Assembly (NCBI GenBank): GCA_964613055.1
Contig: CAZTGD010000001.1
Span: 6,977 to 70,976, forward strand
DNA length: 64,000 nucleotides
Source: an uncultured Caldisericales bacterium
GTDB lineage: Bacteria; Caldisericota; Caldisericia; JAAYUI01
Direction of reading: 5' to 3'
Below, one piece after another: positions 1 through 64,000 of this stretch. Made by a program: the position numbers and the translations under genes. A model generated the notes under the pieces. It was not told the DNA's origin and did no database searches. It saw only the letters and a program-made list of their open reading frames with translations. The first letter of the stretch is position 1, and the number at the start of each line of letters is the position of its first letter.

Positions 1-106
1 TTGAGTCATGACCTTTTTATTATTTAACCAATCATTTCTTATATATCAATTGTAACTTTTATGGTTCAGGTTATCATCAGTATAGGGTTGTCAAAAGGAG
101 GCTGTA

Positions 107-1660
107 GTGGTGAGATGGCGAATAGTATTTCTTGTATCAGTCATAATATTTCTTGTAACAATGCTCTGTGGTGAAGTGGTAGCCATTTTGGGTCCCGTTC
201 ATGTGGAATTGAATACATTTGGTGAGATGGAGGGTCCAACTCGCGCAAATACTATTACGTCATTTAAGATATACTTACGTATTAATGAAGACCTGCACTT
301 CGGTGATTGGCTTAAAGTATGGTTTCCCGTCGAAGAAGCCTCAAAGAAGAGAAATGATATATGCTATCCGGTATTTGAAAGCGACAGTTCAACTACATCG
401 AGAGAGATAACTGAAGAAACGTTCTACAAGGTTTTGGACTCAGAAACAGGACTAACTGAATTTTATAATATTTCTGGATGTGATGACATGGACACAGGTG
501 GTGTCAATTCTTCGGGAAAAAATAACTATCTTTATGGCACCGTATTTCCGTCATTGCCAAGAGATGAGGAAGAAAGAAAAGAAAAACTGATGCGAATTGA
601 CCATAGTACAGCCTTAGGCTACAGCCCATGTGGTGATTGTGGTCAAGGATATCCCATAATAACACAAACATGTGAAGAACGCTCATACCAGTTTAATTGT
701 ACTTTCCATTTAGAAACCTGGAGACAAGGTTACAACCCAATTGATATAAACACGAGCTATTATACAGGAATCTTAGCTCCCGCAACACCAGGTAGATACA
801 AGATTCGTGTGGCAACCGAACCAGAACCGACGCCTGTTGAATCAGACGCGTTCTTTCTGCCATGCTCATCTATCACCAAACCTGAACTTCATCTGATAGA
901 GCATAGAAGTACCAAGTATTACGCTGTTAACTTCAGTACTGGTGAAGGCGGAGCATTGGACAGTAGGCACTCAACGATTAATATCAGTTTCCCCGATGGA
1001 TTTGAGTTTTGGAACGTGGATATAGCCAAACGTATTACTGTAAATGGAATTGCCTGCGAAGAGGTCGACCGGGCAGGTCATGATGGAGTCCAAGTATTGT
1101 CGATAAATTCGCCTATCAACGTTAATAATATGGGTATGGTCAGTGTTCTTTTGAAAAGATCTGTTTTTAAAAGAACACTAGAGGATCAGTTTTCCGTGAT
1201 GGTCAACACGAGTTCTGAACCAGAGACCGTTGAATCATTTACATTAAAGGAAGCTAGAAATGATTCATCACTGATCAGGAATATTGAACTCTCATCATAC
1301 AGGACTGGTGATATAGCTGATATCGCTTTCAACCTGGATTCAAGACATCTTCCTGTCCACAAATACACCGAGTTTCGGATAATACTGCCTGAGACTGCAA
1401 GACTCCCTACTGCATTGCAGAATGGGCAATTCCTGATCAATGGTTACCCGGTTGAGAGATTACATCGGTGGAGTGGTAACGAGATAAGTCTGTGGATGAA
1501 CACAAATCATCTGATTGACTATTACTCCTTGAGATCCATTTCTTTTCATCTCACCGAATCTGCGGGGATAGTCAATCCAACTCGAAGGGGATTGAAGAGG
1601 TTGAGTATGAAAGTGGGCGGAAGACGACCCATCAAATCAAAGTATTTCTATATACATTGA
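107..1660 (+). CDS. Hypothetical secreted/membrane-anchored protein, paralogue family A (GPVHVELN / WRQGYNPID / TPATPGRYKIRVATEPEPTPVESDAF motifs)
   Basis: GTG start at 107 with AGGAGG RBS 5 nt upstream. N-terminal hydrophobic segment (IVFLVSVIIFLVTMLCG). Clear paralogy along its length to the 8011..10137 product. No recognisable catalytic motif. Confidence 0.6.
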   Translation: MVRWRIVFLVSVIIFLVTMLCGEVVAILGPVHVELNTFGEMEGPTRANTITSFKIYLRINEDLHFGDWLKVWFPVEEASKKRNDICYPVFESDSSTTSREITEETFYKVLDSETGLTEFYNISGCDDMDTGGVNSSGKNNYLYGTVFPSLPRDEEERKEKLMRIDHSTALGYSPCGDCGQGYPIITQTCEERSYQFNCTFHLETWRQGYNPIDINTSYYTGILAPATPGRYKIRVATEPEPTPVESDAFFLPCSSITKPELHLIEHRSTKYYAVNFSTGEGGALDSRHSTINISFPDGFEFWNVDIAKRITVNGIACEEVDRAGHDGVQVLSINSPINVNNMGMVSVLLKRSVFKRTLEDQFSVMVNTSSEPETVESFTLKEARNDSSLIRNIELSSYRTGDIADIAFNLDSRHLPVHKYTEFRIILPETARLPTALQNGQFLINGYPVERLHRWSGNEISLWMNTNHLIDYYSLRSISFHLTESAGIVNPTRRGLKRLSMKVGGRRPIKSKYFYIH

Positions 1661-1670
1661 GTAGTGTATA

Positions 1671-4600
1671 CTAATTTATACATATGTTACGTTTGAGTGT
1701 ATACAAAGCCTTAAGTTCTGTCTCTGCTTCAACAACCCTCCAAATAAACTCCGCTACACCAATATTGTTCTCAATGAGTTTACTGTCAGTTGTTTTTCCT
1801 GTTAATTGCATCCTTTTGTGGTATAAACTCGCAAGATGCATGGCTGTTTTAGCTACAAGAACCATGTCTTCTTTACCTCTTTCGATAACATCTTCAAGCA
1901 GTTCAATGTACCTTGTAGTGTCGTGTTTGTTGTATTCTTTCCTGTGATCATAGCATGCACCTAAGTTATGTTTGATAAGTATTTTGTATCTGAGTGAGAG
2001 ATCATCACAAAAAATTCTGTTCAGGGTTAATTCAATATCATCTATTATTTTATCTGTTACACAGAAGCCCGGAGTGTTTAGTATATGGAATGCACCGGTC
2101 AATATCAGACCTGTATCCTTTATTTCACAAGCCAACTGCCAAGCCTTTTCAAGGTGCATCTTGCCTTCGTTATACAATCCAGCATGAATATGTGTTTTTC
2201 CAAGTGTTATCCCTGAGTAGATATTTGCAAATGCGTTATTGGAATTCTTGCTCATATTGTGAATTCTCTTTGATTCAAGTTCACTTGTCTGCAGATTGTG
2301 TCTTGAGATATTAACAAGTGCTTTGTAATAAGTCTGCATGACCGTGTTGATAAACGCATATGATGATAAACCCTCTCCGGTTCTCGTTTCAATATCTTCA
2401 TCAATAAGATCATTCCAGTTCCCGAGATGATAATCCACCTTCATGCTGTGTGTTTTTGTCGATCTACAGAGTTCTGGCAAATGCCTTGTTTGGATAAGAA
2501 GTGAAGTTAATGAATCTTTAGATTTCGAGACATTCATATCCATGAAATCTATGATGGCATAGATGAACCTATTGCAAAGCTGTTCTTTCAGATTACCTGT
2601 ATTCATAGCTGTCTTGTTTAGATGATCCGTTATAGTACGAGCTTTATCTCCTTTAAGCATTAACAAAAACAGTGAAACCTTAAGTTTACAACAAGATACA
2701 TGTAGAAAGCCTTTGCAGTTTTCGCTAAAGTGTAACGCTTTCTCTATGTGTTTTAGAGAAGATCTGTAGTCTAGGGAGTAATAATACTGCTTGGACAACT
2801 CGACTGCTATTAGTGTTTCCAATTCAAATAATGGCTTTCTCAGCTTATTTAGATCGTCAAGTAGCTGATTCATCCCTTTCAAACTGCTTTGTGTTGAACC
2901 ATAATTGATTCGAATAATGTTGATGATGTGAATTGATAAATACCTGTAGATTGAATCGCTAATGGTAAATTTATTTAGAAGGCTTTCCGCTTCAAAAGGC
3001 TTTCCATTCTTGACAATATAAAGAGAGTCAATAACATTCCTTATATAGCTGGAAAATGTGTAGTCCGCATTTGAAAACAATTGCTCAAATTCTTTGATGA
3101 TGTCTATTCTACCTTCGAGATTATGGATGATGGATTCACAAAGATAATAGATTAATACAGTTAAAGACTGTTCATGGAGTTGAGCTTGGTAGAGATAATA
3201 TGCCAGATGATTGTATTCTACTAAAGATAAGAGTTTTCGACTGATTAGTAACTTCGCAATTGACAGATAGAGGTTTGTTTGCTTTGCATTGCTGATTCTA
3301 GAAACTATTGTTGAACGAACGAGGCTGTTGTTAAAACGAAACAAAACATTGCCATGAAAGTTTTTTGATGTGATGAGTAATCTTTGTTGGAGCTCATCTA
3401 TATCGTTATTGATTTGATCTCTGCTAAGTTGGAAGCCTTCCAAGAGTTCGTTAAAGCTAAAGAAATCATTGAAAAGTGCGGCGAACTCGAGAATAATCTT
3501 AGCGCTTGTGGACAGGTTTTTCAGTGAAGTGTTGATGATATCAATATCACAGAGTGGTTTTTCATCGTCTATCGATGTTTTAATGTATTCAATATTTTTA
3601 CCGTTTTTCCTAAGAATTCCTTTAGAAACCTGCATTCTTAAGAACTCGAGAATGTATAGAGGGTTGCCCTTTGAATTGTGGATAACGTCGCTTATCAGTT
3701 GCTGTGGTATACTCTGGGTTCCAAGTGACTTACCAATAATTGTGGTTAGGTCTATCCCTTCAAGTGGTTCAATGGGTAAGTGCGTAATATCCTTTAAATA
3801 TTTATCCTTTAGATAAATATTATTCTCGTTGATTTGTGTCATTAATATAAATATATGTTTGTGTTTCTGAGCCAACTCTATGCAGAATTCAACGGAAAAC
3901 CAATCCAGCATGTGTATATCATCAAGAATAATTGCTACTTTTCTCTTGTTATCTGACAAGATCTGTTCGAACTGAATAGCCAGTCTTGAAGTGTCAATAA
4001 ATGTTGTTTCTCTTGAAAGATTGGTAAGATCAGTAATTGACTCGCGTGTATTCCCTTTGAAGTTTTCAGATCCGGATTCAATTCGCCATAGGTCAAATGA
4101 TAGCTGAACGAGACCAGAACCTTTGCTGGGTGTGGAAGCCGAGTTACCTCTTGCCCTAAGTACGGGATGCCTATATAGATGCAAGGAAGAAGCAAACTCA
4201 TCTGTTATTCGAGTCTTTCCGATCCCAAAGGGACCCGAGAGAAGTATAATTCTTTTATCGATATTTCTGGACCACGAATCCTTTATCGTATGTATTTCCC
4301 ATTGGCGATCTACAAGTTCAGGTATGTTGACAATAGTTGGATTGTTTGACCTAGTTTGTAACTCTGAATACCTGATATTTTTTAGAGTCTCAGTAACCTC
4401 CTCTATTGATTGAATCCTCTGTGAGGGGTTCTTCATCAACATGAGTGATATCAGATTATCCAGTTTTTGTGGGACTAGGGCTGAGTGTTTCAGCACAGAG
4501 TTTTGAATATTCTGAAGTATCATGGATATTAAAACTTCAGGGTTGCTGGAATTGATTGGGTATTCACCTGTTATTGTCTTATATATAGAAACGCCTAATG

Positions 4601-5183
4601 AGTAGATGTCTGAACGTGTGTCAATAGGGTTACCGAGGAGTATCTCTGGTGCTAGGTAGTGAAGGGTACCAACAACCGATCCCTTCGATGTAATCCTTCC
4701 ATCAGCACAAAACCTAGCCAAACCAAAATCGATTAGTTTTGAATGCAGACCTTGTCTGTCTACACTTGGTAAAACAATTATATTAGAGGGTTTAATATCC
4801 CTGTGGACTATCCCTTTTGAGTGGAGATATGCAACTGTTTCAGTAATATCAATGAAGATATCGAAAAGCTTGCTGATTGACAGTCTCTCACATTCGGAGA
4901 GCAAAGTTCCTGGCACATACTCCATAACATAGAAAAGATCGTTATTATCTGTGCCGCTGTCATAGATATTCACAATCCCTGGGTGGTTAAGTGATTGCAG
5001 AAGCGAAGCTTCAGCTCGGAATCTGTTGACATTAATAATATTACCTTCGTTGCTTGCGGAGATCATCTTCACAACAATTGGTTTTTCCAATTGAAGATCC
5101 TCTCCAAAGAAAACCGAGGACATACCTGCCCCGCTAAGATTCCCTACCAGCTTGTATCGTCCGAAAAGGATTCTTTCAGACAT
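1671..5183 (-). CDS. Ser/Thr protein kinase fused to P-loop AAA/NB-ARC-like ATPase and long helical/TPR-like C-terminus (STAND-like signalling protein)
   Basis: Kinase subdomain motifs HRDIKPSNI, DFGLARF and GTLHYLAPE. Downstream Walker A LLSGPFGIGKTRI. About 700 aa of Leu-rich helical repeats follow. Confidence 0.8.
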   Translation of the reverse strand: MSERILFGRYKLVGNLSGAGMSSVFFGEDLQLEKPIVVKMISASNEGNIINVNRFRAEASLLQSLNHPGIVNIYDSGTDNNDLFYVMEYVPGTLLSECERLSISKLFDIFIDITETVAYLHSKGIVHRDIKPSNIIVLPSVDRQGLHSKLIDFGLARFCADGRITSKGSVVGTLHYLAPEILLGNPIDTRSDIYSLGVSIYKTITGEYPINSSNPEVLISMILQNIQNSVLKHSALVPQKLDNLISLMLMKNPSQRIQSIEEVTETLKNIRYSELQTRSNNPTIVNIPELVDRQWEIHTIKDSWSRNIDKRIILLSGPFGIGKTRITDEFASSLHLYRHPVLRARGNSASTPSKGSGLVQLSFDLWRIESGSENFKGNTRESITDLTNLSRETTFIDTSRLAIQFEQILSDNKRKVAIILDDIHMLDWFSVEFCIELAQKHKHIFILMTQINENNIYLKDKYLKDITHLPIEPLEGIDLTTIIGKSLGTQSIPQQLISDVIHNSKGNPLYILEFLRMQVSKGILRKNGKNIEYIKTSIDDEKPLCDIDIINTSLKNLSTSAKIILEFAALFNDFFSFNELLEGFQLSRDQINNDIDELQQRLLITSKNFHGNVLFRFNNSLVRSTIVSRISNAKQTNLYLSIAKLLISRKLLSLVEYNHLAYYLYQAQLHEQSLTVLIYYLCESIIHNLEGRIDIIKEFEQLFSNADYTFSSYIRNVIDSLYIVKNGKPFEAESLLNKFTISDSIYRYLSIHIINIIRINYGSTQSSLKGMNQLLDDLNKLRKPLFELETLIAVELSKQYYYSLDYRSSLKHIEKALHFSENCKGFLHVSCCKLKVSLFLLMLKGDKARTITDHLNKTAMNTGNLKEQLCNRFIYAIIDFMDMNVSKSKDSLTSLLIQTRHLPELCRSTKTHSMKVDYHLGNWNDLIDEDIETRTGEGLSSYAFINTVMQTYYKALVNISRHNLQTSELESKRIHNMSKNSNNAFANIYSGITLGKTHIHAGLYNEGKMHLEKAWQLACEIKDTGLILTGAFHILNTPGFCVTDKIIDDIELTLNRIFCDDLSLRYKILIKHNLGACYDHRKEYNKHDTTRYIELLEDVIERGKEDMVLVAKTAMHLASLYHKRMQLTGKTTDSKLIENNIGVAEFIWRVVEAETELKALYTLKRNICIN

Positions 5184-5221
5184 CGATTATATTCTATGGT
5201 TTATTCGATGAATATCAAATC

Positions 5222-5251
5222 TTGACATTACAGATAAATGGATTATCATGG
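5222..5251 (+). promoter_or_regulatory. Candidate sigma-70 promoter for the rpsF operon (TTGACA -16/17- TATCAT)
   Basis: TTGACA at 5222-5227 and TATCAT about 16 nt downstream, roughly 90 nt upstream of the rpsF ATG. Confidence 0.3.
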
Positions 5252-5340
5252 CAGGAATTGTGAGGGATCGTACCTTCTGGTCGAACTCAAGCGAATTCGA
5301 CCCTGTCCCAAATGGGAACAAATGACCGAAGGAGGAGTTA

Positions 5341-5829
5341 ATGAAGAAGTATGAGCAGATGTTCATCCTTGCCACTGATACCGAAGGTGACAAGGAAAAT
5401 GAGCTTGTAGAAAAACTCAAATCTGTGATTCTCGAAGATGGTGGTGAGATCATCGAGTCCACCAGGTGGGGAAAGAGAAAATTGGCTTATGAGATTAGGA
5501 ACCATAATGATGGTATATATTGGTATCATGTCTTTAATGCACCCCCAGAAGTACCCGCAAAACTAAGGCGTATTGTCAGGATCACCGAAGGTTTCATAAG
5601 GGATATCCTGATCGATCTTACATACGCCCAGAAAGCGGAAGAGAGAAGAAAGAATTATCTTAAGGAATCCGAGAAAAGGAAAGCCACTGTCAAACAGGAA
5701 TTGAAGGAGAACAGTGATCGTCAAGAGAATGATTTCAAGGATTTTGATGAGTCGTCAGATGTAAAAGCTAAAGCTGAGAATGATTCCGCTTCGGAACATG
5801 AGGAGGAACAGCCAAAAGATGCTGAATAA
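5341..5829 (+). CDS. rpsF: 30S ribosomal protein S6 with acidic C-terminal tail
   Basis: N-terminal MKKYEQMFIL...RWGKRKLAYEI is a typical S6 sequence. GGAGG RBS upstream. Conserved rpsF-ssb-rpsR-rplI order. Confidence 0.9.
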   Translation: MKKYEQMFILATDTEGDKENELVEKLKSVILEDGGEIIESTRWGKRKLAYEIRNHNDGIYWYHVFNAPPEVPAKLRRIVRITEGFIRDILIDLTYAQKAEERRKNYLKESEKRKATVKQELKENSDRQENDFKDFDESSDVKAKAENDSASEHEEEQPKDAE

Positions 5830-6244
5830 AGTTCTGTTGATTGGAAACCTTGTGGATGATCCAGAGCTTCGATCCACTCCGTCTGGTACCAACATAGCCA
5901 GGATGAGACTCGCTTGCAATGAGAGATACAAATCTAAAGTTACAGGCGAGTTGAAGGAAGACACCCTGTTTGTAACCCTTGATGTTTGGGGTAAACAAGC
6001 CAATACAGCCCAGCAGTATCTTCACAAAGGTAGTAGAATCTTTGTAGAGGGTAAACTGAGGATCAGAAGCTATGATCAAGATGGAATAAGGAAGTGGTTC
6101 ACATCAGTTACGGTATCACGTTTTATCTTCCTCGATAGAAAACAGGGAGGCGATGGCGAAGCAGGTACAGGTTCTAGTGATTCACAACGCACAGGGGAGA
6201 ACGATCCACCAGAATTTGATGAAGACGACATCCCCTTCTCATAG
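5819..6244 (+). CDS. ssb: Single-stranded DNA-binding protein
   Basis: MLNKVLLIGNLVDDPELR...OB-fold sequence with acidic tail ending DDIPF. The table ORF begins at 5780, but ATG 5819 matches canonical SSB N-termini and overlaps the rpsF stop. Confidence 0.85.
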   Translation: MLNKVLLIGNLVDDPELRSTPSGTNIARMRLACNERYKSKVTGELKEDTLFVTLDVWGKQANTAQQYLHKGSRIFVEGKLRIRSYDQDGIRKWFTSVTVSRFIFLDRKQGGDGEAGTGSSDSQRTGENDPPEFDEDDIPFS

Positions 6245-6264
6245 GATAAAAGGAGTATACAACA

Positions 6265-6525
6265 ATGAAGAATAACGATATGGGCTCGAGAAAAAGAGGA
6301 CGAGGAAGGTTCAGGAAACCAAGAAAGAAGATATGCGTGTTCTGCGCGGAACACATGGATTATATTGATTACAAAGACATCAACAGACTTAAAAGATATG
6401 TTTCAGAAACGGGAAGGATTAACTCCAGGCGACAAACTGGAGCTTGCGCAAAGCATCAGAGACGACTGACCACCGCAATCAAAAGAGCGCGTGAGATAGC
6501 CTTATTACCATTTGTGGTGGATTAG
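6265..6525 (+). CDS. rpsR: 30S ribosomal protein S18
   Basis: [15 protein letters not shown]...[29 protein letters not shown] is a typical S18 sequence. AAGGAG RBS. Confidence 0.9.
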
Positions 6526-6534
6526 GAGATACGT

Positions 6535-6993
6535 ATGAAACTGGAAGTAATACTACTTAGAGATGTCCCGAGCCTAGGTTCAAAGGGAGCTGTTGTAAGG
6601 GTTTCCAAAGGCTACGCCAGAAACTACTTGATCAAGAACGACATTGCTCAACTGGCAACAAAACATACCTTAGAGAATCTTGAGCACAACCTCGAGGTTT
6701 CCGACAGACGCTCAAGTAAAGCTAAAGTCAAAGCTGAAGAGATGAAGGAGATGCTTGAAGCGGAAACCATACAGATACATGCAAAGGCAGGACCTACAGG
6801 CACTTTGTTTGGCGCTGTAACCAGAGATGCTGTGGCAAAAGCACTGAAGCGAAAACTCAACATTGTCGTGGGCAAACGCTCTATGACAGTGGATGAGCCA
6901 ATCAAGAGTCTTGGTGTCCACACCGTTCACATTGACCTCCATCATGAGGTGAAGGCTAATTTGAATGTAGAGGTTGTTTCTGTAGCCAATTAA
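6535..6993 (+). CDS. rplI: 50S ribosomal protein L9
   Basis: MKLEVILLRDVPSLGSKGAVVRVSKGYARNYL is the L9 N-domain signature. Confidence 0.9.
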   Translation: MKLEVILLRDVPSLGSKGAVVRVSKGYARNYLIKNDIAQLATKHTLENLEHNLEVSDRRSSKAKVKAEEMKEMLEAETIQIHAKAGPTGTLFGAVTRDAVAKALKRKLNIVVGKRSMTVDEPIKSLGVHTVHIDLHHEVKANLNVEVVSVAN

Positions 6994-7021
6994 TCTAATC
7001 CGAAAACCAATTATCAATTGA

Positions 7022-7067
7022 ATCCAAACAACCGGGGAAGGCATTAATCGTCCCCGGTTGTTTGGAT
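7022..7067 (+). terminator. Perfect 17-bp stem hairpin after rplI (ATCCAAACAACCGGGGA ... TCCCCGGTTGTTTGGAT)
   Basis: Inverted repeat with a 12-nt loop 29 nt after the rplI stop, followed by TTTA. The T-tract is weak, so rho-independent function is uncertain. Confidence 0.45.
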
Positions 7068-7201
7068 TTATACTTTCGTTTCAAATTTTCAGATAGCTTG
7101 ATTTATCGAGATTCCAAAATTTTTACATTATCCTAATTGTCCTAAATGCATCAGATTATTAATCCAGATAATCTAGATATTGATTGTGTGAAACTCATTG
7201 A

Positions 7202-7933
7202 CTAATCATTGAAATTCAAACACGTCTTACGAATAATTTCTGAAACAAGCTCTATTCGTTCATTGAATATCGAGATGACCTCTTCATGCTTCAATTTCTT
7301 TTTTGCAACACCCGCCGCATGATTGGTAATGACTGCAAGAGCGCAGAAGGGTATCTCCAACTCAGCAGACAGAATGGCTTCAGTTGCAATGGTCATACCT
7401 ACAATTGTTGCCCCCATGGTTGAGTATGCCTTGATTTCTGCGGGAGTCTCATACCTTGGGCCATTTGTGCATATATAAACAGCGGATGGATGAAACAACA
7501 CATTTTCATCAACCAATGCTTTTTGCAAATGACTTCGGAGTTGAGAAGAGAATGGTTCGGATACATCAATGTGCCTCACCTTACCTGCTTCATCAAAGAA
7601 CGTGTTTTTCCGTCCATGAGTGAGGTCGATAAACTGATCGGGGATTGCAAGATCGCCAGGAGACATGTCTGGCTTGATTCCCCCAACAGCGCACGTTGCA
7701 TAGATGCCTGTCACACCAATCTGCTCTAATACTTTTATGTTTGCACGATAGTTGATTGCAGATGGTGGTAGTCTGTGTCCCGAACCATGTCGAGTTAGGA
7801 AGACAACCTCAAAACCCTCGAGATAGCCGATTTTGATGGTTGCTTTACCATAGTCTGTTTCTATCTCTTCGTCTCTGGAATCCTCAAGCCACGGCAAGTT
7901 ATACACCCCTGAACCACCAATTATTGCAATCAT
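7202..7933 (-). CDS. mtnP: S-methyl-5'-thioadenosine phosphorylase / purine nucleoside phosphorylase (PNP/MTAP family 2)
   Basis: MIAIIGGSG...TRHGSGHRLPPSAINYRANI...ICTNGPRYETPAEIKAY...ITNHAAG are typical MTAP/PNP motifs. Confidence 0.75.
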   Translation of the reverse strand: MIAIIGGSGVYNLPWLEDSRDEEIETDYGKATIKIGYLEGFEVVFLTRHGSGHRLPPSAINYRANIKVLEQIGVTGIYATCAVGGIKPDMSPGDLAIPDQFIDLTHGRKNTFFDEAGKVRHIDVSEPFSSQLRSHLQKALVDENVLFHPSAVYICTNGPRYETPAEIKAYSTMGATIVGMTIATEAILSAELEIPFCALAVITNHAAGVAKKKLKHEEVISIFNERIELVSEIIRKTCLNFND

Positions 7934-8010
7934 ATCTTCCCTCTGTGTCCTTTGATAGCTAGAGAATACTAGAAAAAATAGAGGTTATCAAGAACTGACA
8001 AGGATATTGT

Positions 8011-10137
8011 TCAACGACCATTGGGCTTCATGTGGTAAACATAGGTGATCCAATCACTCCATTCTCTGTAACGGTAGTTCAGATTGTGATGTGAATCAAA
8101 ATCACCGGGTGTCTTTCCAACCGACAGATTGTATTCACTGTTCGAATAATCATGCTGAAAGAGGAATACTGAACCGGGGCTGTTTGTGTAACCAACAACT
8201 TCATTTGGTAGCATCTTTGTAAACTCAACAGGATAGATCTCACCGAAGCGGTGGAAAACCTTTGTGTAATCACTGCTGAATCCAACCGATGGAATAAAGA
8301 GGAAATAAACATCGTGTTCATGTCGGATCTTCTTGCACTTTATGCTTGCGCACTGATCACCACCAACAATACCCATCATATAGTTGATCCCACTTCTGGC
8401 TGTAGCGCAGTGGATAGAGCATTCTCTCCAGCTTTTTATCATGACATCACAATACGGGAAGATGGTTTCAAAACCCGGATACGGTATCGTCAGCTGAGGA
8501 TTGAATGGATCGAAAGCGCTGAATCCAGGTTCGTAATGACAGCAGTCGGGACCAAGAAACGCAGTAGGTGATTCTTCATCTGTGGTATAATAGGTTAACA
8601 GGTACTCGGATTCATAAAAAATGGGTATGGGCAGTACCAAGTTCATGAGTTCATAGCGAACCTCTGGTCTCCTGCCCCACACAACAAATTCAAGGTCTTC
8701 AATCAGTTCATTGTATTTTGTAGTTTCCTCATCACTGGCGTTCTCATGATCAAAAGCACCATCATCTGATGGTAGTTCCTTATGTTCAAGTATTTGTTCT
8801 CTTACATGTTCAGGTGTTCTATTCCACAGATACCTTCCAGGTGTGCCAATGAATGATTGACAGCTTACACTCTCGGGTTCTGAGCTTGTGGTCGCTGAGA
8901 ATGTAATCATCTTTGACTCTTCAGGCTTTGGTATGCCTGCCTTTGAATCGATAGTGATATTTACGTGTTCCATGTTGTCAATATTCACAGGCGATACGAT
9001 GCTCAGTGTGTTGGTGTCTTTGAGATACTTTGCATGAACCTTCAGTGGTTTCCCGTTGACATGGATATCTGATGGTCCATATCTTTTGGGTAGTTCAAAC
9101 TTATTGGGGAATTTTATGTTGATGGTTGAGTATCCAGCATCCAGTGAGCCACCTTCACCGACATAGAAATCAATGGTAACGGAGATGTTATCATCCGAGT
9201 CATTTGATTCACAGGAAACCCTGAAACCTGATATCTGTGAACATGGTAGAACAAACGCGTCTGATTCAACGGGTGTTGGTTCAGGTTCAGTGGCAACACG
9301 GATCTTGTATCTGCCGGGTGTGGCGGGAGTTATAAAGCCTACACTTTGAGAAACAACCAGGTCTATTGGATTATACCCCTGTCTCCATGATTCTACATGT
9401 ACTGGTGAACGTAGCTGGAATAAACATCTTTTTTCATCCTGTATCATGATTGGATACGCCATACATTCAGAGCAAGGGTTGTAACCTGGTGAACAAGCAT
9501 GAACATATTTCATAGTTATTACCTTCCTATCCGATCTGTCCCTTGGCAATGCTGGTAACACCGTTCCCATTATCCAGCAACCCAACCCAGATGGGTCTTC
9601 AACGAGTCTACAATAACCCTCTTCTACTTCATCACAGTCAATGCAGTCATAGAATTTTGTATCAACATCACGTTCATCCAACACCTCATAAAGCTTCCCA
9701 ACCCTCTCCTCCTCTGGATTGTCATACTTCTCGAAGTACTTCTCATTGGGAACAAACCTGGGACTCTCATCATGTCCCTTTATCACAAACTCCTCACCAC
9801 ACACATCCTCCCAGTCATCAGAAGCCTCTTGTGTGGGAAACCACACCTTAACCCAATCATGTGTATGAATACCTTCACTGATACGCATGAATATCTTAAA
9901 AGCCGTTGGAGTGTTTGCCCTAGCATGACCCAACCTCTCCCCCGTGATATTCAACTCCACATGCACAGGACCCAACACAGCCTGAGTACTCCCCAACCGA
10001 AACACAAAAAACATGATAACAGCCAACAGAAATGATACAGCCACCCTATACGCATATAAGCTATATCTACACTTATTCTCATACTTATGATTACCCTTAT
10101 ATCTGTACAACACACTCACCCCCTTCCATCTTTTCAT
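8011..10137 (-). CDS. Hypothetical secreted/membrane-anchored protein, paralogue family A (longer member, aromatic/Cys-rich C-terminal extension)
   Basis: Shares the GPVHVELN, HxxDWVKVWFP, WRQGYNPID and TPATPGRYKIRVATEPEPTPVESDAF blocks with 107..1660. The ORF-table start is 10245. ATG at 10137 (MKRWKG...) places a TM helix (VAVSFLLAVIMFFVF) just before the conserved domain, so the start is uncertain. Confidence 0.55.
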   Translation of the reverse strand: MKRWKGVSVLYRYKGNHKYENKCRYSLYAYRVAVSFLLAVIMFFVFRLGSTQAVLGPVHVELNITGERLGHARANTPTAFKIFMRISEGIHTHDWVKVWFPTQEASDDWEDVCGEEFVIKGHDESPRFVPNEKYFEKYDNPEEERVGKLYEVLDERDVDTKFYDCIDCDEVEEGYCRLVEDPSGLGCWIMGTVLPALPRDRSDRKVITMKYVHACSPGYNPCSECMAYPIMIQDEKRCLFQLRSPVHVESWRQGYNPIDLVVSQSVGFITPATPGRYKIRVATEPEPTPVESDAFVLPCSQISGFRVSCESNDSDDNISVTIDFYVGEGGSLDAGYSTINIKFPNKFELPKRYGPSDIHVNGKPLKVHAKYLKDTNTLSIVSPVNIDNMEHVNITIDSKAGIPKPEESKMITFSATTSSEPESVSCQSFIGTPGRYLWNRTPEHVREQILEHKELPSDDGAFDHENASDEETTKYNELIEDLEFVVWGRRPEVRYELMNLVLPIPIFYESEYLLTYYTTDEESPTAFLGPDCCHYEPGFSAFDPFNPQLTIPYPGFETIFPYCDVMIKSWRECSIHCATARSGINYMMGIVGGDQCASIKCKKIRHEHDVYFLFIPSVGFSSDYTKVFHRFGEIYPVEFTKMLPNEVVGYTNSPGSVFLFQHDYSNSEYNLSVGKTPGDFDSHHNLNYRYREWSDWITYVYHMKPNGR

Positions 10138-10327
10138 CACCCTGAAATCAAAACAACCTTGTTTGCATATTCCATTATCCACAGCTATGAAACACCAACA
10201 ACAACCAGCAGGTGATGCTGAGGTTAAAGACGACAAGAACAACACCCAAATACAATACGATGGTCACCAGTTGATCCATAAACCAATAGCTATCGTCTTA
10301 CATAAATATTCTCAATAAATACAAACA

Positions 10328-10351
10328 GGGGGGCCGTCTAAAAAGCCCCCC
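10328..10351 (-). terminator. GC hairpin terminator (GGGGGGC-N10-GCCCCCC) downstream of the 10421..13558 gene
   Basis: 7-bp G/C stem. On the minus strand it is followed by UGUUUGUAUUUAUU. Lies 70-90 nt after the stop of the large surface-protein gene. Confidence 0.45.
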
Positions 10352-10420
10352 ATGTCACAAAACAGTTCTATGTTAAAACAATCAATGCTATGAAAGCATT
10401 GAGCTGACTATCTAATCACT

Positions 10421-13400
10421 CTACTTCTCTGATGGATACACCACCTCAATAGCGCTCTCCTCTGCTATCCAGTTTACATCAGCACCCAGTGACTCACAGG
10501 CAAACCTGAGTGGGAGCATGGTGCGACCATTCACAATTGTTGGATAGAGGACAGTCTGACCATCGGCACCAATGATTGTCGTCTCTACACCATTTATCTT
10601 GGCAGTGGACACATTGTCCACCCAAAGCTGAAGGAACGTATTGCCCAGTGTGACGTCAACCCTTCTGTCAGCATCAATCCAATCAACCGTTGCGCCCAAC
10701 GCCTCAAACACAGCCCTGACTGGCATGTATGAGTTGCCAGCAAGCTCTGCAGGAAGAGGTGGTGACTTGGTTGTAGGCATGGGATCAAGATCATCCGCCT
10801 GTTTGTTATTGATGACAAACTTGGGCTCATTGACCCAGAGTTTGAGCCTTATGGTTTCAACAGTTTCAAACTTGATGTAGCTGTCGATGGTTGATTCATT
10901 CCCAAGCGTGTCAACTGCCTTGACAGTTACAGCGTTGAGGCCAGAGTTGAGTTCAATTTCAAAGCTGAAGTTGCCTTCCAGATCAACTGAAGCTTCTTGA
11001 CCATTTATGAAGACCTTTGCCATAGGTTCAGTCGTTCCTTCAAGCGTAACTGGTGATTGAGAGACGAGTTCTGGAATATCACACTCAATGGCTGGAGGCT
11101 GTGAATCAACGATGAGAGTAAATGGAGTAGGATCAGAAGTTTTTTCACTCATTGTCGAAGCAATGACAGTAACATTGTATTGACCGTCTCCTTCTACGGT
11201 AATCTCTAACTCAAAGGAACCCTCTTCGTCTGACTGGCAGTACCCAACTGGAACATTGTCTATGAGTGCAACAACGCTGTGATTGGGGGATGTTTTCCCT
11301 TTGAGTGTGTATGTGGTTGTTTGCGAACCGGCGAATCCGGGTTCAGGAAGATCGAGTTCAAGGGGGATCTTAGTGGCATCAATGATTACAGTCCTGTTGA
11401 GTTTAAAAACATTACCTGCCTTATCCTTGGAAACCATATTGATTGTGTATTCACCGTCTTCGAGATCCTTGAGTATCACGCTGAACTCACCATTGGCAGA
11501 TACTTCAATGGGTTCATCGTTCACCATCAGTCTCGCTCCACGTTCGGTAGCGCCCTGGAACTCAAATGGAAGGCTGACAATCTTTTGACCCTCCTTAATG
11601 GTTGTTCGGATTATAGGTCTTCTTGTGTCAAGGATTACAACCTTGATAACATCGGCGGCATTTCCATCAGCGTCTTCAGCGTGGAACTTCAGCTCATTGC
11701 GACCCTCGTCAATGGGTATCATATCGCTGAATGTGCCATCTGTTTTAACAGTAACGGGTCTACCGTTAACGCTGAGTGTTGCACCTGGAACGGTTGTACC
11801 CTCTACCTTGAAGCTGTCCTCATTTGTGATTGTGGTATCGTCAAGGTCTATGTCTAGTTTTATTGGGGGTTTTGCAACAACGTTCATTTCAATTGGTATC
11901 GAGAGATTGCCAACACTCGACTCGACATCAATTGATCCACTGTGCATTCCGGGTTCCATACCTTCAGCAGACAGTGTGACCTCGTATGTCTGTGAGAGGG
12001 TGACATACTCTGTTGAAGACAGTGATATCCAATCATCGCTTGGGGTTAGTGTTCCGTTTATCTCACCAGTGTCATTATAATAAACTCGAACGTTTCTCGT
12101 TTTGACTTCATCCGGGTAGATCTGGTTTATCCTGATTGTGGATGGATCTGAGTACAGTCCTACAACCTTTTCGCCATAGCATATGATCCTGTCACCACTG
12201 ACAAACACCTTATCGTTTGCGATCACGGGCATTGGCATAATCATCGACCCACCACCAAACGGCATTCCACCGGACATCATTGTATCATCAGTGAAAACTA
12301 TTTCACCATCTGTGATGTTGGCTATTGAGAATTTGGTTCCTCTTGTGCTGATAACCTTGTCCTTAGTACAGGCAAATTGCATACAAGTGAATGCCATGCC
12401 ACCGGGTGTTTCGTTCTTCCACACAAGAGAGCCTTTGTTCTTGCTGACGCATATTGTATGACTCATGGCGAGTTGGAGAACGATACCTCTTGGTGTGATG
12501 GCAGGTATACCATATAGGCAGAAATCAACAGTTCTTTCATTAGCGTAGTCAATGCTGGAGATATCAAACACCCAGATATCTTCTCCATTCTCAGCGTTGC
12601 ATGCCATGAGTTCGCTGGTGGGCATGACCATCCTTCTACCACCGATTTCACTCGGTACTTTCATTTTAGAGAAGTAGATTCTACCATCTGCATAGGAGAT
12701 TCCTCCTGCAATTTCGCTTTCATCAAGCTTCTTTTCCCATGCTATCTTTCCCTCCTCATCAAATGCAATAACGGCAGAATCATTAATCTCAGGCATTGGA
12801 TTATCAGGATTCATCTTGATCTTTGCTACAGATGTAAATATCTTCCCATCCCCGTATGTCAGCATCATCAGTGGCATCCTGTCTAGATCAGCACTCCAAA
12901 CCTCTGACTGGTTATTTGGATCCATACATACAAACCTGGTGTTACCAATTGTCCGATCCTCACCTATCTCAGTGTATGCAAGATAGATATACTCTTCGCC
13001 AACCAGCCCTCCTGATATTGTGGTGGGTTTTTTTATCACTTCTTTGAAGATCTCGGCTCCATTTTCAGGTGAAATCATACCAATAACAGAACTCACTTCT
13101 GTCTCTTCAGTGGTACTCATCGGGTGACCACCTCCTCCAGGACGACCGCCTCCATGACCTCCACCTCCTGATCCATCTTCTCCACCTCCAGCTTGCATGT
13201 AAGATGTACAGATGAATACGATCTTCCCATCAACATATCCAATTTGAGCTGAACCTATTTCTCCAACCTTATAGCTCCATAGCTCTCGACCATCAGATTG
13301 TTCTAAGCATACAATCACGCCCTGTGATGTGCCAAAAATTATCTTGTCATCGATTGCTATGTGTGATGCAATTGTTCCGTTCTCAGGATAGTATACCCAT

Positions 13401-13558
13401 TCTCTTTGCATTACATCGGGTATGGTTGTGTCTGGTTGATAGTTGGTGTGAGAAGGATCATTAAACATGTTTGGCCAATCTGAATTGGTGGTCGCTGTCA
13501 GTATAAAAGCTGGCACTAGAAGTGCGACTACAACCAGTAATGCAGTAAACTTTCTCAT
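10421..13558 (-). CDS. Large secreted cell-surface protein: PQQ-like beta-propeller repeats, Gly-rich linker, Ig-like repeats, C-terminal copper-amine-oxidase-N-like (stalk) domains
   Basis: Start refined to ATG 13558 (MRKFTALLVVVALLVPAFILTA signal peptide, GGAG RBS), clearing the eno stop. Low-complexity GGGEDGSGGGGHGGGRPGGGGHP segment. Repeated W/Y-rich propeller motifs. C-terminal VPLRFACESLGADVNWIAEE stalk-type repeats. Confidence 0.7.
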   Translation of the reverse strand: MRKFTALLVVVALLVPAFILTATTNSDWPNMFNDPSHTNYQPDTTIPDVMQREWVYYPENGTIASHIAIDDKIIFGTSQGVIVCLEQSDGRELWSYKVGEIGSAQIGYVDGKIVFICTSYMQAGGGEDGSGGGGHGGGRPGGGGHPMSTTEETEVSSVIGMISPENGAEIFKEVIKKPTTISGGLVGEEYIYLAYTEIGEDRTIGNTRFVCMDPNNQSEVWSADLDRMPLMMLTYGDGKIFTSVAKIKMNPDNPMPEINDSAVIAFDEEGKIAWEKKLDESEIAGGISYADGRIYFSKMKVPSEIGGRRMVMPTSELMACNAENGEDIWVFDISSIDYANERTVDFCLYGIPAITPRGIVLQLAMSHTICVSKNKGSLVWKNETPGGMAFTCMQFACTKDKVISTRGTKFSIANITDGEIVFTDDTMMSGGMPFGGGSMIMPMPVIANDKVFVSGDRIICYGEKVVGLYSDPSTIRINQIYPDEVKTRNVRVYYNDTGEINGTLTPSDDWISLSSTEYVTLSQTYEVTLSAEGMEPGMHSGSIDVESSVGNLSIPIEMNVVAKPPIKLDIDLDDTTITNEDSFKVEGTTVPGATLSVNGRPVTVKTDGTFSDMIPIDEGRNELKFHAEDADGNAADVIKVVILDTRRPIIRTTIKEGQKIVSLPFEFQGATERGARLMVNDEPIEVSANGEFSVILKDLEDGEYTINMVSKDKAGNVFKLNRTVIIDATKIPLELDLPEPGFAGSQTTTYTLKGKTSPNHSVVALIDNVPVGYCQSDEEGSFELEITVEGDGQYNVTVIASTMSEKTSDPTPFTLIVDSQPPAIECDIPELVSQSPVTLEGTTEPMAKVFINGQEASVDLEGNFSFEIELNSGLNAVTVKAVDTLGNESTIDSYIKFETVETIRLKLWVNEPKFVINNKQADDLDPMPTTKSPPLPAELAGNSYMPVRAVFEALGATVDWIDADRRVDVTLGNTFLQLWVDNVSTAKINGVETTIIGADGQTVLYPTIVNGRTMLPLRFACESLGADVNWIAEESAIEVVYPSEK

Positions 13559-13571
13559 ATTGTCTTCTCCT

Positions 13572-14828
13572 TTAGATAACGCCATAAGTAGCGTTTTCAC
13601 CGAGTTCTTCTTCGATTCGAAGTAACTCATTGTATTTTTCAACACGTTCAGTTCGAGCTGGAGCGCCAGTCTTTATCTGTCCACTCCTGGAAGCTACCGC
13701 CAGGTGTGCAATGAAACTGTCTGCAGTTTCACCCGAACGGTGAGAAATAACGTAGCTGTAGCCGCTTTTTCTGGCAAGCTCAATCGTTTCCCACGTCTCT
13801 TTGACACTACCGATTTGATTTAGTTTAATTAGTATTGAATTGGCAAATTTGTCTTCAATTCCCTTCTTGAATATCCCTCGATTTGTAACGAACAGGTCAT
13901 CACCAACAACCTGTATTTTATCTCTGAGGGCTTTTGTGTGAAGCTTCCATCCATCGGCATCCTGCTCTGCCATGCCATCTTCAATTGATACGATTGGGTA
14001 TTTATCTATCATCTTTTCATACCAAGCATTAAGGTCATATGAGGTGATCTGTTTACCCTCGAATGAATATTTCCCGTCTTCATATATCTCTGATGATGCG
14101 GCATCTATTGTTAGTTCACAGTCCTCACCAGGTTTATAGCCAGCCTTCTTGATGGCGTTCATCAATAGCTGGAATGCTTCCTCGTGACTCTCAAGGTCTG
14201 GTGCGAAGCCACCTTCATCGCCTACAGCTGTAGACAAACCCTTTTCGTTCAATATCTTCTTGAGTGTGTGGTAAATCTCGATTCCCATCCTCAAACCCTC
14301 TGAGAATGTATCTGCGCCAGAGGGGAAGATCATGAATTCCTGCAAGTCAAGATTGTTGCTTGCATGAGCTCCACCGTTAATCACATTCATCATTGGCACA
14401 GGTAGATGACTAGCCATTGCTCCACCAAGATATCTGTACAGTGGCATATTAAGCGAATTTGCACCAGCTCTGGCAACAGCCAATGATACTGCAAGGATTG
14501 CGTTTGCTCCTAGTTTACTCTTGTTCTTAGTCCCATCGAGTTTCAGCAGAAGACTATCAACTCCAGCCTGATCGAATACATTGAAGTCAAACAGGGAGTT
14601 GGTGATCTTGTCATTGATCGTGTTTATTGCTGTTTCTACGGATTTACCCATGTAGTATTTTGGATTGCCGTCTCTCAATTCAAGAGCCTCTCGCATTCCG
14701 GTTGACGCTCCAGATGGAACAGCGGCTCTTCCAATGATTCCGTCAGAAGTAACTACGTCCGCTTCTATAGTTGGGTTACCTCTGGAATCGATTATCTGTC
14801 TGGCTGTTACGTTTTCAATTGTACTCAT
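13572..14828 (-). CDS. eno: Enolase (phosphopyruvate hydratase)
   Basis: [17 protein letters not shown]...[16 protein letters not shown]...[10 protein letters not shown] are canonical enolase motifs. Confidence 0.92.
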
Positions 14829-14938
14829 AATCAGTCATTTCCTTTCGTCGGGGATATCAGCCCTTGACCTGACCATGTATATGATTATATATTACACACA
14901 TTCTGTGGCAAGCCCATTTACGGTCACAGAATGGTCGT

Positions 14939-15025
14939 GCCGAAGTGGCGGAATTGGTAGACGCGCATGGTTCAGGTCCATGTCCAGGCAACTGGGTGGG
15001 GGTTCAAGTCCCTTCTTCGGCACCA
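14939..15025 (+). tRNA. tRNA-Leu (anticodon CAG), long variable arm, encoded CCA
   Basis: Manual fold. Acceptor GCCGAAG/CTTCGGC. Anticodon stem CATGG/CCATG with loop TTCAGGT. Variable stem CCAG/CTGG. 3' terminal ACCA. Confidence 0.85.
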
Positions 15026-15067
15026 CTGTTTCTTAGAACCCATACAAATATCAGCTGTATTGATAAT

Positions 15068-17257
15068 ATGAGGTTATCATCTCTTGTTCTTGTTGTGACC
15101 GCTATTGTGACTACGTCTGTCGTGTCTTCATCATTAATTGCTGTTGACGATTACAGAAAAGCTCCCGCTCCACCTTTTTCTTTGACATCAAAAGTGGATA
15201 TTGAAGCTGGATATCTTTCAAAATATCCACCAGTCTCGTTTAGGGATGGGTATATTTTTGGTGACTCCAAAGGGAGACTGCAGTACATAGTTGGTGACAG
15301 TTGCTGGATGAGTGTCTCTGTTGATGGTTCAGATATCAAGTCAGCACCAATTCTGGATGGGGATATCGTATTAGTTGGTACAATGGCAGGTACGTTGGCA
15401 AGTATTCATATGCCATCTGGAGAGTTGCGATGGGCGTTCAAAGCGAAGAATGCAATTATTGGAAGACCTCTTGTAGCAGAGGATAATGTTTATTTTGGCA
15501 GTGCTGATGAGAGATTCTATTGCCTCAACTTAGAAGATGGTTCAAAAGTATTTGAATATCAAACCAATGCTCCGATATGGAGTACTCCTTGTGTTGTGGG
15601 TGATAGTGTGATTTTTGGGTGTGATGATGATTCAGTTTATTGTATCAACAGGTTTGATGGAGAGCTAATTTGGGTGTTCAAGTGCGATGGCTGGGTGGAG
15701 GCAGAACCTGTAGTTGATGATATTTTTATATACATAGGTACTTTGGGTGGGAGTGTGTATAAAATAGATATCTTAACAGGTGAATTGGAATGGAAAATAC
15801 AACTTAATGATGCAGTTCATTCAAAGGGTGTGCAGATAGATAACAGGTATTTTACCGCTGATGACTCGGGATCGATAACATGTTTGGATACTTTCAACGG
15901 AGAAATTATCTGGCAGAGAACAGACTACTCCGCAATTGATACGCCTTTAGAGACAAATGGGGAGTTGATCTATTTTACCGACGAAAACAAGAGGTTTGTT
16001 TGTTTGGATGTGTTTGGTGATCAACTCTGGAGAAGGAATATGATTCATGCGGTTCGGAGTGGTGTTTTGGTGGATGAGTACACTCTTGTTATGGTGAGTT
16101 CAGATGGATTTCTTGAATGTTGGGATGAATGTGGTTATGTAGAGGTTACACCAAAGAACCGTTATCTGGGAGAGGTTGCTGAGGAGGATGGTTTTTTTTC
16201 ATTCAGGATGGATATTGTATCAGGTAGAAAGGATGATCGAGCTTCCCAGGGGATGATCGATTATAGACCTTTTGAAGCGGGGAAAAGGTGCAAAGCAGTT
16301 CAATTCAAGGAGTTGGGAATATCCTATATCAAGAATTTGCGGGTATTCAGCTATGAAGGAAACATAGATCTTTCAGATCCGTCCTTCTGTGATGGATCGA
16401 ACGATTTCGTTGTATATTTTGGTATCGGTCAACCGTTAAGCGAGGGTGATGGGATTTACCAGTCTCCCAGCTCAGATGGAATGGTTCACACTCGGTTTAC
16501 CTTTGATTTGGTTAGTGACAGGTCAGATTGTCAGACATGCGAGCCATGTTATAAAGTCAGCATAACGCCCAATAATACACCCTATTTCAAACGAAATGAG
16601 TCTGGGAGTTTTGAGATACAAGTTTCGTCTGCAGACGATATCAACAGGGAGATAGAGATTAATATAGAGGGCATAAAGGGAATCGAAAGTGAGGAACTCA
16701 AACTGATGCAGGAAGATGGTTTAGTGTCTCACCAAATTGAGTTCGATTGCATGGATCTGCCTGGAGGTTCGTATTTTCAGATACCGATCAGTATATCGTG
16801 TGTGACCTGCCCCAGACCAAATGAGAAAATGAGGTCTGATTGGCATTCAAACAGAACGATCAGTTTCACAACAGACCCCAGGCTGAGGATAGATATGAAA
16901 CCTGATTCGGTGGATGTGTTGGTCAACGGTAATCCAGTAAGACTCGATGTGCCAGCCAGGATAGTTGATGGCAGAACTCTTGTGCCTATAAGATTTGTAG
17001 CCGAAACGTTTGGTTGTGATGTATCTTGGGAGCAGGAAACAAAGAAGGTAACTATAATTAAAGATGAAACTGTTCTCAATTACTGGGCGTATCAAAAGAG
17101 AGCCAGATTCAATGGACTTGATGTGGAAATCGATGTTGGTCCCATAATCGAAAGGGGACGAACACTCGTTCCCTTTCGCTCAGTTGCCGAATCACTTGGA
17201 GCTTATGTACGGTGGATAGCTACATCAAGAGATATAATAATTGATTGGGAGTTTTAG
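15068..17257 (+). CDS. Secreted PQQ-like beta-propeller repeat protein with two C-terminal copper-amine-oxidase-N-like (stalk) domains
   Basis: The table ORF (14945) starts inside the tRNA. ATG 15068 gives signal peptide MRLSSLVLVVTAIVTTSVVSS. Repeated propeller motifs (DG..W, YF.TADDSG). C-terminal RTLVPIRFVAETFGCDVSWE and RTLVPFRSVAESLGAYVRW. Confidence 0.7.
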   Translation: MRLSSLVLVVTAIVTTSVVSSSLIAVDDYRKAPAPPFSLTSKVDIEAGYLSKYPPVSFRDGYIFGDSKGRLQYIVGDSCWMSVSVDGSDIKSAPILDGDIVLVGTMAGTLASIHMPSGELRWAFKAKNAIIGRPLVAEDNVYFGSADERFYCLNLEDGSKVFEYQTNAPIWSTPCVVGDSVIFGCDDDSVYCINRFDGELIWVFKCDGWVEAEPVVDDIFIYIGTLGGSVYKIDILTGELEWKIQLNDAVHSKGVQIDNRYFTADDSGSITCLDTFNGEIIWQRTDYSAIDTPLETNGELIYFTDENKRFVCLDVFGDQLWRRNMIHAVRSGVLVDEYTLVMVSSDGFLECWDECGYVEVTPKNRYLGEVAEEDGFFSFRMDIVSGRKDDRASQGMIDYRPFEAGKRCKAVQFKELGISYIKNLRVFSYEGNIDLSDPSFCDGSNDFVVYFGIGQPLSEGDGIYQSPSSDGMVHTRFTFDLVSDRSDCQTCEPCYKVSITPNNTPYFKRNESGSFEIQVSSADDINREIEINIEGIKGIESEELKLMQEDGLVSHQIEFDCMDLPGGSYFQIPISISCVTCPRPNEKMRSDWHSNRTISFTTDPRLRIDMKPDSVDVLVNGNPVRLDVPARIVDGRTLVPIRFVAETFGCDVSWEQETKKVTIIKDETVLNYWAYQKRARFNGLDVEIDVGPIIERGRTLVPFRSVAESLGAYVRWIATSRDIIIDWEF

Positions 17258-18837
17258 TTTTCGCTGACAGTTTCCCTTGCAAAGCATGCATCAATATGCT
17301 CTTGTGGCAGTTTATTAGTGTATTTGGAAACAACAAAAAGGGTGATGATTGAGAACAAAAGACCAACAAAACCTGGCTCAATGAAATTCAATGGGTGAAT
17401 GTTTGTTAGTGATTTAATGCCAAGTGTTCCACCGTTAAAAATGAATGTCCACAGAAGCGAAACAGCCAATCCCACTATCATTGAGCTAACGGCACCCGCT
17501 TTGGTTGCACCTCTCCAGAACAGCGCTCCGATGGTTGGAGCGAGGAATGTCCCCGCCGCTATGGCGAAGAAAAAGGCGGTGCATTTGGCAATCATACCAG
17601 CTGGAAGGATGAATATACCGAGTATGAATGTTAGTATTATTGATACTGCAATACCTACTCTTTTCCACAACAGAGTATTTTTAGTTTTTCTATTTTTTGC
17701 GATGTTATCTTCGTAAACGTCCTTTCCAATGGAGGTGCCAATCGTGTGGAACTGTGCAGATGATGTCGATATGCCTGCTGATATGAGAGTCAACAGGAAA
17801 ACATAAACAAACCATTTAGGCATGTATGTGGTTATTAGCTGTGGTATTACCTGGTCTACGTTCGAACCTACAATACCCATAGAGGTTTTCCCAAAGTCAT
17901 TAAAAAATGCTACATTGGATAATGATCCAGCTATATATGCACCACCAACGACGATGAGGATAAAGACAGCCCCAACAGCCATCGCCCTGGTCAGATCTCT
18001 ATTGCTTTTAACGGTCATGAAACGAACTAGTAGTTGAGGTTGAGATAAAACACCAACACCGATACCCATCATCAGTGTAGAGATGGTCAGCCACCAGAAT
18101 TGAGAGTTGAATACGGGGAAGGATGTCCATCCAGTGTGTCCTGCCTGTGCCAGCTTATCAGTTATGAGGTGGGACATCGAAGTCAACTGACTGTGAGCTG
18201 ATGTTATTCCACCAAGTTTTATATAGATAAATACTAAGATTCCAATCATACTCACCAGCATTATCGAACCCAGCAGGGAATCTGAATACACAACACCTTT
18301 GAGTCCTCCGGTGATAACGTATACAGCCACAATGATAATGTATATCAGTGCAAGCCAGGCAATGTCAATTCCAAACACTGGTACCATGAACTCAGCTGCA
18401 CCTTTCATCACTGCCGCGGCGTACAGAGGCATGAATATAAAGATGACAAGACCTGAGAACCATTGGGCGAAACTTGAACCAAACCTTTTCCCCAGAAACT
18501 CTGAAAATGTCTGTGATTTCAGATTTTTACCCATCTGTCTCATTCGCTTGCCAAACACCATGTAGGCAATCAGTATACCAATGGCAATGTTGAGGAAAAC
18601 GACCCACATCAGTGAGAACCCGAGTTTACCAGCAAGTCCGCCAAAGCCTATGATTGCAGATGTTGATATGAAAGCGGCACCATATGACAGCGCCATCATA
18701 TATGGATTTACAGAGCCTCCAGCCAGTAGATAGTCCTTTGTCGAGGATGTTCTTTTGTATCCCAGCCAAGCGAGGAAACCGAGTATCAGCAAGAATCCAA
18801 TCAGAATGGGTAAGAAAATTTTGACATCAACTAACAC
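17254..18837 (-). CDS. Sodium:solute symporter family (SSF) transporter
   Basis: About 13 predicted TM helices; SSF-like sequence. Probable GTG start at 18837 with AGGAGG 5 nt upstream, immediately after the stop of the upstream mini-ORF. The table start is 18870. Confidence 0.75.
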   Translation of the reverse strand: MLVDVKIFLPILIGFLLILGFLAWLGYKRTSSTKDYLLAGGSVNPYMMALSYGAAFISTSAIIGFGGLAGKLGFSLMWVVFLNIAIGILIAYMVFGKRMRQMGKNLKSQTFSEFLGKRFGSSFAQWFSGLVIFIFMPLYAAAVMKGAAEFMVPVFGIDIAWLALIYIIIVAVYVITGGLKGVVYSDSLLGSIMLVSMIGILVFIYIKLGGITSAHSQLTSMSHLITDKLAQAGHTGWTSFPVFNSQFWWLTISTLMMGIGVGVLSQPQLLVRFMTVKSNRDLTRAMAVGAVFILIVVGGAYIAGSLSNVAFFNDFGKTSMGIVGSNVDQVIPQLITTYMPKWFVYVFLLTLISAGISTSSAQFHTIGTSIGKDVYEDNIAKNRKTKNTLLWKRVGIAVSIILTFILGIFILPAGMIAKCTAFFFAIAAGTFLAPTIGALFWRGATKAGAVSSMIVGLAVSLLWTFIFNGGTLGIKSLTNIHPLNFIEPGFVGLLFSIITLFVVSKYTNKLPQEHIDACFARETVSEN

Positions 18838-18838
18838 A

Positions 18839-18946
18839 CTAAGCCTCCTTGTTCCAGAAGACAATACCAATAATCACACAGACTACAGCTGACAGAATGG
18901 TCAGAATGAATCCGAGAAATGTAGTAAAATCGGCGAATCCAAGCAT
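18839..18946 (-). CDS. 35-aa hydrophobic mini-protein (MLGFADFTTFLGFILTILSAVVCVIIGIVFWNKEA), symporter-associated small subunit-like
   Basis: ATG with AAGGAGG RBS. Single TM helix. Its stop lies 2 nt before the SSF transporter start. Too short for the ORF table. Resembles the small DUF-type peptides found next to SSF transporters, but this cannot be verified here. Confidence 0.45.
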   Translation of the reverse strand: MLGFADFTTFLGFILTILSAVVCVIIGIVFWNKEA

Positions 18947-18977
18947 AATAATCCTCCTTGTGGTTTATGATTCGCCG

Positions 18978-19005
18978 ATTATAGCATAAAAATGTAGAAT
19001 CACAA
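18978..19005 (-). promoter_or_regulatory. Candidate sigma-70 promoter (TTGTGA -16- TATAAT) driving the mini-ORF and symporter
   Basis: Reverse complement of 18978-19005 reads TTGTGA-16 nt-TATAAT, about 30 nt upstream of the mini-ORF RBS. Confidence 0.35.
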
Positions 19006-19006
19006 A

Positions 19007-19684
19007 TTATCGATTGTCAGTTTTTACTTGTTCTAGTTTATTCTCTATCCAATCAAACCAGGCATGAAGACCATCTCCCGATTTGATGGAGAAAGAGATG
19101 ATGTCCAGTTTTGAGTTCACTTTTAGGGCATCCTGCTTGAAGTCATCAATGTTGAAGTCACAGTATGGAATAAGGTCCAGCTTGTTGATTAGAACGCAGT
19201 CTGAAACCCTGAATGCTAGAGGATACTTTGCTGGTTTGTCGTCACCCTCGGGAACTGAGAAAAGGAGAATCTTTGAGTGTTCACCTAGTTCATATGCCGC
19301 AGGGCAAACGAGGTTTCCAACGTTTTCAATGAATATAATATCAAGATTATCGAGGGGAAGCCCCTCGATTGCCTCTTTAACCTGCGATGCTGTAAGGTGA
19401 CAGGAAGAACCAGTACCGGCTGTGTTAATGAGGGATACTGGGACATGCATCTTTTCGAGTCTTCTTGCATCCCTGTTGGTTTCGGGATCGCCCTCTACCA
19501 CTGCGAGAAGGTAGTCATTTTTAAACCTGGAGAGTGTTTTCTCAAGTAGAGATGTTTTCCCAGAGCCTGGAGAGCTGATCATATTCAGGGCAAGTATCCC
19601 TTTTGAATCAAATGTTTTCCTCAAATAATCTGCTATCTTCTCTGTCTTAAAATCAACTTTCTTCTTTATATCAATCTCCATCAT
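19007..19684 (-). CDS. hypB: Hydrogenase/urease nickel-incorporation GTPase HypB
   Basis: ISSPGSGKTSLLEKT (P-loop) and ENVGNLVCPAAYELGE are HypB signatures. Start refined to ATG 19684 (GGAGG RBS). The table ORF extends into hypA. Confidence 0.85.
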   Translation of the reverse strand: MMEIDIKKKVDFKTEKIADYLRKTFDSKGILALNMISSPGSGKTSLLEKTLSRFKNDYLLAVVEGDPETNRDARRLEKMHVPVSLINTAGTGSSCHLTASQVKEAIEGLPLDNLDIIFIENVGNLVCPAAYELGEHSKILLFSVPEGDDKPAKYPLAFRVSDCVLINKLDLIPYCDFNIDDFKQDALKVNSKLDIISFSIKSGDGLHAWFDWIENKLEQVKTDNR

Positions 19685-20024
19685 CAACCTCCATATGTAT
19701 TTTTTCAACAATGAGGTCTCTACCTGAGACCATTTTGCAATCGCCACTTCCACACTCAGGGCATGTAAAATCGTAACCCTCTGCACTGAAACTATTTCCA
19801 CAGTTTGAACAAACGAGTTCTGGGTCAACCAGTTTAAATTCGATCTTCATCCCACTACATACAGAATCTTGTGAGATCGTTTCCAGCAAGAACACAAGAG
19901 AATCAGGCATGATTCCAGACATACGCCCGATGATGAGTTTTACGCCCTTAACGGTAGCGTGCCTCGACTCAGCCTCGCTTTTGAGAAGATCAAAGACCTG
20001 GTTTGCTATCCCAAGTTCGTGCAT
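19671..20024 (-). CDS. hypA: Hydrogenase nickel-insertion metallochaperone HypA
   Basis: MHELGIANQV... N-terminus with zinc knuckle CSNCG...CPECG. Overlaps the hypB start. Confidence 0.85.
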   Translation of the reverse strand: MHELGIANQVFDLLKSEAESRHATVKGVKLIIGRMSGIMPDSLVFLLETISQDSVCSGMKIEFKLVDPELVCSNCGNSFSAEGYDFTCPECGSGDCKMVSGRDLIVEKIHMEVDDGD

Positions 20025-20104
20025 GATTAGCATGTTAACACACCTGTCAGATAATACAGTGAATTAAACATTAGAACTTGACGGTGATAAAGATACAAAC
20101 TTAA

Positions 20105-21577
20105 ATGGATGACGCTATGAACGAAGAGAGAGATCATACCAAAGGGAATATCCTGAAGAACCTGATAAGCCTTGCCTGGCCAGGTATTGCGGGAAGATTC
20201 TTTGAGAATCTTCATGGGATAGTTGATCTTATCTGGATCGGTATGCTTGGTGGGGCAATGGCTACACAAGCTCAAGCCGCGCTTGTTATATTTGGTGTGG
20301 TCTTTGCTTTCGTGTTTATATTCAACAACCTTTTCGGTCTAAGCTCCGTGTCGATCATTTCAAGGTATTGGGGAGAGAAAAACTACAAAAAAGCTGAGTG
20401 GGCGGCAGAACAAACCATACTGTTCAAGTTTGTTTTTGGTGTGGCAGGTGCAATACTGACATTGATCCTCCTGGAAACCTTCCTTTCTTTTGCTGGAGCT
20501 AGTGCGGAACTGTCGACAGAGTCGGGTTATTCGGTAGTCGGTATTGCCCTTGTATACGGTAGAATAATCCTCATCGCAACACCGTTCTGGTTCACCTACT
20601 TCACATTCAACACAATTTTCAGATGTACATCTGATGCCGAAACGGGAATGTTTCTGACCATTATGTCGGTCATAATAAACGTAGTGTTAGATCCACTGAT
20701 GATCCTTGGGATAGGAGTTTTTCCCAAAATGGGGATTGCAGGTGCCGCGTGGGCAACTGTTATTGCGCAGATGTGTTCGTTTATTCTTGGACTGATACTT
20801 TTATCAACAGGCTATAAGTTCCGATTTGTCCAAACGCGTTTTTCAATTGGAAAGATCATTTTACCAAAATTGATTCTTTTAAAGAGAGGAATAAAAATAA
20901 GCTTGCAAGGTCTGTTAAAACCAGATATTTCAATGATGCTTAACATGATGAGAATTGGTACTACCCCGGCATTGTCAAACCTTTTCAACACTGGATCGGG
21001 TATGATATTTATGAATATTGTGAGCAGTTATAATAACGATGCCCTCCTCTCAGCGTTTGGAATTGGTATGAGGCTCATCGGTTTAGTTAATATGCCACTC
21101 CTTGGTCTTCAGCAGGCGGCGGGTTCGCTTGTTGGTCAGAATCTGGGAGCTAATTCCCCTTACAGGGCTGAAAAAACAGTATGGTATTCTGTTTTGATAG
21201 CACTCAGTTTGTCTGGTTCAATGGTTGCAATATCATACCTTTTTGGAGGGCACATCTACTCTGTGTTCAATCGAGAAGCTGAAGTCATTGCCTTTGGTTC
21301 TTCTCTGCTTGGATTGGCTATGCTACAAAATACAACCTTTTCCATAAAATTCATGATAACATCGTCATTTGAAGGTTCAGGTTACACATTGTGGCCAATG
21401 ATATTTGACACATTAGCAACCTGGCTTGTGTTGTTACCGATCCTTTATTTTACAATCGTGGTCTTTAAATTCGGATACGAGTGGATTTTCATATCAGGTA
21501 TAATTGCCAACAGTGTGCAACTCTTTGTGAGTCTTATGCTTATGAGAATGGGAAGATGGAAGACCGCAAGGATTTGA
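20105..21577 (+). CDS. MATE family efflux transporter
   Basis: 12 TM segments. N-terminal ILKNLISLAWPGIAGRFFENLHGIVDLIWIG is typical of MatE domains. Confidence 0.8.
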   Translation: MDDAMNEERDHTKGNILKNLISLAWPGIAGRFFENLHGIVDLIWIGMLGGAMATQAQAALVIFGVVFAFVFIFNNLFGLSSVSIISRYWGEKNYKKAEWAAEQTILFKFVFGVAGAILTLILLETFLSFAGASAELSTESGYSVVGIALVYGRIILIATPFWFTYFTFNTIFRCTSDAETGMFLTIMSVIINVVLDPLMILGIGVFPKMGIAGAAWATVIAQMCSFILGLILLSTGYKFRFVQTRFSIGKIILPKLILLKRGIKISLQGLLKPDISMMLNMMRIGTTPALSNLFNTGSGMIFMNIVSSYNNDALLSAFGIGMRLIGLVNMPLLGLQQAAGSLVGQNLGANSPYRAEKTVWYSVLIALSLSGSMVAISYLFGGHIYSVFNREAEVIAFGSSLLGLAMLQNTTFSIKFMITSSFEGSGYTLWPMIFDTLATWLVLLPILYFTIVVFKFGYEWIFISGIIANSVQLFVSLMLMRMGRWKTARI

Positions 21578-21668
21578 GAGTGCACACAATCAATCTGAGG
21601 CAATTTCTATTCATTGTTTTCTCCTTTTGTCAAAACACCCAAGCTAAGAACCATCATTATCCAGATAA

Positions 21669-22256
21669 TCATTCTCTGTATATACTAATTAATAGCTTTC
21701 CAATTCTAGTTAGTGGTTGTCCGTATTTTCCACTTGCTATTATTCCTGAACCAAGCAATCTAGACATCATTGGGTCATTCAAATAATAATTCATATCATC
21801 ATTATTAATTATGAATTGGGCATTTGTCATTTTGTCTATTTTGACAATATCTTCATAAAAACATCTGTCTATTGCATACCCTACTTCAAAAAACTGATGT
21901 TCAGTAATCCTACCCATAATCAGATATTTAAAAGCTTTGCCAAGTAAGACTGCTTTTTCAACACAATCTAATCTATCAATTAATATCATCATTTTCTCAC
22001 AAATTTCTACTGATTTCCCACTATCCAACTTTTTAATATACAATTCTCGATCTTTTTGGGGAATTGTATCTGGATTACCCATGAATCCAATCCATTTCTT
22101 AAAAAATGCTCGTCTTAAACATTTTTCTACAAGTTCATAACCACTTGAAGCAATTGAACCAAGATAAGGGATCGCTGTCAATACTGTTTTTATACATTCT
22201 TTGACTATACAACTATCAGTTATTGGATTGTTCAGTCTATTATCAGATTCCTTCAT
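21669..22256 (-). CDS. Hypothetical 195-aa protein in the AT-rich island, co-oriented and 15 nt downstream of the Type IIG R-M gene
   Basis: Very AT-rich ORF with no recognisable motif. Lies immediately 3' of the R-M gene on the same strand, so co-transcription is likely. Confidence 0.5.
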   Translation of the reverse strand: MKESDNRLNNPITDSCIVKECIKTVLTAIPYLGSIASSGYELVEKCLRRAFFKKWIGFMGNPDTIPQKDRELYIKKLDSGKSVEICEKMMILIDRLDCVEKAVLLGKAFKYLIMGRITEHQFFEVGYAIDRCFYEDIVKIDKMTNAQFIINNDDMNYYLNDPMMSRLLGSGIIASGKYGQPLTRIGKLLISIYRE

Positions 22257-22271
22257 CTAAGCTCCTTATCC

Positions 22272-25200
22272 TTATTTATAAGGCAGTTTTGAAAGTTCAT
22301 TGACAAGCTTCACCGTTTCTAGTGAGACGGTTACCACCTTGCCAATGAGGTCAAATATATACCTTTCATTGCCGTCAAAGTTGTTTGGGTCTTGTTTTAT
22401 TCCTGACCTTTTATCTGTTTTGACCCTGTATTGGTCAACAATCCATTCTAAAGCAGAGCGGTTACCCAGCTTGTATTCATAGACTTCTGGTGGGATGCCT
22501 GCAAGTGTTATTGCTTTGTTGTAGACAAGTGATTTCTTATCCTTTGTAATTTTCATCTTGTCTACGGTGAACTTTACATCTGGGAATCTATCTTTATCAA
22601 TAACCTCTTCAAGCTCATATATGTCGGCGTTTTCATAGTCCAGGTGAATATCAGCGAGTCTTTTGCCAATCGAACTGAAGCTCCAGAAGTCTGGTGCAAA
22701 GGGTATTCTTGGTAATGATCCTTTCAGGTTCTTCTCATAGTCCTTGCGGTAATCCTTGTGGTGTAGCATTGCATAGATGTAGTAGAAGATGTCCCATTTG
22801 GTTATTTGCTCCGCTTCACAGGGAGGGTGGACAGGAGTATCATTTAAACCCCCCTGATTTGACTTCGTCAAATCTTCCCCCCTCGAAGAGGGGGGCTTAT
22901 TGTGTGCTTCGTCGGTTCCACTCGAAGAGGGGGGCTTAGTGTCTTTGTAGTGGTTGTGGAACAGTTTCAGGGTGTGGTCGGTAATGTTTTCACGTCTTCC
23001 TGTGCCGTCCTTGTTGTAGGTGTAGAAGGGGAAGCATTGTGAATCACCTGTAAAATGTAAATCAGGTATGGTCTTCGATATTAATGACTGGAATGGTTTC
23101 TTGTTTCCAACCGCTGTTGTGCATATCACCCTGTTCTCTTCCTCGGATGCGGATGTTGGAAAGAAACGATGTTGTTGGTATCTTCTTTGATTCAATAGAT
23201 GATCAAAATATAGATTCACTCGACAATAAGGTCTATAAATACTTTTTCTAAAACCGTTCTCTGATAACCTAATTTGAATATTTTTCTTGAGAGATTCTTT
23301 TAGTCTAACCGTCCACTTTATCTTGCTCTCATCATTTGATAAAATCTTTTCTAATTCAATATCACCAATTTGTCTGTGTGGTTGCTTCTCTAATTTTATT
23401 CTTTCAGTTTCATATGTTGAATAATGCAACATAAGATTTGTTTTTAATTCTTGTTGTGAGAAATTGTATACCCATATATCTCTACCTGTTGCAACTCCTC
23501 TTGAGTAAAGATTGAAGATGGTATCGCAGTCCGGTTTGCCCTTCTTGCGCTTGTCACCCATCAGGGGGTAATCCTCAAAGTCCTCCGCCATACCCTCAGT
23601 CAACCACAGGTGACGCTTGCTGGGTGTCAGTTTCTTCCAGTTGACTCCTTTTAAATCACCCGCCTTGTATACAATTTCAAACTTTTCAATCCTTGTAGAT
23701 CTGAAAGGTACGTCAAAGTACCAGATTCCCTTTTCTTTTGATGCTTTGTTCTTTATGAAGAATGAAATGGATATACCAACCATTGCTGACAGACCAAACA
23801 CTGTATGCTTTTCACCCAATGGTATACCATCTCTCATTGAGTCTTTCCGTATGTTACCCTTTAGATCCAACACATACAGCTTATCAAAATCCTTCTCCAG
23901 GTGCTTTCTCATCCCGTCAAAAGCGTATCCATCGATGAAGCTGTTGTTGGTGATCATGGCAATAACACCCTCATCACCGATTCTCTCTGATGCCCACTTG
24001 ATGGCTTTTACATATGGATCATAAATTGCATTCTTTTTTGTCGCTCTTGAGTCTTTCCCAAAGGTATTTCCGATAGCCTCCTCTAATTTGGGATATTTCC
24101 TGTTTTTATTATTATCCATCTCATTCTGCTGATTTGAGTTGTATGGAGGGTTACAAATGACAACAAAGATTGGTGATTCTGACTGTTTTATGACTCTCTG
24201 TGCGTTCTCATCATTGAAGTACAGACCACCGTGTTCTTCAAACATCTGAAAGGTGTCGGCAAAGCAGATGCCTGGGAAGGGCTCTCTTTCACCCATAGCA
24301 TCGTAGTATGCGTGCTCTATGTTGATGTTTGCTATGTAGTATGGCATCAGCTGTATCTCATTACAGTGAAGCTCCTCAAGGTATTTTTGTTTTAGTCTGG
24401 TAGGGTTAATCTTCTCTATCACGTTTACTATGAAGTTTCCTGTTCCCACAAAAGGATCAATAATGTGGACTTGTTCACTACCTAGACCCTGCTTCTTGTC
24501 AAACTCTGTCTTGAGTATCTCGTCTACTGACCTGACCATGAAGTTAACCACAGGTTGTGGTGTGTAGACTATTCCAAGTCTGTCTGCTGATTTTATTGCC
24601 CAGCCTTGAAAGAAACGCTCAAAGATATCGTTTAGGAAGACCTGTTTTGCTTTGAAATCCTCCAGCTTATATGCCGCTTTCACTATCTGATCGTAGAAAT
24701 GGTCAAGAGAGCCTAAGAACTCTGTTTTGTTGAAGTAACCTTTGGTCATTGAATCGATTACGCTTTCAATGTTCTTTGCTATTATGTTTCGACTTGTAAA
24801 GCTCTTAAGGTCAAATATGCTCTCCAGTATCCTCTCCGTAAGCAGGTGCTGTACAATCATCTCTTTGATTGCGACACGGCTCACATTGGGATTGATTGAT
24901 TTTGTGCAAAGTTTATAGAACTCATCAAATCTTTTTATGAAAAGCTCGTTTGTTTGTTGTGATTCCTCAATCTTTTCAAGCAGACCCTTGGCGAGTATTG
25001 GCATACGTTCATCAAAGGTGTCAATAGCCTCTTCCCATGTTTTCCTGTCAAAATGTTCATAGTTGAAGAACTTTTCAAGTACCTTGATGAAACTCTCTGG
25101 GTTGTCTGCTATATCTTCATCATAGACCTTTTTCTTTCGCTGTATTAGAACAGCACGCTTTGGTTGCCAGAAGAGTATATTGAAATCTGGATAGTCTTTT

Positions 25201-25559
25201 GTGAGAATCTTTTTTTCTATCTCTTCATCCAGGTCATCATCGTCATCCTTTGATTCCATATACCCCATGGGGAGAATGCCTACTTTTGATTCTAGAAAAC
25301 TGCCATCAGGGATGTTGCCGTTTGGTAGAGATTTCTTCGGTTCAAAGTTCCATTCAACTTGCTTTGAACAGTATGAAAGTAGGTTTAGGAAGATTGGCTC
25401 TACTACACCTTCAGATGGATTGTTGTTTGTACGAGTCTGAAAATATATCTCATACTGCCTCTTCATATCCCTGTAGTACTGCTCAATGGGTTTGTCAGAA
25501 GGTTTTAGGCTGAGTTTGCTCTGTTCATTCATACAACCACTCCCATTTATAGTTTTCAA
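22272..25559 (-). CDS. Type IIG (MmeI-like) restriction-modification enzyme: N-terminal PD-ExK-like nuclease + gamma-class N6-adenine DNA methyltransferase + target-recognition/C-terminal domain (alternative: BREX PglX-like MTase)
   Basis: Candidate nuclease motif IPDGSF...VGILPMGYMESK (PD...ExK), resembling the D..ExK catalytic motif recalled from MmeI (not verifiable here). MTase motif I IIDPFVGTGNFIVNV. Motif IV VVICNPPYNS. C-terminal FYYIYAMLHHKDYRKDYEKNLKGSLPRIPF matches the MmeI/PglX-type C-domain. No BREX partner genes nearby. Confidence 0.65.
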   Translation of the reverse strand: MKTINGSGCMNEQSKLSLKPSDKPIEQYYRDMKRQYEIYFQTRTNNNPSEGVVEPIFLNLLSYCSKQVEWNFEPKKSLPNGNIPDGSFLESKVGILPMGYMESKDDDDDLDEEIEKKILTKDYPDFNILFWQPKRAVLIQRKKKVYDEDIADNPESFIKVLEKFFNYEHFDRKTWEEAIDTFDERMPILAKGLLEKIEESQQTNELFIKRFDEFYKLCTKSINPNVSRVAIKEMIVQHLLTERILESIFDLKSFTSRNIIAKNIESVIDSMTKGYFNKTEFLGSLDHFYDQIVKAAYKLEDFKAKQVFLNDIFERFFQGWAIKSADRLGIVYTPQPVVNFMVRSVDEILKTEFDKKQGLGSEQVHIIDPFVGTGNFIVNVIEKINPTRLKQKYLEELHCNEIQLMPYYIANINIEHAYYDAMGEREPFPGICFADTFQMFEEHGGLYFNDENAQRVIKQSESPIFVVICNPPYNSNQQNEMDNNKNRKYPKLEEAIGNTFGKDSRATKKNAIYDPYVKAIKWASERIGDEGVIAMITNNSFIDGYAFDGMRKHLEKDFDKLYVLDLKGNIRKDSMRDGIPLGEKHTVFGLSAMVGISISFFIKNKASKEKGIWYFDVPFRSTRIEKFEIVYKAGDLKGVNWKKLTPSKRHLWLTEGMAEDFEDYPLMGDKRKKGKPDCDTIFNLYSRGVATGRDIWVYNFSQQELKTNLMLHYSTYETERIKLEKQPHRQIGDIELEKILSNDESKIKWTVRLKESLKKNIQIRLSENGFRKSIYRPYCRVNLYFDHLLNQRRYQQHRFFPTSASEEENRVICTTAVGNKKPFQSLISKTIPDLHFTGDSQCFPFYTYNKDGTGRRENITDHTLKLFHNHYKDTKPPSSSGTDEAHNKPPSSRGEDLTKSNQGGLNDTPVHPPCEAEQITKWDIFYYIYAMLHHKDYRKDYEKNLKGSLPRIPFAPDFWSFSSIGKRLADIHLDYENADIYELEEVIDKDRFPDVKFTVDKMKITKDKKSLVYNKAITLAGIPPEVYEYKLGNRSALEWIVDQYRVKTDKRSGIKQDPNNFDGNERYIFDLIGKVVTVSLETVKLVNELSKLPYK
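22842..22934. repeat. GC-rich structured in-frame insertion inside the R-M gene: 17-bp direct repeat (CTCGAAGAGGGGGGCTT x2), four C6/G6 homopolymer tracts, nested hairpins
   Basis: CCCCCC-TGATTTGAC-TTC-GTCAAATC-TTCCCCCC-TCGAAGA-GGGGGG ... TCGAAGA-GGGGGG. Much higher GC than the surrounding roughly 30% GC gene. Encodes the Pro/Ser/Gly linker KPPSSSGTDEAHNKPPSSRGEDLTKSNQGG. Confidence 0.5.
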
Positions 25560-25629
25560 ACCTGTTATCCATTACAACTGCCCATTATATAGCCACAAAT
25601 AATACCAATCAAATCTCTACTCTTTCATC

Positions 25630-25647
25630 GTATACCAAAGGGTATAC
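25630..25647. promoter_or_regulatory. Operator-like palindrome GTATACC-AAAG-GGTATAC in the R-M gene promoter region
   Basis: 7-bp inverted arms, 70 nt upstream of the R-M start codon (25559). Shares arms with the second palindrome 56 bp away. Confidence 0.35.
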
Positions 25648-25685
25648 ACAATATAACAGTTTGTAATACATTCCTTTTATATTAT

Positions 25686-25703
25686 GTATACCCATGGGTA
25701 TAC
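25686..25703. promoter_or_regulatory. Perfect 18-bp palindrome GTATACCCATGGGTATAC between the wHTH gene stop and the R-M gene start
   Basis: Perfect dyad with the same GTATACC arms as 25630-25647. A candidate dimeric regulator binding site. Confidence 0.35.
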
Positions 25704-25732
25704 TGTAATAGGGATGATGAATTACATAGTTA

Positions 25733-26257
25733 CTATCTGTGATTGATGATATTAGAGATGTCATAGGTGTTTGCTATTCCCGTTCTTCCTTTTCTGCTGT
25801 GTATACCCTTTGTGATTATTAGATTGTATTCACTTTCAAGTGACTTAATTGCTTTGTTGGGTCCTGCTTTTGAATAGGTTCCTCTGGTACTGGGTTGAAG
25901 GTTCATGAATTCACAGATCTGTTCAAGACTTAGGAAACAGCTTGTATTGTTGAATTGATGGCAGACTGAAAGGATGATACGAAGGATCTTGTGTTTGTAC
26001 TTATCACCTTTGATATTAAAGTATGAGGTGTTTATCTTTGGTCTGTGACATATTGATTGGATGCTGTTGTAAACATTGGTTAGGTATTGGTATCTGTAGT
26101 TAGAAAGCTCTGAAAAGTGACCAGGCTGATACTTGTCAAATACGTCTTTTATATCATCCAGTGAGTAACCACAGGTATCAAGACGGGTCATAACCGCGGC
26201 TTCTGCCTCTGATCTTGATGGATATGATTTGAAGGTGCTTAGAGTCTTTATATCCAA
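25733..26257 (-). CDS. Winged-HTH protein, possibly a truncated or non-canonically initiated replication-initiator/regulator-like gene of the island
   Basis: C-terminal wHTH-like segment LSLEQICEFMNLQPSTRGTYSKAGPNKAIKSLESEYNLI. The table ORF starts with TTG. The same frame stays open upstream to a TAG at about 26629-26631 (roughly 125 more codons, including a CSGCG motif) with no ATG, GTG or TTG in between. Confidence 0.4.
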   Translation of the reverse strand: MDIKTLSTFKSYPSRSEAEAAVMTRLDTCGYSLDDIKDVFDKYQPGHFSELSNYRYQYLTNVYNSIQSICHRPKINTSYFNIKGDKYKHKILRIILSVCHQFNNTSCFLSLEQICEFMNLQPSTRGTYSKAGPNKAIKSLESEYNLIITKGIHSRKGRTGIANTYDISNIINHR

Positions 26258-26658
26258 AGGGATTCCTTTTATAGCTGTTTTCAGGTTTTCAAGTGCTGTG
26301 TATACCCAAGGCTCTGGTTTGAGTTTTAAATACCGAGGGAGTACAAGTGATGTGTTTGATGATGTTGAAGTGCTGGGATTAACAAGGTCAGATATGTCTG
26401 ACCAATTTATCTCAGGTGGATTTATAAACCCGTTGTACCAGTCGTTGTTCCAGTAATATTCAAAGCTTCCAACTTCTGAGTTTGGTACAAGAGAATAGCA
26501 GTTTCTGATACGTGCCTCTCCCTTACCAACATCTGGTCTCCAATTGGTTACGGTTATGTCAGCGGGTTTTGTTAAGTTGTCAAGTCCACAGCCGGAACAT
26601 TGCGGCTCATCCTCGATGAGTTGAAATCTCTAGCATTCGTATTATCATCTAGCACTAA

Positions 26659-29145
26659 GTGCGACACTTTTTAGACACGCCGTTACTAATACGCTTCACG
26701 GGGTGCTTGCTGTTGGTATGCGCAGTAGGTATTGTGAGTGTTATTGGTGTATTGATACCTAGTAATAGTGCAGAAGCTGTAAATATTACCGATTATTACT
26801 ATTCTGACTTTAAACCCGTCAAGATTGTTGAAAATGATCATATCCAGAATATGCCATCCATTCATGGTAATTATATATCCTGGCTCGATTCAAGGTTAAA
26901 CGATAAGGCAGGTAGGATATTTCCGCGCAACTACATGATGGACATAAGAACGAGAGAAGAGAGGGTTGCAAACTCCTTTGCCAGGAAATCAGGTGCGATG
27001 ACTCAGTACAGGAACAAGATAGTATGGGCTGAAAATACTGACAGATTAAGGGAGAACAACTTCGATATTAAGTGCTACGATTTTAAAAGTGACGAAATTT
27101 CAACCGTGTGTAGCAACAAAACTATGCAATCGAATCCTCAGATATCTGATGATTACATTATATGGAATGATATGAGAGACTCCGATGTTGGTTCTGATGA
27201 TCCATCACAATTTGCTATTTATGGTATCCCCACAGAAGGAGGTGATGAGTTTCTTATAAAGGATCATGAAACACCTGGTATTGCAGAGTTGTTTGGTGAT
27301 TATATTATTTTATCAAAAGAAAATGAGGATAGAGGAGATTATGATGTATACCTTTTAATTCCGTCAAGTTCAAAAAGTATACCCATATGTACAGCTAAAG
27401 GAGACCAGTTTAACCCAGCAATAATCAACGATAATTTCGTAGTCTGGGAGGATACTCGAAATGCTCCTGAATTCGGTTTCGACAGACCTGGGGATATCTA
27501 TGGTTATTCGATAAATAATCACAAAGAGATTTTTATATCCATTGATAAAGCCAGAGACTATGGTTTGGTTGTGGGAGAGGAGCGGTACTGCCTTTGGTTC
27601 AGAGAGTCTGGTGATTCTATTGGTGGTTTGGCAAACACAATTCACGGTTATGATACCTTTGCTCAAAAGGAGTTTACAATTTGCGATAAACCAAGCGACA
27701 ATAGAAAGGCGGTTGTTGGAGAGGATTGGATTGTATGGGAAGTGCATACTCATACAGAATTTGGTTCTGACCTGATGGCATACCATATTGAATCAGATAA
27801 AATCTATACCTTATGTAAATCATATGGCGATCAAATGAATCCAAGCATTTATAGGAACCGAGTTGTTTGGGAAAATCACAGCAATTCCAATACAGAAGAA
27901 GTAAGCATCTGGTATGCAGATCTTGACATTCTAGCAAGTAATAAATCACTCAACCAGCAATGGGGGTTTTCTCACCGACCCATTTGGAGTCAATGTCGAG
28001 CAGATGATACTAATAGCGGTATGGGTTTTGCTGAGATTAGGGATCTTGATAGATTTAAAATGAATCAACAATGGAAGACAAAGCTTAATGGTTCAATCAC
28101 ATCTTCAGCATGTTTCGACAGAAGCTGTTTTGCATACTTAGGGACCTCACAGGGAAAGGATGGTTATTTCTACAAAATATCAGCCTATACGGGTGAAATA
28201 ATCTGGGAAAAAGCTGTAGAAGGAGGTGTTAGATCCTCTCCGGCTATATACAATAACCGCGCTTTCTTCGGTACCTCTTCCGGTAAGTTTTATTGCCTCG
28301 AAACCGATTATGGTCAAGAAGTTTGGAGTATACAACTTGATGATGCCATTGACACCTCGCCAACGATTTTTATCAGCGAGGTGGATCATTACCCCATGGT
28401 CATATTCAGCTCTAACAATAAATCATTGTATATGTATAGTGTTAGAGGAAACAAACCAAACAAGCAATGGGAAATTATGCTGGATGGATGGGTAAAAGGA
28501 ACAGTTGCAATCGATTATAATAGATTCTTCAGAGTATCAAGAAGAGAACCAGTAAAAAAGTATATTTATGCTGGATTGTCCAGCAACAGGATTGTGTGTA
28601 TTGATCCGGCAACAGCACAAATAGTCGCATCCTTTCCAACGGACTCTTCAATTAAAACCCCCCCAATCGCAATAGGACCTACTTGTATCGGTACTTCTGG
28701 TGAAGGCACGCTGTATTGTTTTGATTTCTGTGGATTGGGAAGGTCTCCAGAGCTTCACATTGAGGAAAAAACATATCACAGATCAATGTCCTCTCCAGTC
28801 TATGATCGAATCAACCAGATCCTATGTTTTGAAAGCAGTTCAGACTCAATATCATTTATAAATGGGAATAAAAAGTGGACGACTACCATCAGTAAAACTC
28901 TATCTGCTTCACCTTCTCTGTCGATTTCTACACGCAATGATGGTTCATATATGATTATTTCATCGTTTGATGGAAGTCTGTTTATTTTTAACACTGTAAA
29001 TGGTGAAATTCTTTGGAACAAGTCGCTTGAAGCCAGGGTAACGAGTTCACCAAGCATACTGGATACCGGATTTGTCTCGATAATTATAGGTTCAAATGAT
29101 TCTTATCTGTATTGCTGGGGCCAGAGACCCATCTATTCAGATTAA
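26659..29145 (+). CDS. Secreted beta-propeller repeat protein (N-terminal xxVWxDxR-type blades, C-terminal PQQ-like repeats)
   Basis: GTG start. Signal-peptide-like MRHF...LLLVCAVGIVSVIGVLIPSNSAEA. Repeated blade motifs YISWLDSRLND, IVWAENTDRL, YIIWNDMRDSD, FVVWEDTRNAPEF, WIVWEVHTHTEFGSD and RVVWENHSN. C-terminal PQQ-like GGVRSSPAIYNNRAFFGTSSGKFYCLETDYGQEVW. Confidence 0.65.
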   Translation: MRHFLDTPLLIRFTGCLLLVCAVGIVSVIGVLIPSNSAEAVNITDYYYSDFKPVKIVENDHIQNMPSIHGNYISWLDSRLNDKAGRIFPRNYMMDIRTREERVANSFARKSGAMTQYRNKIVWAENTDRLRENNFDIKCYDFKSDEISTVCSNKTMQSNPQISDDYIIWNDMRDSDVGSDDPSQFAIYGIPTEGGDEFLIKDHETPGIAELFGDYIILSKENEDRGDYDVYLLIPSSSKSIPICTAKGDQFNPAIINDNFVVWEDTRNAPEFGFDRPGDIYGYSINNHKEIFISIDKARDYGLVVGEERYCLWFRESGDSIGGLANTIHGYDTFAQKEFTICDKPSDNRKAVVGEDWIVWEVHTHTEFGSDLMAYHIESDKIYTLCKSYGDQMNPSIYRNRVVWENHSNSNTEEVSIWYADLDILASNKSLNQQWGFSHRPIWSQCRADDTNSGMGFAEIRDLDRFKMNQQWKTKLNGSITSSACFDRSCFAYLGTSQGKDGYFYKISAYTGEIIWEKAVEGGVRSSPAIYNNRAFFGTSSGKFYCLETDYGQEVWSIQLDDAIDTSPTIFISEVDHYPMVIFSSNNKSLYMYSVRGNKPNKQWEIMLDGWVKGTVAIDYNRFFRVSRREPVKKYIYAGLSSNRIVCIDPATAQIVASFPTDSSIKTPPIAIGPTCIGTSGEGTLYCFDFCGLGRSPELHIEEKTYHRSMSSPVYDRINQILCFESSSDSISFINGNKKWTTTISKTLSASPSLSISTRNDGSYMIISSFDGSLFIFNTVNGEILWNKSLEARVTSSPSILDTGFVSIIIGSNDSYLYCWGQRPIYSD

Positions 29146-29226
29146 CCTAATAATCCACACCTTTATTGACATAGTAACCATTGATCCTAATCTTATTTTG
29201 AACGTTATTCACTTGGAGGTCTAACT

Positions 29227-29544
29227 ATGTACGCGGTCATGAAAACTGGAGGCAAGCAGTATAAGGTTTGCCCTGAAGACATCATCAAGGTAGAGAAGCT
29301 CGACGTTGAGCCCGGAGATAAACTTGAAATCAAGGAAGTCACTATTTTAGAGAAGGATGGAGAGTTACTTTTCGGAAAACCCTATGTAAATGGAGCATCT
29401 ATTAAAGCCGAGGTTCTAAGGCATGGAAAGAACAGGAAGCAGGTTGTGTTCTTTTACAGACATAAGACTACCTATAAGAGGAAAAAGGGTCATAGACAGA
29501 ATCATACAGAGATTAAGATAAATTCAATACAACTGGAGGCATAA
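29227..29544 (+). CDS. rplU: 50S ribosomal protein L21
   Basis: MYAVMKTGGKQYKV...FFYRHKTTYKRKKGHRQ is the L21 signature. GGAGG RBS. Confidence 0.9.
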   Translation: MYAVMKTGGKQYKVCPEDIIKVEKLDVEPGDKLEIKEVTILEKDGELLFGKPYVNGASIKAEVLRHGKNRKQVVFFYRHKTTYKRKKGHRQNHTEIKINSIQLEA

Positions 29545-30858
29545 ATGGCTAAGAGAAAAGTAATCATCATGGGCGCTGCAGGGCGTGATTTTCACAATTT
29601 CAACACCCTTTACAGGGACAACGAGGATTTTGAGGTAGTTGCTTTTACAGCTACTCAGATCCCAGATATCGCAGGCAGAAAGTATCCGGCAGAACTTGCT
29701 GGTAAACTATATCCAAATGGCATACCAATTTACGATGAGATTGAATTGGTAAAACTAATGGAGGAAAATAAAGTTGATGATGTCGTATTCTCCTACTCGG
29801 ATCAGCCACATCTTGTTGTCATGCACAAATCATCGTTGGTAAACGCTCATGGAGCTAACTTTGTTTTACCCAGCTATCAAGATACTGCACTCAAATCTAC
29901 AAAACCTGTTATCTCAATCTGCGCAGTCAGAACAGGATGCGGTAAGAGCCAGACAACCAGACGTGTTGTTGAGATTCTAAGGCGAATGGGTAAAAAGGTG
30001 GTTTCAATTAGACACCCCATGCCATATGGTGACCTTGCAAAACAGGCCGTTCAGCGTTTTGCTGAGTACTCAGATCTCGACAAGCATGATTGCACCATTG
30101 AGGAAAGAGAAGAGTATGAACCACACATCGACCTTGGAGCTGTTATCTACTCTGGAGTTGATTACGAGAAAATCCTCAGAGAAGCAGAAAAAGAAGCTGA
30201 TGTAATCGTTTGGGATGGCGGTAATAATGATTTCCCATTTATTAAATCCGATATCCCCATTGTTGTTCTTGATCCGCTTCGTCCAGGCCATGAGAGTGCG
30301 TATTATCCAGGGGAATGCAATCTGCATATAGCCAAGATAGGAGTTATTAACAAGATTGACTCAGCCTATCCAGAGGATGTTGATTGCGTGAGAGAGAATG
30401 TCTTCTGCATTAATCCAGAGATGCTCATCATTGATGCGGCATCGCCAGTCTTCCTCGATGACCCATCCAAGATAAGAGGTAAAAAGGTTCTGGTTATTGA
30501 AGATGGTCCAACACTCACTCATGGAGAGATGGAGTATGGTGCAGGATACGTTGCCGCCAAGAAGGCAGGTGCATCTGAGATAATCTCACCCAAACCATAT
30601 GCTGTAGGTTCAATTAAGGACACATTCGAAGCTTATACTCATGTTGAGGATGTCTTACCTGCTATGGGCTATTCACCCGAGCAGATCAAGGATCTGAAGC
30701 AGACAATAGAAGCTGTTCCAGCCGATGTTATTATATCAGGTACCCCCATTGACATAACAAGGGTTCTCAATGTGTCAAAGCCAATACAGCGTGTTCGTTA
30801 TGAACTTGACGAAATAGGTACTCCCAATCTGGAGAAACTTATAAAGGAGATGCTCTAA
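29545..30858 (+). CDS. P-loop NTPase with N-terminal Rossmann-like domain (cyclic 2,3-diphosphoglycerate synthetase-like / DUF1611-like family; function uncertain)
   Basis: KVIIMGAAGRDFHNF N-terminus. Walker A ICAVRTGCGKSQTT. Start ATG abuts the rplU stop (TAAATG). Family assignment is from memory of motif patterns only. Confidence 0.55.
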   Translation: MAKRKVIIMGAAGRDFHNFNTLYRDNEDFEVVAFTATQIPDIAGRKYPAELAGKLYPNGIPIYDEIELVKLMEENKVDDVVFSYSDQPHLVVMHKSSLVNAHGANFVLPSYQDTALKSTKPVISICAVRTGCGKSQTTRRVVEILRRMGKKVVSIRHPMPYGDLAKQAVQRFAEYSDLDKHDCTIEEREEYEPHIDLGAVIYSGVDYEKILREAEKEADVIVWDGGNNDFPFIKSDIPIVVLDPLRPGHESAYYPGECNLHIAKIGVINKIDSAYPEDVDCVRENVFCINPEMLIIDAASPVFLDDPSKIRGKKVLVIEDGPTLTHGEMEYGAGYVAAKKAGASEIISPKPYAVGSIKDTFEAYTHVEDVLPAMGYSPEQIKDLKQTIEAVPADVIISGTPIDITRVLNVSKPIQRVRYELDEIGTPNLEKLIKEML

Positions 30859-31794
30859 GTGGCAGTTAATATGAAAGGACGCTCAATTCTAACGATCCAT
30901 GAGTTGAGCATTGAGGAGGTTGACCAGATATTTGACATGGCTCGGACTCTCAAACTCGAGCGAATGGCTGGGAAAATAATGAATCCTCTGCTTTCAGGGA
31001 AATCTCTGGCTATGATATTTGAAAAGGCTTCAACCAGAACACGTTTGTCATTTGAAGTAGCTATTCACGAACTGGGTGGACATCCCATCTATCTGTCATC
31101 CAAGGACATGCAGATAGGCAGAGGGGAGAGTATCGCAGATACAGCAAGGGTTCTGTCTAGATATGTTCATGGTATTGAAGCGCGTGTATTTGAGCATCAG
31201 AAACTCGTAGATATGGCAGAGTATGGTTCAGTTCCAGTGATAAACGGTCTCTCTGATCTCACTCATCCATGTCAGGTGTTGACTGACCTGTTCACGATCA
31301 GTGAAAAGTTTGGTGAGGTCGGTGGACTGAAAATGGTTTACATGGGTGATGGTTCCAACAACATGGCTCATAGTCTACTTTATGGATGTGCAAAGGTCGG
31401 GATGGACATGACCGTGTGTACTCCAGAGGGGTATGAACCAGATTCAACAGTGCTTGAGAATGCTAAAAAGGATGCTCTGGAAACCGGTGCGGAACTGATC
31501 ATCTCTCATGATCCAAATGAGTCTGTCATTGACGCAGACGTCATATACACTGATGTATGGGCTTCAATGGGTCAGGAAGAAGAATATGCCAAGCGTGTTA
31601 ATAATCTGAAGCCATACCAGGTGAATGCTGATTTGATGAAGAAGTCAGAAGGGGCAATATTTATGCACTGTTTACCTGCCCATCGTGGTGAAGAGGTAAC
31701 GGATGAGGTAGCAGACGCACCGTATTCTGTCATTTTCGATGAAGCAGAGAATCGACTACATGTGCAGAAAGCAATCCTAGCGCTGGTAATGTAG
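30859..31794 (+). CDS. argF: Ornithine carbamoyltransferase
   Basis: STRTRLSFE (carbamoyl-phosphate binding), HPCQ, DVWASMG and HCLPAHRGEE are the full OTC motif set. Confidence 0.88.
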   Translation: MAVNMKGRSILTIHELSIEEVDQIFDMARTLKLERMAGKIMNPLLSGKSLAMIFEKASTRTRLSFEVAIHELGGHPIYLSSKDMQIGRGESIADTARVLSRYVHGIEARVFEHQKLVDMAEYGSVPVINGLSDLTHPCQVLTDLFTISEKFGEVGGLKMVYMGDGSNNMAHSLLYGCAKVGMDMTVCTPEGYEPDSTVLENAKKDALETGAELIISHDPNESVIDADVIYTDVWASMGQEEEYAKRVNNLKPYQVNADLMKKSEGAIFMHCLPAHRGEEVTDEVADAPYSVIFDEAENRLHVQKAILALVM

Positions 31795-31830
31795 ATTCGA
31801 TTTGAACTCACTTGATAAATGAAAAGTAAT

Positions 31831-31866
31831 AAAGCCCCTGGTCTCGACCGGGGGCTTTTTCTTTAT
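31831..31866 (+). terminator. Rho-independent terminator after argF (AAGCCCCTGGTC-TC-GACCGGGGGCTT + TTTTCTTT)
   Basis: 12-bp stem (one mismatch) followed by a T-run, 37 nt after the argF stop. Confidence 0.6.
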
Positions 31867-31893
31867 CCTTAATACAGGGGACTTGACAAAAAT

Positions 31894-33168
31894 ATGAGAC
31901 CACATAAAATCCAATACATGCGTTTGAGCATAGTGATAGTTGTTGTTATAAGCGTACTTACTTCAGCAGTACCCATATGGGGTAATCCAAATACATGCTT
32001 AGATATTACTACAGATGCTTATGGGAATCTATTCCTTCTCAATCCCGATTCACAGAGGATATTCAAGTTTGACGACAACCTGAACTTTATCGAAGAATCA
32101 CTTAACTCATATTCGATGCAGATGAAATATGCCGATTCAATGACAGTATGCTGGTGTGCTGGAGAGTTATCTTTTTCATCATCTTCAAACGCTTCAACTC
32201 AGATGTATGAGATAGATGAGAAATGGGATTATATTTATCATCGAGACCTTGCAGATATTGGAGATGGAAAAGGTCAAATAACCAAACCAAGTGATGTTAA
32301 GTATCTTCGATCTGAGCAGGATTACTGGATTGCCATTGTTGATAGCGAACTGGGGAAGGTAGTTGTTATAGATGATTTTGGTGAGTTCCACCACGAGATT
32401 GCTGGATTGAAGAATCCAGTATCATCGTATTATTCAACAAGAAAAGAACTCTTTATTATAGACGAATCACAGATCAAGGTATTCTCATCGACTGGTTCAC
32501 TTGTCAGGTCATTTGGTAACAATCATTTGAAAAACCCAACAATCATTGACGCATCACGCAAAGAGGACAGGTTCTTTGTATTGGATGGTAATGATGTAAT
32601 TGTCTTTAACGCTAGCGGTGACATGACAGACACATTTAATGTACCTGATTCTGCTGTTGATCTGTCAGTTAACATATACAAAGACTGGTTGATCGTGGCT
32701 TCATGTGCTAAAAATGGAACATTGTACGCTTATGATTATGATGGAAATCTGGTTAAAACGGTTGAATCGGTTCTGAACCCAAAGAAACAAACCATACTAA
32801 GGTTCAAGGTTGGAAGTTACGTTTATTATATCAACGGAGAAGGTCAGAAACTAAGATGCCCTGTCAGGATTGAGAATAACCGGTCGCTTGTCCCTGTCAG
32901 GGAGATCACTGAATCAATAGGTGGTACGGTGAGTTGGGATTATGCGACCAAAACAATAACAATTGAGTATGGTGGTTCAATTATATGGCTGAAGATAGAC
33001 CATCCATATGCAATTGTAGACGGATTGCCAAAAATACTCCCATCGATGGTACCACCAAGGATTTATTGTGATGGAGTTACTATGGTTCCACTTCGCTTTG
33101 TAAGTGAAATACTGGGTGCTGAAGTGGAATATTTTGAAAAGGATAAAACGATTGAGGTGAGAAAATGA
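31894..33168 (+). CDS. Secreted beta-propeller (NHL/YVTN-like) protein with two C-terminal copper-amine-oxidase-N-like (stalk) domains
   Basis: Signal peptide MRPHKIQYMRLSIVIVVVISVLTSAVPIWG. C-terminal RSLVPVREITESIGGTVSWDYATKTITIEY and VTMVPLRFVSEILGAEVEYFEKDKTIEV. Confidence 0.65.
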   Translation: MRPHKIQYMRLSIVIVVVISVLTSAVPIWGNPNTCLDITTDAYGNLFLLNPDSQRIFKFDDNLNFIEESLNSYSMQMKYADSMTVCWCAGELSFSSSSNASTQMYEIDEKWDYIYHRDLADIGDGKGQITKPSDVKYLRSEQDYWIAIVDSELGKVVVIDDFGEFHHEIAGLKNPVSSYYSTRKELFIIDESQIKVFSSTGSLVRSFGNNHLKNPTIIDASRKEDRFFVLDGNDVIVFNASGDMTDTFNVPDSAVDLSVNIYKDWLIVASCAKNGTLYAYDYDGNLVKTVESVLNPKKQTILRFKVGSYVYYINGEGQKLRCPVRIENNRSLVPVREITESIGGTVSWDYATKTITIEYGGSIIWLKIDHPYAIVDGLPKILPSMVPPRIYCDGVTMVPLRFVSEILGAEVEYFEKDKTIEVRK

Positions 33169-33971
33169 GGAATATGAATAGAAATGCTAGTTATGCGATG
33201 GTTTTAATGCTTGTTGTAGGTTTGGTTGTATTTTCATCCTGTCAAACGGTAGTACAGAGGAATGTTGTTCTAACTGATGTTGAGTTATCCGAAAACGAAG
33301 CAGTTGTAACTGATAACAGCACCAATGAAAACCATTCATATAAAGAAACCCAAGCAGAGCCAGAGAAAGCACAGGTTGTTGATTCAGAAGAAGAGATAAT
33401 CGAGGTTGAACCAGAACCTGAATTGACTAACACTGAAGACCAAAACAAAGACAAGGAGTCAATGAAAAGTGCTGGAGCTGATCAGTCAATCGCTTCAAAT
33501 CCATTCTTTGATGCGGTATCCTCCGCTTCTAGGATTGGTAGTTCTGCAAAGCTAGCATGGATTGATCAAAATGGTGATGAACAGAATTTAGCAAGTTATG
33601 GTGGAAAAGTCTATCTTATTGATGTCTGGGCTGAGTGGTGTGGACCATGCAAGATGTCCACAGGTGCATTGAAGCAACTGTATGGTAACTACAGATACGA
33701 TGGTTTATCGGTTATAGGTGTTAATATCGATACAAACTCCTCATTGAAGACAGCCAAGACATATGCGACTGACAGCTCAATAGATTACCCAATACTCTCT
33801 GATCCAGAGGGTGAGAACGTTGGTGGTGTTTTTGTACAACGTGGTATACCCAACTTCACGCTAATAGATTCAGAGGGGAATATTATTCTAGAGCATGTAG
33901 GAGCAATCCAGATTGGTGATTCAGGCTATAAGGAAATTGAAAACGCAATAAAAACATACATTGGAAAATGA
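33165..33971 (+). CDS. TlpA/ResA-like thiol:disulfide oxidoreductase lipoprotein (thioredoxin fold, WCGPC) with long acidic N-terminal linker
   Basis: Lipobox VVFSSC. Active site VWAEWCGPCKMS. Acidic/low-complexity linker (EEEIIEVEPEPELTNTEDQNKDKE). Start overlaps the previous stop (ATGA). Confidence 0.75.
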   Translation: MRNMNRNASYAMVLMLVVGLVVFSSCQTVVQRNVVLTDVELSENEAVVTDNSTNENHSYKETQAEPEKAQVVDSEEEIIEVEPEPELTNTEDQNKDKESMKSAGADQSIASNPFFDAVSSASRIGSSAKLAWIDQNGDEQNLASYGGKVYLIDVWAEWCGPCKMSTGALKQLYGNYRYDGLSVIGVNIDTNSSLKTAKTYATDSSIDYPILSDPEGENVGGVFVQRGIPNFTLIDSEGNIILEHVGAIQIGDSGYKEIENAIKTYIGK

Positions 33972-34068
33972 TGATTGACCTTGTATTTTAATAACTTGTC
34001 AATACAATGTTCCAATCAGGTGGCTCAGAAGGGACTTAATCCTTGGTGGGTTGGACCTTGAAAGGGTA

Positions 34069-34145
<77 letters not shown>

Positions 34146-34152
34146 TTGGTGT

Positions 34153-34226
34153 GTGCCCGTAGCTCAGTTGGATAGAGCATCTGCCTTCTAAGCAGAGGGT
34201 CGGGCGTTCGAGTCGCCCCGGGCACG
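34153..34226 (+). tRNA. tRNA-Arg (anticodon TCT)
   Basis: Acceptor GTGCCCG/CGGGCAC. Anticodon stem TCTGC/GCAGA with loop CTTCTAA. T-loop TTCGAGT. No encoded CCA. Confidence 0.8.
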
Positions 34227-34245
34227 TATATCATTGGCATGGTAT

Positions 34246-34320
34246 GGGCCCATAGCTCAGATGGATAGAGCGGCGGTCTCCTAAACCGCAGGTCGCAGGT
34301 TCGACTCCTGCTGGGCTCAC
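34246..34320 (+). tRNA. tRNA-Arg (anticodon CCT)
   Basis: Acceptor GGGCCCA/TGGGCTC. Anticodon stem GCGGT/ACCGC with loop CTCCTAA. T-loop TTCGACT. Confidence 0.8.
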
Positions 34321-34335
34321 CATCGAAAAGAGGGA

Positions 34336-34410
34336 GCGCCTATAGCTCAACTGGATAGAGCGACGGACTTCGGATCCGTAGGTTGCGGGTTCGACTCCTG
34401 CTGGGCGCGC
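34336..34410 (+). tRNA. tRNA-Arg (anticodon TCG)
   Basis: Acceptor GCGCCTA/TGGGCGC. Anticodon stem ACGGA/TCCGT with loop CTTCGGA. T-loop TTCGACT. Confidence 0.75.
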
Positions 34411-34428
34411 CATTTGTATAGTTGATGT

Positions 34429-34504
34429 GGGTTGCTAGCTCAATTGGTAGAGCATCTGACTCTTAATCAGGCGGTTGGGGGTTCGAGTCCCTTGCAACCC
34501 ACCA
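34429..34504 (+). tRNA. tRNA-Lys (anticodon CTT), encoded CCA
   Basis: Acceptor GGGTTGC/GCAACCC. Anticodon stem TCTGA/TCAGG with loop CTCTTAA. 3' terminal ACCA. Confidence 0.8.
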
Positions 34505-34519
34505 CCTAAGCGGTAAGAA

Positions 34520-35491
34520 ATGGTTGATATTAGATACATACACTGGAAAAAGAGCATTCGTCGGTTGATGGATTTTGGAAGACGAGAGATCCTTCGCGGC
34601 AAGAACGAAAAGATTATAGTCGACAGGCTTCAAGATGAAATTCGAGATCCCCTAAAAACAGCAGATGTAATTGTTATAGCAATAAAAGGTGCATCAATGG
34701 TTGGATATTGCACTGGCATATTGTTGGACGAGGGAATAACAATAACTTCTCTCATTGTTTCGCCTACAGTTGATCGACTTAAGGTTACACCTCAACTCGT
34801 ATTTTCTGTAATCAACCAACTCTCCAGAAAGGGCAAGTTCAAGTTTATCCAGATGGAAGTGCCCTGCATTAATTCTGATTATATTTCAGCTAGCATGAGA
34901 CAGTTTGGGTTTATGATATTCTCTCAGCTTGAGATGTTTATCACTCATTATAATCCAAAACCAGAAAAGCATATTCCAGGTGTCTCTCTTGATAATTGGA
35001 GAATAGATACCGAGAATGAAGCCTCACTCGTTATCGCCATATCAGACCTTGGCGAAGAGGAGATGAGAAAGGATATTCAAGAACGAGAACCCAGGCAAAG
35101 GTGGTTGGAGGAATGCAAGCTTCTTTCTGGAGGCGAACTAGACAAAAATCTTTGCCATCAAGCCTTCATTGGCAACGAAATGGTTGGAATGATAGTCGGT
35201 TTGATTAGAGACAGGAAGATGGGTAGAATAGAGGGAGTTGGTGTTATTTCGGCAAGGAACAGAGAGCGAATAGAGAAGGTCTTAGTAGAACGTTCACTGG
35301 TTGGATTTGCTGAACATGGCATCAAACTTGTCAGAACCATTATCCCGATGACCAAGAAGAAAACTATAGATACACTGAAAACTATAGATTTTACTTCAAA
35401 TATCTATTGCCCCGATCTTCTTCTGCTTTCCTCAGACCAGAGCTGGGATGCTGTCTGCAAGGAAGCTCTCAGTGTTAACCTTGAAAGTTAA
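34520..35491 (+). CDS. Hypothetical protein, possible tandem GNAT-fold acetyltransferase
   Basis: Two halves each have a GNAT-like core (VIAIKGASMVGYCTGILL...RKGKFKFIQMEV and MVGMIVGLIRDRKMGRIEGVGVISARNRERIEKVLVERSL). Weak evidence. Confidence 0.4.
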   Translation: MVDIRYIHWKKSIRRLMDFGRREILRGKNEKIIVDRLQDEIRDPLKTADVIVIAIKGASMVGYCTGILLDEGITITSLIVSPTVDRLKVTPQLVFSVINQLSRKGKFKFIQMEVPCINSDYISASMRQFGFMIFSQLEMFITHYNPKPEKHIPGVSLDNWRIDTENEASLVIAISDLGEEEMRKDIQEREPRQRWLEECKLLSGGELDKNLCHQAFIGNEMVGMIVGLIRDRKMGRIEGVGVISARNRERIEKVLVERSLVGFAEHGIKLVRTIIPMTKKKTIDTLKTIDFTSNIYCPDLLLLSSDQSWDAVCKEALSVNLES

Positions 35492-35536
35492 CGCCTCATC
35501 CTTATACTCACTTGGAGCAGTTTGAAAAATGAGTGT

Positions 35537-35622
35537 GCGAGGGTGGCGGAATTGGTAGACGCGTTGGATTTAGGATCCAGTGAGCTTAGCTCGTGCGGGT
35601 TCAAGTCCCGCCCTTCGTACCA
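35537..35622 (+). tRNA. tRNA-Leu (anticodon TAG), long variable arm, encoded CCA
   Basis: Acceptor GCGAGGG/CCTTCGT (two G-U pairs). Anticodon stem TTGGA/TCCAG with loop TTTAGGA. Variable stem GAGC/GCTC. 3' terminal ACCA. Confidence 0.8.
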
Positions 35623-35640
35623 ACACTATAACTTGTTGAT

Positions 35641-35715
35641 GCGGGAGTAGCTCAGTGGTAGAGCACGACCTTGCCATGGTCGGGGTCGCGGGTTCGAATC
35701 CCGTCTCCCGCTCCA
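35641..35715 (+). tRNA. tRNA-Gly (anticodon GCC), encoded CCA
   Basis: GCGGGAGTAGCTCAGTGGTAGAGCACGACCTTGCCATGGTCG... Anticodon loop TTGCCAT. 3' terminal TCCA. Confidence 0.85.
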
Positions 35716-35727
35716 GAGCGGACACAT

Positions 35728-36990
35728 ATGGAAGTAGAATCAATTGACAGCAACCAACCTACGGTGAAGCTCTCGAGAGCAACCTTTGGACCTGATGAGA
35801 TAAAAGATGGATTCAATGAAGTATATGAATCCAAGAAGAGTAAGGTTAAGATACCGGGTTTCAGACCAGGTAAAGCAACCTATAAGATCTTCAGGAATTA
35901 TGTGGGAGATGACTATCTCAAGGAAGAGTTTATCTTCGCTACAAGCAACATGGCATTACGCAAGGTTCTTGAGGATGAGGAGCATCTCAGAATAGTAGGG
36001 AATCCAGATCTTTCACTCAAGTCATTCAGCCAGGATGAAGGCTGTGAGATCGAGATAAAGTTACACTATGTACCAGAATATTCCCTTCCGAATCCAAATG
36101 ATTTGATCATTAAGATACCATCCTTCGATGTCACAGAAGATGATATTACCAAAACCATTGACAGGCTGAGGCTTCAACACGCAACAATGGAACCGATCGA
36201 AAGACCAGTTGAAGAAAAGGACTTCGTTTATTTCAAGTGGGCAATTGTAAACAATGATGATTCACTTGGGAATTGGAAGGAAGAACTTGTCGAGGTTGGC
36301 AGGGGGGATTTTGTAAAGGATTTTGACAAGCATCTGATTGGTGTCAAATCGGGAGATACAAAGAGGATAAAAACAAAGCTTGATGGTGAGGACGATGCTG
36401 TTTCCATTGAAGTAAAGATAGGTGAGACGAAAACATCGAACATGCCTGATCTCGATGATGAATTTGCAAAAAGCCTTTCAATGGAGTCAGTTAAAACGCT
36501 AAAATCTGCAGTTGAAGCAGAGCTTAAATTCAGTGCGAAAAAAGCTGAACAGAACGCTGTTCATACAAAACTTGCAGAGCAATTACTAGAAAAAACAAAG
36601 ATTGTAATGCCACAGAAACTAGAGGACGCGGCGTTGCAAGACGAGATAGAACGTTTGAAACATGACCTTGAAGAAAAAGGTATGAACCTTGAGATGTATC
36701 TCAAGAAGAGAGACATCACTGAGGACAAACTTAGAGAAGAGTTAACCCCAAAGGCAATTAATCAGGTCAAGATCGATATGATACTTGAGGATTTTGCCAC
36801 ACAAGAGAATATTGAACCTGAAGACAGTGAAATAGAGGACGAATTGAACAGGTATCTTAAAGCTAGGATGCAGATGAATGGGAGTAAGCGAATCGACAGA
36901 GATGCCTTAAGAAAGAATATTTCATCATCGATCAGGAGAAGCAAGACGCTTGAATTCTTATTGGGGAAGGCTCAACTCAAGAAGGAGTAG
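35728..36990 (+). CDS. tig: Trigger factor (ribosome-associated chaperone / PPIase)
   Basis: The table ORF (35671) begins inside tRNA-Gly. ATG 35728 gives MEVESID... The ribosome-binding signature GFRPGKAT (GFRxGxxP) is present. Conserved tig-clpP-clpX-lon order. Confidence 0.88.
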   Translation: MEVESIDSNQPTVKLSRATFGPDEIKDGFNEVYESKKSKVKIPGFRPGKATYKIFRNYVGDDYLKEEFIFATSNMALRKVLEDEEHLRIVGNPDLSLKSFSQDEGCEIEIKLHYVPEYSLPNPNDLIIKIPSFDVTEDDITKTIDRLRLQHATMEPIERPVEEKDFVYFKWAIVNNDDSLGNWKEELVEVGRGDFVKDFDKHLIGVKSGDTKRIKTKLDGEDDAVSIEVKIGETKTSNMPDLDDEFAKSLSMESVKTLKSAVEAELKFSAKKAEQNAVHTKLAEQLLEKTKIVMPQKLEDAALQDEIERLKHDLEEKGMNLEMYLKKRDITEDKLREELTPKAINQVKIDMILEDFATQENIEPEDSEIEDELNRYLKARMQMNGSKRIDRDALRKNISSSIRRSKTLEFLLGKAQLKKE

Positions 36991-36996
36991 AGCTAA

Positions 36997-37593
36997 ATGG
37001 CAATACCATGGGTAATCGAGCAGACTGGTGCGGGAGAGCGCCAGTATGACATCTATTCTCGACTGCTGAAGGACAGGATAATCTTTTTAGGTGGAGACCA
37101 AATCGAGGATTCAGTATCAAGTACGGTTGTTGCGCAATTGCTGTACCTTGATGCAGTAGACCCAGAAAAAGAGATAAGCCTGTATATAAACTCACCTGGG
37201 GGCATTGTTACATCCGGACTTGCCATATACGATACAATGCAGTATGTTTCAGCTCCGGTATCAACTATCTGTATTGGGCAAGCGGCATCTATGGCGGCTG
37301 TACTGTTGGCATCAGGTGAGAAAGACAAACGCTCTGTTCTTCCGAATGCGAGGGTGATGATACACCAAATCGCAGGCGGAGCACATGGACAGGCAACTGA
37401 TGTTGAAATACAAACGGGTGAGATGCTCAGGTTGAAGAAGAAATTGAACGAGATACTCGCAAAGCATACAGGCAAGGATATCGAACAGATACGTTTAGAT
37501 ACTGAAAGAGACAGATTCATGGATGCCCATTCTGCAGTTGAGTATGGACTCGCAGATAAGGTGATCGAAAGGATTGAGTCTGGAAATGCCTGA
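36997..37593 (+). CDS. clpP: ATP-dependent Clp protease proteolytic subunit
   Basis: IIFLGG...[18 protein letters not shown]...[14 protein letters not shown]...MIHQ contains the Ser-His-Asp triad context. Confidence 0.92.
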
Positions 37594-38824
37594 TGAAGAC
37601 AGTAATTATTGTTCTTTTTGTGGTAGAAGGATAGGCAGTAACCTCCGGGGTATGGAGGGTAAAGATGGATGTCTGATATGTGAAGATTGCATCCGTATCG
37701 CTGGGAAAACACTAACAGTTGATTCGCAGAGACAGCTGAATAGGCGACTTGGTCATATCCCAACTCCCAAAGAGATCCACAGGCAGTTAGATAAATACAT
37801 AATCGGGCAAGATGAAGCCAAGAAACTCATATCCGTTGCAGTATACAAACACTATCGATCTGTGTTAACGCTGAAAACCGAGAAGGGCGCGGATACGAAA
37901 TCTAACATACTTCTGGTTGGTCCCACTGGAGCTGGTAAAACACTCATTGCTCGAACTCTAGCTGATATACTTGGAGTCCCATTCACTATTGCTGATGCAA
38001 CCACTCTGACAGAGGCAGGATATGTCGGAGAGGATGTTGAGAATGTCCTGGTTGGTCTTCTGAGGAATGCTGAATATGATGTAGAGCTTGCACAGATGGG
38101 CATTGTTTACATTGATGAGATAGATAAGATTGGTAGGAAATCCGAGAATAGATCAATTACACGTGATGTATCTGGCGAGGGAGTTCAACAAGCTTTGCTG
38201 AAGATGATCGAGGGTACGGTATGTAATATCCCTCCAAAAGGAGGGCGCAAACACCCTCAACAGGAATTTATTCAGATGGATACATCAAAGATACTGTTCA
38301 TATGTGGTGGTATGTTTGAAGGTATCTCTGAGATTATTGCGGGTAGACTTGGTGACAGGACGGTTGGTTACAAAACTAATACAAGAAGTCAGTTGGACAA
38401 GACAGCTTTAATGTCGAAGCTGATGCCAGATGATCTTATGAAATTCGGTATGATACCAGAGTTTATTGGCAGGATACCTGTATCAGCATATGTAAATGAG
38501 TTAACCATCGAAGACCTAAAGAAGATCCTGACTGAACCTGCCAATTCAATCGTTAACCAATATACAGACCTTCTGGCAATTGAAGGAGCAGAGTTAGAAA
38601 TAACTGACGATGCGTTGACGGTGATCGCTGAGAAAGCAAAGGAATTTGGAACAGGTGCAAGAGCGCTTAGAACCGTTTTTGAACGCATTATGATAGATTG
38701 CCTGTATGAGATACCAGACAGCCAGGTTATTGCTAAGTGTGTGATAGACAAAGAAGTAGCTCAAGGCAATAAGCTTGTTGTTATGATTGATTCGGATGGA
38801 CATGAGATGAAAAGGAGTGCTTAG
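37586..38824 (+). CDS. clpX: ATP-dependent Clp protease ATP-binding subunit ClpX
   Basis: Zinc finger CSFCG...CEDC. Walker [15 protein letters not shown]. Walker [14 protein letters not shown] 37586 preferred over the TTG at 37574 used in the table. Confidence 0.9.
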
Positions 38825-38825
38825 A

Positions 38826-41177
38826 GTGTCAGAAGAGAAGATATGGGATAAAAAAAGCACTCCACTGCTTCCTCTGAGGAACGTGGTAGTCTTTCCAGGT
38901 ATGACAGTTCCTCTGATTATTGGTAGGGAAAAATCAGTTAAGGCTATAGAACAGGCGTTTGAAACAGATAGGAAGATTCTCTGTCTGACCCAGAAGAAAG
39001 AACACTATGACGACCCAACACCATCTCAGTTGTATCAAGTAGGTACGGGATGTGAGCTACTGAAGATTCAGCAGAGACTCCCTGACGGCAACATGAGAAT
39101 TATCATAGAAGGTATAGAACGATTGAGAGCAGTTGGTTTCAATCAAAGTGATGATCTGACAACCGTTGATGTTGAAAGAATCCTTTCAGTTGGTGATGTA
39201 AATACAAAGGTTAGAGCGTCTATGCGTGTTTTGTCGAGTAAATTCGAGGAATACTTCCGAATACACAAGAGACTGCTTCCTGAGATACTACTGGGGCTTG
39301 AGGATATTAGTGACCCAGACAAACTAGTGAACATCGTTACAGCAAATATTGGTTTATCTATAAAAAACAAACAGAGAATTCTTTCAGAACAAAATATTAA
39401 AACGAGATTGAACATTCTCATCAGGATGCTCTCTGAGGAACTTGAGGTTCTATCCATCCAGAAGAAGATCGAGTCAGATGTAAAAAATAAGATAGATAAA
39501 ACCCAAAGGGAGTATTATCTGCGAGAACAGCTTCGTTCAATACAAAAGGAGCTTGGTGAGTCAGGTGATGATCAATCTGGTGAAATCGGTGAGTATCGCA
39601 AAAAGATAGAAAAACGAGATGATCTGCCTGATTATGTTATCGATAAGTGCAACGAACAGCTTGATAAGTTGCAGAAGATGCCCCCCATGGCAACCGAAGG
39701 TTCGGTCATAAGGAATTACCTCGATTGGCTGATCGTGCACCTGCCATGGAAGAATATCACAGAAGACAGACTGGATGTTAAGCAGGCGAGTATCATCCTC
39801 AATGAAGACCACTATGACCTAGATGAAGTGAAAGAACGCATTCTTGAGTATCTGGCAGTGCGTCAACTCTCCCCCAAAACGAAAAGCCCCATCCTGTGCC
39901 TGGTTGGACCACCAGGTGTTGGCAAAACCTCTCTCGGAAAATCAGTTGCTAGAGCCATGGGAAGGAAATTCGTTCGCATGTCCCTGGGTGGTATTAAGGA
40001 TGAGGCAGAGATACGTGGTCATCGAAGGACATATGTTGGTTCCATGCCCGGTAGGATAGTGCAAGGGATGAAACAAGCTGGCTCATCCAATCCAGTATTT
40101 TTACTCGATGAGATAGACAAGGTAGGTGTTGATTTTAGGGGTGATCCGACATCCGCTCTACTTGAGGCTTTAGACCCAGAACAGAACACTGCTTTCTCTG
40201 ATAATTATCTTGAGATACCATATGACCTTTCAGATGTTTTATTCATAACAACAGCAAATGTTACACACACCATACCAAGTGCATTATTCGATCGAATGGA
40301 ATCGATAACTATTCCCGGTTATACCCAGTTTGACAAGGTAGAAATAGCCAAACAATTCCTCATACCAAAACAACTGGAGAATAATGGTCTCAAACCATCA
40401 TACATAAGCATTCCAGACGAAACAATTGAAAGGATCATCAGGCGTTATACTAGAGAATCGGGATTAAGGTCTCTTGAGCGTAAGATTGCCAAGTTGATGA
40501 GGAAGTTCGCAAAGAGGAAGGTCGTTGGTGAGATTGACAAAAGTGTCGAGATCAAACCTGACAACCTTTCTGATTACCTCGATGTTCCAATCTTCAAATC
40601 AGATGTACAAAGAAAAAAAGATGAGATAGGAACTGTTACTGGTTTGGCAGTTACAGAGCAGGGTGGTGAGGTGCTTTGTATCGAGAGCACGATTATGGAC
40701 GGCACAGGAAAACTAATACTCACAGGTCAACTGGGCGATGTGATGAAGGAGTCTGCAAGAGCAGCTCTCTCCTTTGTAAAATCTCACAGAAACGAATTGG
40801 GGATATCAAACGACTACAAAGAGAGTGAACATGACATACACATACACTTTCCAGAAGGTGCGATACCAAAGGATGGTCCATCAGCTGGCGTTGGTATAGT
40901 TACATCCCTTGTTTCTGTGTTAGCAAAAAGATATGTCAGCTCAAAGGTCGCAATGACCGGAGAGGTTACACTCAGGGGTAATGTACTGCCCGTAGGTGGT
41001 ATAAAGCAAAAGGTACTTGCTGCCTATAGAAATAATATTTCTAGGGTAATATTACCGACAGAGAATAAACCTCATCTGGCTAAGGTTCCCGACAGAGTAA
41101 AAAAGGACATGGAGTTCGTTTTTGTAGACAAGATAAAGGAAGTATTAGAGGGAGCCCTTATCAAAGATGAATGCTAG
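38826..41177 (+). CDS. lon: ATP-dependent protease Lon
   Basis: Lon N-domain PLLPLRNVVVFPGM. AAA+ LVGPPGVGKTSLGKSVA. Catalytic DGPSAGVG and Lys region. GTG 38826 with AAAGGAG RBS 8 nt upstream (table start GTG 38817). Confidence 0.9.
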   Translation: MSEEKIWDKKSTPLLPLRNVVVFPGMTVPLIIGREKSVKAIEQAFETDRKILCLTQKKEHYDDPTPSQLYQVGTGCELLKIQQRLPDGNMRIIIEGIERLRAVGFNQSDDLTTVDVERILSVGDVNTKVRASMRVLSSKFEEYFRIHKRLLPEILLGLEDISDPDKLVNIVTANIGLSIKNKQRILSEQNIKTRLNILIRMLSEELEVLSIQKKIESDVKNKIDKTQREYYLREQLRSIQKELGESGDDQSGEIGEYRKKIEKRDDLPDYVIDKCNEQLDKLQKMPPMATEGSVIRNYLDWLIVHLPWKNITEDRLDVKQASIILNEDHYDLDEVKERILEYLAVRQLSPKTKSPILCLVGPPGVGKTSLGKSVARAMGRKFVRMSLGGIKDEAEIRGHRRTYVGSMPGRIVQGMKQAGSSNPVFLLDEIDKVGVDFRGDPTSALLEALDPEQNTAFSDNYLEIPYDLSDVLFITTANVTHTIPSALFDRMESITIPGYTQFDKVEIAKQFLIPKQLENNGLKPSYISIPDETIERIIRRYTRESGLRSLERKIAKLMRKFAKRKVVGEIDKSVEIKPDNLSDYLDVPIFKSDVQRKKDEIGTVTGLAVTEQGGEVLCIESTIMDGTGKLILTGQLGDVMKESARAALSFVKSHRNELGISNDYKESEHDIHIHFPEGAIPKDGPSAGVGIVTSLVSVLAKRYVSSKVAMTGEVTLRGNVLPVGGIKQKVLAAYRNNISRVILPTENKPHLAKVPDRVKKDMEFVFVDKIKEVLEGALIKDEC

Positions 41178-42483
41178 AGGAATTGTCTCAATAAGAGCGC
41201 TTGGTTGTCCAAAAGCCATCGTTGATGCAGAACAACTGCTTGCTGTTGCTCAAGACTGCGGCTATCAGGTTAAACTAGATTCTTATTATTGTGATGTCCT
41301 TATCGTTAATACATGTTCCTTTATAGAAAACGCTCGAGAAGAGAGCTTTGAAGCCATAGAAGAAGCTCTTCAACAAAAGTCTGAAGGCAGAGCACACAAA
41401 GTTTTTGTTACAGGATGCCTTCCTCAGATAATGATTGATGAAATAAGAACCAGCTACCCAGAAGTTGATGGGTGTCTTGGAGCTGGAATCAATTCCGTTT
41501 TAAAGGATGTTCTACAAGGTGATGTTTCATATAGGATAAGAGGAGAAGTATCTCCAGACCATGAGGTTCTTCCACGTTACAGAATTACGCTACCCCATGT
41601 TTCTTATCTGAGGTTGGCGGAAGGATGCTCAAACAGATGCTCATACTGCAGGATACCTGAGATAAGAGGTGATGTTCATTCGTTCCCGTTGAATCAGGTA
41701 ATATCTGAAGCGAAGGAGTTGGTCTCATCAGGCGTTAGGGAATTGATCCTAATAGCTGAGGACACAGCAATCGTTGGTTTGGATACAGATCCCAAATATT
41801 CATTGTCCAATGTTACGAAAGCTCTATCGGATATAGATGGCCTTGATTGGATAAGGATACTCTATACAAACCCAATGCACTTAACCGATGAAACGATTAG
41901 AGCTTTTAATGCACCAAAGGTACTTCCATACTTTGATATCCCCATCCAGCATTGTGATACTGGTATACTAAAAGCTATGGGCAGACCAATGCCTGATAAA
42001 GATGGTATCAGCAAGCTTGTTGAGAAAATTAGAGATACATTCGATGACCCAACCATTAGGTCAACTGTTATCGTGGGATTCCCTGGAGAGGATGAAAATG
42101 AATTTAGCCAGTTAGATGATTTTATAGGAGAGATAGAGTTTGATAGACTTGGTGTTTTTGCATACTCACCTGAACAATCAACTCCTGCTTATATTCTTGA
42201 CCATGCCTCAGACGATGTTGTGTCTGATCGATGCGAACAGATTATCATGACCCAGCAGGATGTAAACTGGAGGCGAAATTCTCAACTACTCGGAAAGATA
42301 ATTCCAGTTATTGTCGATCATGTTGATGATTCTAAGGGCATCGGAAGAACAAAGGCTGATGCCCCCGAGATTGATTGTCAGGTCAGAATTGACTCGGAAG
42401 GTCTTTCAGTTGGTGATATAATGGATGTAAAAATAACCGATCATGACCATTATGATCTTGTGGGAGTTTGCAATGCTGATTAG
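41167..42483 (+). CDS. rimO: Radical-SAM methylthiotransferase (RimO-like; MTTase family)
   Basis: MTTase N-domain (ALGCPKAIVDAEQL...VNTCSF). Radical-SAM AEGCSNRCSYCRIPEIRG. C-terminal TRAM-like domain. The rimO versus mtaB/miaB choice rests on size and the IP..RG motif. Confidence 0.65.
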   Translation: MNARGIVSIRALGCPKAIVDAEQLLAVAQDCGYQVKLDSYYCDVLIVNTCSFIENAREESFEAIEEALQQKSEGRAHKVFVTGCLPQIMIDEIRTSYPEVDGCLGAGINSVLKDVLQGDVSYRIRGEVSPDHEVLPRYRITLPHVSYLRLAEGCSNRCSYCRIPEIRGDVHSFPLNQVISEAKELVSSGVRELILIAEDTAIVGLDTDPKYSLSNVTKALSDIDGLDWIRILYTNPMHLTDETIRAFNAPKVLPYFDIPIQHCDTGILKAMGRPMPDKDGISKLVEKIRDTFDDPTIRSTVIVGFPGEDENEFSQLDDFIGEIEFDRLGVFAYSPEQSTPAYILDHASDDVVSDRCEQIIMTQQDVNWRRNSQLLGKIIPVIVDHVDDSKGIGRTKADAPEIDCQVRIDSEGLSVGDIMDVKITDHDHYDLVGVCNAD

Positions 42484-43012
42484 GTCTTTTATAGCATTGA
42501 CTCTGTCAGATGACATAAAAAAATACCTTGATGTTGTTGTGGCTGATTTCAAGAGGTTGGGTATTAAAGTAAGCTGGACAAAACCAGGTAATTTCCATCT
42601 AACACTGAAGTTTCTTGGTGATATTGATGATTCGTCTGTCCCGTTGGTTACAGACAGTTTGGAGAAAGTTTCTTTAGGGCTTCCATCTAAATGCAAACTC
42701 ACATCTATCTCAGCGTTCCCAAATAGGAGTAGACCAAGAGTAATATGGTATGGAATCCAAGATAATATAAGCGAGAACCTTTACCAACAGATTCAGAATA
42801 TTTGTCGTAAACTTGGGTTTCAAAGAGATAGCAAACCATTTAAACCACATCTGACACTTGGGAGAGTTAAGGGTGAGAGGATGGATATTTCAAGCCTGCT
42901 TGATAAATACTCAGACAAGAAGGTGGCTGGTCAATTTGAATCTCTGTGTCTCTTTAGATCAGACCTTTCAACTGCCGGACCGAGATATACCCCACTGTGG
43001 GAGAAAGAGTAG
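42476..43012 (+). CDS. thpR: RNA 2',3'-cyclic phosphodiesterase (2'-5' RNA ligase family, 2H phosphoesterase)
   Basis: Two H-x-T-x motifs (HLTLKFLG and PHLTLGRV). ATG 42476 overlaps the rimO stop. The table start is 42443. Confidence 0.75.
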
Positions 43013-43017
43013 TGAAC

Positions 43018-44061
43018 ATGGCTACAAAAAAGAACGACAAGGTAAAAACAGAGAGAGATAAGGCTTTGGATTCTGCAATTGCCGCCATTGAAAAAAACTA
43101 CGGCAAAGGAACTGTCATGCGTTTAGGTGACGGAAAGAGCAGAATGACGGTCGAAGTTATTCCAACAGGCATTCTATCCCTAGATATTGCGCTTGGTGTT
43201 GGTGGATTACCAAGAGGTAGGATCATAGAGATATACGGCAATGAGGGTTCTGGTAAGACCACGATTGCGTTAACAGCCATTGCTTCATGTCAACGAATGG
43301 GTGGGAAAACCGTATTCATCGACGCAGAACATGCACTTGACCCCAGTTATGCAAAGAGACTGGGCATAGATTTGAATGAACTTATCATCTCACAACCTGA
43401 CTCTGCTGAACAAGCGCTCGAGATAGCAGAGATTCTCACCAGGTCAGGGGCTATAGACATGTTTGTAGTTGATTCGGTTGCGGCACTCGTACCAAGGGCT
43501 GAGCTTGAAGGTGAGATGGGTGATGCATCCGTTGGACTCCAGGCAAGACTTATGTCAAAAGCCATGCGAAAACTAGCAGGAGGCATGGGAAAGAGTCATA
43601 CCGCTGGTATCTTTATCAACCAGATTAGAGAGAAAATCGGTGTCATGTTTGGCAATCCTGAAACCACTCCTGGTGGTCGTTCGCTGAAGTTCGCAACTAC
43701 GGTTAGGATTCAGGTAAGGCGAGGAGAAACATACAAAGATGCTGACAGGTCTTACGGCGCTCAGGCGAAGATAAAGGTCGTAAAAAACAAGGTAGCCCCT
43801 CCATACAGGCAAGCTGAATTCGACATCATTTTTGGTGAGGGTGTCTCACGCGAGTCACAACTTTTAAAACTCGGAGTTGACCTTGATGTCATTGAAAAAT
43901 CAGGGACATGGTTCTCTTATAATGGTGAACGTCTCGGTCAGGGACGTGAGAATGCGAAGGTTACTATTAAAGATAATCCGGCTATGGCTGATGAAATCGA
44001 GATAAAGATAAAATCAGCCTATGGATTGCCAACTCCAGAAAAGAATGAAAAGGAGGAGTGA
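43018..44061 (+). CDS. recA: Recombinase RecA
   Basis: Walker [16 protein letters not shown]. Walker [14 protein letters not shown]2 loop [12 protein letters not shown] 43018 with GGGAGAAAGAG RBS. Confidence 0.92.
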
Positions 44062-44470
44062 TCCACTTGATTATGCATATAGATTGCTGTCAATCAGGGA
44101 CAGAGCATGGTCAGAGATTGAAAAGAGAATGCGAATCAAGGGTTATTCTGTCAAGGAAATTGAAAGTGTTAAGGATAGACTCCTTGAGCTAAAACTCATC
44201 AATGATGATGAGTTTGTGGTTTTGTACATTGAAAACAAAAGAAAAAAACTCTGGGGACCGATTAGAATCATGATGGAACTACAAAGACTCGGTCTACATA
44301 GAATTTTGATAGAAAGACACCTTGAAGATGTTGATTGGGAAACTGTCTTTGATGAAGCGGTGAAAACGTTTCAGAGCAGATTCAAAGACAGGAGACTCAT
44401 TTCAAAGCTTCAAAGGCAAGGTTTTCCACTCTGTTGGATTTGGGAAGCGGTAAAGCAAATCGATAACTAA
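44021..44470 (+). CDS. recX: Recombination regulator RecX
   Basis: [26 protein letters not shown]... is a three-helical-repeat RecX-like sequence directly after recA. Start ambiguous (ATG 44021 or 44045), both overlapping the recA 3' end. Confidence 0.75.
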
Positions 44471-44482
44471 GGAGACGTTGAA

Positions 44483-46027
44483 ATGGACATAGTACTGTAT
44501 GTGATTATAGGATTCGTTATCGGAGGAGTCCTAGCATATCTTGTGGCGAATACTCTTTCTACAAAGACATCAAAAGGCAAGATAAAGCTGGCAAACGATG
44601 AAGCCGATCGAATAATTGAGAATGCTAAAAAGGAAGCTGACAGCGAGAAAAAAGAGATATTACTCACTGCTAAGGATGATGCCATGCGCATTGTCAGAGA
44701 ACAGAAGGCTGAGTTTAATCAACAAAGAAAAGAACTAACAGCTATTGAAAACAGGTTTTCTGTCAGAGAGGAGAAACTGGACCGAAGGTCTGAGAATCTT
44801 AATGCGCGTGAGAATGGTATAACAAGGCGAGAGAAAGAGCTGGATGTAAAGAATGAAAAGGTTGATCAGCTAGTCCTCAAACAACAGAAGGAACTTGAGA
44901 GAATTGCTGGTCTGTCCAGAGATGAAGCCAAGCAGGTGATATTGAGAGAAACAGAAAACAAGATGGAGCTTGAACTGGCGGCTAAGATTAAGTCCATGGA
45001 GGAAGAAGCTAAGGACAAGGCATATATCACCTCAAGGAATATCATAGCAAACTCTATTCAGAGGATTGCATCGGATTACACCGCTGAGGTAACGGTGTCT
45101 GCGGTTCCTTTGCCAAATGAGGAGATAAAGGGAAAGATAATCGGTAGGGAAGGTAGGAACATCCGCGCTTTTGAAACAGAGACCGGTGTTGATCTTCTTG
45201 TTGACGATACACCTGAGGTGGTTACAATATCCTCTTTTGACCCCATGAAGCGTGAGATAGGCAAGATGGCTTTAGAGAAACTTATCAACGATGGACGTAT
45301 ACATCCTGGAAGGATTGAAGAGGTTGTAACAAAGGCAACAAAAGAATTGGATGATAAGCTGAAGATAGAGGGTGAGCAAGCGTTGCTTGAGGTTAGTGTT
45401 CATTCAGTAAAACCAGAGTTGGTTAAATTACTAGGTAGGTTAAAATTCAGAACGTCTTATGGTCAGAATGTACTCAAGCATTCCATAGAGGTCGCACTCC
45501 TTGCTTCACACATGGCATCTGAACTAAACCTAAACACGAGAATTGCCAGAAGAGCGGGTTTGTTTCATGACATCGGAAAAGCAGTCGATAGAGAGAAGGA
45601 AGGTACACACGATGAGTTAGGCGCTGAGATACTCAAAAGGTTCAGCGAACGCACAGAGATTATTGAATCAGCACAACTTCATCACACAGACATTGCTCCT
45701 ACAAACGTTTATCCCGTCCTCATTCAGGCGGCAGATGCCATATCCGCTTCAAGACCTGGAGCCAGGAGAGAGAGTTTTGAGGCTTACATACAGAGACTTG
45801 AGTCATTAGAAGGCATTGCAAAGAGCTTTGATGGTGTTGATAAAACATTTGCAATACAGGCTGGTAGAGAACTCAGGGTAATCGTTAAACCAAAGATGAT
45901 AGATGATGTATTGGCTCATAAAATGGCAAGGGAAATTGCTCAAAGAGTCGAAAATGAACTCACCTATCCCGGTAATATAAAGGTTACTGTTATCAGGGAG
46001 AGTCGCTATTCAGAGAACGCCAAGTGA
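44483..46027 (+). CDS. rny: Ribonuclease Y
   Basis: N-terminal TM helix MDIVLYVIIGFVIGGVLAYL. Coiled coil. KH domain IIGREGRNIRAFETETGVDL. HD domain HSIEVALLASHMA...GLFHDIGKA. Confidence 0.88.
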   Translation: MDIVLYVIIGFVIGGVLAYLVANTLSTKTSKGKIKLANDEADRIIENAKKEADSEKKEILLTAKDDAMRIVREQKAEFNQQRKELTAIENRFSVREEKLDRRSENLNARENGITRREKELDVKNEKVDQLVLKQQKELERIAGLSRDEAKQVILRETENKMELELAAKIKSMEEEAKDKAYITSRNIIANSIQRIASDYTAEVTVSAVPLPNEEIKGKIIGREGRNIRAFETETGVDLLVDDTPEVVTISSFDPMKREIGKMALEKLINDGRIHPGRIEEVVTKATKELDDKLKIEGEQALLEVSVHSVKPELVKLLGRLKFRTSYGQNVLKHSIEVALLASHMASELNLNTRIARRAGLFHDIGKAVDREKEGTHDELGAEILKRFSERTEIIESAQLHHTDIAPTNVYPVLIQAADAISASRPGARRESFEAYIQRLESLEGIAKSFDGVDKTFAIQAGRELRVIVKPKMIDDVLAHKMAREIAQRVENELTYPGNIKVTVIRESRYSENAK

Positions 46028-46809
46028 TTGCACTGCTTATTGGTGATATTGTTGGCAGACCAGGCAGGAAAGCTGTCAGAGAGGTTTTGCCTTCACTCAA
46101 GGATGAACTGTCAATTGACTATGTTATTGCCAATGCTGACAATGCCTCAGGTGGATTTGGTTTAACCAGGGATAACGCCGATGAGTTGAGAACGTATGGC
46201 GTTGATGGATTCACACTTGGAAACCATGTGTGGGATCAGAAAGAAGCACCATCGATGGTTGAAAGCGATCCACAGATGGCTAGACCAGCAAACTTTCCAG
46301 AAGGCTCTCCAGGTCAAGGGTATTTTTATCTAGATGGTGTTTCTGGAATGCTTTGTGTTCTGCACCTTCAGGGAAGGGTATTCATGGATCCGATTGATTG
46401 CCCTTTTAGAGTTGGTAAAAGATTGGTTGAAGAAATGAGAGGGAACACAAAAGCCATTATCATTGACATTCATGGAGAAGCCACATCAGAGAAGCAGGCG
46501 ATTGGTGTTTATTTTGATGGAAGTGTTTCAGCGGTCGTAGGAACTCATACCCATGTAGCAACAGCCGATGAGAGAATACTTGAGGGTGGAACTGGATTTC
46601 ACACGGATGTCGGTATGACAGGTCCACATAGATCAGTTATCGGGATGAAAGCTGAGGGACCACTCAAGAAGATGGTTGAACACATGAGGACACGCTTTGA
46701 ACCGGCCGTCGAAGACGTATGGTTTAATTCCACTCTCATCGAGATTGACAAAGAAACAGGTCGATGTGTTCGAATAGAACGGGTTTCAAGGTCTATTGAC
46801 GATCAATAG
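46024..46809 (+). CDS. ymdB: YmdB-family metallophosphoesterase (2',3'-cyclic-nucleotide phosphodiesterase, TIGR00282-like)
   Basis: N-terminal IALLIGDIVGRPGR. Metallophosphoesterase motifs GNHVWD and GTHTHV. Conserved rny-ymdB pairing, as in Bacillus. GTG start overlaps the rny stop (GTGA). Confidence 0.8.
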   Translation: MIALLIGDIVGRPGRKAVREVLPSLKDELSIDYVIANADNASGGFGLTRDNADELRTYGVDGFTLGNHVWDQKEAPSMVESDPQMARPANFPEGSPGQGYFYLDGVSGMLCVLHLQGRVFMDPIDCPFRVGKRLVEEMRGNTKAIIIDIHGEATSEKQAIGVYFDGSVSAVVGTHTHVATADERILEGGTGFHTDVGMTGPHRSVIGMKAEGPLKKMVEHMRTRFEPAVEDVWFNSTLIEIDKETGRCVRIERVSRSIDDQ

Positions 46810-47545
46810 GCTCGAATGTTTCTTCAGCTGGATTTGCTTTCTTGGCAACAAACTGAATTGTTGGAGCACATCCTATGAGGTTTCTCTCTTGTGAGAGGCG
46901 GTATTCAATGGTTATGAGATTATCCAACTCGCTTTGAGTCCATTTTTCCCTTTTCAGACGATCTTCACTGAGCATAGACAAAGCAATCTGCCATCCATAG
47001 ATGTCAACCACCTTAAAACCCACTGCTTCAAGTGTCACTATTAAACTCTGAGGTGAATGGCACTCACTCACTCCGTCCCAATTACCCTGAGACTCCGTGT
47101 TATCATCAAGCAATTCAATCGCATTGCTTATTGAATTGCTGATCATGGAAAGAGAACAGGCAAAGCGGTTTGGAATACAGCCAATAAATATACCACCCTC
47201 TCGAAGTTTGTCGAATGCAAGTCGAGATGTTTTCTCTAATTCTAATTCATCGCATAACCAGCTGGATGAATATATAAACCCAAAGCTTTTATTTGGCATA
47301 TTCTGAAGCTCTTCAGGTATGCAACCTATAATATCTGATTGGGGGTCACAAAGTTTTGTCACAGCGAATCCTGATGATTCTAGATAATTGGATGTTTCAT
47401 TCTCGTTTTCACCATCCAGTACTAAAACTGCACATTCTTCATCGGGTATGTATCCAAGGATGGCGTAGCTCAACAGCTTGTTAATCGCTGTGCCAGCAAG
47501 TGTCCCCTTACCACAGTTTGGGTTTCTGTTCCACTTATCAGCCAT
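46793..47545 (-). CDS. Hypothetical protein, possible degenerate class I SAM-dependent methyltransferase fold
   Basis: VLVLDGENENE (degenerate motif I position) and REGGIFIGCIPNRF (post-II-like). Last gene of the mfd operon, translationally coupled (8-nt overlap) to the Cys-rich mini-protein. Confidence 0.4.
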   Translation of the reverse strand: MADKWNRNPNCGKGTLAGTAINKLLSYAILGYIPDEECAVLVLDGENENETSNYLESSGFAVTKLCDPQSDIIGCIPEELQNMPNKSFGFIYSSSWLCDELELEKTSRLAFDKLREGGIFIGCIPNRFACSLSMISNSISNAIELLDDNTESQGNWDGVSECHSPQSLIVTLEAVGFKVVDIYGWQIALSMLSEDRLKREKWTQSELDNLITIEYRLSQERNLIGCAPTIQFVAKKANPAEETFEPIDRQ

Positions 47546-47759
47546 TGTATGAACTCGATCTCAAATAGAACTCGATAGTGCGATCAAAGGTTGCTTCATC
47601 TTTTTTGTTAAAGTAGCATGCAGGTAGCTCCCCAAGAGCTCTGTGATACTCAATACACTCACAACATACACCATGTCTTGGGCAGTTATAAGTGCAGTTG
47701 CACTCGCTGTTTACTTCACCCTTTTTCAGTTTTCTATCTCTTCTTTTACAATTACTCAT
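47538..47759 (-). CDS. Small cysteine-rich protein (8 Cys; C-x-C...CPRHGVCCECIEYH), putative metal-binding
   Basis: 73 aa. Basic N-terminus, then CNCTYNCPRHGVCCECIEYHRALGELPACY. Start and stop overlap both neighbouring genes by 8 nt. Resembles small Cys-rich DUF-type proteins, but the family cannot be confirmed. Confidence 0.5.
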   Translation of the reverse strand: MSNCKRRDRKLKKGEVNSECNCTYNCPRHGVCCECIEYHRALGELPACYFNKKDEATFDRTIEFYLRSSSYNG

Positions 47760-48978
47760 TTCCGTCTACCAATTTTGATTTGTTCCACAGATCATCCATC
47801 TCTTTCATTGACATAGATTCTATCGGTTTATTATTTTTTTCTGATGCGTACTCAATGTATTGAAACCTCTTTGTAAACTTGTTCAATGTCAGAGAAAGTG
47901 ATATCTCAGGTTTGATTTTTGCGAATCGAGCAAGGTTGAGTAGAGTGAAAATAGTATCACCAAGTTCATTTTCAATTGATTCAATATCACCATCCCTGAT
48001 GGCATTCTTCAGTTCAGTTGTTTCCTCCAGCAGTTTCTCCATCACCCCATCTATGGTTTCCCAATCAAAACCCAATCCCTTTACAAAAGCCATTACTCTG
48101 TCAGCTCTCACCAGAGGAGGTAGGTCAGATGGAATGTCAGTAATTTTTCTTATTTCAGCTTGTTCTTCTCTTTTAATCTCACCCCACTGCTTCAGAACCT
48201 CGTCAGGCGTATCCACCGTAGAATGACCAAATACATGTGGGTGCCTGTTCCTCAGTTTTTCGAGCATTGAGTTTATTACAATTGAAATATTCAAATTATT
48301 TTTCTCAGATTCGATTCGAGAGATCATCAGAACAAGTAACAGGACGTCTCCCAACTCACTCGCTATTGAGTATTCTGAATGCCTCTTTATGGCTTCCCAG
48401 GTTTCGTATACCTCCTCTAACAGATTTTCCATTAGAGTTATTGATGTTTGCTTGGCATCCCATGGGCACTTCTTTCGGAGTGTGTCGATTATCATCTGGG
48501 CATTGTAGAAATCTTGAGCATCGTTATCAACGATGATCTCCCTTACATACTCAGCTTCATGAACTAATCCCTCTTGACCAGTGGTCTCAATCGAATTCTC
48601 ACTTCTGATCTCACGTATCTCATTTATTGCCTTTTCAGCGTTCATGTCCTTCATGACAACAAGATACACGGCACACATAGTGGCTGATCTCCCGTATCCA
48701 GCCATGCAATGTACAAGAACGGGTTGTTTCATCTGTTTCATAAAGGTTGCCCAGCGGATGAATGTCTTTAGTTGAGAGAGTGTTGGTTTACCGTAATCAG
48801 GCACAAGAAGATTGATATGATGAAAACCATACTCAGCGAGTTCTTCTTCGGAGAAAGGTATCTCGCACATTGAAGCAATTGCTTTCACGCCGGCTTTTTT
48901 GAGAAGCTTAAGCATCGTATGGCTTTCAGGTAGGGAGGAAACAATCAATTCATCTTCAATTATCCATGAGTAGTTCAC
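47752..48978 (-). CDS. Fusion protein: dual-specificity/tyrosine phosphatase domain (HCxxGxxRS) + tandem MazG nucleoside-triphosphate pyrophosphohydrolase domains
   Basis: N-terminal VLVHCMAGYGRSATMCAVYL (CX5R P-loop). C-terminal two MazG EExxE/ELGD motifs (LEEVYETWEAI...ELGDVLLLV and LEETTELKNAI...ELGDTIFTL). GTG start overlaps the mfd stop as GTGA. Strong GAGGAGGA RBS. Confidence 0.7.
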   Translation of the reverse strand: MNYSWIIEDELIVSSLPESHTMLKLLKKAGVKAIASMCEIPFSEEELAEYGFHHINLLVPDYGKPTLSQLKTFIRWATFMKQMKQPVLVHCMAGYGRSATMCAVYLVVMKDMNAEKAINEIREIRSENSIETTGQEGLVHEAEYVREIIVDNDAQDFYNAQMIIDTLRKKCPWDAKQTSITLMENLLEEVYETWEAIKRHSEYSIASELGDVLLLVLMISRIESEKNNLNISIVINSMLEKLRNRHPHVFGHSTVDTPDEVLKQWGEIKREEQAEIRKITDIPSDLPPLVRADRVMAFVKGLGFDWETIDGVMEKLLEETTELKNAIRDGDIESIENELGDTIFTLLNLARFAKIKPEISLSLTLNKFTKRFQYIEYASEKNNKPIESMSMKEMDDLWNKSKLVDGNE

Positions 48979-51900
48979 ACATCCTCCTCGCAAGCCAGTT
49001 CAATGAATTCACTGCTGATTTGTACAGGATTCTCATTCTGTTTTCGAATTCGAATCATGTTTGGTCTGATGGTTGTTCGGTTGCCAAACCTGGAGATAAG
49101 TCTGTCAAGGAAATCCTCTCTTAGTCTTGTTACAGGACCAAAGTGGAAGTTGATCGTTAGATTATCCTCCACTATCTGGGTGATACCCATTCGAGCACCC
49201 ATGACCCTTAGTTTTACCAGTTCAAATAGAGATTCAATCTCTGGTGGTGGGTGACCGAATCGATCCTCCAGCTCCAACTCAATTTTATAGACTTCATCAA
49301 GATTTTTTGATTGGATCATCCGCTGGTAGCAATCAATCCTTAAAGCCTCGTCAGGTATATATCTCTCAGGGATATAACCAGAGATCCTCAGATCAACGTT
49401 ACAATCTGAGTCGCTTTTCCTTGATGGTTTTTGAACAACACCTTTGCGTTCGTCCTCAAGCCTTTTCTTAGCATCATCGAGCATTCGAAGATAGAGGTCG
49501 TATCCAATTGCCGATATATGACCCGATTGTTCTGAACCGAGTATGTTTCCTGCACCCCTTATCTCAAGATCACGCATTGCAAGTTTGAGTCCCGCTCCGA
49601 GTTCTACAAAGTCCTTTATTGCATTGAGTCTCTCTTTGGCCACGCCAGTCAGCGCTTTTTCGTTAGGATAGAGAAAATAGGCATAGGCCCTTCGTTCTGA
49701 CCTTCCAACCCTTCCGCGTAGTTGGTACATCTGTGCCAAACCAAGATTCTGAGCGTTCTCAACGATGAGAGTGCTTGCAGAGGGGATATCCAGCCCTGAT
49801 TCAATGATTGTTGTACACAACAGAATATCGACTTCTCCTCTATAGAAAGCAAGCATGGCATCCTCAAGATCAAGCTCGGACATCCTGCCATGAGCAATCA
49901 TTATCCTAGCTTTTGGTACGAGTTTCTTCAGCTTCCATTCAATGGATGCCAATCCTCGAATCCGGTTGTTTACGTAGTATATCTGACCGCCTCTGGCTAT
50001 CTCTGTTTCTATAGCCTCCTTTACTGTTTTATCCGAGTATGGAAGCACGTAAGTTTTTACAGGCTTTCTTCCTTCAGGTGATGAGTTTATCTGAGAAACC
50101 TCTCGAACGCCATGAAGAGTCATCTCAAGCGTCCTTGGGATCGGTGTTGCTGTGAGGGTTAAGACGTCAATACTCTCTTTCAGAGATTTTATCTTCTCCT
50201 TGGCTTCCACACCAAACCTTTGTTCTTCATCAATGATCAACAATCCAATTATTTTCAACTCAACGTCATTGGACAGTAGTCGATGGGTTCCAATTACCAT
50301 CTCAATAGAACCATCCGCCAAGCCTGCTACTGTCTTGTTTTGGCTCTTCTTGCTTTTTATACGAGAAAGATGATCAACGGTGATTGGAAACGGAGCAAAA
50401 CGTTCTTTAAACGTGTTGAAGTGTTGCATCGCCAGGATCGTGGTTGGAACAAGCATAACGACTTGTTTTCCGCTGACGATTACCTTAAAAGCAGCTCGAA
50501 TGGCAATCTCCGTTTTTCCATACCCAACATCACCGCAGACCAGTCTGTCCATCGGTTGTTTGCTTTCGAGATCTTTTTTTACATCCCTGATTGCTGATAG
50601 CTGGTCTTCAGTTTCTTCGTAAGGAAATGCTGACTCCATCTCCTGTTGCCAGATGCTGTTTCCCTTGTATTGGATGCCCTGCGACAGCTCTCTCTTGGCG
50701 TAGATCTTGAGTAACTTAGCCGCAATATCCTTTGTCCCTCTAGCTACCTTAGCCAGTGTCTCTGGCCATTCTTTCCCTCCAAGACGATTTATTGAGACGG
50801 TCTCTGGATTACCGAGGTATTTATGGACAAGGGTTAGTCTCTCTGGGGGTATGTAAAGCTTATCACCTTTGGAGTATTCAACTTGCAGATACTCCTTGGT
50901 TACTCCTCCAGCTTTGACGGTTTTTAGCCCCTGGTATATACCGATCCCGAAAGTCAAATGAACCAGCAAATCACCTGGGTTAATCTCATCAATCGATGTG
51001 ATTGGTTTTCCACCCTTATACCTTCGAGTAGCTTTTATTTTTCGTCTCCATCCAAACAATTCGTTGTCGGTCAACAGGAGAATCTTTTTTCTTCTATCCT
51101 CAAAACCCTTCTCAAGCGAAATATTGACAAGATCAATGAATGGCTCGATCTCTTCCTTATCCTCTGGGTTCTCAGGTAAGTTGTCCGGTTTTTTAAATTC
51201 GTGATTTAACAGAAGTTCTGCGATCCTTGTGGGTTGTTTAGTGCCAATGACTATCCTGTATCCAGATTTAAGCTTGCTTGTTATATAATCGCTTACATCC
51301 TGAAGCCTGCCGATGAGAGGGTCGGGTTGTGGATGCTGTATACCCAAACGTTTTACCTCTGCCGGAGCCGGAGTCCTGGTGCTGTAGATTGAAATGCTGG
51401 GATTCTGTCTGGTGATATGGGGGAATTCAAGCCTTTCAATGTCGTCAAGTTCCCTTTGCGGGAGCAATTCGCCTCTCTTTAGACCTGTTATGTAAACATC
51501 CTCTGCATCTCTTCTGAATGACCTGTATTTTTCACTCAGCTCGTTTGGATCAATCCAAGCGACGGGAGATGAATCTATATAATCCAATAATCTGGTTGTT
51601 TTGACATTGAAGAAGGGTATGTAGTGCTCAATCCCAGAGAATCTTACTCCATTTTTGATATGTTCTATGTCCGTATTGACCTTAGCTTGCAGTTCAGAGT
51701 CGACCGATCGAACAGTCAGAAGGAACATGTTTATTCTAGAAATCGCACTCTCTATTCGAGTCTTATCAAGGATGATATGTGACGGTGGTAAAATCACCAC
51801 AGAGTCAACATGTTTGGAAGAGAGTTGTGTTGCGATATTGACCTCTCTGATAGTCTCAATAACATCAATATCAAACTCTATTCTGGATGGGTTATCCTGA

Positions 51901-52466
51901 TATGGTGAGAATACATCAATTATACCACCCCTTACTGCCATATCTCCAACCGATTCAACTTGGTGTTGTTGTTTATAACCAAACTCGAGAAGCTTCGTCT
52001 TCAGATTCTCAAGCGAGATGATATCATTTTTAGATAAGAGAATTGAACTCTCTTTGAGTGTTTTAACATCAATCAGGCAATCATACAGAGCTGGTAATGA
52101 TGTTGTCATCACAACAGGTTTTTCTGATTCAAGCAATCTGTACAATGATGATATCTGCCAAGATATGAGGTTGATTGAGCTGGTCGTTTTATCAAGTGGT
52201 ATTGAATCAGAATGTGGGAAGAACAACCTCACAACATCAGTATTGCTGAGTATGCCGTCCATTTCCTGATGAAGTTTTAGAGCTTTCTGCTCATTGGAGC
52301 AAACCACCAGAAGTCTGTTAATCTTTGAGGACATCGAAGCCAGGTTTATGACTAGGTCGCTATCCCTCAGACCATCAATGAATAATCTATGCCTTCTTCC
52401 TTTTGAAAGGGCAAGTATTTCATTTCCTATCTTCTTTGAAGCGAAAAATGGTATATAATCCTTCAT
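48975..52466 (-). CDS. mfd: Transcription-repair coupling factor Mfd
   Basis: 1163 aa. UvrB-homology N-terminus. RNAP-interaction (CarD-like) domain. SF2 helicase motifs GDVGYGKTEIAIRAAF, DEEQRFGV and GRVGRS. TRCF C-domain. Confidence 0.92.
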   Translation of the reverse strand: MKDYIPFFASKKIGNEILALSKGRRHRLFIDGLRDSDLVINLASMSSKINRLLVVCSNEQKALKLHQEMDGILSNTDVVRLFFPHSDSIPLDKTTSSINLISWQISSLYRLLESEKPVVMTTSLPALYDCLIDVKTLKESSILLSKNDIISLENLKTKLLEFGYKQQHQVESVGDMAVRGGIIDVFSPYQDNPSRIEFDIDVIETIREVNIATQLSSKHVDSVVILPPSHIILDKTRIESAISRINMFLLTVRSVDSELQAKVNTDIEHIKNGVRFSGIEHYIPFFNVKTTRLLDYIDSSPVAWIDPNELSEKYRSFRRDAEDVYITGLKRGELLPQRELDDIERLEFPHITRQNPSISIYSTRTPAPAEVKRLGIQHPQPDPLIGRLQDVSDYITSKLKSGYRIVIGTKQPTRIAELLLNHEFKKPDNLPENPEDKEEIEPFIDLVNISLEKGFEDRRKKILLLTDNELFGWRRKIKATRRYKGGKPITSIDEINPGDLLVHLTFGIGIYQGLKTVKAGGVTKEYLQVEYSKGDKLYIPPERLTLVHKYLGNPETVSINRLGGKEWPETLAKVARGTKDIAAKLLKIYAKRELSQGIQYKGNSIWQQEMESAFPYEETEDQLSAIRDVKKDLESKQPMDRLVCGDVGYGKTEIAIRAAFKVIVSGKQVVMLVPTTILAMQHFNTFKERFAPFPITVDHLSRIKSKKSQNKTVAGLADGSIEMVIGTHRLLSNDVELKIIGLLIIDEEQRFGVEAKEKIKSLKESIDVLTLTATPIPRTLEMTLHGVREVSQINSSPEGRKPVKTYVLPYSDKTVKEAIETEIARGGQIYYVNNRIRGLASIEWKLKKLVPKARIMIAHGRMSELDLEDAMLAFYRGEVDILLCTTIIESGLDIPSASTLIVENAQNLGLAQMYQLRGRVGRSERRAYAYFLYPNEKALTGVAKERLNAIKDFVELGAGLKLAMRDLEIRGAGNILGSEQSGHISAIGYDLYLRMLDDAKKRLEDERKGVVQKPSRKSDSDCNVDLRISGYIPERYIPDEALRIDCYQRMIQSKNLDEVYKIELELEDRFGHPPPEIESLFELVKLRVMGARMGITQIVEDNLTINFHFGPVTRLREDFLDRLISRFGNRTTIRPNMIRIRKQNENPVQISSEFIELACEEDV

Positions 52467-52510
52467 ATCAGCCAGCTAGAAATGATAAAACAGTAAAGAG
52501 AGTTAGTCAA

Positions 52511-53320
52511 ATGAGTAAGCGAATCGAGCGAATCAGAGCAGATGAACTGCTAGCGGAAAATCCTTCGGTCAACAGCAGATCAAAAGCAAAGACTCTAATT
52601 ATGGCAGGGGAAGTGAGTTATCAGAAACAGAGGATTATTAAACCGTCACACATGTTACCCAAGGATGCGCAACTAGTTATCAAACAGCCATTAAGGTATG
52701 TTGGAAGAGGAGGTTTTAAACTAGAAAAAGCTTTTGAGTCATTCGATATCTCTCCAAAGGGGTTGGTTGCTGTTGATATCGGGGCCTCCACTGGTGGTTT
52801 CACCGATTGCCTTCTACAGAATGGAGCTATAAAGGTTTATTGTGTTGATGTTGGATATGGTCAACTTGCATCAAAACTTGTTAATGACAACAGCCTTATT
52901 GTTATGGATAGGACCAATGCAAGGCATCTTACTGAAGAGAGTTTCGATGATAGACCGCAGTGTGCAACAGTAGACTGCTCCTTTATTTCAGGGTTTAAGA
53001 TCATTGAACCGTTGAAGAGAATTCTTGTTGAACCTGCCTGGATCGTATGGTTGCTGAAACCTCAGTTTGAAGCTGGTCCTGGTAAAGTGGGAAAGGGTGG
53101 AGTGATCAGAAAGAATAGTATATTGGCTGAAGCTATTAAGAATGCCCTAGTCAGGGTAAATGGAGTTGGTGCTCAAATTCGAAATGTTGTTCAATCACCT
53201 ATTACAGGTTCTGATGGTAACCATGAATTCTTAGTATATTTGGATTTTAGAAGAGAGAATGGATTGTCTATTTTGGATTCTGTTGAACGGATGCTACAGG
53301 GTCTGAGTCTGAAGCAATAA
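52511..53320 (+). CDS. tlyA: TlyA-family rRNA 2'-O-methyltransferase (S4 domain + FtsJ-like MTase)
   Basis: S4-like RADELLAEN...SRSKAKTLIMAGEV. SAM motif AVDIGASTGGFTDCLLQNGA. ATG 52511 chosen so the gene clears the divergent mfd start. The table start is 52403. Confidence 0.8.
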   Translation: MSKRIERIRADELLAENPSVNSRSKAKTLIMAGEVSYQKQRIIKPSHMLPKDAQLVIKQPLRYVGRGGFKLEKAFESFDISPKGLVAVDIGASTGGFTDCLLQNGAIKVYCVDVGYGQLASKLVNDNSLIVMDRTNARHLTEESFDDRPQCATVDCSFISGFKIIEPLKRILVEPAWIVWLLKPQFEAGPGKVGKGGVIRKNSILAEAIKNALVRVNGVGAQIRNVVQSPITGSDGNHEFLVYLDFRRENGLSILDSVERMLQGLSLKQ

Positions 53321-53903
53321 ATCCCGATCTCATAAATTTAGATGGTGGATTTCTTACTGCCCAAGGTATTTGTTTTATGAAACCCAGCATTATTAGCGTA
53401 ATCGCCGTATAAACACCTGCCATAGGAGCACCGGTTGCCCAAACCGAAACCCCAAAACCCCAATACTGAATTACACCGGCAAGGCTGATATATTTCGTTA
53501 TTACTGTGCTTGCTAAAGCGAACGGAGCAATAATAAAAAAATGGAGTGGAGCGATGAAAAACAGAACAGCCATCGAACTGGCCATACCACCTCCACCCTC
53601 AAAGCTTAGAAAAACTGGGAAATCGTGACCGAATACAACCATTATCCCACAGATCGACGTCACCCACATGGGTTGATTTAATATGTAATAAGCAATTGAC
53701 ATCGGTATCAATGCCTTGAGAATGTCCATTGAAAGACAAACAGCTCCAAATATTTTTCCTAACTGTCTTGTAACGTTTGCTGTACCAATCTGCTGACTGC
53801 CCATGTTGCGTATGTCAACACCTGCAAACGCTTTCCCTACAAGGAATCCAGAGGGTATTGAACCAAACAGGTATGACCCAATGAGCAGGATTGGGATAGA
53901 CAT
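53268..53903 (-). CDS. plsY: Glycerol-3-phosphate acyltransferase PlsY
   Basis: About 6 TM helices. N-terminal LLIGSYLFGSIPSGFLVGKAF...MGSQQIGTANVTR matches the PlsY G-S-x-x-x-G-x-x-N region. Its 3' end overlaps the convergent tlyA by 53 nt. Confidence 0.75.
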   Translation of the reverse strand: MSIPILLIGSYLFGSIPSGFLVGKAFAGVDIRNMGSQQIGTANVTRQLGKIFGAVCLSMDILKALIPMSIAYYILNQPMWVTSICGIMVVFGHDFPVFLSFEGGGGMASSMAVLFFIAPLHFFIIAPFALASTVITKYISLAGVIQYWGFGVSVWATGAPMAGVYTAITLIMLGFIKQIPWAVRNPPSKFMRSGFIASDSDPVASVQQNPK

Positions 53904-54212
53904 CTATTCCTCCAATTCCTCCATACTCTCCTCAATAAGCTCCTCGTTGATGTCGTCTAGATCTTCGCTCTCTCCAAGCAGATCCTTATCAATGATTGGT
54001 TTCACTGGACTTGGCTTCTTGTACTCAAAGGTGTATTTGCCTTCCAGAAACTCATCAATCGCTTGCTCTACAGTGAATCGTTGAGAACCAGCAATCAGTT
54101 TTTCTTTTCTTTCTTGGATTTGGGCAACCCTTTTGGCAAGAAACAAAGTAGCCAAATACTTATTTCCATCCATCTTCTCTACAAACTTCTCTATCTTTGC
54201 TCGGTCAATCAT
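53904..54212 (-). CDS. rpoZ: DNA-directed RNA polymerase subunit omega (with acidic C-terminal tail)
   Basis: KYLATLFLAKRVAQIQ matches the RpoZ core helix pattern. Conserved gmk-rpoZ order. Start at ATG 54212 (8-nt overlap with gmk) preferred over 54227. Confidence 0.6.
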   Translation of the reverse strand: MIDRAKIEKFVEKMDGNKYLATLFLAKRVAQIQERKEKLIAGSQRFTVEQAIDEFLEGKYTFEYKKPSPVKPIIDKDLLGESEDLDDINEELIEESMEELEE

Positions 54213-54780
54213 GTGACCTCCTGACACGGCAGTTATGTATTATCTTGGTTACATCATCCACTGCCTGCTCGATATTGTGATTTACTACAGAATAATCATA
54301 AATCAAGGAAAAATCAATCTCATTTTGAGCGTTGTCGAGACGATGTGTAATAGTTTCGGGGTTTTCGTTTTTTCTGTTACTCAGTCTCTTTCTCAATTCG
54401 TCTATTGAGGGAGGTGACAAAAAGATCATAACCGATGAGGGTAGTCTTTTTTTTATCTGTCTTGCTCCCTTTACATCGATGACAAGAAGACAGTCAATGT
54501 TTTCCTTTATTCTTTTTTCAATCGGATCTGCTGGTGTACCGTAACGATTTCCGTGGACACTTGCCCACTCCAAGTATCTGCTTTCAGCAACGCCTTCATT
54601 GAACTCATTTTCGGTTCTGAAGATATAGTCAACACAATTCTCTTCGTTATCCCTTCTTGGTCTTGTTGTCTCGGAGATTGAAACAAAGAGTTCCAAGTTT
54701 TCTTTTAATTGTCTTTCTATCGTGGTTTTACCAACGCCAGATGGTCCAGAGATAATGAAAAGGGTTCCCTTGTTAATCAT
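54205..54780 (-). CDS. gmk: Guanylate kinase
   Basis: TLFIISGPSGVGKTTI P-loop. GMP-binding SISETTRPRR..E..G..Y.F. Confidence 0.9.
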   Translation of the reverse strand: MINKGTLFIISGPSGVGKTTIERQLKENLELFVSISETTRPRRDNEENCVDYIFRTENEFNEGVAESRYLEWASVHGNRYGTPADPIEKRIKENIDCLLVIDVKGARQIKKRLPSSVMIFLSPPSIDELRKRLSNRKNENPETITHRLDNAQNEIDFSLIYDYSVVNHNIEQAVDDVTKIIHNCRVRRSHD

Positions 54781-57365
54781 TTACTCCAAAACCTTTTAAC
54801 TAATTTCCAGGCGTCAACTGAAAGCATTGGGATTATTCCAAGTCCGACAATAATTCCGATGTCCTGAATACGCAATGAAACTGTTTTGAATATATTCGGA
54901 AAGAAGAAAGTTCCAGTAAATAGCATAAAAGATATCCCTATAGCACCGAGTAACTGCGTGTTGTGTAATGGATTCAGTTCAAATGAGGTTTTTTTAAAAG
55001 ATCTGCATGTATAAGCTAAAAGCAATTCAGCAACAACTATTGTTGAGAAAGCGTAGGTTACACCCATTGCATGTCCTGCTTCGCTAGAATTCCCGATGAT
55101 ATAAGAAACAAAAACGACTGCTCCCATTATCAAACCCCTCACGATTGTATCTGTAAGAAATGCTCCAGAGATGAGTTTCTTCCTTGGGTTTCGAGGTTTG
55201 CGAGTCATTATCCCTGCTTCTGCTGGCTCTATACCAAGGGCTAGGGCTGGGAGACTGTCTGTTAGTAGGTTCACCCAGAGAAGCTGAATTGCAAATAGTG
55301 GCAGTTCCAGACCAAAAATAATGGTCAGGAAGATGAGGAATACCTCACCGATGTTTGCACCAAGCATGTACCAGATGAACTTCTTAACATTATCAAAGAT
55401 AACTCGACCTTCAAAGATGGCTTTAACGATCGTTGAGAAACTATCATCAGTAAGAATTAGAGATGCTGAATCCTTTGCCACTTCACAGCCAGTGATTCCC
55501 ATCGACACGCCGATGTCAGCCTTCTTTAGTGCCGGTGCATCGTTTACTCCATCGCCAGTCATTGCAACTACGTTGTTTCTTTGTTGCAGGATATTAACAA
55601 TTCTAAGTTTATGCTCGGGTGCAACTCGGGCAAAAACATTCGTCTTGGGAATCAATTCATCTATTCTGTCGCCTAATCTACTGAAGTCTTTGCCAGTAAC
55701 AGGTTCGTCGTTTTTATCTGCGATACCCAGTTTATGGGCATATATCATGGCTGTTTCCGGGTGGTCACCCGTTACCATTACAGGTCGGATACCTGCGGTC
55801 TTACATCTTCTGACAGCCTCCGGCACGTCTTGTCTTATGGGATCTTTTAGCCCGATGAATCCGACCAGAATCATTTTCTTCTCCTCGACCCTGTCTTTTG
55901 GTTCTGGCTCTGGAGAGTGTTTATAGGCAAATCCCATGGTTCTATAGCCATCATTGGTTATCTGAGATCCCAACTCAATGAGTTTATTTCTCGTTTCATC
56001 ATCAATACTGACGATCTTACCATTCAACAGCAATCTATCCGACATATTGAGTACGACTTCAAATGCACCCTTCGTGTATGCAAAGAGTTTGTCCTTCTCA
56101 CGATGGACAGTGGTCATGGCTTTTCTCTTTGAGTCAAATGAAAGTTCGTCTACCCTTCGTGGAATCATATCCTGGTCGATACCCAGGCTCATTGCAAACT
56201 GAAGCAATGCTATCTCAGTTGGATCGCCGGTAAATTCTCCGTCATCGTTGTACGTTGAGTCATTGCATCCGGCTGATATCTTAGCCATTGGGCCAAGGCT
56301 TTCAGGTCTCTCCTTGTAAAGATCAACAATCTTCATGTCGACAACAGCGCGTTCTGCCTTCATCTTGTTTTCAGTGAGTGTGCCAGTTTTGTCAGTACAG
56401 ATAACCGTTGTTGCTCCGAGTGTTTCAACAGAAGACAGCTTCTTGATGATCGCACCTTTCTTACTCATGCGTGATGTTCCAATCGATAGAACTATCGTTA
56501 CAACCGCTGGCAGACCCTCAGGTATGGCCGCAACAGCCAGTGAAACTGCAAAGATTAGCTGGCGTGTCCAATCACCATACATGTATACGTCTATTCCAAA
56601 AACCAACCCGCATACGACAAGGAATACAATACCAAGCATCAGTCCCAACTGGGCCAGTTGTTTTTCAAGCGGAGTTTTTTCTTTCTTAACACTGGCAAGA
56701 CTGCTGGCAATTTTACCCATAGCCGTGTCCATGCCAGTGGTAACTACTATACCAGTGCCTCTACCTGTGGTCACCATTGTCCCAGAGAAAGCTGAGTTGA
56801 ACCAGTCCCCATATGTAGCATCCTCTTCAACCGATGCATTAATATCCTTCTTCGCGGGTTTTGATTCACCTGTCAAAATGGCTTCGTTGCAAGCCAATCC
56901 GATGGATTCAATCAATCTGATGTCAGCTGGTATGAGATCGCCAGATGCAACAGAAACAACATCACCAGGCACCAGGTCATGTGCGGGAATCTCCTTTGTC
57001 TGTCCGTCTCTGATGACCTTTGCAAGGGGAGCACTCATCTCTCGAAGTGATGCAAGCGCGCCTTCAGCTTTATACTCCTGAACAATTCCCATGATAGCGT
57101 TGATTAAAACGATAATTATGATTGCAATTCCATCTATGAATTCACCGGTAAAGAAGGATGCAACACAAGCAAGGATGAGGATGATTATTAGAGGATTGAC
57201 GAATTGTCCTATGATCATCTGCCATATAGTACTGCCTTCATTTGCATCTATCTTGTTCAAACCATATTTTTCAAGTCTTGAAGATGCCTTGCTGTTAGTC
57301 AGTCCTCTGGCGGATGTTCCGAGTTTATCCAAAACAGCGTCTAAGTTCATTGCATGCCAATTCAT
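54777..57365 (-). CDS. Cation-transporting P-type ATPase (type II, Ca2+-ATPase-like)
   Basis: Phosphorylation site ICTDKTGTLTEN. TGES (TGESKP). MVTGDHPETA. GDGVNDAPALKKADIGVSMG. 10 TM helices. Confidence 0.88.
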   Translation of the reverse strand: MNWHAMNLDAVLDKLGTSARGLTNSKASSRLEKYGLNKIDANEGSTIWQMIIGQFVNPLIIILILACVASFFTGEFIDGIAIIIIVLINAIMGIVQEYKAEGALASLREMSAPLAKVIRDGQTKEIPAHDLVPGDVVSVASGDLIPADIRLIESIGLACNEAILTGESKPAKKDINASVEEDATYGDWFNSAFSGTMVTTGRGTGIVVTTGMDTAMGKIASSLASVKKEKTPLEKQLAQLGLMLGIVFLVVCGLVFGIDVYMYGDWTRQLIFAVSLAVAAIPEGLPAVVTIVLSIGTSRMSKKGAIIKKLSSVETLGATTVICTDKTGTLTENKMKAERAVVDMKIVDLYKERPESLGPMAKISAGCNDSTYNDDGEFTGDPTEIALLQFAMSLGIDQDMIPRRVDELSFDSKRKAMTTVHREKDKLFAYTKGAFEVVLNMSDRLLLNGKIVSIDDETRNKLIELGSQITNDGYRTMGFAYKHSPEPEPKDRVEEKKMILVGFIGLKDPIRQDVPEAVRRCKTAGIRPVMVTGDHPETAMIYAHKLGIADKNDEPVTGKDFSRLGDRIDELIPKTNVFARVAPEHKLRIVNILQQRNNVVAMTGDGVNDAPALKKADIGVSMGITGCEVAKDSASLILTDDSFSTIVKAIFEGRVIFDNVKKFIWYMLGANIGEVFLIFLTIIFGLELPLFAIQLLWVNLLTDSLPALALGIEPAEAGIMTRKPRNPRKKLISGAFLTDTIVRGLIMGAVVFVSYIIGNSSEAGHAMGVTYAFSTIVVAELLLAYTCRSFKKTSFELNPLHNTQLLGAIGISFMLFTGTFFFPNIFKTVSLRIQDIGIIVGLGIIPMLSVDAWKLVKRFWSK

Positions 57366-57383
57366 AAATGAAACTGCTCCTTA

Positions 57384-58541
57384 CTAGTTGTTGTTTAGAA
57401 CCTCTATGGCTCGCTGAACCACAAGGTCTTCTTCTGGGTTGTCTGGGGCTCTTTCGGTCAGGTATGGGTTCGGTGTTATAACAATGTCAGGCATGATACC
57501 ATATCCGTGGACCTGATGTTCGTTGGGTGTAAGGTATTGTTGAATGGATAGCTTGATTGCTGAACCATCGCTCGCCGGGAAAACCTGCTGGACCAATCCC
57601 TTGCCAAAAGTCCTGCTACCAATAATAGTGGCGGCTTCCCTGTCCTGGAGAGCACCAGCTAGAATCTCCGATGCCGAAGCTGACCACCTGTTTGTGAGCA
57701 CTACAAGGTCGTATGGGAATCTTTGCCCAGATGTTCGAATCGTTTTCATGTTGTTATTTTTGTCAACAACGTGTACAAGTGGTCCTTCCTCTAGAAATAA
57801 ACTTCCAATCTTAATGCAGGAATCAAGTAAACCACCCGTGTTACCTCTGAGATCGAGTATAAACTTCTTTGAATCATTGTTAATTGCATTGTTAATAGCA
57901 TTTTCCATCTCGATTGGACTGTCGGGCATAAACGATATGAACTCAATATAGGTTATATTGCCAGGTAGAGTCTCAGAGAACACCGAATCGGCAACTATTC
58001 GGTCACGAGTTATGGTCTTGGTGACCTCTATGCCATCATTGAGGAAAATGATATCAACGTTTGTTCCCTGTGGTCCCTTTATCTTTGTCACTATTAGATC
58101 AAGACTCTCACCGACCACTTCATCGTCATCAACAGCTTTGATGAGCCATCCCTCTTCGACTCCCGACTGTTGAGCGGGTGAGTCTCTAAATACCCTTGTG
58201 CATCTGGCGTATTGCCTGGTATCATCGAGTGAGATCATGACTCCTATTCCAAAGTAAACTCCAGTTGTCGTTTCCTGAAATTGATTGAACTCATCCTTCG
58301 TAAAGAATGTTGACCATGGATCAAGACCACGCAATAGTGCTTTTGCCAGCGTCTCATCATCGAGTTCGGTGAAGTATGATCCAAGCGATGTGCTAACAGC
58401 CTTGTTGAGTCTATCAAATCCATCAATACTGGCTGTGGAACCAAACCCACTATTTATCATTATACCAGCAAACATCCCGCCACCAAAGGCGACGATCACA
58501 ATCGATACGATTAAAAGTGAAAGAAGGCTTTTATTGTTCAT
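57384..58541 (-). CDS. ctpA: Carboxyl-terminal processing protease (peptidase S41)
   Basis: LDLRGNTGGLLDSCIKIGSLFL, TNRWSASASEILAGALQD and RTFGKGLVQ are S41 Ser/Lys dyad regions. Signal anchor. Confidence 0.85.
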   Translation of the reverse strand: MNNKSLLSLLIVSIVIVAFGGGMFAGIMINSGFGSTASIDGFDRLNKAVSTSLGSYFTELDDETLAKALLRGLDPWSTFFTKDEFNQFQETTTGVYFGIGVMISLDDTRQYARCTRVFRDSPAQQSGVEEGWLIKAVDDDEVVGESLDLIVTKIKGPQGTNVDIIFLNDGIEVTKTITRDRIVADSVFSETLPGNITYIEFISFMPDSPIEMENAINNAINNDSKKFILDLRGNTGGLLDSCIKIGSLFLEEGPLVHVVDKNNNMKTIRTSGQRFPYDLVVLTNRWSASASEILAGALQDREAATIIGSRTFGKGLVQQVFPASDGSAIKLSIQQYLTPNEHQVHGYGIMPDIVITPNPYLTERAPDNPEEDLVVQRAIEVLNNN

Positions 58542-58572
58542 GTTAGTATCCTTTCTGATAGGCCTGTGTTAT

Positions 58573-59757
58573 TTACTTCTCAGGTAGATAATCCCTGGGA
58601 TTCTTGTGTTCGCCATTAACTCGAACTTCAAAGTGAATGTGAGGTCCTGTACTCCAGCCTGTAGAGCCTATGTAGCCAATCACTTCCCCTCTCTTAACGC
58701 TGGCTCCCTTTGTTGTTCCAAATCTGGACATATGTCCATAGAGTGTTGCGAATGCTTTTCCAGAATCATCTACGCCGTGGTTAACGATAACACAATAACC
58801 ATAGCCACCATACCATCTGCATATCTCAACCACACCATTGGCAGAAGCGTTTATGGGAGTTCCCATTGAAGCAGGGATATCAATGCCAGTGTGCATCCTC
58901 CACTCCTTGAAGATGGGATGGTATCTCATACCGTATTCCGAACTCACCCTGCCAGGAATCGGCCATATGAATTTACCGTCTGTTCTAAGCCTTCGGTTGC
59001 GCTCCTCGATAGCTTTGAATGTAGCGTCGATTTCCCTGTCATACTTGTTGAGCTGGCTGTTGTAGTAGATTTTCTTTTCTTTGCTTTCAGTAATTTCAGC
59101 ACTGATTGTATTGAGAACAGATTTGTACTTGGATTGAAGAAGTGCTAGATCGTTTTTTTCTTTCTTGAGTTTTTCTTGAAGCTCCGAAAGTCGAATCTCC
59201 TTGTTCTCGAGGTTTATTTGATTTTGAAACTGAGATGCTGATTCCTCTCTCAGGTCATTGACAGCTATAATCACACCATCAATGAGTTTATTGATACTGG
59301 ACTTTCGAGTTACGAGTTCAGAGAATTCAGTTGATGAGAATACATAGTCTACGAAACGTTTGCCACTGATCTCTCGTACAAACTTGATCAGGTTGGTTAC
59401 CCTGCCTCGTTTTTCATCGATGTTCTCGCCTATTACAGACAGCTTCTCCCTTACGCTGGTTATGTGATGATTTGTTGTTTCTATCTCGAGTTCTGTCCTT
59501 ATAAGCTCTGCTGATACCTCAGTAATCTGCTGGTCTATATCGATTAGGTGTTTTGAGTTGTCTGAGTAGTCCTTGTTGAGAACCAACAGATTCTGTTTTT
59601 CTCTTGCAAGTGCAGAACGACTCTCACGTTGTCTACGTTTGGCGATTTCTAACTGTTGTTCGAGTGTCATGTATGCACTGATGTTTCCAGCAAACGAAAA
59701 TGAGAGAACGACGAGTACTATGATAGAAACAATCTTCTTCAATGGGATTTTTCTCAT
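58573..59757 (-). CDS. Peptidase M23 (LytM) family murein hydrolase activator with N-terminal coiled coil (EnvC-like)
   Basis: Long coiled coil, then HTGIDIPASMGTPINASANG...GHMSRF...GSTGWSTGPHIHFEV. Located directly after ftsEX. Confidence 0.8.
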   Translation of the reverse strand: MRKIPLKKIVSIIVLVVLSFSFAGNISAYMTLEQQLEIAKRRQRESRSALAREKQNLLVLNKDYSDNSKHLIDIDQQITEVSAELIRTELEIETTNHHITSVREKLSVIGENIDEKRGRVTNLIKFVREISGKRFVDYVFSSTEFSELVTRKSSINKLIDGVIIAVNDLREESASQFQNQINLENKEIRLSELQEKLKKEKNDLALLQSKYKSVLNTISAEITESKEKKIYYNSQLNKYDREIDATFKAIEERNRRLRTDGKFIWPIPGRVSSEYGMRYHPIFKEWRMHTGIDIPASMGTPINASANGVVEICRWYGGYGYCVIVNHGVDDSGKAFATLYGHMSRFGTTKGASVKRGEVIGYIGSTGWSTGPHIHFEVRVNGEHKNPRDYLPEK

Positions 59758-60638
59758 GGCTTAATCCTCCTGATATGCACAGATGATGATCGCCAGCTGG
59801 TCAGCAGTCCTGCGAGTAACCCAAAAGTCATAGTTGCTATGAGGATAAGGTTGAAGGTTGTTTCAGGCAGGGATATATTGAACCATGGTAACATTGACTG
59901 GATGAGAGTCTGAAATTTGTTCCATCCAAACCAGATTCCCACTGTTGCCAATCCTCCGCCTATCAGACCGTAAAATAAACCTTCAATTATGTACGGCATA
60001 ATGATGACGGATGGCGGAGCGCCAACGAGGCTCATTATCTCTATCTCATCCCTTCTCGAGGCGATTGACAAAATAATCGTTGAGCTGATAACGATGGTGG
60101 TTACCATCAAAGCGAGAATGGCAAGACCTAAAGCAATCCATCGAAACAGGCTGAATAGGGCTATGAATTTGTTGATCACTTCCTCTTCAAATACTGCTTT
60201 CTCAACAATAGTATACTGCTCAATAATCTCTGTTAACTCTTTTATCTGTTCAGGATTCTCTGGTGTGACAACCAGTTCCCACTGGAGAGGGTTAAAACCG
60301 ATTGAGGTTATTATCTCATCAGAGGTCAAACCTAGATAGTTCCCGAGGTCATCCATAACAACCTCAGGACTGTTTACAGTGACCGACTTTACTTCATCCA
60401 ATTCTTCAAGCATGGTTGCCAGGTTGTTGGCAGAGGTTTCATCGGCGTCTGCGGTCAGTTGTACTGGAATGGTGAATCTCTTTTTTGCAGTCTCACCGAA
60501 GGAGGTACCCGCCATACCAAGAAGCAATGTAGCGCTGACAAGGAATATGGTCACAGACATAACGACAATAGCAGACAGGGATCTGCCTGGGGTTCTGAGA
60601 ATCGACCTGAAAGCCCACCTTATCTGTCTACTCAGCAT
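59754..60638 (-). CDS. ftsX: Cell-division ABC transporter permease-like protein FtsX
   Basis: 4 TM helices. Large periplasmic loop. N-terminal LSRQIRWAFRSILRTPGRSLSAIVVMSVTIFL. Confidence 0.85.
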   Translation of the reverse strand: MLSRQIRWAFRSILRTPGRSLSAIVVMSVTIFLVSATLLLGMAGTSFGETAKKRFTIPVQLTADADETSANNLATMLEELDEVKSVTVNSPEVVMDDLGNYLGLTSDEIITSIGFNPLQWELVVTPENPEQIKELTEIIEQYTIVEKAVFEEEVINKFIALFSLFRWIALGLAILALMVTTIVISSTIILSIASRRDEIEIMSLVGAPPSVIIMPYIIEGLFYGLIGGGLATVGIWFGWNKFQTLIQSMLPWFNISLPETTFNLILIATMTFGLLAGLLTSWRSSSVHIRRIKP

Positions 60639-61299
60639 GGTTGTATCCTTCCATCTGACCGTGGTCCAGTTTCAATGCTTTTTTCATTGATTTGGTTACC
60701 AGTCTGCTGTCGTGTGTTGCAATCAAGAGTGTTGTGCCCATGTTGTTTATCTCTGATAGGATGTCCAGTATCATGTCCGAATTCGCATCATCAAGGTTGC
60801 CAGTTGGCTCGTCTGCGAGCAGTAGCTGAGGATTATTAACTAATGCTCTTGCTATGGCCACGCGTTGCTGTTCACCGCCAGAGAGCATGTTAGGATAATC
60901 TCTTGACCTGAGTGAGAGGTCTACAAATCCAAGTGCTTCACTCACCTTTTTCTTGATGTAGTTATTTTTTGCACCCTGAACCTCGAGTGCAAAAGCGATA
61001 TTCTCCCATACCGTTTTATTCTTGATTAGTTTGTAATCCTGGAAAACGATACCAAGTTTGCGGCGAAGCGATGCTACCTTGTTTGGTGAAAGTGATGCAA
61101 CGTTACTGCCGAAAAGGGACACACTCCCACTGGTTGGTTTGACGGCTCCATATATTAGTTTGAGAAGAGTGCTCTTACCAGAACCAGAATGACCCATAAT
61201 GAATTTGAAGTCACCTTTGTTGAGTGTTACAGAAACATCATTTAAAGCAACCTGACTGCCAAATCGTTTTGACACTGAGTCTATTTCAAGCATTACCAC
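60628..61299 (-). CDS. ftsE: Cell-division ATP-binding protein FtsE
   Basis: Walker A GHSGSGKSTLLKLI. ABC signature LSGGEQQRVAIARAL. Walker B LLLADEPTGNLD. Confidence 0.9.
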   Translation of the reverse strand: MVMLEIDSVSKRFGSQVALNDVSVTLNKGDFKFIMGHSGSGKSTLLKLIYGAVKPTSGSVSLFGSNVASLSPNKVASLRRKLGIVFQDYKLIKNKTVWENIAFALEVQGAKNNYIKKKVSEALGFVDLSLRSRDYPNMLSGGEQQRVAIARALVNNPQLLLADEPTGNLDDANSDMILDILSEINNMGTTLLIATHDSRLVTKSMKKALKLDHGQMEGYNHAE

Positions 61300-62189
61300 T
61301 CCTCAATTCTGGGTTTCTTGAATCCCTCTCCAATAACTTCGTTGAGAGGACCCACCATGCAAAAAACATCCGGATCGGTTTCCAAGACTATGTTCTTCGC
61401 ACTGGATATCTGAGACCTGTGGATGGCAACAATGATTACTGATTTTACTGATCCGCTGAAACCACCTTCACCTTTTATTATTGTAATGCTTCTGCCCAGT
61501 CTGGCAAGCAGGTTCTCCCTGATCTCCTCTTTCTTGTCAGTCACAATAGTCATTTTTTTGGTGTAAGAAATGCCTTCCTGTACAATATCGATTACGAATG
61601 AACTAACCACCAGTGCTATAAGCGCATAAAGTGATATGAGAGCATTTTGGAAGTAGAAACCTAACCCTATGATAACTAGAGTATCGATTAGCAATATTGC
61701 TTGACCAAAGGGGAGTCCGGTGTAGTAATGGACAACTTGAGCTATAAGGTCAGTTCCACCCGCAGATGCACGGTTTTTAAATGTGATGCCGATTCCGAGT
61801 CCATTGAGTATACCTCCATATATTGCCGCCAACATCATGCTGGATGATGGATTACTCTTATCTAGTATGTGAAATGCATCACGAAAAAGAAAAATAAAAC
61901 CATCGATGAACAGGAACGCCACAAAAGAGACAATTATTGTTCTGATGGCATACTTATAGCCCATTCTCTTCCAGGACAGAAAAACCCAAGGTACATTAAG
62001 GAGGAAGTAAGCAATACCTATACTTATTATTCCACCAGTCAAATCAGATACTATGATCGCAACAGCGGTCATCCCACCAGGGGCTATGTTGTGAGGTACA
62101 AGGAACAAGGCATAGGACATTGCCTCTATGGCAACACCGGTAGCAATGCCAATATATCTTTTTATCTCGCTAAAGATTCGTTTTTTCAT
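61293..62189 (-). CDS. YitT-family membrane protein (DUF161 + DUF2179-like C-domain)
   Basis: Five TM N-domain with GGMTAVAII motif. Cytoplasmic C-terminal domain ITIIKGEGGFSG...MVGPLNEVIGEGF. Confidence 0.7.
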   Translation of the reverse strand: MKKRIFSEIKRYIGIATGVAIEAMSYALFLVPHNIAPGGMTAVAIIVSDLTGGIISIGIAYFLLNVPWVFLSWKRMGYKYAIRTIIVSFVAFLFIDGFIFLFRDAFHILDKSNPSSSMMLAAIYGGILNGLGIGITFKNRASAGGTDLIAQVVHYYTGLPFGQAILLIDTLVIIGLGFYFQNALISLYALIALVVSSFVIDIVQEGISYTKKMTIVTDKKEEIRENLLARLGRSITIIKGEGGFSGSVKSVIIVAIHRSQISSAKNIVLETDPDVFCMVGPLNEVIGEGFKKPRIEEW

Positions 62190-62360
62190 TTCTTCACCTA
62201 CTGTTTGCTGGCATTCAGTTTAGGTGATTGCTTATGTTATTCAAGACATACAGATAACAGCAGTTAATTGATGAAACTGCCAAGAATACGATTTCTTTCA
62301 ATCCCATAGAGCATTAAACGAAAAGTAGCTGTTATCGGTTAAAAGGTGTTTTATTACCCC

Positions 62361-62388
62361 TTGACAAAATGTTTCTGTTGGCTAATAT
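62361..62388 (+). promoter_or_regulatory. Sigma-A type promoter of groESL (TTGACA -16- TAATAT)
   Basis: TTGACA at 62361-62366 and TAATAT at 62383-62388, immediately upstream of the CIRCE. Confidence 0.5.
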
Positions 62389-62399
62389 CTCAGTGTAGT

Positions 62400-62426
62400 T
62401 TAGCAGTCACATGATGAGACTGCTAA
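62400..62426 (+). promoter_or_regulatory. CIRCE operator (HrcA binding site): TTAGCAGTC-N9-GACTGCTAA
   Basis: Perfect 9-bp inverted repeat with a 9-nt spacer between the promoter and the groES RBS (AAGGAGG). Matches the CIRCE consensus TTAGCACTC-N9-GAGTGCTAA. Confidence 0.85.
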
Positions 62427-62451
62427 TAGTTTAAAAACACAAGGAGGATAT

Positions 62452-64000
<1,549 letters not shown>

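Follow-up and report, generated by a model that had tools for sequence, protein, structure and literature searches.

At 46793-52466 of the window, a 64,000-nt stretch of DNA, four open reading frames (ORFs) follow one another on the minus strand: mfd, a gene encoding a fusion of a dual-specificity phosphatase (DSP) domain to MazG, a gene for a DUF6485 mini-protein, and a methyltransferase (MTase)-like gene (Table 1). Their coordinates agree with those in a preliminary description of this DNA. As each of the four has homologues in five syntenic contigs, they are real genes and not chance reading frames. Successive genes overlap by 4, 8 and 8 nt, leaving zero intergenic gaps. At the mfd/fusion junction (GAT GTG TGA), the codons GTG and TGA share the letters GTGA (48975-48978); the fusion and mini-protein genes overlap by ATGAGTAA (47752-47759), and the mini-protein and MTase-like genes by ATGGCTGA (47538-47545). 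The overlaps of 4-8 nt previously claimed for every junction are thus present in the sequence. Overlapping genes are common genome-wide, as judged by a crude gene call over the whole window, in which 18 of 40 same-strand junctions overlapped and the median gap was 0. With overlaps so generic, translational coupling in the mfd cluster is plausible but would not be special to it. An ORF-free gap of 1.3 kb in the same gene call (13646-14944) turned out to be the enolase gene, which the overlap filter had removed.

Table 1. Features of the mfd cluster and their positions in the window.
Feature	Position	Strand	Basis or remark
mfd (transcription-repair coupling factor), 1163 aa	48975..52466	-	TIGR00580, 1017 bits (cut-off 800)
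DSP-MazG fusion, 408 aa, GTG start	47752..48978	-	Domain models above cut-offs; 17 clusters of the same architecture
Shine-Dalgarno-like run GAGGAGGA	48982-48989	-	In the final codons of mfd, 3 nt upstream of the fusion GTG
Predicted Cys-based dual-specificity phosphatase domain (fusion residues 1-145)	48544..48978	-	PF22784 and PF00782
P-loop HCMAGYGRS (residues 90-98)	48685..48711	-	C91, G94 and R97 invariant in 17 sequences
Predicted tandem MazG NTP pyrophosphohydrolase (fusion residues 161-402)	47773..48498	-	NF007113, TIGR00444, 3CRA
DUF6485 mini-protein, 73 aa, 8 Cys	47538..47759	-	PF20095, 30.2 bits (cut-off 24); overlaps each neighbouring gene by 8 nt
Degenerate class I methyltransferase-like protein, 250 aa	46793..47545	-	hhalign; PDB 2avn
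Convergent overlap of 17 nt between the 3' ends of the MTase-like gene and ymdB	46793..46809	.	ymdB = 46024..46809, +
Sigma-70-like promoter match TTGACT-17-TATCAT	52482..52510	-	16 nt upstream of the mfd ATG; consensus match only

A consensus scan of the region returned 14 promoter-like matches, against 15.1 expected by chance, and no minus-strand terminator-like site inside the cluster. The convergent overlap of the MTase-like gene with ymdB recurs in contigs L012, L022, L023 and L024. Mfd itself is canonical: it matches the equivalog model over its full length, UvrB_inter, CarD_TRCF_RID, DEAD, Helicase_C and TRCF all scored above their Pfam cut-offs, and identity to the mfd products of the five syntenic loci was 65-78%.

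For the fusion gene, the ORF list offers an alternative start upstream, TTG at 48993. Since nearly all of 16 fusion homologues begin with MN[YF]SWI, we took the GTG at 48978 as the start. The Shine-Dalgarno-like run in front of it has counterparts in relatives, namely gaggagga (L012, L024), gaggag (L013) and gaggac (L022/L023). The motifs VLVHCMAGYGRS (residues 87-98) and CNCTYNCPRHGVCCECIEYH were both found as stated previously.

Residues 161-402 scored 256.5 bits with NF007113 (equivalog cut-off 208) and 221.8 bits with TIGR00444 (cut-off 148.3). PF03819 (MazG) matched the fusion in two stretches, and E. coli MazG (3CRA) matched over both halves of its MazG part (8e-43). All 17 sequences of the family share two sets of acidic residues, E189/E192/E195/E208/D211 and E318/E319/E322/E338/D341. 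By these matches, the MazG part is a complete E. coli-type tandem MazG whose predicted catalytic residues are intact.

The N-terminal domain scored 61.1 bits with PF22784 (PTP-SAK; cut-off 27; model positions 4-151 of 153) and 57.3 bits with PF00782 (DSPc; cut-off 33.5), and the domain search of 47752..48978 therefore bears out the proposed fusion of a tandem MazG to a CX5R phosphatase. The phosphatase domain does stand in place of a tetrapyrrole-methylase domain, as had been suggested: PF00590 found no match, and the YabN model NF052436 stayed at 250 bits, far short of its cut-off of 525, its positions 226-485 falling on residues 152-402. This model fails because the tetrapyrrole-methylase domain is absent. 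To judge from their Pfam descriptions, some of the best-scoring DSP families are bacterial DSPs joined to small-molecule enzymes, for example PTP-NADK, "DSP-PTPase phosphatase fused to NAD+ Kinase".

Among PDB sequences, the N-terminal domain matched 25xa (4e-22), ShufPTP (9e-16), DUSP23 (8e-14), TkPTP, SsoPTP and PTPMT1; the matches to 25xa, DUSP23, TkPTP and SsoPTP spanned the whole domain. Asp61, Cys91, Arg97 and Gln135 align with catalytic residues of solved phosphatases; for D61 (VPDYGKPT) and Q135 (IETTGQE), the alignment is with 25xa, ShufPTP and DUSP23. The catalytic Cys-x5-Arg, whose loss on proper alignment would have spoken against a phosphatase, is invariant in 17 of 17 members. 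With His90-Cys91-x5-Arg97-Ser98, Asp61 and Gln135 all kept, the phosphatase domain of the window's clade is most likely active. Mean pairwise identity within the fusion family was 0.53 for the DSP domain versus 0.59 and 0.60 for the MazG halves; the domain thus evolves only slightly faster than these, indicating that it is under selection.

The preliminary description had called the pairing of a phosphatase with MazG unusual, and a survey agreed with it. When the fusion was searched against a database of 5.8 billion proteins, only 17 clusters among the 120 best matches listed had the full DSP+MazG architecture, at 47-100% identity. All named clusters of this architecture among the matches listed belong to Caldisericia, an assignment that rests on the name "Caldisericia bacterium" of clusters P0003 and P0006. 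In a scan of genome contigs with the single fusion protein, the matches listed were all MazG-only loci from other phyla. No split versions were seen among the full-length members. By lineage, the slot N-terminal to MazG holds TP_methylase in YabN-type matches (P0024/P0027), nothing in most others, and the DSP domain here. Literature searches returned nothing on DSP-PTPase or on a fusion of MazG with a dual-specificity phosphatase.

All five contigs compared (L012, L013, L022, L023 and L024) have mfd, fusion, DUF6485 and MTase-like genes in this order, at fusion identities of 47-62%. The surrounding 15 kb of unrelated housekeeping genes is as conserved as the cluster itself, so that the conserved order reflects low genome rearrangement. 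In two contigs, a gene stands between the fusion and the DUF6485/MTase-like pair: a 401-aa opposite-strand gene in L013 and a GNAT gene in L022. Since the gene inserted in L013 lies on the opposite strand, the pair must be transcribed from a promoter of its own in that contig. The pair can thus be separated from mfd-mazG, and the four genes are not an obligate unit.

The mini-protein had been described as a 73-aa, 8-Cys protein without assignment. Its size and Cys count hold; it is, however, a member of Pfam DUF6485. Its exact sequence was absent from the protein collection, and 42 homologues at 44-66% identity were found in several phyla. It has the family's Cys pattern, CxC-x3/4-C-x5-CC-x-C ... 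C; every one of the 42 sequences has C20, C22, C26, C32, C35, C48 and H39, and at least 90% have C33. The ORF is found in 5 of 5 syntenic loci yet called as a gene in none. DUF6485 appears as a strongly conserved 65-aa, 8-Cys protein of many anaerobic phyla that gene callers routinely miss. A Pfam scan at lenient settings gave no second family for any of the 42 members, six other lineages showed no recurrent neighbour, and a full-text literature search found no papers on DUF6485. In many phyla it occurs without an MTase-like neighbour, indicating a core function independent of that partner.

The MTase-like protein had no match in Pfam, including its methyltransferase models, or in NCBIfam. A search of 1.84 billion representatives gave just 13 matches, the distant ones being true Methyltransf_11/25 proteins. 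When ten sequences of the family were compared with three Methyltransf_11/25 sequences by hhalign, they aligned over 209 columns (99.7% probability, E 3.4e-25), and the family matched PDB 2avn (E 0.0056). SAM motif I, GxGxG, is absent: the aligned segment reads DGENENE, DGEFSHS, HGPKQAE or SGPKQAE, only G45 is conserved in this region, and a deletion has removed about 19 residues around beta-3. Within the former cofactor region lie two cysteines, C66 and C75, that are invariant. An AlphaFold2 model from a three-sequence alignment had a mean pLDDT of 37.6, too low for use. On the strength of these alignments, the 250-aa protein is a divergent class I methyltransferase fold without the SAM motif, in line with its earlier description as a degenerate MTase-like protein. 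A defence-system reading of the three downstream proteins was rejected, as PADLOC models matched none of them.

The DUF6485/MTase-like pair was found in 5 of 5 relatives, with an overlap of 4-41 nt in all six genomes, and in the window neither ORF has a strong Shine-Dalgarno sequence. Both observations fit termination-reinitiation and a 1:1 complex. The two proteins probably form a stoichiometric complex in which the small Cys-rich partner binds the MTase fold, comparable to Trm112 and its methyltransferases.

How can these genes be brought together? We lean towards the explanation that the cluster is an mfd-mazG transcription unit with housekeeping roles in a compact genome of Caldisericia type, with a phosphatase of the nucleotide pathway, followed by a separate DUF6485/MTase-like module. 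The MazG part would convert NTP/dNTP to NMP and PPi and so clean the nucleotide pool. A phosphatase similar to DUSP23 and the archaeal PTPs would have been acquired, in this lineage alone, at the MazG N-terminus, where Firmicute YabN bears a tetrapyrrole-methylase-like domain. It may act on a phosphorylated small molecule of the same nucleotide pathway; candidates are nucleotides and phosphoanhydrides, for instance NTP/NDP, PPi or an alarmone. Such a substrate would make the fusion a two-step nucleotide-pool sanitiser expressed together with Mfd for genome maintenance. The downstream pair would be a lineage-specific module in which a metal-binding DUF6485 protein is translationally coupled to an MTase fold without SAM loop; its position behind mazG would be conserved, not obligatory.

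The substrate of the phosphatase is one that we infer, rather than demonstrate, from variation within the family. Both the general-acid Asp and the Gln loop are kept in P0001-P0006. The Asp is gone in P0009-P0017 and the ETxxQ loop in P0007-P0017, while Cys and Arg are kept in all; P0013-P0017 also lack the His before Cys (FCDQGFDRA), and acidic residues have entered their P-loop. Cys-phosphatases that act on phosphoanhydrides, such as the RNA triphosphatases Mce1, BVP and PIR1/DUSP11, work without a general acid, and we know of no pTyr or pSer phosphatase that dispenses with it. That half of the family lacks the general acid yet keeps Cys and Arg hints at a phosphoanhydride or nucleotide substrate. 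Two observations run counter to such a substrate. The closest solved relatives of the N-terminal domain are described as protein tyrosine or dual-specificity phosphatases, and the general acid of the window's clade fits a phosphomonoester (protein) substrate equally well.

The domain might instead be an ordinary protein tyrosine or dual-specificity phosphatase, fused to mazG by chance and chemically unlinked to its reaction. It would then target phosphoproteins, perhaps regulators of the response to stress or DNA damage, and the fusion would just secure co-expression. That DUSP23/VHZ, SsoPTP, TkPTP and ShufPTP are all characterised protein phosphatases speaks for this alternative, as does the complete pTyr-type set (HCX5RS, Asp61, Gln135) in the window's clade. 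However, the fusion is stable over its whole range of identities, with no split form among full-length members, and losing the general acid and Q-loop in half of the family would cripple a pTyr/pSer phosphatase. Nor does the conserved neighbourhood of the syntenic loci hold a kinase or an obvious phosphoprotein partner. We consider this alternative possible, but doubtful.

In a bolder form of the nucleotide reading, the DUSP23-like domain would be a nucleotide or phosphoanhydride phosphatase working in series with MazG, and DUF6485 the obligate partner of the SAM-less MTase fold. The domain might degrade aberrant NTPs past NMP, remove PPi, or attack alarmones or 5'-triphosphate ends; DUF6485 would be a mini-protein that binds metal and is widespread in anaerobes. 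Taken as a whole, we think this unlikely.

Still less probable, in our judgement, is a mainly non-catalytic role for the phosphatase domain, as a phosphate-binding module that regulates MazG or recruits its substrates from the slot of the YabN N-terminal domain. Different domains do fill this slot across lineages, and the erosion of Asp, Gln loop and His in P0013-P0017, with their acidic P-loop residues, would suit such a role. Against it stand the invariance of Cys91 and Arg97 and the textbook active site in the window's clade; classical pseudophosphatases usually lose the Cys, which is kept here. Finally, the absence of intergenic gaps in the window and the order conserved in five relatives might suggest that all four genes form one obligate functional system with stoichiometry enforced by translational coupling, but this is highly improbable given the insertions in L013 and L022, the generic overlaps, the equally conserved housekeeping genes around the cluster and the unrelated neighbours of DUF6485 in other lineages.

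Should the nucleotide reading be true, nucleotides and phosphoanhydrides would be a new class of physiological substrate for the DUSP23-type phosphatase fold in bacteria. What MazG acts on physiologically, and why it accompanies mfd, is still a matter of debate; its natural fusion to a second phospho-hydrolase offers a "Rosetta stone" hint on the fate of its substrates or products, and a simple recombinant protein for following this up. The loss of the general acid with Cys and Arg kept amounts to a natural experiment on leaving-group chemistry, and the locus provides a first genomic "handle" for DUF6485. Existing knowledge is not overturned; the locus elaborates a known operon in a lineage-specific way.

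Several known systems can be set beside this locus. Like the TM1389-type UbiE-related methyltransferase (2avn) and Methyltransf_11, the 250-aa family aligns from beta-1 to a C-terminal GxAxxIxFVxKK; it differs from 2avn in that GxGxG is cut to one Gly, the beta-3 segment is missing, and C66/C75 are present. Trm112 is a small Cys-rich metal-binding protein that partners class I methyltransferases, and DUF6485, encoded beside a class I MTase fold, resembles it by analogy only: the mini-protein showed no sequence relationship to Trm112, Pfam giving DUF6485 alone. In contrast to the Trm112 case, the MTase-like partner lacks the SAM loop, and DUF6485 mostly occurs without such a partner.

Like DUSP23/VHZ, SsoPTP (2i6i), TkPTP (5z59), ShufPTP (9e9l) and 25xa, the phosphatase domain is about 150 aa long and has an HCxxGxxR(S/T) P-loop; some 30 residues ahead of this lies a PD loop with the general acid, and an ETxxQ loop is also present. 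Whereas those enzymes stand alone, the window's domain is joined to MazG, and the Asp and Gln loops are missing from half of its family. E. coli MazG (PDB 3CRA/3CRC) has the same full-length tandem domains with acidic metal-binding residues in both halves; we take it to have no N-terminal extension and to be encoded in the context relA-mazEF-mazG. Bacillus YabN likewise carries an extra domain N-terminal to MazG and lies in the neighbourhood of mfd, but its extra domain is not a Cys phosphatase as in the window. In the Firmicute locus L003, mfd lies about 4.5 kb upstream of mazG, whereas in the window mazG abuts mfd with a 4-nt overlap.

MazG downstream of mfd had been put forward as a known Firmicutes arrangement, and it extends beyond Firmicutes: in M. 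tuberculosis, mfd and mazG (Rv1020-Rv1021) were shown experimentally to be co-transcribed (bioRxiv 10.1101/2020.02.10.941963). There too, mazG lies directly downstream of mfd on the same strand. The M. tuberculosis operon differs in that a TetR regulator comes first, that reports on it mention no DUF6485 or MTase-like gene, and that, to go by descriptions alone, its MazG has no phosphatase domain. Mycobacterial MazG is described as a housecleaning NTP pyrophosphohydrolase tied to genome stability (PMC3855555). What is known, then, is the mfd-mazG unit, and what is new is the lineage-specific phosphatase domain at the N-terminus of MazG, which makes this locus a real but modest variation on that arrangement.

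The mfd cluster consists of four consecutive ORFs, all on the minus strand (table). mfd scores 1017 bits against TIGR00580 (cut-off 800), has every expected domain and is canonical. Its 3' end reads ...GAT GTG TGA, and the fusion (an N-terminal DUSP23/archaeal-PTP-like Cys phosphatase domain, DSP, followed by a tandem MazG) starts at the same GTG, with the tetranucleotide GTGA in common. The fusion ends in ...AAT GAG TAA, overlapping the start of the Cys-rich mini-protein gene (ATG AGT AAT) by 8 nt, and the latter ends in ...AAT GGC TGA, with an 8-nt overlap with the start of the MTase-like gene (ATG GCT GAT). The minus-strand reading thus bears out all three junctions claimed in the preliminary description. 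The ORF listing also offers an upstream TTG start for the fusion; since nearly all homologues begin with MN[YF]SWI, we assigned the start to the GTG. A GAGGAGGA run located 3 nt 5' of this GTG is kept in relatives.

Coordinates of the features in the window and in the contigs compared
Feature	Location	Strand	Length or content
Four-gene cluster	46793-52466	-	
mfd	48975..52466	-	1163 aa
Fusion (DSP-MazG)	47752..48978	-	408 aa
Alternative TTG start of fusion	48993	-	
DUF6485 mini-protein	47538..47759	-	73 aa
MTase-like gene	46793..47545	-	250 aa
ymdB/MTase-like 3' overlap	46793-46809	+/-	17 nt
Sigma-70-like match	52510..52482	-	
mfd/tlyA-like divergent starts	52403-52520	-/+	
rpoZ-like gene	53904-54227	-	107 aa
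Large protein	10421-13645	-	1074 aa
Large protein	14945-17257	+	770 aa
Lone tRNA	14939-15025		Leu-CAG
tRNA cluster	34069-34504		Pro-TGG, Arg-TCT, Arg-CCT, Arg-TCG, Lys-CTT
tRNA pair	35537-35715		Leu-TAG, Gly-GCC
DUF6485 ORF, L012	8230-8418		
DUF6485 ORF, L013	9618-9812		
DUF6485 ORF, L022	9006-9173		
DUF6485 ORF, L023	8273-8461		
DUF6485 ORF, L024	8230-8436		
Fur-ZnuABC context, L018 and L019	1-4201		

Residues 1-145 of the fusion score above the cut-offs of Cys-phosphatase models (PTP-SAK 61, DSPc 57, Tc-R-P 55 bits). The closest PDB relatives are small atypical DSPs and archaeal PTPs, namely 25xa (E 4e-22), ShufPTP (E 9e-16), DUSP23 (E 8e-14), TkPTP (E ~1e-13), SsoPTP (E 1.5e-12) and PTPMT1 (E 1.7e-11). 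Aligned with these, the domain has the P-loop HCMAGYGRS, the general-acid Asp61 (VPDYGKPT) and the ETxxQ loop (Gln135), and on this alignment the active site is intact in the window's clade (P0001-P0006). Residues 161-402 score 256.5 against NF007113 (nucleoside triphosphate pyrophosphohydrolase equivalog, cut-off 208) and also exceed the TIGR00444 cut-off. E. coli MazG (3CRA) aligns across both tandem domains (E 8e-43), and the acidic metal ligands are invariant in both halves throughout the family; judged by sequence, the tandem MazG is intact. The domain search therefore recovered the DSPc plus two MazG domains proposed earlier. Identity with YabN, the Firmicute tetrapyrrole-methylase and MazG protein, was rejected: the fusion reaches 250 of the 525 bits required by the YabN model, because the methylase domain is absent. 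The proposal that a DSP domain takes the place of that methylase domain holds.

When ~5.8 billion protein clusters were searched, 17 clusters with the DSP+MazG architecture (P0001-P0017, 47-100% identity) were found among the best 120 of 3051 matches, beyond which DSP+MazG proteins with a more distant MazG part could lie. The next matches listed were plain MazG or YabN-type proteins, with at most 45% identity and aligned in the MazG part only. Where an organism was given for fusion members, it was 'Caldisericia bacterium', and the fusion seems to have been invented once, in this lineage alone. The DSP domain has a mean pairwise identity of 0.53, little lower than the 0.59 and 0.60 of the MazG halves, and is thus under purifying selection.

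The Cys-x5-Arg motif of the preliminary description is present on proper alignment, with Cys91, Gly94 and Arg97 invariant in 17/17 members. Both the Asp and the Gln loop are kept in the window's clade; P0007 and P0008 keep the Asp and have lost the Gln loop, and P0009-P0017 have lost both. P0013-P0017 have, in addition, exchanged the His that precedes the Cys (FCDQGFDRA) and gained acidic residues in the P-loop. The losses in P0007-P0017, which form the half of the family further removed from the window's protein, could mean either that the substrate chemistry has changed or that the domain is being inactivated step by step. Cys-phosphatases that attack phosphoanhydrides, such as RNA triphosphatases of the capping-enzyme, BVP and PIR1 types, likewise dispense with the general acid and keep Cys and Arg. 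Because half of the fusion family shows this pattern, we tentatively favor a nucleotide or phosphoanhydride as substrate. An ordinary protein phosphatase is somewhat unlikely, and a largely non-catalytic regulatory module is improbable. The fusion is stable and its adjacency to mfd conserved, and it would join two phospho-hydrolases belonging to one pathway.

The mini-protein, previously left unassigned, is a member of Pfam DUF6485 (30.2 bits, cut-off 24). Forty-two aligned homologues (53-73 aa, 44-66% identity to the window's protein), the named ones from Omnitrophota, Elusimicrobia, Spirochaetales, Bacteroidales, Deltaproteobacteria and Portnoybacteria, have in common the pattern C-x(n)-CNCTY-x(1,2)-CPRHGVCCEC-xx-YHR-x3-ELPACYF ... 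E-x-T-Y-D-R-S. Seven Cys are (near-)invariant, the N-terminal Cys is found in most, and His39 is invariant; it is reasonable to infer metal binding (Zn or Fe-S). We found no PDB fold match for the AlphaFold model (pLDDT 66.9), no sequence relatives in the PDB, no second Pfam family matching the members, and no mention of DUF6485 in a literature search. The ORF was called in 0/5 source annotations of related contigs, and the window's exact sequence is absent from a 15-billion-protein collection; gene callers systematically overlook this conserved small gene squeezed amid overlapping neighbors.

The MTase-like protein has no Pfam or NCBIfam match. When 1.84 billion representative proteins were searched exhaustively with an HMM, only 13 matched with E <= 1e-3, including two full-length orthologues (P0165, P0166); the distant matches P0171, P0173 and P0177 are bona fide Methyltransf_11/25 enzymes. 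A profile-profile comparison, free of circularity, between ten family members and these three gave 99.7% probability (E 3.4e-25, 209 columns), and the best PDB match was 2avn, a Thermotoga UbiE-related methyltransferase (E 0.0056). In place of the GxGxG loop that binds SAM, the alignments show DGENENE, DGEFSHS, HGPKQAE or SGPKQAE, with Gly45 alone conserved; ~19 residues are missing around beta-3, and the former cofactor region contains two invariant Cys (C66, C75). In line with the description 'degenerate MTase-like', this is a protein of methyltransferase fold; it has very probably lost SAM binding.

One gene order, spanning 15 kb, is shared by all five contigs with fusion homologues that were compared (L012, L013, L022, L023, L024): Ca-ATPase, gmk, rpoZ-like, plsY, <tlyA, mfd -> fusion -> ... 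-> MTase-like, <ymdB <rny <recX <recA; the window's own neighbors were identified by Pfam matches. mfd and the fusion overlap by 4 nt in L012, L022 and L023 and by 1 nt in L024, and are 3 nt apart in L013. The DUF6485 ORF lies immediately upstream of the MTase-like gene in 5/5 contigs (overlap 4-41 nt). Since four-gene continuity is interrupted, after the fusion and before the DUF6485 ORF, by an opposite-strand 401-aa gene in L013 and by a GNAT acetyltransferase gene in L022, two usually adjacent, separable units emerge: mfd-fusion and DUF6485-MTase-like. In L013, the latter must have its own promoter, because the intervening gene is on the opposite strand. The rpoZ-like protein, encoded between plsY and gmk, ends in an acidic tail and scores 23.2 bits against RNA_pol_Rpb6 (RpoZ), under the gathering score of 26; its counterparts in related contigs have no Pfam match on record. 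ymdB (+) converges on the MTase-like gene, their 3' overlap leaving no space for terminators; the convergent overlap recurs in L012, L022, L023 and L024 (11-32 nt).

In six other lineages, the DUF6485 neighbors bear no relation to one another: Fur-ZnuABC (L018/L019, Omnitrophota), GGDEF and Big_5 (L020), B12-radical SAM (L014), HSP90 (L026), nitroreductase and SIR2 (L025) and YjbQ (L027). No MTase-like partner was found there, and the pairing with the pseudo-methyltransferase is confined to Caldisericia. In L018 and L019, DUF6485 follows closely, and in the same orientation, the genes for a Fur-family regulator, ZnuA, ZnuC, ZnuB and a 395-aa protein, which hints, in this one lineage, at a zinc-related role.

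When genes were called crudely across the entire window, 18/40 same-strand junctions overlapped (median gap 0). The genome is tightly packed, and overlap is a genome-wide trait, not peculiar to the mfd cluster. Shine-Dalgarno-like sequences are only weak at both small downstream genes, which is consistent with termination-reinitiation, and translational coupling is plausible. A consensus scan found one sigma-70-like match directly 5' of mfd, promoter-like matches being as numerous as expected by chance, and no terminator-like sites on the minus strand inside the cluster. mfd diverges from a tlyA-like FtsJ/S4 rRNA methyltransferase gene with at most ~45 nt between likely start codons, and the longest tlyA ORF overlaps the mfd start; the sole promoter-like match of mfd therefore lies at or within the tlyA 5' end.

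Elsewhere in the window, the enolase gene is flanked by the genes for the 1074- and 770-aa proteins, which appear secreted and have a similar C-terminal copper-amine-oxidase-like 'stalk' repeat (…VPxRFVAExxGxxVxW…); one of them carries a Gly-rich low-complexity insert (GGGEDGSGGGGHGGGRPGGGGHP). The lone tRNA overlaps the longest-ORF start of the 770-aa gene. Further tRNAs are listed in the table.

The DUF6485 and MTase-like proteins probably form a 1:1 complex, for which Trm112, the small Cys-rich partner of methyltransferases, offers an analogy only. Defence-system models gave no match to the three proteins encoded downstream of mfd. The Mfd-MazG linkage itself is, as presumed earlier, a known arrangement: Rv1019-Rv1020-Rv1021 of M. 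tuberculosis are co-transcribed, which experimentally established an mfd-mazG operon (bioRxiv 10.1101/2020.02.10.941963), and mycobacterial MazG is described as a housecleaning enzyme acting on oxidised dCTP (PMC3855555). The Firmicute locus L003 has a YabN-type mazG, with mfd ~4.5 kb upstream of it; near other MazG-only loci of other phyla, mfd was not found within the flank compared. The preliminary observation is thus confirmed, and its interpretation is supported in essence: the cluster varies the known mfd-mazG unit in a lineage-specific way and has an orphan gene pair attached to it. The new element is the phosphatase domain, and the DSP-MazG architecture is previously undescribed.
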